64,000 nt of DNA from Antedon mediterranea (taxonomy: Eukaryota; Animalia; Echinodermata), in contig NC_092680.1 in the NCBI RefSeq assembly GCF_964355755.1, positions 2,852,001-2,916,000 of the forward strand. The letters run 5' to 3'. This document shows, piece by piece, positions 1 to 64,000 of the stretch; position 1 is the first letter of the stretch; the number at the start of each line of letters is the position of its first letter. The notes under the pieces are model-generated. The model was not told the DNA's origin, made no database searches, and saw only the letters and a program-made list of their open reading frames with translations. A program made the translations under genes and the position numbers.

Positions 1-24749
<24,749 letters not shown>

Positions 24750-25164
24750 TTATATCCGATATGTTTCCAAACGTTCTACCATAGTTGTTGATAACGGTTT
24801 TGTCTAATAATAAATCGTTACGCTTTGCCCCTATTGCTTTGGTGAGAAATCGATCGTGTATGCTGGATTAGCAAAACGTAATGCCATTCTATAATACCCA
24901 TACCTGCAACTAGTCTGATGACGTCATGTTTGGCCTAATGGTATTTGTGATAACAACCCTAGTTGTTTGCTATTTTATTTATATCATTATTATTTATTTC
25001 ATAATGTATATTATTATTATTTCGTTTATATAAATATGATAATATAATAAATGTTATCATCATATCATTTATTTACAGCCAATGAATGAATTGTAACAAT
25101 AATGTAATAAGATATTTAATAATAATGCGTGTGGTTCAGTTCAGAGTATTACCAGGGAAGAGTC

Positions 25165-25289
25165 AACTTTATGTGACCTAAAAATGTGATGTGCCCATAT
25201 GGACATGATGATGTCAAATCACTACCATATTTAGGTATATCAACACCACACTTTTTTTGTCAAACTAGTTTGATAGTGTAGACAGAGCT
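25165..25289. mobile_element. MITE family A copy (partial)
   Basis: Core and right TIR. Confidence 0.65.
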
Positions 25290-27026
25290 TAAGAGATGAT
25301 AGAGGGGAGCTGGGATCCCGTCCGAGGGTAAGGACGACATCATGAATAATGCACGAGTTGTTAATTATTTCTACGATTTAAATCAGTATCAATTTAGAAA
25401 TCAATTCAATTTTTATTTATTCAATTTTAGCATAAAGAACCATTAAATTACAAAAACAAAAGTAAAACAGTATACAAAAGAATTACAAGAGAACCTAACC
25501 CTCTAAACTACTAAAAACAGACACGATTGTGGGCATCGAACCCGGGACTCCAACTCCTCAGCAGACTAAAGCCCAGACTCGTCCAAACATTTGCGCCCTA
25601 TAATGTCCTAATTCATGTCATAATTAATCTCATGAATTATAATGATTTCTGCCTCCCCATAGATGCTTCTGAGTGAACGATAAATATTTAGAGATCTGGA
25701 AATGGTTAAATTTAAAAAACGATGATAATAAATCGTTTCAGCTAAAGATTTCGCTAGCGATGTTGTATACCTGCATTATTATCATTCGTGATAAACCTGA
25801 AACTTTAATTTGAAACTTAATAATGATGGACAGAAATTAATACAACGATTTATAAAATTAACGTGTTTATGTGCGTACAAGTCACGTCACGTCAACATGG
25901 TTTCGTGCTGTCCATTTTAAATTTTAAATGTTTTTATATACGTGATAAACAAGACATTTTTCGAGCCAGATTGCTTGACGGAATAAAATAGTTAAAGAAT
26001 TGAATTGAAAATTATATTCACAATAGCGGGCGCGCGTATGTTTCGGGGGACAGTGTTGAAATTGAAACATCAACACAAAATATAACTCAACACGTCGTCT
26101 TACTGCACCTTAGTAGGGTCGTTTAGAAGATTAACGTTTAGATTTAATGAGGATTGTTAAGACAAAATTGTTATTAAAATTGAATACCATTGTTGTTATG
26201 TGGCCCACACAATGTAATGCATTAAATGGGTATTATGGTTAAAGCAGGTTGGATTCAAAACAATCCAGATAAAAAAGTAAACAAAGAAAAAAATGTTCAG
26301 AAACCGTACAACCAAGCAAACACTAGATTATAAATTTAAAAATGTAATGAATAATAATATGTTTTATAATAGATTACAAAAAAAAAATAATTGTATTAAA
26401 CTAGGCCTGCTGTGGAGTAGCTTTGCGTCAGGGAGTTGAGTAGGCCTAATTGGTCAGATGATTTTTTCGCAAGTATTCTCAAATTTATGAAGTACAAATT
26501 ACGTCAGAGTAGGGCAAAACATCTGACCAATAAAAAAAAAAATATAAAAATAACATACACAAAAAAACGAAAGGCAGAAAATAACGAAAGTGTAGAAAAT
26601 GTATAGATATTGTGTAATTATTATGATGAAATATTGTATGGATAAAAGTGATGTTAACCACACAAGATTTTTAAAAAAGTATTACAAAAGAAAACATATT
26701 TTTCCTGTAATTGTAAAAAATATTTTGACAGCAGGCTTACTGAATTGTGTCCCTGGCCGGTTATACTTTGATGGCATTGTTGACATAAAACAATCAAAAG
26801 TATTTATGTATTTTAACACAAAGTACGGTCCTTGGTCCGTACCTGTATTTATTATTACAATTACGTCAGCGCCCTCAATCTAAAATATTTATATATGGAA
26901 ATTTATACAATGTAATCACGTGACAATGCGATTTAATAAAAAGTGTGTCTGAACAACCAGTGAAGTACAAACAGATCATCAACAGAGCTTGTATGCAGAA
27001 GAGTCTAACCAAACACAAACACCAAA

Positions 27027-30000
27027 ATGCAGACCTTAGCTAGTATGGCAAAACAGGGACGGTCGTCGCTTGACAAGGTACGGTATGCTGGTATTTAGTA
27101 TTTCCTTAAATTACATCTGATGAAATCCATCATTAATATCCTTGATATCTATTTCTAGTTTATGATTTCTACTTATATAATTATTACTCAAGGCATGTAA
27201 ACATTATAGAATGAAAGGAAAATATATAAGTGATTAATAATAGTGAGATAAGATATTTGTTCAGCAGTCAAGTACAATTTAAGTAATAAAAAAAAGGAAT
27301 AATAATGCTTTTTTTTTAAATGTCATTGAATAAAAAATGAATACCCATTATATAGACAATATTCATTCATTTCCTTTATTTCGGATAGTACATCCATATA
27401 CAAATCATACAAAAACAAAAGCAATGATAACAAATTTTACCAGGAAATTAACAATATAAATAAAACAACCTACAATATCCTAACATATCAATGTGCACAA
27501 ACGCTGATGTAGGATGGATTGTTGAAGTACGTTAGCTACTAATCAGACTATTATTAATATTAACATGTGTATTTTCCAATGAACTGGTTTACAATACTGA
27601 CATATTTGTTTAATTGCCAAGGTTGGGCTGACAAAACCTATTGATGGTGGCATCATCTATAGTGATGTTCAGCTTGAAGGAATTTCAAAAACAAAGTAAG
27701 TATCATTCAGTAATGTAAAGCTCTGTCTACATATCAAACTAGTTTGACAAAAAAAGAGTAATGTGCACACATATGGTAGTGATATGACATCATCATGTCT
27801 ATATATGGGCACATCACAGTTTTTGTGACATAAAGTTTGTATGTTTGTAGGTATATTTATTATTAAGTAAAATCACAGAAAGCAAATACCAAAGGCTGAC
27901 ATACCTACAAAGTTTAAAGAGAGAAGCCTCACATTATTTTGCACTATAAGGCAGCTAAAAGCTGAAAGTGTTGTAATGTATACATTAAAAAAAAACCCAA
28001 ACAAAACATTCAATTAGTGAACATTATTATGTTATGTTACTCTAAAGCATCCCAATGTGTACGCGCGCGTTTTATACGTGTTTGCAATTGCTGTTACGTA
28101 CCCTATATTTTCCAAATAATTATTGTATAAGATAAGATATAACATATTTGTAGGTTTAGCAGTAAAGCACACCAATGTGTACGCACGCGTTTTATACGTG
28201 TTGGCAATTGCTGTTACGTATATTTTCCAAATAATTATTGTATATGTTTTTTTTGTAGCTTTGCGATTGATTTAATCAGCTCGAGTAGTAGTCGTAGAGG
28301 TGGAGGGGGTATGCCAGATATTGCACTCCGTATCACTGTTGATTTTGATAAAAGGAAAATTGAAAGAAAGGCAAGAATATTAGATAAGTGGTCTACCGCA
28401 GTTGTTAGCGCTCCTGGCTTTATGTTCCAGAGGAGTTTAGCGTTTAGAATTGACATAGCATGTGGACAGACAAAATATACGGTAGGTCTAAACAATTTGG
28501 TTTTCTTGATATAGTAGTAAGGTACTGTAATGATATTACGTGATGCTAAAACATGTTTACCTCTACGATAACAAGAGGATTACTGTGCATACTTCTGATC
28601 ATTGTAGAAGTAGTTTCATGGTAGGGCCTAGGGAAGAAGGGTTCATTTTTCGTTCTACTATTATAGTCTGGTAGGCCTACAATTATGAGGTTATGAATTT
28701 GCGCTTAAAAATAATAACACTGTTGAATTTACTATCATTTTAATAATAGAGTACTGTAATGATAACGTGATGCATAACACATGCTTTACTTCTACGGTAA
28801 ACAAATACGGGATTATTATTCGTAGTTGTATGGTGGAGGGATGTGTCAGGGTTCGTTTCAAGTTACTATTCATTATAGTCTGCTCTGTTAGGCCTACAAT
28901 TATGACGTTATGAATTTGCGCTTAAAAATATAACACTGTTGAATTTACTACCATTGATACTAAGCTTGGATGTACATACCCTGTTTTAAAATGATCACGT
29001 CAAGGACATCCATCAACAGTATTTTTCAATATCATAGTAATTGATGATTGGGATAGGCGTTGAACACGCATAAAACAATATGAGGGTATTTATTTGGAAA
29101 ACAAATTTCATTTACATCAACCTGTCTTTGTCGTGCAATTTGTTAGCAATCCGAAATTATTCCTACTGGTGCTTGGCAATATAATTTTAATTTAGGTAAA
29201 ATTGAATTTAATCTAGAGTGTATTCGTGTTAAATACTTCGAATAATATTATATTATTTGTGCTTTATTGATTTTCTGTAATGTTTGAAAATTAAGCACTA
29301 GCCTACAAAATGCCAACGATCTTTGGACGATTATTGGAGTAATTATTACAGTTAAAAGTTAGAATAAGTGGTAATGTAACCTCGTTTTATCTCGGTTTGT
29401 ACGATATTATATTTATACAAAACTCAGAAATTAGATAAAATACATTGAAATTCGATCAATAAAAAAATGACTCTCCTACACAAAATGTTATATAAAAACA
29501 CGTAGTCTACATGATCAACAATCTTTTATTATTGGATTAATTATTAAAGATAAAAATTGTGTTAATGTAACCTATTTTTATCCTGGTTAGTACGATCATA
29601 TTTATACTAACTCAGTTAGATAAAAAATAAACAAAAATTCGATCAATAGAAATTGCCTTTTTTTATTCCTACACGAAATGTTATATAAAAACCAAACTCT
29701 GATAAAAAACAAACCATTTTTTAGATGCTTATAAAGTATAACATACCGGTAATTACCCATACCATGATCTTTTGTAAACCTTAATAAATGTCTACACACG
29801 CGCCCATTGTACATCCGTAAAATTTAACTACTTGCAAGTTCATACAACTTTAATGTCGTTTTATTTAATCATCATGATGTGTGTAAAATAGGTACCGGTA
29901 TTTATCTATATCATCCATGAACATGTTATTGTTGCAGTGCGTCCAACCAGTCCTGTCGATAATAATAACTTGCAATGTGTGAGTGCTAAGGCCTACAAAT

Positions 30001-33000
30001 ATTAATGTCTCGAACCAGCCTTTTTGAAGGGAGAGGAGGTTGTAATCCTTGTCGAATATGGCCGGGGTAGGAAACCAATGGATTTTGAGTTTGATTTTGT
30101 TAGGGTACATTTTACAAATGGATATTTAGCATGTGAATCGTCATCAAGTGGACTTTTTGTTGGTGATGTCAATGGTGCCTTGTCGAATAATGACTAAAAA
30201 CTGGAGACATTTTCTCCATACTATCTCCATTCCCGTCTGGCAATATGTCCAAAGTATTGTAGTTTTTGTTTGATAATAGATTCGATTAATGTGCCTTTCT
30301 TGCCTATTTCGTGCCTTACACTTTCATTAGATCTTCTGGCAGTCCATGGAATACCTAGAAGCTTTCTATTTAAACAATAACAAATAATATGTTCCGTCAC
30401 CAGATAACTATCAATGGTCGTGACGAATTATACTTCAACCATGTTCTTCAAGATCTATCTCAAGTTGATACGATTAGTGTACTAGGGGAGGACGTCAGCA
30501 TAAAAAGTTATGAGACGAAAGATACTAGTCTACTTCTAGTAAGTAACCCGGATTGACTTACATCATTATTATCGTTTTCTCAGCATAGTAGTTACATAGG
30601 CCATGCTAACATATTAAGTAATATTGCTATCTGTTTAATACCAATGTTTATTCATATCAATTTAATTAAACATGGTATTTCAGTGTTTTTATTTACTGTG
30701 ATAAACTGTTATACAGTACCCGCACATTTTAATTGAACATGCCTCGTACGTCAAAAATTATGACATAAAAATGCTAACAAAACCAAACAGAAATATATTA
30801 TCTCTTCAGCTTATCAAGGCTTTTTTTATCAAATTATATTATGTTTAAGATTTTTCCATTTTATTCAATTATTAGGGAACAGTGTTTCCCGATCAGAATT
30901 TTGATAGAGTGGCCGATGCTAAGCGGATGAAGAAAGCAATAAAAGAAAAAGGTTACAGTTACATTTTTCTATTTTGTTGAACCGTAAATTCCCGCATTTT
31001 CCATTTTAAACTTAAATTAAACCAAAAGCAGGAGTGAAAGGAAAAAGGAGTAGTGTATATTAGATATTTAAAGTGCATTTTGTATTTGTAGATGTGGATT
31101 TGAAAGCAGTGACAGACATTTTGGTGAATAGGTCGAATGAACAACGTCAGATTCTTAAATGGCAGTTTAAAAATGACTACAAAAAGGTAGGATTATAAAA
31201 TGAATTTGCGGTTCCAAACGTTTACGGGTCTTTAAAAAACAGGGTATAAACAAAAACCAGGTGCCTCGTATTGTAAATGTTGTCGAAATTTTGGTAGCCT
31301 AGTGCAAGATTAAAGTTTCACCAACAGTGGCAGTTATACATTTTTACAGACAACGCATAATGTAAGCAAGTTATGGTAACTTATAAGATGCTTTTTTGAA
31401 ATACGTTATTGTCTTAAAGATAATTTGTCTTAATATTGTACAATTATTAGGATCTTGATGTGGAACTTGGAAAACGGTTGAGTGGAGACATGTCTGACGT
31501 AATCGTTGGTCTCCTCGATACACCGGAAGTGTATGATGCAAAGTGTCTGTACAAAGCGATGGAGGTAAAAGTAACATTTATTTTTAGCCAAAATCATCAA
31601 CAAAACATAATTTGAGACATGAAAGCATTCACATATATATTTTACACATAGAAACCATTGACAACTAAAGAAACTAAAGAAACAATAGAAAATATTTTAT
31701 TTATTTTATTCGATTGAATAAAATAAAAATATGGTAACCTAGCAACATTTCGTACGGTATTATTACCGACAATAACCAACACCTCTGAAGTTTTCTTGTA
31801 TGGGTTAGATATGTCAACATACGGGAATCGGCTGGGGGAAATATAGTTTGAAAAGTATGCCGAGGAGAAAAATATCAGCCTAACACCGCTAACATAAGAA
31901 AATCTATTCTGAGCCAGGAACACATATTGATTCTAGTAATTTCAATGATTTTGAAAGAATAATACTAATTATTATTTGTAGATAAACACTATAAACTGTT
32001 GTTTGCTTTCTGTTTTTTCACGGCCTGCTTGACATATGTTTCAAGCTATTATGGCAAAACTACTAACTACTGTAATACTATTTCAATGTTGTGCTGAGAA
32101 GCATCACAAGATTACGATTCTGAACCTTATAATTAAATTAAATAAACATTTATTTTCGTAAAAAATTTCAAATATATAAAGTAAAAGTGGAATTTAAGTG
32201 TTTATTTTGTTACATATCTTACTGTGTTTCATTTCGCATAGATTTCATTATACAACGTTGTTTTTTTAATGGTTGTTGTACCCTATATCATGCATGTTCA
32301 GGCCTACACTATTTCACTTTAACATGTCATCTGATAAAAAACAAACCCATGATAAGTAATTTTGATTTATCCAAAATGTTATGGTAATTCATCATGAAAT
32401 GATGATCGATCAAACGTCAGCCCATAACAATAGATTAATTTAAAAGTTAAATTATGAATTGATTTGTTTCCCAGGGTCTCTTAACAGACGACAAGGCGCT
32501 GATTGGTATTTTGTTGTCACGTGACAACCAGGTAAGTGAACTAATACCAGCATATGTTATGTTAATAACATGCATTCATATTGTCTTTTTGCATTGATTG
32601 TCACAAACAATTGAACAGATATACAGAAATGTATTTAAATTTAAATAAATATTTAGCAATGGTTTAAGTCCTAATGTAGCTTGTTATTTGTAGTACGAAC
32701 TTTTTATAAAATACTTTATCTTTCAGCGATTGAACGACATTAAAATGGCATATGAGGAACGTAAGTTTCGTGTCATCATTATTATACTATTCATTGAATA
32801 TTGATATAACTGCTGGGTTTATTGCCTTGAAATAATTTCAAACTGAAATCGAAGCAACTGAGTATAGGCCTACATAATTACATTAAGTTCAATCGATACA
32901 CTGCAAAACAAAATTGTCAACAGAATATTGACGGCGGCTCGGTTGTCCTCTAGTCAATAGTCTGGGTTCCAGACGGAGTATTGTCTTAATATTATTAGTA

Positions 33001-36000
33001 ATCAGATTACTATTTTTGCACATATGGCGTTTCAAACGTATACTACTTGAGCTTGGATATTTTCAGACAAAAATAGAAATTAAAAAATAAATAAAAAAGA
33101 CAATGAATACAGGCTAAACTGTGCATTAAGACGATTATCGTATAAAGCGTAATAAAAAAAAAAAAAAAATCTATTCCGTTACATTTTATTCCAGTTTACA
33201 AGCGCAAGTTGTTAGATGACTTAAACTCGGAGACAAGAGGCCATTTTAAGCACCTGCTAGTTTCATTCGCAAAGGTAAAGCCAATTTATGTAGGCCTACT
33301 AATATTTCATCGGACTTAGGATATTTTACTGAATTTTACGTATGGGGCTTCGTAAAAACGAAAGCTTCATAAGCGTGGTTCCCACTAAGGATAAGCGACC
33401 GTATATTTATCCATGTATTATGATTGGTTAAATTGCTAGCGTTGCGCTTACGCCATTGTGTGCTAGAGTGGGAACCAAGCTTTAATTCAAATCTATATAC
33501 ACTTAACATGCGCAAAATGGCTATCGTAACAGAATGATTATTTTCATAGATAAGTACATTACATTATGCATCAAATGAGACGACAGACAGATGTTGCAAA
33601 TATTACTGTATAAATATTTTAGATATTTAATTATTAGGCCTATCATTAATAATCGATTTGTTTTAATAATCTGATGTTGCCATCTGTTTACAGTAGGCCT
33701 ACTTGTATGAGTATTAAAGATAAGACAATACATTTGTATAACTATAGGCTGAACGAGATGAGAGCAATAAAGTGGATTTTGTGAGGGCTCGACGCGACGC
33801 AAAAGCAATATTTGAGGTAAATATTAATTTGGATGAAGCTTGGTTTCTGATTGGTTCCTGCTTAACAACGTAAGCGCAACGTAAGTAAGTGAGTTGGCCA
33901 ATCACAATCGACCGTTCGGAGTTCCATTGCGTCGTGATTGATCAAACTCCAAACTGATCATGTTGCGTTGTCCAAGTGAGAACCAGGGATTCATTCATTT
34001 TTTTTGTTAGTTTTAAGGAGAAATAAGCGTGTCTTTCATTTGGGTTGTCGGGTACCATCAACAAGATTCTGATATTTATTGATGTTGCATAAACAATCAA
34101 TCAATGATAATACATAATATATGAGCCTATATTATAATTTACAGGGTTTATTTATTCAAATACATGTAGTGAATTCCATCCGCAAAGGAATCCGAATCAA
34201 TCAAATACATACTGTAGGCCTTAGTACACATTATCCGATTCAATCAAATACATACTGTAGGCCGTAGTACATTCAATCCGATTCAATCAAATACATACTG
34301 TAGGCCTTAGTACACATTATCCGATTCAATCAAATACATACTGTAGGCCTTAGTACATTCAACCCGATTGAATCAAATACATACTGTCGGCCTATAAACG
34401 TTCTTTGTAATTTTTTATATTTGTTCATATTATTTTTGTACTGTAGGCTGGGGAAGGTCAGTGGGGGATTGACAAATCAGAGATCAATGATGTTCTTATT
34501 AGTCAGAGTGACGCACAGTTGAGGGCCACATTTAAAGCATATGACGAGGTATGGTATAGTTAATATTTCAATTTTGCTCAATAACTTCCAGTAAAGCATA
34601 CCAAGGATCCTGAGTATGCATATTGATAATACATTAGAGATGCAATGCAAGGACGTAGACGCAACACAATGACGTAGATGAAATTCAAAGACATAGACGC
34701 AAGGCAATGACGTAGACGAAATTCAAAGACATAGACGCAAAGGCAATGACGTAGACGAAATTCAAGGACACAGACGCAAGGCAATGACGTAGACGAAATT
34801 CGAGGACACAAACGCAACGCAAATGACGTAGACGAAATTCAAGGACACAAACGCAACGCAAATGACGTAGACGAAATTCAAGGACATAGACGCAACGCAA
34901 ATGACGTAGACGAAATTCAAGGACATAGACGCAAGGCAATGACGTAGACGAAATTCAAGGACATAGACGCAACGCAATGACGTAGACGAAATTCAAAGAC
35001 ATAGACGCAACGCAATGACGTAGACGAAATTCAAGGACATAGACGCAACGCAATGACGTAGACGAAATTCAAAGACATAGACGCAAGGCAATGACGTAGA
35101 CGAAATTCACGGACATAGACGCAACGCAATGACGTAGACGAAATTCAAAGACATAGACGCAAGGCAATGACGTAGACGAAATTCGAGGACATAGACGCAA
35201 CGCAATGACGTAGACAAAATTCAAAGACATAGACGCAAGGCAATGACGTAGACGAAATTCACGGACATAGACGCAACGCAATGACGTAGAAAGACGAAAT
35301 TCAAGGACATAGACGTAGCCGAAATGACGTAGACGAAATTTAAGGACACAAACGCAACGCAATGACGTAGACTCTACACAAGGACGTATAAATGCAACAC
35401 ACGGACGTAGAAGCAGCACAAGGAAGTGGTGTCATAGAGTCCCGAACTTTACTATTGACAGTGTCTGATTGTAAATCATATATTTCTTTTCTTCCGGTAA
35501 ATCCAGATTTCGCAACTTGGAATCGAAGGAGCTATTGAAGAACAGGCTAGTGGAGATCTCCAAGAAGGATATCTTGCAGTTAGTAAGTATACGTACTGTA
35601 TATGCCTACTTAAGCTTTCCTACTTGGACGCAACAAGTAATTTGACCAATCACGATGCAATGGATCATACGCATTTTCACTTGATTGGTCAATTCATCCG
35701 TTTTGCGCATACGACTTTGCAAACAAGCATAACACGTAATATTACGCACTCACTCTTTCTTGAGTAAGAAACACGAAAAGTTTGTTGGACAGTGCAATCT
35801 AAAACAGTGATAGGTAAAGAGAGATTTCTTGTATTTTTTATTTCAGTAAAAACAGCATGTAACCCGGCAAAATTCTTTGCTGAGAGAATCTACCAATCAA
35901 TGCAAGGACTGCTGCAGGATGATGATCAACTAATGCGAGTGGTAATCTCACGATCTGAGGTAACAAATGAAATAACTCATCGAAAATCGAAATCGTTTAT

Positions 36001-37270
36001 TAATCCTAATTATTTAGATAAAGAGATTAGTTTAGTTAATGAGGATAATATATTATTTTATGATACGTTATCTAGATTTTGACTCATAAGTCTCGAGTTA
36101 GTCTGTTTACGTTGTTGGTATTCTTGTTAAAAATGTTTTTTTTTTCCAATTTCGTGGTTCGGCTTGAGAATCTGTTTATTAGCGTCAACCTCACACAGAT
36201 GTGGGCGAGTGAGGCTAAGATATTTGCATTATAAATGGAGGCAGAAAGGATAGGATACACCGTATTGGTTACCAGAACTAATTGTATCTTCCGTACCGTA
36301 TATATTTGGGGCGATTTTTTATCACAGATTTCCTCATGTTATCATTTCAAATTAATTAATTAAATTGCATTATATCACCATGGGGCTTAGAATTTATTCT
36401 GATGTTTATATACATAATATGTAAAATAACACGATACAAGATGAACTAAGATGACTTTATATGTATTCACATACACATATACATATAAAACCCACTAAAA
36501 GTACAATAAAACATATATTTATAGACACTCATCACCACTTGTAATGAACACTTGACCCAACATTATGGTAAACTACAATCCCATCATTATAGAATATTAT
36601 TCATATCAATATTAATCAATGTAAAAAAAAATATACTTGAATTGATTTATAACTAACATGAAAGTGAAACAATATTAAGTTATCGAACTAAAGAGATACA
36701 ATATAACATATTCAAAATAGCTTAACGGAATAAGATCATTCAATACAAGATTATCCGTAGACTTGGACTACTATGTAAACGCAACAATTACATCAATGTA
36801 GAAAGGTAGAATCGTTTAAAGCATTACAATTAAACATCTACTTACAACCTTAGCAACCATGTCAATCGGAATATACTGTATACCAAAGATTTTTACACAT
36901 TCCTTTCGTGAAAATAACAATATCACACAGCAACCATTGTAAGGGGAGAGACTCATTGTATGCAAGATTGATAACATTCCAACGCACGGTCCAATCGATT
37001 TAAATATAGCGCCAAAGCTGAAAAAACTTTCGCTTCCCTACACTAACTCGAGTTACCAGCTTAAGGTATAACACGCCATATGTGTACCAATGATTTTCCT
37101 TGTAATGTGTAATAATCATTTTTTTTTAATTCTCCATGTTTCAGGTTGATCTTCTAAGAATGAAGACAGAATTTTACAACATGTATTCTAAGAAGATGCA
37201 TGACTACATCAAAGAGGAATGCAAAGATGATTATGTTGAAGTGCTTCTTGGGATTGTGAAAACCATATAG
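27027..37270 (+). CDS. Galectin-like domain-annexin fusion protein (~474 aa, 15 exons, no signal peptide)
   Basis: Exons 27027-27077, 27622-27695, 28259-28481, 30404-30538 (galectin-like: NFAIDL..PDIALRITVDFDKRKIERKARILDKWSTAVVSAPGFMFQRSLAFRIDIACGQTKYT|ITINGRDELYFNHVLQDLSQVDTISVLGEDVSI). Annexin core exons follow: 30876-30951, 31092-31186, 31451-31564, 32475-32531, 32727-32760, 33195-33274, 33748-33816, 34447-34548, 35507-35582, 35847-35959, 37145-37270. All junctions are GT-AG and phase-compatible; 1425 nt total; AATAAA near 37373. The annexin part is near-certain; the first two exons are less so. Confidence 0.85.
27719..27839. mobile_element. MITE family A copy, inverted, partial
   Basis: Reverse-complement core with one TIR. 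Confidence 0.65.
34190..34394. repeat. ~43-bp tandem repeat (CCGATTCAATCAAATACATACTGTAGGCCTTAGTACA..)
   Basis: About 4.5 copies in a galectin-annexin intron. Confidence 0.85.
34650..35410. repeat. 38-bp minisatellite (GACGTAGACGAAATTCAAGGACATAGACGCAACGCAAT), ~19 copies
   Basis: Tandem array; source of the spurious minus-strand ORFs at 34477-35419. Confidence 0.92.
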
Positions 37271-38153
37271 AATAACAAGTAGAAACCCTGGCCTATAGTT
37301 TTAGTGCATTGTGCTTATAGGACTATACTTTTAGGGCATTAAACGTAGAGGAGAAAATAATACAAATTTAATAATAAAAATGTATTATTGTAATCACCTT
37401 CTATTCTTTGTTGGTTTAAATATTGTTATACACTATTTTAATTTTATAATTAATTCATTTCTTTTACCAGTTTGATAAATTATTTAATATATTCCATGTT
37501 TTTGGTGTATTTTATATTTGTTACATTTTTTGTTTGTTGTTATATAGCCTACTATTAGTAGTTAATAGATAACATTTTTATTTGGAACAACTATTTTTTT
37601 GTTAGAAACGGGTAACTAGATTAGTCAAATGATTAACCACGTATGATAATTAACTGAAGTCTATATAATGCAGTTTAAATGCTTCAAATAAGAGACTTTT
37701 TAAAAACTTACATATAAATTTTCAAAAATATGTTCATGATATACAATAAATATGGTAATACCACAGTGTGGCGGGTTATGACTAACAATACCATCTTCCC
37801 CACTACACCTGCACAAACTAATTTGCATAATAACACACGGCATACCAAACTGTTTTAAATAGAGCTGCGGAAATGACACCTATATTTTGAAACAAAATAT
37901 ATAAAGTTTCTTCAGTGTACCTCTGAACTGAAATAATATAATATTTATTTCTCTGAGTTCCACAAACATGCTTATACATTTAGTGAATCTGTTTATTTAC
38001 AACATTTAAACAAATATTAGTACAATGTTTCTCCTCCCTGATACCATCAAGCAACTAAAGTAATACAATGTATTTAAGAAAGTTTAAAAACAACAACTAT
38101 GTTTGTACAAAGAACACAATGCGTGTTGGTATTTGGTGTGTACCGCAGTTTTG

Positions 38154-41100
38154 TTAATTTACAACTGCCAAAAGTACATCTTGGCATCTACCATCATACT
38201 TCACAATGATGTCATCAACAAGTTTGACGTCATATTTTGTTAAGTATTTGTCACGCACAAAGCACATATCATTCTATAATAAAAAGAAAATTACAAACAT
38301 TGTTTGAATAATAATATATACCGTTTTTAGTTGTTGAGAATAAATTTAGAAAATAAAAATATTAATATGGTTTCATACTGTGTACTATTCAAGATCAACT
38401 GTAAATACACATTCTAGAATAAACAATTACTATTGGTCTACATGTATACATCTATATTTACATTATATTGCACTGATGAAGGGCTAGTGTTGCCCGAAAG
38501 CTCTGCTAACTTTTCTGGCTGTTTTACTTCTCGTTTTGATTTTTATTTTGTATCTCCATTGAGATCCAGCCACTGATACCCACATCATTGTCATTTTTTC
38601 AGTAATTTGCCTTTGGATTTATTTACATTATTATACACAACGAAATAATAACTATCAAGCATGTCAAAGTAACAATCGAATAATGCAATAATAAATAAAT
38701 TATAATAAAACTAAATGTTTGTCTTTTTTAAAAATAAAAATACTCTTTTATACTCACTCTTGCACAATCTATGACAGTGTTTACCAACAGGTTCTCGTCA
38801 ACACTTCCAGAAGAAGGATAGAGGGCGTCATGAATGCGAACTACACAATAAAGGACCGGGTCCTCGGCGACTTGCACTAGTGATAAGAAAAAAAAATGTT
38901 TGTTACAAAAAAATCCAACTCATTTCAATAGATGGATTGCAATCATTTAATTATAGCCAACCGTAGGCCCTATATCACTAGTGAGTCCAGAGGCAAACAG
39001 TAAGACAAATATTCAGTGACACTTTTTACACACTAAAACAACAGTTATATCGTATTTCTTACCAATGTTAAGAAATCCGTGCATCACAGGGCCTTTTATA
39101 TTCCGTTGAAGATAGTATTTGAAGTTTCTTGGGTAAATCTTATAGTTTACATGAAAAACAATAAGATATGTAATATTTTACTCATTTTTAACGCATGTTT
39201 GAGATGTTCTCAAATATTGTAAAATTAGTAGAAATTTGAAAAAAAAGAAAGAAATCAAAACTTGATGATATTTACCTCCTCAAACTTTGCCAGGACATGT
39301 TGAAGATGTTCGAAATCACGTGTTGACAATACACTTTGGACCAAACGAGCGTTTCCCGCATTCTTACGAACAGACTGTAAAAAGATGTAGAGAACTTTAA
39401 TTTTTACTTGAACCGACTGTTTGTTTAAAAATTATAGTATAATTACTTAATTAATATTTCATTCAGCAAGTCTACACTCATTGGTGCTGTGAACTATCTG
39501 ATACCAGATATAATCAAAGATTAGTATTTTTTAGTAGCTTAGAGAGTCAACATTTAAATAAGAAATAGTAGAATGTCCTTACGTCTCTAAGTGTATGTAC
39601 ATCTGTATCCAACAGAGTTTCATCAAGAGAACCAGTCTCATCTCGGCCACCCTATATCAAAGATATTATATATAATTCACTTTTAATTTTTGGCATTGAT
39701 ACAAAAGATTTGTTATGGATTATCACATGCAGTTTATGTAATTACTAGCTACACAATAACAGCAAACATAACAAACAGAATGTCGTTACAGATACATTGG
39801 TTAAGCTTGGTTCCCACTAGAATGTAACGCAAAAACGTAAACGCAACGCAAGCGTTTTAACCAATGACAACCGAAGTTATAGACAGTTAGTAATCACAAG
39901 CGAATAAGCCATCGCTTGTGATTGGTCAATTCACTTGCGTTGCGTTACGTCTTTGTGTTGCGTCGCCAGTGGGAACCACGCTTTATATTTACTAATTACA
40001 GAAGCTTTAAGGTGATTACTTTACCGCCTCTGATGCACTATTGGAATGCAATTTATATAATAATCATACTCTACCTCTGCAAGTGACCGTAAAAGACGTT
40101 CATTATTTGTCTGGAAAACATCAGCTAAATCAGCATCCATTGTTCGTCCAGTCACTAGATTTGAAATTTGACAAAATATTATGAGACTATTAATTCGTAC
40201 TGATGTAAACAATGACAAAAGTACAGGAAAAAATTAGATCGTTATTTGATATTTTAACTCATGTTCATATGTCTATAGTTTATAATTTTTGCTTACAAAA
40301 ACTTAGTACTAAAACATTAAAATTAAAGATACCTTTCAACCAATTAATAGAACACGTCTATCGAAAAATCGCACATATAAAATATTTGAATATTCAATAA
40401 CTTACATTGTGTATAAGCGTCGTTGATTTTATTGACCTCCTACAAAACAATAAAATAAATTATAAATATATTTTATCAACTTTTTAAACAACAGCAACAA
40501 TTTGCAACTGTTTCATTATGTAAAAGGAAACGTCTGTCTCAATTATGTTTCAGTTTCTTATATTGTTTGATAAAAAAACGAAGAAGAACTTTACCTTATT
40601 CGTTTTCTGGATCAACACTTGGCTTATCACACGTTCATCGTGATTCTGTAATCACGAACACACATTGATTAATATTAAAAGTGTTTTCATTTTGTTTATT
40701 ACGTGTATATTTTGATTACTGTATTTTGTAATATGAATAGTTGTGTAAGGAGAGTTTAGTTTTACTTAGAACGAAGTAAGAAGTGGGCATTCTTTTTCTT
40801 TTCTACTGGTAACTTCTTAACTAGTTTTGTATTGTGATCCCATTTCAACTGAGTTCTATATTACAATACCGATAGGATTGAGGAACTAGAAGTCTCAAAT
40901 ACTATTTTTTCTATAGCAATATTTGAACGAAGAAGAATGTAAGATAAATAAGGTGAAAGAGTAAACAATAAATTAAATTTAGATTATTGTTCTCCTCTAG
41001 TTAACCGTTTTTTTCTAAAGTTGAAATAAATCTGGATTACCTGGATAGCAGGTATTAACACGTTGGCGGAAAAATATTCTGCCGATTCTAGAAGCAGAAG

Positions 41101-43160
41101 TAGGCAGTCTAGTCCAATGTAATCCGGTATTGATTCAATTAGCTCATCGACAAGTTCCTAAAATGGAAATAATTAATCACATAAATTAGATATACAGATT
41201 TAGTATTGATAATATATACAAATATGAAACCAAAAACAAAAATATCTAAAATTTAAAAAATTCTAGTTTCAAAAACAAAAGTAACCATCTAATAACACTA
41301 AATACTTTTATTTCCGCGATTATAAAACATTCAGGATAATTGAATTAATTAAAGATTTACAGCAACTAAAGTAATAGTTGTATTATACTTTGATAGGACG
41401 AACACAAAATAAACTTACACTTCCATATGCTACTTTGTAGTATGACTTAATTTCCTGGCGCTCTAGGTTTGTCGGTGGTCCAAGCTCTGATAGAATCACA
41501 GATATATCTGGATCTATAACATATATACAATATCAAGTTATATGATAATGTTTAACATTGTTTACTGATATTACATTTGTATATTTTTTCTCTTTTTTTG
41601 TTTAGGTGGAATAGTATCTCAATAAGATTACTTAAGGCACAAACTCACTTACAAATTATAATATCTTTTGAACTAAGAAATTATGGAACTCAACATTATT
41701 TCGATATTTTTCATTCATTTTTCGTGACTCGAAAACAATTAAATAAACCCAATCATTCGACATAGTTTACTTTAGTTCAAATAGTTATTATCAATAATAT
41801 AAATGCATACCATTTGACTGCAATACTTCGCTTAGAATGACTGAAGCCGTTACTTTGCTGAAAATTCGCATTTCACACTAAAACGAGTAATAGTACATTA
41901 GTAACAAAAGTGTACCTGTACATTTAGGTACCCATAAAGCTTGGTTCCCACTAGGACGCAACGTAAGGATGTAGACGTAACGCAAGCGAGTTGACCAATG
42001 ACAAGCGGCAGTTGAAATAATCCATCACTTGTGATTGGTCAAACCCCTTACGTTAAGTGTTGTGTCTCTTGTAGAACGCAACGCAAGGACGTAAGCGCAA
42101 TGCCGTTGTCATTGGTCAACTCCCTTTTGTTGCGCTTACGTTTCTTTCTCTTTATTTTTTTCCTATCAGTGCATATAAAGGCTTTAATGACTTTATTATT
42201 TATTATGAAAAAATGTGAATGAACACGTTAGATAAGCGAATACTTGATTATCCAACTCACCGGATATTCTCTGGACTCAATGCCGTCATTCACACTACAT
42301 TCGCCACCACAAACTCCGGATAAGGTTGGTCGAATTCTGTATTGGGAATCTCCTGATGGGCAAAACCCCCAGTTGCTCCAAGTTCCTGTAATACAGCCAG
42401 TACTAAGGCTATCATTGTGTCCTTCACCGTCATCACCGTCGTCACCTCCTCCATCGCCGCCGTCAACTCCTTCACCGCCGTCGTCATCGTTGTCCTCATC
42501 TTTGTCGTCATCTGTATCACCATTGTTGTTATTATTGCCTCCCGTACCTGATCCGCATGTATCAGAGCCTTTGCAGGTTTTTGTCTCCGTGTAGTCACTA
42601 CTTGTACATTCAATTCCACCACACGTTGCTTGTTCGTACAACCTGTAGCGTGTTTTAACTCCGCTTTCGCTCTGGCAATTCACGGAGCATTCTCCCCAGT
42701 CACCCCAAGTATCTAGCTGACAATTTACAGGACAACATCCCTCCGGTTGACAGGGAACACCCTCAGCTAAATTGTCACACTCATCGCACTCCGGGTACTT
42801 TGTACGCGTACGATTTTTGTACGCGTTGGCATCGCATTGTTCGGGACACGTGCTCCATTCAGACCAAGCCGTCGTAGGGCAGTTTTCATTACAGCATACT
42901 TCGCCACAATGAAACTCAACTGAAGATTGACAATTGCAACCGTCTGGTTTGGTTAGAACAGCTTGTCGACGAATACACTCCCGTCTATACTCTTGTTGGG
43001 TTGTGCTATGCTCGCAAATATGGCAAATACAAGATGTCCATGATCCCCAGTCACCATATTCACACAAATCGCTTTGGCATGTACTTTGTGCAGATACGCC
43101 ACTAAGATCATATATAAGAAAGATAAACAAAAGTAAACAATAAATGGTTTTAACGACCAT
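38154..43160 (-). CDS. Predicted secreted TSR(thrombospondin type-1)-annexin fusion, short paralog (~608 aa, 12 exons)
   Basis: Exon 1, 43160-42261 (900 nt): signal peptide MVVKTIYCLLLFIFLIYDLSGVSA, three TSR-like modules, an Asp/Gly/Asn linker and a partial TSR, ending at a GTGAGT donor. Then 41877-41811, 41513-41419, 41157-41041, 40645-40595, 40439-40406, 40154-40075, 39651-39583, 39374-39276, 39138-39063, 38876-38758, 38273-38154 encode a divergent four-repeat annexin (PTNLERQEIKSYYKVAYGS, GGRDETGSLDETLLDTDV, KYDVKLVDDII). Exon sizes and phases match the neighbouring annexins; 1827 nt open to TAA. Confidence 0.88.
38468..38508 (+). ncRNA. Minimal type-I hammerhead ribozyme motif (Penelope-like element type)
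   Basis: TTGCA-CTGATGA-A-GGGC-TAGTGTT-GCCC-GAAA-GCTC-TGCTA: conserved core CUGAUGA/GAAA, 4-bp stem II, palindromic AGCT stem III, CUC cleavage triplet and a short stem I (GCA/TGC). Confidence 0.6.
39804..39982. mobile_element. MITE family B (palindromic, Harbinger-like), full copy
   Basis: TIRs AGCTTGGTTCCCACTAG..CAGTGGGAACCACGCT; TTA TSD; internal inverted ACGCAACGCAAG and (G)ACCAATSAC/GTGATTGGTC motifs. Related copies near 33372-33481, 33837-33990, 35612-35720, 41938-42140, 59176-59310 and 61125-61284. Confidence 0.75.
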
Positions 43161-44200
43161 CGTGGAAGAGCTTTATAAACGTTCGTGCAACTGACCCTGG
43201 CTATTCAATATTCTGCTTTAAATACCATTCCTTCGCAGGATGTTGCATTACCCGCAAAATCAAAAGAAAGAAAGCATACTCGTATTACGTGACGTTATTC
43301 ATGAATCTTTTTAGTCAGATGTTTGGCATCGTAACGCGAGAACACTATATCTAACAATAAAATGATATGATCATTATATTGTATTTGGCGCCAGTGCTGT
43401 CACTATCGAATTAGATGTTAATTTTGTTTTCTAATTTAAGTTCAAATTTATTGAATCATATTCGTACTCCCGTGTTTCAAACAGAGATATCCATTTGGTA
43501 AATACACAAAAACACTGTTACAAACAGTATTCTTCCACAATTATTTTATAGTATCTCTCCAGTTAAGAACACTGAAACACTGAAAATGTCCTTTGCTTGT
43601 CTGGTCGTTATTTATTTACTGTTGTAAGACTGTTAAAACTTGTTATTTTGTTTGATGTTTTTATCTGTGTTTATTTTAATTGCTATGTTATTCTGTATAT
43701 TTGTTCATTCATGATCCAGAATTAGCTGGTCTTGTTGTAAACAACAGTGTGATTAAATTAAAATAAATAATAATGAATATATAATATTTATAACAACATT
43801 ATACTTACGCTCTAATCACTAAGTTCTAATACATCAACTTAGTTTTAAAAAGGAGTATTTTGAGATACAAATTATATGGTCATGAATTGTTGGATTACTT
43901 CATTAAAAACTTCCTAAAGCAGCTGTTGTAAAAACTTGTTTATAGACAATTATTTTAGGAAATAAGATACGAGTAACATATGTCAGGCGCATTGTAAAGT
44001 TAGGGTGTCTATTAGCAGTTTCTGTATATAATAGGGAAAACATGATATTCATATTTTGAATGATGACGTAGATTGTACAGTACATCAGTTACACTAATTC
44101 GTATCAGTTAGTCTGGTGTTAGCTTAAAATAAACTGGCTATTTTCAAATATCGCATCGTACTGAGAATGTTTAAGATTCCATCGTATTAACATAGTTAAG
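43161..44200. promoter_or_regulatory. Putative bidirectional promoter between the two TSR-annexin genes
   Basis: 1040 bp between divergent ATGs. TATTTAAA on the minus strand near 43217-43224 and TATATAA on the plus strand near 44025-44031; TGACGT half-sites near 43290 and 44064. Confidence 0.5.
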
Positions 44201-47200
44201 ATGTATATTGTTAGTCCTTGTATTACTACACTGTTAATGCTTATTAGTCTATCTACTTGTGTATACGGAAATTGTCTGGAAGAGGATTGTGTTTTTACAA
44301 AATGGTCTGAGTGGTCTGGATGTATATGTGCAATATGCGACGAAACGGGAGACACAAAACAAAGTTGTTTTCGAACAAGAAGTTTGTTGAATCACGCTGA
44401 TGGCTGCCAGAATGAATGCGGTGAAACATTTGAGTCTGGTTGTATTGGCCAGTGCTGCAATACGTTTTGCGCTGTGACTGAATGGAACCAATGGTCTGAC
44501 TGTCGCTGTTTTGACGATGAGTTGATTGGCAGACGATCTCGGAACCGCACTGGTATAGATGGACAATGTTCAGTGCCATGTGATATAATATACGAAGAAA
44601 GCACATGCGATGACTTCTGTTGTCCAATTGACTGTCATCTTGGACAATGGAATGATTGGTCAGCGTGCTCAGTGGAATGTAACACAGAGGTAGGATATAC
44701 GACCAGAGTTAGAGAAATGGTACAGGGAACTTGTGGTGGAAACGTGTGTTCATTATTTGATTCCACTGAAGTTAAACAATGTAATGGAGTATGTGAATTA
44801 TCCGAATGGTCCTCTTGGAATTGCACTTGTGATCAGTGTATGATCAACTCGACAAATATTTTTGATCACTGTGTCCGAACCAGAATGAACTGTAGCGATC
44901 GTTGTGGTGATTTACTTGAAGAGAAATGCACTGAAGGTAACTGCTGCGATTCTACTTGTGAGCTGAACATTTGGAGTGAATGGACGGAATGTTCTGCACC
45001 ATGTGATTCTGCAGAGATCGGAACACAAATCAGGAGTCGATCAGTCGCAAGTCAATGCGCTGGACACCCATGTCAAAGTCTGGAAGATTCGCGTTTATGT
45101 AATGCTTCGTGTTGTCCACACCACTGCACTGTTAGTGATTGGGGTCAATGGACTTTATGTACCGCTAACTGTGAATCAGATAACGGAACACAAGTTCGTA
45201 CACGTAATTTGAATCAAGGAGCATGCGGAGGGTTAATGTGCAGTGACGAAGATTGGCGTGATATAAGAACATGTCAGGGAGCATGTCGTTTGGATTCATG
45301 GTCAGATTGGGTATGTCTTTGTTCGTCATGCAATAAAAACGACCCTGATAATCCTTACAGAGAATGTTCAAGACGGAGAGACGAGATCAATCCAGACATC
45401 TGTCGTGGTAACTGTGGAAGTCTTTTGGAGTATAAATGTGAGGGTGACTGTTGCGATGAGCTCTGCACGGTTGGAGAATGGGGCGATTGGACAACGTGTG
45501 ATGCTGCATGTGGGTTTAGCAGTATGGGAAATATGACTAGAACACGCCAACCATCTGAATCTTGCTCTGGCGATCCTTGTAGCAGTATTGTGGAGATTAA
45601 GGAATGTTTTTCACCCCACTGTTGTCCAGAAGATTGTGTAATTCATCCATGGGAGTCTTGGTTACCATGTAGTAATGAATGTTCAGTTGAAGAAGGAACA
45701 CGGGTAAGATATCGTTCTTTTACTCAAGGATCATGTAATGGCATGCTCTGCTCGGAAGGAGATCGTTTTGAAATTGAAAGCTGTCAAGGAAACTGCAATG
45801 TTAGTACATGGTCAGAGTGGTCATGTGATTGCCAAACTTGTTCAGTTATAAATAACACGGTGTTATATAATTATTGTACGAGAAATAGGACAGTATCCAT
45901 GTCAAGCGAATGCAGCACATGTGAAGAAAATGAAAGCATGTGCAGAAACTTTGAAGAAGAATGTTGTGATGAAACTTGTCTTGCCGATGAATGGTCTACG
46001 TGGTCATTATGTACTGTTGGATGCGAAACATATTCTAACGGCACACAGGAACGAACACGTCAACTAATTGAATTATGCACTGGTCGTCCATGTTTTGATG
46101 TTTATGATCAACGTGAATGTGGGTCTCACTGTTGCCCTGAAAACTGTACTTTTGGACCATGGGAGGAATGGGCAGAATGTAGTAGCAAATGCAGTACAAT
46201 AATTGGTTCGCAAGTACGATTTAGAGATATCAACCAAGGATCATGTGGTGGAAACATGTGCAATGAGACAGATGCAATAGATATTCGTACCTGTTATGGT
46301 TATTGTGAAGTTTCATCGTGGTCTGAGTGGAGCTGTGTTTGTAGTGATTGCTCAAATAGTAACTCAACCCTCTTTAATGATTGTCGACGAACACGTAGTG
46401 AGACAAATGATTGTGAAGGGTTAAATTCATGCGGAAGTTTATTTGAGAGCACCTGTTCTGCTGAGTGTTGTAATGAGATGTGTAGCCTGTCACAATGGAC
46501 AGAATGGACGTCTTGTTCAGCGGAATGCATGACAGATGGGACTGGATCTCAATATCGAGTTCGTAGCATCGATGATTTTTGTATGACAGACCCTTGTGAA
46601 GTATTATTTGAAAACAGAACATGTAATGCTATGAATTGTTGTCCTGTTAGCTGTACATTGGACGAATGGCAAAACTGGTCAACGTGCACAAGTGTTTGCA
46701 GTGACCAAGAAGGTTATCGAGCAAGGTATAGAGATTACAATCAAGGGTCCTGTGGAGGAGTAATATGCACAGACGACCATTATTATGAGGTTGAGGCTTG
46801 TATGGGCAATTGTACACTTACCACCTGGAGTGAATGGGATTGCATGTGTGAATTATGTAGTGACGAAGACACCAAGTTACGTAACTCATGTATAAGAGAA
46901 AGATCACAGGTGGTACCTGGTAGCTGTATAAGTGAGGATGTATGTGGATCGCTTGTAGAACGGGGTTGTTTTGAGGTCTGCTGTGACAAATCATGTGCCG
47001 TTACCGAATGGGGAGAGTGGAATACATGCAGCGCTCCATGTGATACAGACGAATTTGGAGAGCAGATGAGACACCGTAGTCCAATCGGTATTTGTCAAAG
47101 TGACCCATGTCATAATTTGACAGAGATTAGATCATGTTTAGCTGGATGCTGTCCAATTGACTGTTTTATGGGTGAGTGGACTGAATGGTTTACATGTTCG

Positions 47201-50200
47201 TCATTTTGTCAACATACAACAGGAGTACAAGCGCGGGCGAGAAATATGGAACAAGCATACTGCGGAGGATTAAATTGCACAGTCGACGACAACTACGAAA
47301 TACGGCCATGTCAAGGTGAATGTTTACTTTCAGAATGGTCATCATGGAATTGTTCATGTACTATTTGTAATCCGAACGAAATAAATTTTCACGAAGAATG
47401 CGTCAGAGAGCGTTATGAGATTCGCCCCGAAGAATGTGATGGTAGATGTGGATCATTGCTGGAGACTACATGTTCTGAGGAAGACTGCTGTGACGAGTTC
47501 TGTAGTTTAAGTCAGTGGTCTGAGTGGTCGGATTGCAATGCTGCTTGTGGAGTGAATGATACAGGCATAGCTTCCAGAACAAGGCAACCGGTAGCAGCGT
47601 GTTTTTCAGATCCTTGTGTCGATGTTTATGAGTCGAAACAATGTATGGGTCCAGAATGCTGTCCTGTGGATTGTAACATGGGAGAATGGACTCAATGGTC
47701 ACTATGCTCATCGATATGTTCCAGTGACAGTGGGTTAATGCACCGTAATCGAGAGATAATTCAGGGTGTCTGTGGTGGTGAGCTTTGTTTTGATAATGCT
47801 GGATATGAAATCGCTTCCTGTTATGGAAATTGCACACTAAGCGAGTGGACAGATTGGACATGTAAATGTGACTTTTGTGATCAGGATGCGATTCTTAAAA
47901 ATGACTGTATTCGCCAGAGGTCCGAAGTTTCTCCTGAATTTTGTATCGATGACTTATGTGGTACACTGATTGAACGGGTATGCTCTAGAGAGTGCTGTGA
48001 TGAATTTTGTATATTGAGTGAATGGTCTGTCTGGTCAACTTGTTTAGCATCTTGTAACACAAGTGTCATTGCTACAAAAGAGCGTAGCAGGGAGCCTATA
48101 GTTTGGTGTCTCGCTCCTCCTTGCAATTCTACCGAAGAAGTATCAATTTGCGATGACAGTTGTTGCCCTATAGACTGTACACTTGAAGAATGGAATGCGT
48201 GGCTGCCATGTTCATCCGCATGCTCGGACATAATAGGAACACAAATACGAGAAAGAGGAATGCATCAGGGATCTTGTGGTGGAGTGATTTGCTCAGAAGA
48301 TGCGGCATATGAGACACGCGTCTGCTATGGTACATGCCATGTTAATGATTGGACTGATTGGACTTGTAACTGTACAGCTTGTGCCATGGAATCTAATAAT
48401 CAGTATCAAAACTGTTCTCGAAAGCGAACATCAATATTAGACGGCTATTGCTCCGACCATTGTAGTGCCACAGAGCTGAAATGTGATGACTTGTGTTGTG
48501 ACGATTCTTGTACTGTAAACCAGTGGTCTGAGTGGACAGACTGTACAGCTCAGTGCGAATTAAATAGTACAGCATTGCAAGAGCGTTTTAGGAATTCATC
48601 ATCAACATGCGTTGGCGTACCGTGTGCTGAATTGTATGAAGCACGTACCTGTTACAGCCCAGAGTGCTGCTCTGTAAATTGTACAGTCGGTGTATGGTCC
48701 GAATGGACCATATGTTCATCTCGGTGTTCTGGTGAAATAGGCGTGAAACATCGTGTACGTGACGTACAGAATGGGTCATGTGGTGGAACATTATGTAATG
48801 TAACCGATGATCGAATTGACAGCGAATCATGTGTGGGAGAATGTCAGGTTTCAGAGTGGACGGAATGGATCTGTGACTGTAGTTTCTGTAGCAATTCAAA
48901 TTATTCGAGGCAAAATTGTACGAGACATCGAAATATTATTGATCCGGAAACGTGCTTATTGTCAGAATGTGATCTTCAAGAAACCAAATGTGGTGAAGAG
49001 TGTTGTGATGAAGATTGTGAATTGAGTGAATGGAGTGTCTGGTCAAATTGTTCTAAGTCATGCGATGAGACAGGTTCTGGAATAATGTATAGAGAACGTT
49101 CCATCATAAACCAATGTAATGCCGATCCGTGTGAACCTATCTTTGAAGAAAACGAATGCTTCCCGTCTTGTTGTCCCAAAGACTGTAAAATCGGCGTCTG
49201 GACTTTATGGTCACAGTGTACTGTACTTTGTTATTTTGATGTTGGAATTCAATCTAGATCAAGAGATATATGGCCAGAGGTATGTGGTGGGCGCTCGTGT
49301 AACAATTCGGATGTATATCAAGTGAAGCAGTGTTCAGGCCCATGTGAACTTTCAGAGTGGAGTGAGTGGGCATGTGAATGCTCACTTTGTAATGTTACGA
49401 CTGACCTACTCTACAATAATTGTTCAAGATCAAGAACTGAATCTGATTATATATGCAATGGGAACTGTGGTAACATAATAGAGCATCAGTGTGTGCAACT
49501 ATGTTGTGATCCTCAATGCAACGTGACTAACTGGAGTTTATGGAGTTCGTGTAGCCTAGATTGCGGTGTAGAAGGACACGGAGAGCAAACTCGAATAAGG
49601 TCTGTCAATGGTCCCTGTCGCGCCGACCCCTGTGATGCATTATTTGAGATTAAAAACTGCTCATCTGAATGCTGTCCTAGAGATTGTTTAATAGGATCTT
49701 GGACAGATTGGAGTAATTGTTCTGCTAGTTGTTCCTTTGCTGTAGGAACCAAACGTAGGTCTAGAACATTCTTTCAAGCTGAATGTGGTGGAATTGAATG
49801 CTTAGATATGGACAACAAAGAGGAGATAGAGTGCAATGGTGCATGTGAAATTTCAGATTGGAATCAATGGTCATGTGTTTGTCATTTCTGCGTTCCAGGT
49901 GACCAGTACCTTCATAACCAGTGTACACGGACTAGGAGTCAATCTCCCGAATGTACTGGTCTTGAAGAATCATGTGGACAACTTGAAGAAGAAATATGTG
50001 GTGATGAATGTTGTGATGATTTTTGTTTTGTCAGTGATTGGAGTGAATGGGGTGAATGCTCAGCTAATTGTGCAAATGAAACGAATGGAATACAAGAGAG
50101 ATCAAGGACGCAGATATCTCAGTTCTGTTTGGGTCCGCCATGCGAAGCATTGGTTATAAATAGAACCTGCAGCTCTACCTGTTGTCCACGTGACTGTAAC

Positions 50201-53200
50201 GTTCTGGAATGGAGTGAATGGTCAGCATGTTCTGCTAGTTGTTCTTTTGAAGTAGGAAATAAACGAAGATCTAGAACAATAGTCCAGGCCGAATGTGGTG
50301 GAATTGAATGTTTAGATATGGACAACGAAGAAGAGGTTGAGTGCAATGGTGCATGTGAACTTTCAGATTGGAGTCAATGGTCTTGTACCTGTCATTTCTG
50401 TGCTCCTGGTGACCAACATCTTCATAACCTGTGTACACGGACTAGGAATGTATCTCCCCAATGTACTGGTCTTGAAGAATCATGTGGACAACTTGAAGAG
50501 GAAATATGTGGTGATGAATGTTGTGATGACTTTTGTTTTGTCAGTGATTGGAGTGAATGGGGTGAATGCTCAGCTAATTGCGCAAATGAAATTAATGGAA
50601 CACAAGAGAGATCAAGGACGCAGATATCTCAGTTCTGTTTGGGTCCGCCATGCGAAGCATTGGTTATAAATAGAACCTGCAGCTCTACCCGTTGTCCACG
50701 TGACTGTACCGTTCTTGAATGGAGTGAATGGTCAGCATGTTCTGCTGATTGTTCTGCAATAGATGGGACACGAAATAGAACACGTGGTTTTATTCAGGGA
50801 GCGTGTGGAGGTGCTACGTGCGATACGGACATTTATGAGATGGAGACGTGTACAAGTTTATGTTCTCTTGGTGAATGGAACAATTGGAGTTGCTCGTGTG
50901 CATTTTGTAATCCCGAATCAACATCATCATTATATAACCTTTGTGAAAGAACTAGAGAAGAACATGGTATTTGTGACGGTCGATGTGGAGAATTAACTGA
51001 AGAAAAATGTACTGAATCATGTTGCGACGATTTCTGTGCCACTGACGAGTGGAGTCCTTGGAGCGATTGCAGTGATGGTATATCAGTGCGGAATAGAAAT
51101 GTGGTTTCAGTATTCTGCTTTGGAGATCCATGTGGAGGAATTCAGGAAGAAAACGTTTGCCAAGAAAACTGTTGTGTGTACTCGGAATGGACGACATGGT
51201 CTAACTGTTCAACTAACTGTGCTGAAACTACTGGATATCAGTCAAGAAGCAGAACATTAGAAAGCGAGTGTCTGCAAAATGCGTGCACTGACAGTGATGA
51301 AATCCAATCTTGTGTTGGAACATGCCACCCATCTGATTGGTCTGCTTGGGAATGCACATGTACGTTTTGTAAGCCAGAATCACAGATATTATTCAACAAT
51401 TGTCAACGTTCCAGACATGACGATAGTTCAGCATTTTGTTTTGAAGCGTGCGAACCAGTTGAGGAAACAGAATGCACAGTCGAATGCTGTGATGAGTTTT
51501 GTTTCTGGACCGAGTGGACATCTTGGACGGAATGCCAACTAAATGAAAGGTCAAGAAGTCGAAGCCAGTCATCAACCTTTTGTATTGGTTCACCGTGTGG
51601 ATCATCAATTCAGGTTGAAGAATGCCTTTCATCGCTGACTACCGTTTCAGCTGCAATCGATAAGGCTATAACTGTATTCATCACTGACGAACTTAAAATC
51701 TGTAGTTCTACAACCTGGACGACTTGGAGTGATTGCTTCTCAAAATGTTATGAAAATGTAAGTCAACTAAATACAAAATAATTATCTCATATCATTAAAT
51801 ATTATATCAATTCATTGCATATCGCCCATTAATAAAAGTCTATTTCTTTCATCTCGTACGTATATTATAAGTGGGTCAAATCTATTTTTATTTATCATAA
51901 AGTTAAGTAATAATGCATTGATCTTTATTTATTTAAGATACATCATATTCAGCGAAAGACCTCATTATTATTACCTCAAACTCAATATCATAATTAAGCC
52001 TATTACTAATTGTATATACATAATATAAAAATAACGCTTAAAAAAGAACAACGTTTCGACTCATTACGATAAACGTACCCTCATTACTAATTGTATGTTA
52101 TTTTATCAATATAACTAAAATTGATAATATAAATATTTTAATTTTGGTATTTAATAAACAGAATCCACTACAATATCGTAATCGACAGCTTGTGCCTATG
52201 ATGTGTAATAGTACCCAGTGTATTGAAACAGAGGAAGAAACACGAGCATGCCAGGTATTGTTCAATATTAATAGTCAACTGGCTCTATTATTCCGATTAA
52301 TAATTGAACATTACGTTTTATATTACTATGACTATTTTCAGGGTACCTACTACAAATTAACAAATCATTCGGAGTTCGATGTTCACGAGGAGTTGGTAAA
52401 TCTACACAATATATCAGGTAGCTACCTGTTTATTATTGATATATTGAGACTGTTCATATACTAGATTTAATGAGCATAAATGATATACTAAAACAGTTAA
52501 GAAATATTTTCTTTATTGAAGCATTCTTTCTTTAATTTTTTTCAAATAAATGTAATGCTTTTCGTTCATTTCAACACTATCCAGCCTACCCTTGCGTACT
52601 TAAACCTTTGACTCCATAGTTGCCACGACAGATTACCATTGCCGTCATGTATAGCGGCTTAATTCACTGAATACATACTACACTATACTAAATACTGTTA
52701 CTAACGTTTATATTATTACAGCAAATCAGGATGAGGCAATAAGCATATTCTTCAGTTCAAAAAGTATGAGAGAAAGGCTGCTAATACGTGATAAACATTT
52801 AGCTGCATTTGGATACGTGAGTTTTTATAAAATCAAATGTTACTTTATTAGAGTAGTCACAAAATGATAAAACAAACTCCGAAATATTGAATTATATATT
52901 GTGTGCGTATTTTTCAGCATCGACAACCATTAGACAATGTATACCACGATCGGAAAACACCCCTATTTGTGGAAAGTCGTTGAACCTAATCTTTTTTAAT
53001 CGTCAATAACTAATTATCTAACTCAATTTAATTAATAAACAGGGTAACATCAGGTGGTTAAAATCATGACCGAAAAATTAACGCGCGATTTACCGAATTT
53101 TGCCCTTACGTAAATTTATATATAGATGAGTTGCATTACTTGTTTGTTTTCAAACTTACTAGTGGACCCCCTCTGGTTTTTAGTCACAAAAGTTAATAAC

Positions 53201-56197
53201 ATACCTTTAGTTGATTCTAGCCTCCATGATTCTAGGCAGGTTCAATTCACAACGTTCTGCAGAATTACAGTAGGCACACACGCGGGGGCCTCGTTTGTAA
53301 ATACCGAGGTATGGTGTGCACTTGCTGCCTGATTCTTATAACCCTGGCCCACATGAGTTGAATACTCGAGATACTAATAACAAATGGACATTGTAATGGT
53401 ATTTCGATGTTATCACACGATTGACAGTATTGTTATGTGCATTCTCTTTTAAGCTTAATCTTTCGAGCTATCTTATTTGTAGCTTTGGCTGAAAAAATAA
53501 TAAAAACTAGAAATTTACAAATTAATAGATCTCTTATTTTTTTGTCAATACAGACACTTTCTGAATTTCTAATAAACGTTACGTCACATGACACCCATGC
53601 ATGTATCAATGTTTTGCTAGAGAGTACCACTCAATCGACGACACGTCTTTTGAACGATCTCAGTTCAGGAACATTTGACGTGGAATCAATTCTGGAGGTA
53701 ATAATACCTCTTTCTAACCAGGTAAGTCATCATGACAGTGCCGTATATTGATACATTTAATGCAAATTATTATTTAAAAAGAAAGAATTGAAAACTACCA
53801 ATTACTATAAATTCAGAGCTAATTTCTAAGTACTTACTATTATACTATTTTTTTTATTTTGTTGTTTTTTGGTGTTGTTTTTAAATTCTTCAGACCCAGT
53901 TAAAGTCTGTTGAAGACTTTTTGTAGCTTCTATTATTTAAAAAAAATCAAAATGGCTTCCTTAACTTTTTCCAATAATTATGAGGAAATCTTATAATGTT
54001 TCCTATTATTACTGTATAGGAAATGTTAACAGTTCAAGATTCATACATGGAAGGTAATAATGATATATTTTATTTTGTAAATAGACAAAATAGCATAAAA
54101 GTGAAGCACTCGATTCTCGGTACTGTATCTAGATGTCTACAGCATCATAGGAATATTCAGTAATACAGCATCACATATGTTTTCCATGTATCGACTAGTT
54201 CATAACCTAACCCTGAACAACAAAATTGACAGGCACCACATGTGATACAAATTAGATGCTTTATTCCAATGATACTCGACAACCGATGTTGGTATACAGC
54301 ATTGAATATCGGATAAACACAAGTGAAACCTCTCCAGACAAAGTAGTAACTATTAGTTTAAAAGTCTAATATTATATTATTATTAAAAATATTTCCGATT
54401 TTTATATAGAATACAATAGAAGTCTTGAAACAGTTGTTTTAAACAGTGAAATGGACACAGCGGTAAAGAGGTTATTAGGTTCACTGCTCTTGGTAAGATT
54501 TTTATATTTTAATAATAGGGCCTATGGTGTAAGTTTGTTTTCAACATATTTAAACATGATTGCATTGATTAAGCCAGTAATGAACTATTATTTTATTTCT
54601 AGGGCATGCGTGCTGAATCCAAAGTTGTAAGCATCTCTCAGATAAACAAAGACGTTAACAGAATTTTAGAAGTAAGACGACCATTATTACTATTTTCAAC
54701 TTTTTGGCTTACTATGACCACTTGTTTCTTCCTAAACACCACATTTTGTCTCCTTTATGTACAGAAACTTCCACCTAAAATACTCACGTTTCAAGTATAG
54801 TGTATCAATAGAGAGAGATAGTAAGAAAATTCAGTCGCAATAACACTAATATTTTAGAATAAAATGCTGTGTACTGTTTTGCCATAATTTAAATAATACA
54901 ACATATTTTCTAGGGTGATGATATAGATGTTCAAAGTGTTTTAGCCATACGAAGTTTGGAAGACATCAACACAATTTATGAAGAATTTACATTGGTAAGT
55001 AACATTTAATTTATAATGCACAGTGGTATACAATTAACATTAAACAATAACTAATTCCTATTGATAAAAAAAAAATTAATCTATTAATCATATAATATAC
55101 GATAACAATACTCAGTTAAGTTACTGACAGAGGTAATAGTGTTCATAAATTAGACTAATGACTTATACATTTCTGTTTAATCTAACTAGTCCAATAGTGA
55201 CCTAACAGAATTTTTATTCGACCAATCAGAGGATATTTACATCATGGGATATGTTAAAATCGGTACGTAATAAACCATTTTATCATTTGTGTTTGGATGA
55301 GAGGCAATGATTTTGAATTTTTAAAATTGAAAAGTCTTTTCAATACCTTTTAGAAACTTTTAAGTGTTATATCTTATTTATATAAACTTTCCAATGGAGA
55401 CCTATGTAAAACAGATTAGATGTAAACATCTCCAATATTACAAATCGACAATTTGGCGTTAAGATTTTGGAGCTAAACTGTAAAAGTTAGCCATAATAAT
55501 CTACGTATATCTACCAATTTCGGTGAGTGGCCAGATAAAAATCGTCATAAATGTGTGTGTTGAGTAGAACACATTCACAGCTCAATTTGGATATATGTAT
55601 GTGATCAAACGGACCGAATCCGGGTTCAATGTGAACGTAGCTTATGTCTGATATTTAAACATTTCTTGTAGTTTCTTATGGACGAAGTACTACTGATTAC
55701 TGGGCTGCCGTTTTCAACCGTTTGATACACGTTACACCGTCTTCAAGCAATCATTTTACACGAATATTGGTACAGAGAGCAGAGGTAACGTAATGTATTT
55801 ACTACTGTATTCTTGATAAGAGAATTTGAAAATAAATATGGTGTCTTATTTGGGTGACCTTTACAGAATGAATGTCTATGCATTGGATATGTTGTTTTAA
55901 AACGAAAGAAACGTATATTATGGTTTAAAGACAGATACAGTATAAATAATTGCATTTTTCTTTTGTTTTTAAATTGCATTCGATCATTGCCAAGGTACAT
56001 ATACTATTTAACATTTAAAAAGGTTTTGACAAAGACTATATTATTTAACATCTTTACAGATCGACTTAAATGGAATTACACAACGTTATCAAGAACTGTA
56101 TGGCCGAAGCTTAGAAGATGACGTCATTAATAACTACAGTGGTCCTTGCAAGGAGCAAGCAATTACTACTATTAATCATCAATTTATACATGCCTAA
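44201..56197 (+). CDS. Giant predicted secreted TSR-repeat-annexin fusion protein (~2859 aa, 12 exons)
   Basis: Exon 1, 44201-51757 (7557 nt): signal peptide MYIVSPCITTLLMLISLSTCVYG and about 44 WxxWxxC...R.R TSR modules, ending at a GTAAGT donor. Exon 52162-52254 completes the last TSR. Annexin exons: 52342-52417, 52722-52816, 53554-53721, 54020-54053, 54410-54492, 54603-54671, 54914-54994, 55190-55262, 55672-55784, 56060-56197 (e.g. RILVQRAE|IDLNGITQRYQELYGRSLEDDV). 8580 nt in frame to TAA. Confidence 0.88.
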
Positions 56198-56589
56198 TTA
56201 TAAATTTAATTTACGTAATATATAACGTTATTATGATCTGTTTTAATCAATTAGTTTGTTAATGTAGTAACTGTTTCTACGTAACGAATTTAAGCACATA
56301 CGTTTGCATAAAATTAGCAATACTTTTTTTAGCCTGTACTACTTCTTTATACTTCTGCATTTGTTTGCCTATTTACGCATACTTTAATCGAATATCTATC
56401 ACTCATTTGCTCAATTTGAATTTATATTCTTTAATTTCATTCCATTAAGTTTACTTTTAATTTTCAAATATCGCCTGACGATTACATATAACTAGATACT
56501 GGCATTTTAGTTGCATTAATGTATTTCATGAGCTTTATTTCCTGAAGTAATGGGCAACTCATGAACTTTTGGCCTGCGTTCCTACGACT

Positions 56590-59500
56590 TCATGATTTCT
56601 GCTCGTTAATCAATGCAAGTAACGCGTTTTCAAAATCTCCTCGCGTTTCACCCTTAATTGTGTCACGAAGACTCTTCCCATGCTTAGCTGCATACACTGC
56701 CTTAATTGTTCCAAGATCAACCTGAAATGTCATCCGCTTATTATTAATGATTTGAAGGTATGTAATTACGTTTTGCAGGACAAATTATCAACCACCCACC
56801 ACCACCAAAAAAAAAATGCACTGATTTTACTAACCTCACTACGCGAAACCAAACAGCGCATCAATTTCTCTTCATTTGTGCCTATCCCTTTCATCGAACT
56901 TGCAAGCATGTCTGCGTAATATTCACTTGGGTTACGCACACATTTTACTAGAGAAGAAAAACACGATTATATAATTAAAATCTTAAAGAAATTGTATATT
57001 TTGTGAGTTAGGTAGAAGTGATATTTCAGAAAATGCGATGATCGCATACGTATTCATATTATATTATAAATTATAGCACTGTTTAAAGGTTAAAAGATAA
57101 AATAAAGTGTATACAAAAGTTATTTTTTGATTATTTGTATTCTTGTGGGAATAAAATAAATTAATTGTAGGCATAAAAATAATGTTTTATAGGCTTTACA
57201 TTGTTATACGTTATTACAATTCAAATAAAAAATAATAATAAATATGATATAACCGATGGTAAGGTAACTTTATTCTTGTGGGAATAAAATAAATTAATTG
57301 TAGGCATAAAAATAATGTTTTATAGGCTTTACATTGTTATACGTTATTACAATTCAAATAAAAAATAATAATAAATATGATCAAACCAATGGTAAGGTAG
57401 CTATACTGTAGGTCACCGGACATTTCACTTTTTATTGCTTCTTCAATAGACTTCTTAGAAATCTAAAAAATCAAATAGCAAAAATAGATAATCATCTCAA
57501 AATAAATAACATAGTATAATGACATTAATTTTGATTTTGTTTATATATATATTTAGGCAAATTCCCAAGGATAACAATGAGCGAATTCATTCACTATCCT
57601 TAAAGGTGACAATCCAGTTCACAAGAAAAACATACATAAGATGGTCTACATAAACAAAATCTTATTACAAGTCTTTAGGAGTAGAGTTATAATTTGTCAT
57701 TAGATCAAATCCTGACATGATAGAACTTGAACCCAGGACCCTTGGATTGGTAGGCCACCGACCATATCTCCATTACTAAATCTCAGACGCACTGTAAAAC
57801 AAGTGAAACATTTATGTTTGAAACAGGAGGAAGAATCTTACGTTTCCATAAGCATCAAACACCGCCCTCACGTGTGCATAACTTCTTCCCAGTAATACTC
57901 GCTGAAATTCAGACTCATCTGTTCCAAATTTACCTTCACCAGCCTGTAATGAAAACAAAATAATATTATAATATCAATATATTATTACGTCAATCGTCAA
58001 TGTTCATTGCTCTATTTGTAGTAAATTTATATACAGCACCATAATAATTAGTAAATATACAAACATCCTCTAAATACCTCATAAAGGGCTTTTGCATCCG
58101 AATCTATCTTTTCTTGGTCAACTTCATCCGAGTCATCCCTTCCGGCCTAAACAAATATAAAAATATAGTAAGCGCCCAAAAACTAAGTAAAATATTATAG
58201 CAAAATACAAAGAGCGACGACAGAGGGCGTGATATTTAATATTTCGGCCTATATTGAAGATACTGTTAACTCGAGTTTTTAAAACTTTGTTCCCAGGCAC
58301 CGCTCTTTTTATAATTGTTTAGAATTGTATTTACTCCTAAATTGATTATGAAATTTAAAATGGATTTCTAGTTCGAACTTACTGCAGAAAGCCCAACCAG
58401 TAGACGCTCGAAATCACCCTTTGTTTCACTTTTTAAGTCTTCCTCAAGATTGCGACCAAAACCTAAGGAAATAACATTCGATATTCAAACTGATTGCAAA
58501 GGAAAGATGAGTATATTAAATGTTTCAAGATACACATAAAATACTTTGTAACGTTTAACTAGTAAACGTTTCGTAGGCCTACTCAGAAAGCGTTGCACGA
58601 TGAGGCCCGACGGTGCATGCTGTCTTAAAACTCGACTCGACGAGTCTTCTTCCTCTTGAGATAGCGTCAGGGGCGTATTTTTTATTTTTCTCCAGACGCG
58701 ACGAGACGACTCGTCGTACGATGCTGTCTGAGTTAGCCTTTACGGAATGTAACATTGTATATTTTTATCTTTAAAAAACAAGTCTTACCTTCCTTATACG
58801 CTACTTTTATTGCTTTTATTTGCTGAAAAACAAACACTTAAAACTTAAAATAAAGTATGTTTATTATCTAAACTGTTTTAGGCCTAGGAAAAGACTGCTG
58901 CGTGTACTTCTCTACTTTCTTTTATCATATTCTTTTACAATTGATGAAATAATTAGGACCATTGTAGGCCTACAGTATGTTTAAATGAAAAATAAGCTGA
59001 TAATTACCGCACTGGTTCGAGTACACAGGATTTCAATCAAAAGATTTTCATTAGTTCCTGCACCCTAAACGTGCATTAAATACATAAAAAAAATCATCAT
59101 TTAGTTTATAAACATTTAGTATTAAATGCGTTGTATGCAAATGTTTTCAATTTATTCTACTAAAACACTTGGTTAAGCTTGGTTTCCAATTGGAAGTAAG
59201 GAAAGATCGTAAGTGCGCCGCAATTAATTTGACCAATCACGACGCATGAATCGTAAGCTAATAGCTAATATATGCTAATAATGATTGGTCGACTCATCTA
59301 AACCAAGCTTTATAGAGTTGTTCATACGTACTTTCATTGCCGCTCCAAGACATTTGGCATCAAACAACGGCGGAAGATCCAATAAAGCTAACAGCACCTT
59401 TTCAAAATTGCCACTGCATTCGCTCTTAATGTCGTCAACAAGATCCTGAAATGAATTGTTGAGTATGTTAAACATAACTTAGTTTACACACAATCGAGTG

Positions 59501-62420
59501 AGGTATACGTTTGTGGAAATAGAAAGTCACCAAAGGTCACATTTAGAGAGGGTCATTTTGGTGTACATACTCAACTCATGCAGCATTAACTTGACCCGAC
59601 TTACAATACCTGCCACCAGCAACCACACTGACGTGATCCTTTCTTAAACGCCGAAACAGGAATGTATATATTAATGTATGTATGTATGTTGATTGATTGA
59701 ACCTACCCTGCCATAACACGTTTTATAATGCAGCTTTAGTTCCTGCCGTTGAGGATTGTTGCGGTATGCAATGATATCAACTAGTGCCTTCTCATCGGTT
59801 CCTGAAAAAAAGAGTAAACGTAATTCATTAATCTATATTCATTACGTTACGTTGTAGAAACATAACATACCGTAAACATATATTTCAAGTTTAGAAGTAG
59901 ATAACACTGTCTTGTTGGATCAGTTTACACTTATATAAAATAAGGGATAGGGAAACTTCCAGTACGACAGGCCGTAGGCCTACATTATATTAATTAATAA
60001 TATTAACTTTTACTTATAACATTACAGCATTTTCATACTATATGAAACCAGAATATATGGTACATAGAACGGAAACAAAATATGAATTAAAAAAGGAGAT
60101 GAAAAGTCTATCAATATTTGATAACGATTTCTTTAAATCGTTTAGTCTACTGTTTATTCAGTTCTCAACAAAAGATTAGTGAAAAACTGAAATTTCCGCC
60201 ATTTGTACGATTACATAACACGCAATGCTATACCCTCGGTGGTCGAGGATATAATTATATAACTTGAAACGTTGATATGAAAATGAGGTGAATTATTTAA
60301 CTGAACTTACTTAAATGATAATCATCTAATACTTACCCATTCCTTTCATGGCCTTCCGTAAGATTTGAACATCTTTATCTTTGTCAAAGTTTGCGTATGC
60401 ACGGATTGTTGGCTTGTAACGGAACAAAATAAAAATGTATTTTAGTTTATTTAACTAAAACAATACAACATCTATCAGTATAAAGCTAATTCATTTTAAT
60501 TTGATTTATCTTACAACGGAACCGAAACATATACCTTAAACTATTTGTACTTCAACATAAACAAGATGCTTGTTCCCTTTGCAAAATTGAAAACTTTTTG
60601 CAACACGATCACGTAGCCACAGGTTCATTATGGTGGAATGAAGGATCGAATTATGACATTACTTTAATCGGATCTTCAAACGTATTATTAATTAAAAAAT
60701 ATTATAAATTATAACTGCTGTAAAGCCAGCATATCTTGTACATGGTTTGTTTTTTATGGCTTAACTAATGGTAAATTGGCAACGTAGTAGTTTGAGGCAT
60801 TTCTGCTGCGTATGGCGCCCCATATTTCAGGTATAGTAATTAAATAAAGTATATGGTTATCTACATATCAGTAGGCCTATAGCGCCACAAAATATGTATA
60901 CAATAATCAAACACGAATAAACCGTTTCTACACATACTTGGTGTTAAAATTTAACACAAAATAACTTATATAGAAATTTATTCAATTGTATAAATATTTA
61001 ACGTAGGTAAATAACATGTGAATGAGGTGCTCGTGACTTACCAAGATAAAGTGAGTTGACCGAAAGAACGATTAGAGTTCACAAAGTAGGCTATCGGTTT
61101 CGTAATTCAGCGCTTGTGTGTAACGCTTAGTTCCCACTAGGATGTAACGCAACGACGTAAGCACGACGTAAGCAATCTAAACAATTACAAGCGATGGATT
61201 ATCCGAACTTTCACGCGTGATTGGTCAACTCGCTTGCGTTGCGCTTACTACGTCCTTGCGTTGTGTCCTAGTGTGAACCAAGCTTAAAAGCGAGCGCACG
61301 CATTGTGATAGTTCGCACGTCAAGCACGCACATTAAATAGTCAATCCTTCTCAACAGGTACACATATCCCCAAAATCATTACCATCATTCCCCATTAGTG
61401 AGGATGGACATCATGTATGGAATGGATTGAATAAAGCATAATTCCCACTGAATGTTTTCATACGATGATATGCATGTGAAATGTTGATGAACAGGCGTAT
61501 GAGATGCGTGAGCGTGAGTTTCATGTCATAGTGTAGACTGCCTGTTATGCTGGGATATGGAGGGAGTTACCCTCATCATTCATCCTGGGTTCTCTATAGC
61601 TCAACCCTGAGGGCCCAGTCAGTTTCAGTTGGTCATCTGATAGCCGACCTCGTCCCACCCACAAATCTTACCGTAAGGAGAGTAGGCCTACCCTTAACGC
61701 ATAAAAAGACCGATATAACCTGACTAAATTAATACTGTCAACAATTATAGGCTACATTAACATAATACGGTATCTCCGATGTTACTTAACGCAATGTGAA
61801 TTTGTATCACTATTATTACGTCTAATGTATTTTTAGCACATTTTACATATGTTTTTTTTTCCATTTTTTTGGGAGAGATTTGACACTTATTAGTGGTTTA
61901 ATCATAAATCTTAAAAGCTTCGACAATTTAAAGATTTTCTCTCATCGTTTGACATTTAAAAAAATAAATGTATTGTCGTAATTAACATACCGGAAATATA
62001 AATATTATTGCTTGTTTCTTGTTGAGTGGGTACTAAAATAAAATTGTATAGTCTTTGAACGTTTTCTCACATGCTGTAACACAAAATGTAAATAATTTTT
62101 GCCGTGAGCACTTTCTTATTGTTACGACTCTATCAAGCTTAAAATCATGTAGGTATCAGTATACAAATGCCCCATATTTAACAATGGCAAAGTCTATATC
62201 ACGTCAAAGCTGGTCAAAATAGCATAGAGCGTTGCACAGATTCGCGACAAAACGCATACCGTATATAACCATTGATTTTGATGACCATTTTCACCATCAT
62301 ATTCACGTACAGTATTACAATAATTATACACAAAATACATACACTGTATAATATCTAATATTATTTAAAATACTATAATTAACGTTAAAATTAGCAGTAT
62401 ATACTTACAACTGCAGCCAT
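56590..62420 (-). CDS. Canonical annexin (~319 aa, 12 coding exons) with four intact type-II Ca2+ sites
   Basis: Exons 62420-62409 (MAAV), 60412-60337, 59801-59707, 59445-59332, 59064-59008, 58822-58789, 58462-58383, 58146-58078, 57943-57842, 57462-57387, 56947-56835, 56721-56590. Endonexin loops MKGMGTDE, MKGAGTNE, GEGKFGTDE and MKGIGTNE each have an acidic cap (KSEC, KSET, KSEM, KGET). The 12-nt first exon is the least certain part. Confidence 0.93.
57138..57399. repeat. 133-bp tandem duplication covering an annexin exon end and splice donor
   Basis: TATTCTTGTGGGAATAAAAT...GGTAAGGTA occurs starting at 57138 and again at 57271. Confidence 0.85.
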
Positions 62421-63401
62421 GATGATTGATCTTCGACCCTTGGAACGTACCACTTCCAAGCAGGGATGTAACTACGATATGACCAATCGATCGTTTAAAT
62501 AGCAGCAGATATTGACTTATATTACGTCACACATCGTTAATAATTAATACACTGCAGGAAGTCACATCGATACTGTATGATATTGAACAAGAGAGATGAA
62601 CACAGAACCTGTCTCAATCCATAATTAATTACCTTTGCGCAAGCGTAGTATAAAATATAAAAAAAACTGAATATTTAAGAGGAAGTTACCATACATTGTT
62701 TTGTATAAGTAGGCCTACGTAGGCCTACTTAAACAGTAGATGATTAATGTGTTTAACTATATTAATACCAGTATAAATTAAATCGATTAATTATGAGTGA
62801 TGAGGTTTTTACAGTGATGTTTATATTTACATGTTTTTAAGTAAGCATAATGATTATAATGATTTATTGATATTGCACTCTTGTACTCGTGGCACATATC
62901 AAACATAGACAGATTAATATGGTTATCAAACATTAATTATTTGAACAATAACATCATGTGGTTATGCGGTTAATTATAAATATGGTTCTAGTGTGTACAC
63001 TTGAGTTATATATTTGTTTGTTTAATAAAACTGGTGTATGTATTTAACACTTATTTTAATAATATAGTACAGGCAGGGAAGAGTTAAATTTAACTCTTCC
63101 CTGGTACATGTATAGTTTATATATCATACATTATCACAGATCACTCACCACAACTTCCCACTCTGCTAAGTCACCGAAACGGCACCTTATGGCTAGCCAA
63201 ACTAACAATTTATACTATTATTATACTTGAGTGAATGTATAATGTATGTCACTTTAAACCAGGGAAGATTGAATAGCTTTAAATGAATATTACCATCATT
63301 TTGAACACAATCCATATAAGCCTACTATGATCTTGCGCAGTTGCCCATATCTATGCGTCCGCGTAATAATCTATACTTCAATGTGTATATTGTGCGTATA
63401 A

Positions 63402-63526
63402 AGCTTTGTCTACACTATCACACTTTTTGTGACGAAAACATGTGATGATGATGATGTCATATCACTACCATATTTGGACACATCACACTTTTTTTGCCAA
63501 ACTAGTTTGATAATGTAGACAAAGGT
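63402..63526. mobile_element. MITE family A copy
   Basis: Both TIRs, diverged; TAA TSD at 63399-63401 and 63527-63529. Confidence 0.72.
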
Positions 63527-63941
63527 TAATTCTTTAAGTAATTACAGTTTAAATTGCTTTCTTATTTCATTATATGTATGTATTTAATCTAAAATAAAAT
63601 GTTGAATTATTTTTAATAGAATGCAGTATAGGCTTATTGGCTCTTTCGCACCATGTACGATTAGTGTGTAATTTTTTTCTTTTATGTTAAAGTTAAAACA
63701 TATTATCAGTCCACTTGTTTATTTAACAGTTAGCCTAATGGATTGCATGTATTATTATAATATATTTCCTGTGGTTTATGATTAATGTTAAGTATACTCT
63801 ATCCGCCTATCAGAACCAAAATCGTGTAAAATGATAACAATTTAAATCGGACCTTGGACAGTAGGCTTGGCTTGTCTGAAGTAGCACTCTCTTGATTTCT
63901 TTCTCTTTTGCTGCCTGCAACCAACACACAAGTAAAAAAAG

Positions 63942-63959
63942 ATGGCTGAAGTCGCTGAA
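63942..63959 (+). CDS. Probable first coding micro-exon (MAEVAE) of the next gene, possibly another annexin
   Basis: AAAG-ATG-G start context, six codons, then a perfect phase-0 GTAAGT donor. Same design as the MAAV first exon of the adjacent annexin. The rest lies outside the window. Confidence 0.45.
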
Positions 63960-64000
63960 GTAAGTACATTTATAGTTTATTTTCAAAGAAATTAAACAAG

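Follow-up and report, generated by a model that had tools for sequence, protein, structure and literature searches.

Head-to-head genes in a crinoid annexin cluster predict secreted fusions of thrombospondin repeats with a divergent annexin

Two genes that join thrombospondin repeats (TSRs) to an annexin lie head to head in the 64,000-nucleotide window of Antedon mediterranea DNA analyzed here, with their start codons 1040 bp apart and an annexin tail to tail with each (Table 1). The original prediction recognized a single fusion gene; we find instead a two-gene fusion family within a four-annexin cluster, the short gene having been missed. The short protein runs from a predicted signal peptide through one three-unit TSR repeat, an Asp/Gly linker, and a terminal TSR into the annexin. 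The two outer genes, annexins A and B, are 41% identical to each other. Type II calcium motifs are intact in 4/4 repeats of annexin B, and annexin A has GxGT motifs in 0/4 and carries no known fusion.

Table 1. Coordinates of genes, exons, and protein features, numbered from the first letter of the window
Feature	Position	Strand	Remarks
Annexin A	30876..37270	+	tail to tail with short fusion; open 11-exon core, canonical exon sizes; core exons only
Short TSR-annexin fusion	38154..43160	-	12 exons, 608 aa; 11/11 introns GT..AG, open frame
Giant gene	44201-56197	+	12 exons, open 2859-aa frame
Giant exons 1-4	44201-51757, 52162-52254, 52342-52417, 52722-52816	+
Giant exons 5-8	53554-53721, 54020-54053, 54410-54492, 54603-54671	+
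Giant exons 9-12	54914-54994, 55190-55262, 55672-55784, 56060-56197	+
Predicted signal peptide, aa 1-23 of giant	44201..44269	+	from hydropathy
Giant exon 1, 7557 nt	44201..51757	+	44 TSRs, Ser/Thr linker, first half of TSR 45
Giant exon 2	52162..52254	+	rest of TSR 45, adding three Cys to the three of exon 1
Giant exons 3-12	52342..56197	+	aa 2551-2859; complete annexin core, divergent, with four repeats
Cys2624, repeat I helix E	53602..53604	+	first half of predicted disulfide
Cys2844, repeat IV helix E	56147..56149	+	second half of predicted disulfide
Annexin B	56590..60412	-	canonical, tail to tail with giant; open 11-exon core; core exons only

The 2526-aa ORF at 44201-51781 and the GTAAGT donor at 51758, which ends exon 1 of the giant gene, were both confirmed. 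As originally predicted, this ORF is only the first exon: splicing continues in frame through GT..AG at 11/11 introns, and the spliced translation of 2859 aa contains no internal stop. The junctions proposed at 51757/52162, 52254/52342, and 52816/53554 are all three correct in this chain, and the exon sizes said to be shared with the adjacent annexin B (76, 95, 34, 69, and 113 nt) are indeed the same there. The full series of core exons in annexin B is 76/95/114/57/34/80/69/102/76/113/132; all intron phases match those of the giant, in which the intron separating the 114- from the 57-nt exon has disappeared, leaving a single 168-nt exon. The giant thus keeps 9/10 annexin core introns in position and phase, and the short fusion keeps 10/10. 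From residue 2591 to the end, the RefSeq protein XP_071965551.1 (P0128) shows 0 differences from our giant model, so exons 4-12 are independently reproduced. A pseudogene reading was rejected: 0/19 exonic variants checked in other runs create a stop, and Anneissia conserves the frame.

At the start of the giant protein, the top 19-residue hydropathy window (1.99) lies at aa 3; the best window elsewhere reaches 1.36, so no transmembrane helix is expected outside the leader. The residues just N-terminal of the first TSR are kept in Anneissia. By hydropathy, 4/4 fusion proteins begin with a hydrophobic leader followed by Cys-rich TSRs, in place of the cytosolic build without signal peptide that defines ordinary annexins. 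Most TSRs of giant exon 1 fall into 13 regular three-unit repeats of ∼170 aa each, and the WxxW-anchored units number 45 in the giants of both Antedon and Anneissia. The WxxW strand, Arg strand, and paired Cys of the TSR superfamily are all present (PF19028, E 6e-88; PF00090, E 6e-9), with Pfam placing TSP1_spondin on 26 stretches of the giant and TSP_1 on 23. The mature giant is acidic (pI 4.3; D+E 413 vs K+R 168) and contains 56 sequons, and its rod is 14% Cys. A TSR is ∼5 nm long, from which the rod would measure ∼200-250 nm. Such an acidic rod fits poorly with ordinary heparin-binding TSRs. The TSR part of P0114, the Anneissia ortholog of the short fusion, was modeled poorly (pLDDT under 50).

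The four-repeat annexin fold predicted for the C-terminal region is well reproduced by structure modeling. The giant head (from aa 2591) has a pLDDT of 93.6 and a TM of 0.88 to annexin A13, and the model of the short-fusion Anneissia ortholog matches annexins with a Z of 34.2 and an rmsd of 2.3 over 301 residues, the alignments behind both models consisting mostly of ordinary annexins. The Pfam Annexin profile scores 61.7 bits on P0128 and 68.3 bits on P0114 (curated cut-off 25), and the best sequence match of the giant head to annexins has an E of 3e-14. Full-length P0002 reaches just 15.3 bits, which explains why databases overlook it. Four helical repeats of ∼70 aa, homology above the cut-off, and conserved intron positions and phases together place the heads in the annexin superfamily.

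The heads nevertheless differ from ordinary annexins in their calcium loops, cysteines, and sequons. We scored a type II calcium site as GxGT-(38-40)-D/E, a definition given in the accessible part of PMC5412444. The motif is found in 0/4 repeats of both Antedon heads and of the Anneissia short head, and the Anneissia giant head has one loose GT match, in its collapsed repeat III loop. At least one type II site, by contrast, is present in 32 of the 33 other annexins compared; the fusion heads have no canonical one. Because the head has lost these sites, a matrix role is more likely than ordinary annexin membrane binding and the earlier idea of wound sealing that follows from it. The column of Cys2624 is Cys in 4/4 fusion heads and 1/38 other annexins, and that of Cys2844 in 3/3 fusion heads reaching the column and 1/38 others; both occur together in 3/3 complete fusion heads and 0/38 other annexins. 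The two giant heads carry 5 and 6 sequons against 1.4 and 1.2 expected (Poisson P 0.014 and 0.002), with three positions common to both species. Eight of these 11 lie in the convex AB/DE loops, the former membrane face, compared with 14/47 in other annexins. The short heads contain 0 and 1 sequons, and the glycan argument is therefore confined to the giant.

Both genes have counterparts in Anneissia japonica. The giant ortholog XP_033118665.1 (2842 aa, 62% identical) runs from TSRs into annexin, with giant exons 2-11 being 32-74% identical and the last exon missing from the Anneissia model. The short ortholog XP_033118711.1 (582 aa) contains Pfam TSP1_spondin plus Annexin, and its head is 79% identical to that of Antedon. 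Both Anneissia fusion proteins are predictions, and both records come from a contig of the same size, 960448. Among 59 HMMER matches to the head, only P0128 is close (56%); the other 58 are 19-28% identical with at most one WxxW each, and a TSP family was found in 0 of the 28 non-crinoid matches scanned. Among 113 and 14 TSR matches, from searches with length and word limits, the crinoid proteins were the only ones to combine TSRs with annexin. No shorter relative of the Anneissia head turned up in a word-index search that covered 3021 candidates; that search is insensitive here, since P0128 exists and was missed. Two metagenome scans yielded no relative, and an atlas search returned annexin clusters for the head and no usable match for P0114.

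Trees took in 36, 25, and 20 of the 58 non-crinoid matches, seven long-branch rows being dropped after the first tree. Under LG+G4 the giant and short heads join with a support of 90, a join flagged as a meeting of long branches, and in free mixture-model trees they separate. Constraining the heads to a single clade gave an lnL 3.75 higher (p-AU 0.74), and constraining them to descend from the neighboring annexins gave a p-AU of 0.49, so that both arrangements escape rejection and neither is demonstrated. The stems of the fusion heads are long, with 1.5-4.3 changes per site across the models used, and the terminal branches are short, which suggests a change of function and constraint afterwards.

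Compared with known systems, the heads share the four-repeat all-helical core of annexins (PF00191; solved for A13, A6, A1, A2, and Hydra annexin XII) and the intron positions and phases of the annexins next door. They differ in being only ∼20-25% identical, in having no intact GxGT loops, in their new Cys pair and sequons, and in having a predicted signal peptide and TSRs instead of an N-terminal tail. The rod resembles SCO-spondin, THSD7A, hemicentin, and properdin in its tandem WxxW TSRs. SCO-spondin also contains vWD, LDLRa, and other non-TSR domains, and THSD7A/B end in a transmembrane helix and cytoplasmic tail. The 2526-aa ORF matched only two TSP1 families in Pfam (E up to 1), with no vWD, LDLRa, Ig, or TM, and the giant has no hydrophobic window above 1.36 outside its leader; the RefSeq names SCO-spondin-like and THSD7A-like mirror TSR content only. 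Anneissia XP_033106389.1 (1752 aa) has the same three-unit TSR repeat but a different, non-annexin tail.

The premise that animal annexins lack signal peptides agrees with the accessible parts of two reviews (PMC5412444, PMC10559496), which describe annexins as having no signal sequence and being exported only by leaderless routes. It fails for two predicted exceptions, mayfly (Cloeon) CAB3380255.1 and click-beetle (Ignelater) KAF2897859.1, which have signal-like hydrophobic leaders, so the novelty here is the TSR fusion and not secretion alone. These two proteins and P0178 combine a leader with an annexin core in which some calcium sites are lost, but they contain neither TSRs nor the Cys pair of the crinoid heads. 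They are likely independent of those heads, as they do not group with them in the one tree that includes all three (weak support). Echinococcus EgANXB18/B20, secreted unconventionally, offer a case of the annexin fold working outside cells; as described in the available text of PMC10559496, they lack both a signal peptide and extra domains, unlike the crinoid fusions with their predicted ER leader and disulfide-rich rod. In keeping with the original impression of an unrecognized architecture, no description of a TSR-annexin fusion was found in the partly accessible literature searched.

We propose that splicing came to join a TSR exon to the phase-0 acceptor of the first core exon in an annexin, so that the captured exon would have replaced the cytosolic N-terminal tail. 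An inverted duplication may then have produced the head-to-head long and short genes between two ordinary annexins. As secretory adaptation, repeats I and IV are likely stapled together by the predicted disulfide of the new Cys pair, and the face of the giant's head that once bound membranes is likely covered by glycans. The rod would span or cross-link matrix, and the head would dock onto a protein or glycan with no need for a calcium/phospholipid switch. Of the functions considered, matrix tether is the most likely, and we give about an even chance to the reading as a whole, in which a spliced TSR-annexin gene encodes a predicted secreted, disulfide-rich glycoprotein that is likely a long matrix tether with the annexin as docking head. 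A bolder form, offered only tentatively, makes the crinoid annexin a classically secreted, disulfide-stapled, calcium-independent domain, with the long/short pair co-regulated by one bidirectional promoter and the heads assembling rods into a matrix polymer found only in crinoids, be it ligament, cement, or clot.

The same fused secreted protein might instead act as a damage sensor or clotting factor, whose head binds the anionic lipid of injured or dying cells through low-affinity sites at seawater calcium while the rod cross-links coelomocytes or matrix in autotomy and wound sealing. The entire annexin fold is retained, the convex loops of the short protein are about as conserved as the rest (54/71 vs 189/237 identical), and properdin is an immune protein made of TSRs only, all of which count for this role. 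So does the action of annexins in membrane repair, noted in the available part of PMC5412444. However, the GxGT loops are rewritten or deleted in all four repeats, and in the giant the convex loops show lower conservation than the remaining residues (26/55 vs 121/207) and hold most of the sequons; we consider a damage sensor unlikely. Less probable again is a skeletal or cement component, in which the acidic Cys-rich rod templates or toughens calcite or forms larval attachment glue and the head is an assembly domain. The pI, Cys content, and sequons of the giant would suit this role, as would the Asp/Gly linker of the short paralog and the co-purification of an ordinary annexin with sponge aggregation factor (accessible text of PMC11670116); acidity by itself, however, is common among extracellular Cys-rich proteins.

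The chief challenge to the fusion itself, though very improbable in our assessment, is the RefSeq arrangement of two genes, a secreted TSR-only protein and a cytosolic divergent annexin with its own promoter, the join being read-through or a prediction artifact. RefSeq does give separate models, XP_071965550.1 ("SCO-spondin-like", 2428 aa) and XP_071965551.1 ("annexin A13-like", 269 aa). The first requires a 55-nt frameshifting intron with a 4.6-bit donor (1/41 local donors weaker), and its tail finds no counterpart in Anneissia (E 7.7), where the in-frame reading does, at 67% identity (E 6e-28); the second lacks helix IA, which is encoded by exon 3 and is identical at 13/24 residues in Anneissia. 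A contig of run X1 (51666-51827, depth 2.7) is unspliced across the donor and stop and ends just short of an AATAAA at 51831, 50 nt past the 51781 stop, but other introns are likewise retained in this run and AATAAA occurs in 6/11 giant introns. In-frame Met codons at 2532, 2533, and 2591 and the rank of the exon-1 donor, 13th from the bottom of 42 local donors, would also suit two genes. Of the five runs, X1 contains contigs whose splices fall exactly at exons 6-7 and 7-8, absent from X5, and X2-X5 show even, DNA-like intron cover; the X1 contigs listed include none over exons 2-5 and none joining 51757/52162, which is neutral between the readings. Against the split, exon 2 is half a TSR, and intron 1 cuts TSR 45 into 3 + 3 Cys. 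The TSR profile there scores 43.2 bits when spliced vs 16.4 bits at the read-through ORF end, and exon 2 is identical to Anneissia at 23/31 residues. The short paralog shows the same TSR-to-annexin join in both species. The single ∼2859-aa TSR-annexin protein of one spliced gene, as first predicted, is thus supported by the split terminal TSR, the Anneissia ortholog model, the second fusion paralog in both species, and the fold.

This family has been hidden by the database names SCO-spondin-like, THSD7A-like, and annexin A7/A13-like, and the available text of a 2023 echinoderm matrix review that used the Anneissia genome nowhere mentions annexin. Exon capture would have rewired the annexin fold into a predicted ER-secreted multidomain protein, with two paralogs and constraint in two crinoid genera. 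One locus displays the putative steps from cytosol to extracellular space: gaining a leader, losing calcium sites, and acquiring a Cys pair and sequons. Both fusions are candidate lineage-specific components of crinoid connective tissue, attachment, or wound closure, and, if they do form a crinoid matrix polymer, theirs would be the first annexin fold to serve as a structural extracellular-matrix module.

The giant fusion gene comprises twelve exons in a single open frame of 2859 aa, read directly from the sequence, with GT..AG at 11/11 introns; the 2526-aa ORF at 44201-51781 is present, and the exon coordinates of the original prediction proved correct. The exon sizes of its annexin part (76/95/168/34/83/69/81/73/113/138 nt) and of annexin B, the adjacent canonical annexin on the opposite strand (76/95/114/57/34/80/69/102/76/113/132 nt), agree in all phases and five are identical, matching the likeness already noticed, with one intron lost in the giant. 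The top match to the product is Antedon mediterranea XP_071965550.1 (99%, 2428 aa, "SCO-spondin-like"), and a second Antedon RefSeq model, XP_071965551.1 ("annexin A13-like"), is identical to our model from Met2591 on, so the database splits into a TSR part and an annexin part what had been joined. The second match, Anneissia japonica XP_033118665.1 (62%, 2842 aa, "THSD7A-like"), reads on from the TSRs into the annexin and lacks the last exon; identities in exons 2-5 are 23/31, 13/24, 22/32, and 32/56. Despite these names, the giant is a member of neither SCO-spondin nor THSD7A.

The split RefSeq models would fit two separate genes, as would one contig from X1 (a sequencing run that we guess to be RNA) that is unspliced across the exon-1 donor and ends near AATAAA. 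We consider two genes very improbable, because the terminal TSR straddles intron 1, with Cys 2501, 2512, and 2516 in exon 1 and Cys 2534, 2539, and 2549 in exon 2. With a TSR profile built from 70 other units, it scores 43.2 bits when spliced, equal to that of Anneissia, versus 16.4 bits for the read-through end. The truncation of the RefSeq TSR model also depends on a 55-nt frameshifting intron whose donor ranks below 40 of 41 local donors in strength, and the resulting tail is not conserved (E 7.7), whereas the in-frame reading is 67% identical to Anneissia; a stand-alone 269-aa annexin would, moreover, be without helix IA. The 55-nt stretch is likely an annotation artefact, or possibly a minor exitron. 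Single X1 contigs skip introns 6 and 7 exactly (short side 28 letters), neither of which is seen in the DNA-like run X5; the fusion junction is not among them. Since the unspliced contig crosses the exon-1 donor, and with other introns also retained in X1, a minor TSR-only isoform is possible beside the fused form. From the open frame, the split terminal TSR, and the Anneissia model, we are confident that the giant is the single TSR-annexin protein originally proposed.

The C-terminal region is, as expected, a four-repeat annexin fold. Sequence comparison pairs it with solved annexins (E 3e-14), and its model (pLDDT 93.6) superposes on annexin A13 with TM 0.88 and rmsd 2.4, while the predicted head of the short ortholog reaches Z 34.2 in structure comparison; the alignments behind these models are mainly of ordinary annexins and bias them to the annexin fold, and the sequence matches do not depend on the models. 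Three fusion heads lack the type II calcium motif, given in PMC5412444 as GxGT-(38-40)-D/E, in every repeat, and the fourth has a single loose match. At least one type II site occurs in 32 of 33 other annexins. Annexin repeats I and IV pack through helices IE and IVE, and a Cys in each of these helices, in place of an aliphatic/aromatic pair, is present in 3/3 complete fusion heads versus 0/38 other annexins. Giant heads hold 5 and 6 sequons against 1.4 and 1.2 expected (short heads, 0 and 1); 8 of the 11 lie within convex loops, the normal location of annexin calcium sites (PMC10559496).

The rod contains 45 WxxW units in both Antedon and Anneissia, most of them grouped in threes to form repeats of about 170 aa. 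Identity between orthologous triplets is 56-70%, triplet 13 excepted (45%), and about 30-48% for most paralogous pairs. In Antedon, triplets 12 and 13 match each other at 78%, which indicates recent homogenisation; the adjacent 510-bp pair reads as a recent duplication or conversion, yet the unit count is the same as in Anneissia. Mature giant would be about 318 kDa with pI 4.3 and 56 sequons, and its sequence contains neither RGD nor a TM segment. Anneissia XP_033106389.1 (P0004; 1752 aa), a relative of the rod donor, pairs the same triplet type with a different, non-annexin tail; the rod thus resembles a mobile module of crinoids.

A neighbourhood scan of the window showed that a 310-aa ORF (42228-43160) is exon 1 of a second, 12-exon fusion gene. 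This short fusion runs from a leader through one TSR triplet, an Asp/Gly linker, and a terminal TSR into a complete annexin. In Anneissia it corresponds to the ortholog XP_033118711.1 (582 aa, Pfam TSP1_spondin + Annexin), and the database entries for this protein and for the giant's ortholog list contigs of equal length. The locus order is annexin A (+), short fusion (-), giant fusion (+), annexin B (-), with the fusion start codons 1040 bp apart, and this mirrored layout suggests an inverted duplication.

Features of the annexin cluster and its surroundings
Feature	Position	Strand	Remarks
Multi-exon gene, C2-domain-like peptides	about 1-20350	-	beside annexin cluster
Annexin A	30876-37270	+	canonical exon sizes; 0/4 GxGT calcium motifs
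Short TSR-annexin fusion gene	38154-43160	-	608 aa; overlooked by original prediction
Two adjacent 510-bp TSR triplets	49836-50855		within giant exon 1; 82% DNA identity, 78% protein
55-nt GT..AG stretch	51360-51414		within giant exon 1; RefSeq's frameshifting intron

Head identity between orthologs is 54% for the giant and 79% for the short gene, but only 19-22% for giant-type versus short-type heads, and trees are compatible with a single origin without showing it. We favour one origin, because the triplet type and Cys pair are common to both; two origins are possible, since the junctions are not alike in detail (the last TSR of the giant has one more intron; the first annexin exon of the short gene is 67 nt, not 76 nt). 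The short head has 3 further Cys in repeat IV, all kept in Anneissia, and the odd number could allow an inter-chain disulfide. Annexin A is mapped as core exons, and a leader or extra domain further 5' is possible. One of its introns holds an array of short imperfect tandem repeats (34650-35400), likely a dispersed repeat because related elements recur in nearby introns (about 39900, 42000, 59240, and 61200) and are very deeply covered in the runs. The gene with C2-like peptides is presumably ferlin-like; the annexin and ferlin families are both connected with membrane repair.

In fold, homology, and introns the fusion heads are annexins; they differ from the canonical kind in calcium sites and in their predicted secretion. 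The premise that animal annexins lack signal peptides holds only in part: signal-like leaders occur on the predicted insect annexins CAB3380255.1 (P0168, mayfly) and KAF2897859.1 (P0169, click beetle), so secretion alone is not unique to the crinoid fusions. With the JGI/Logan cluster P0178, which also bears such a leader, these are possibly independent origins of secreted annexins. Among the head matches, annexins are also joined to an Fn3-associated domain (P0130, P0131, and P0179; priapulid, land snails), CFAP97 (P0129, P0165, and P0175; Nematostella, Lingula, Plakobranchus), and C1 domains (P0180). Within the length and word limits of homology searches with the TSR part, and among the head matches, 28 of them from outside crinoids scanned with Pfam, the TSR-annexin fusion was found in the two crinoids only. 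Our literature search met no description of it, and "annexin" does not occur in the main text of an echinoderm matrix review (PMC10381214). The architecture is real, conserved, and apparently undescribed.

A role as a damage sensor or clot factor is unlikely, and one in skeletal or cement matrix slightly more so. We see about an even chance that the giant is a secreted, disulfide-bonded, glycosylated rod with a calcium-independent, matrix-docking annexin head. Its leader would route it through ER secretion, where the Cys pair would form a disulfide and the sequons would bear glycans. The rod, roughly 200-250 nm long, would end in the docking head, which would anchor or assemble it in the matrix.
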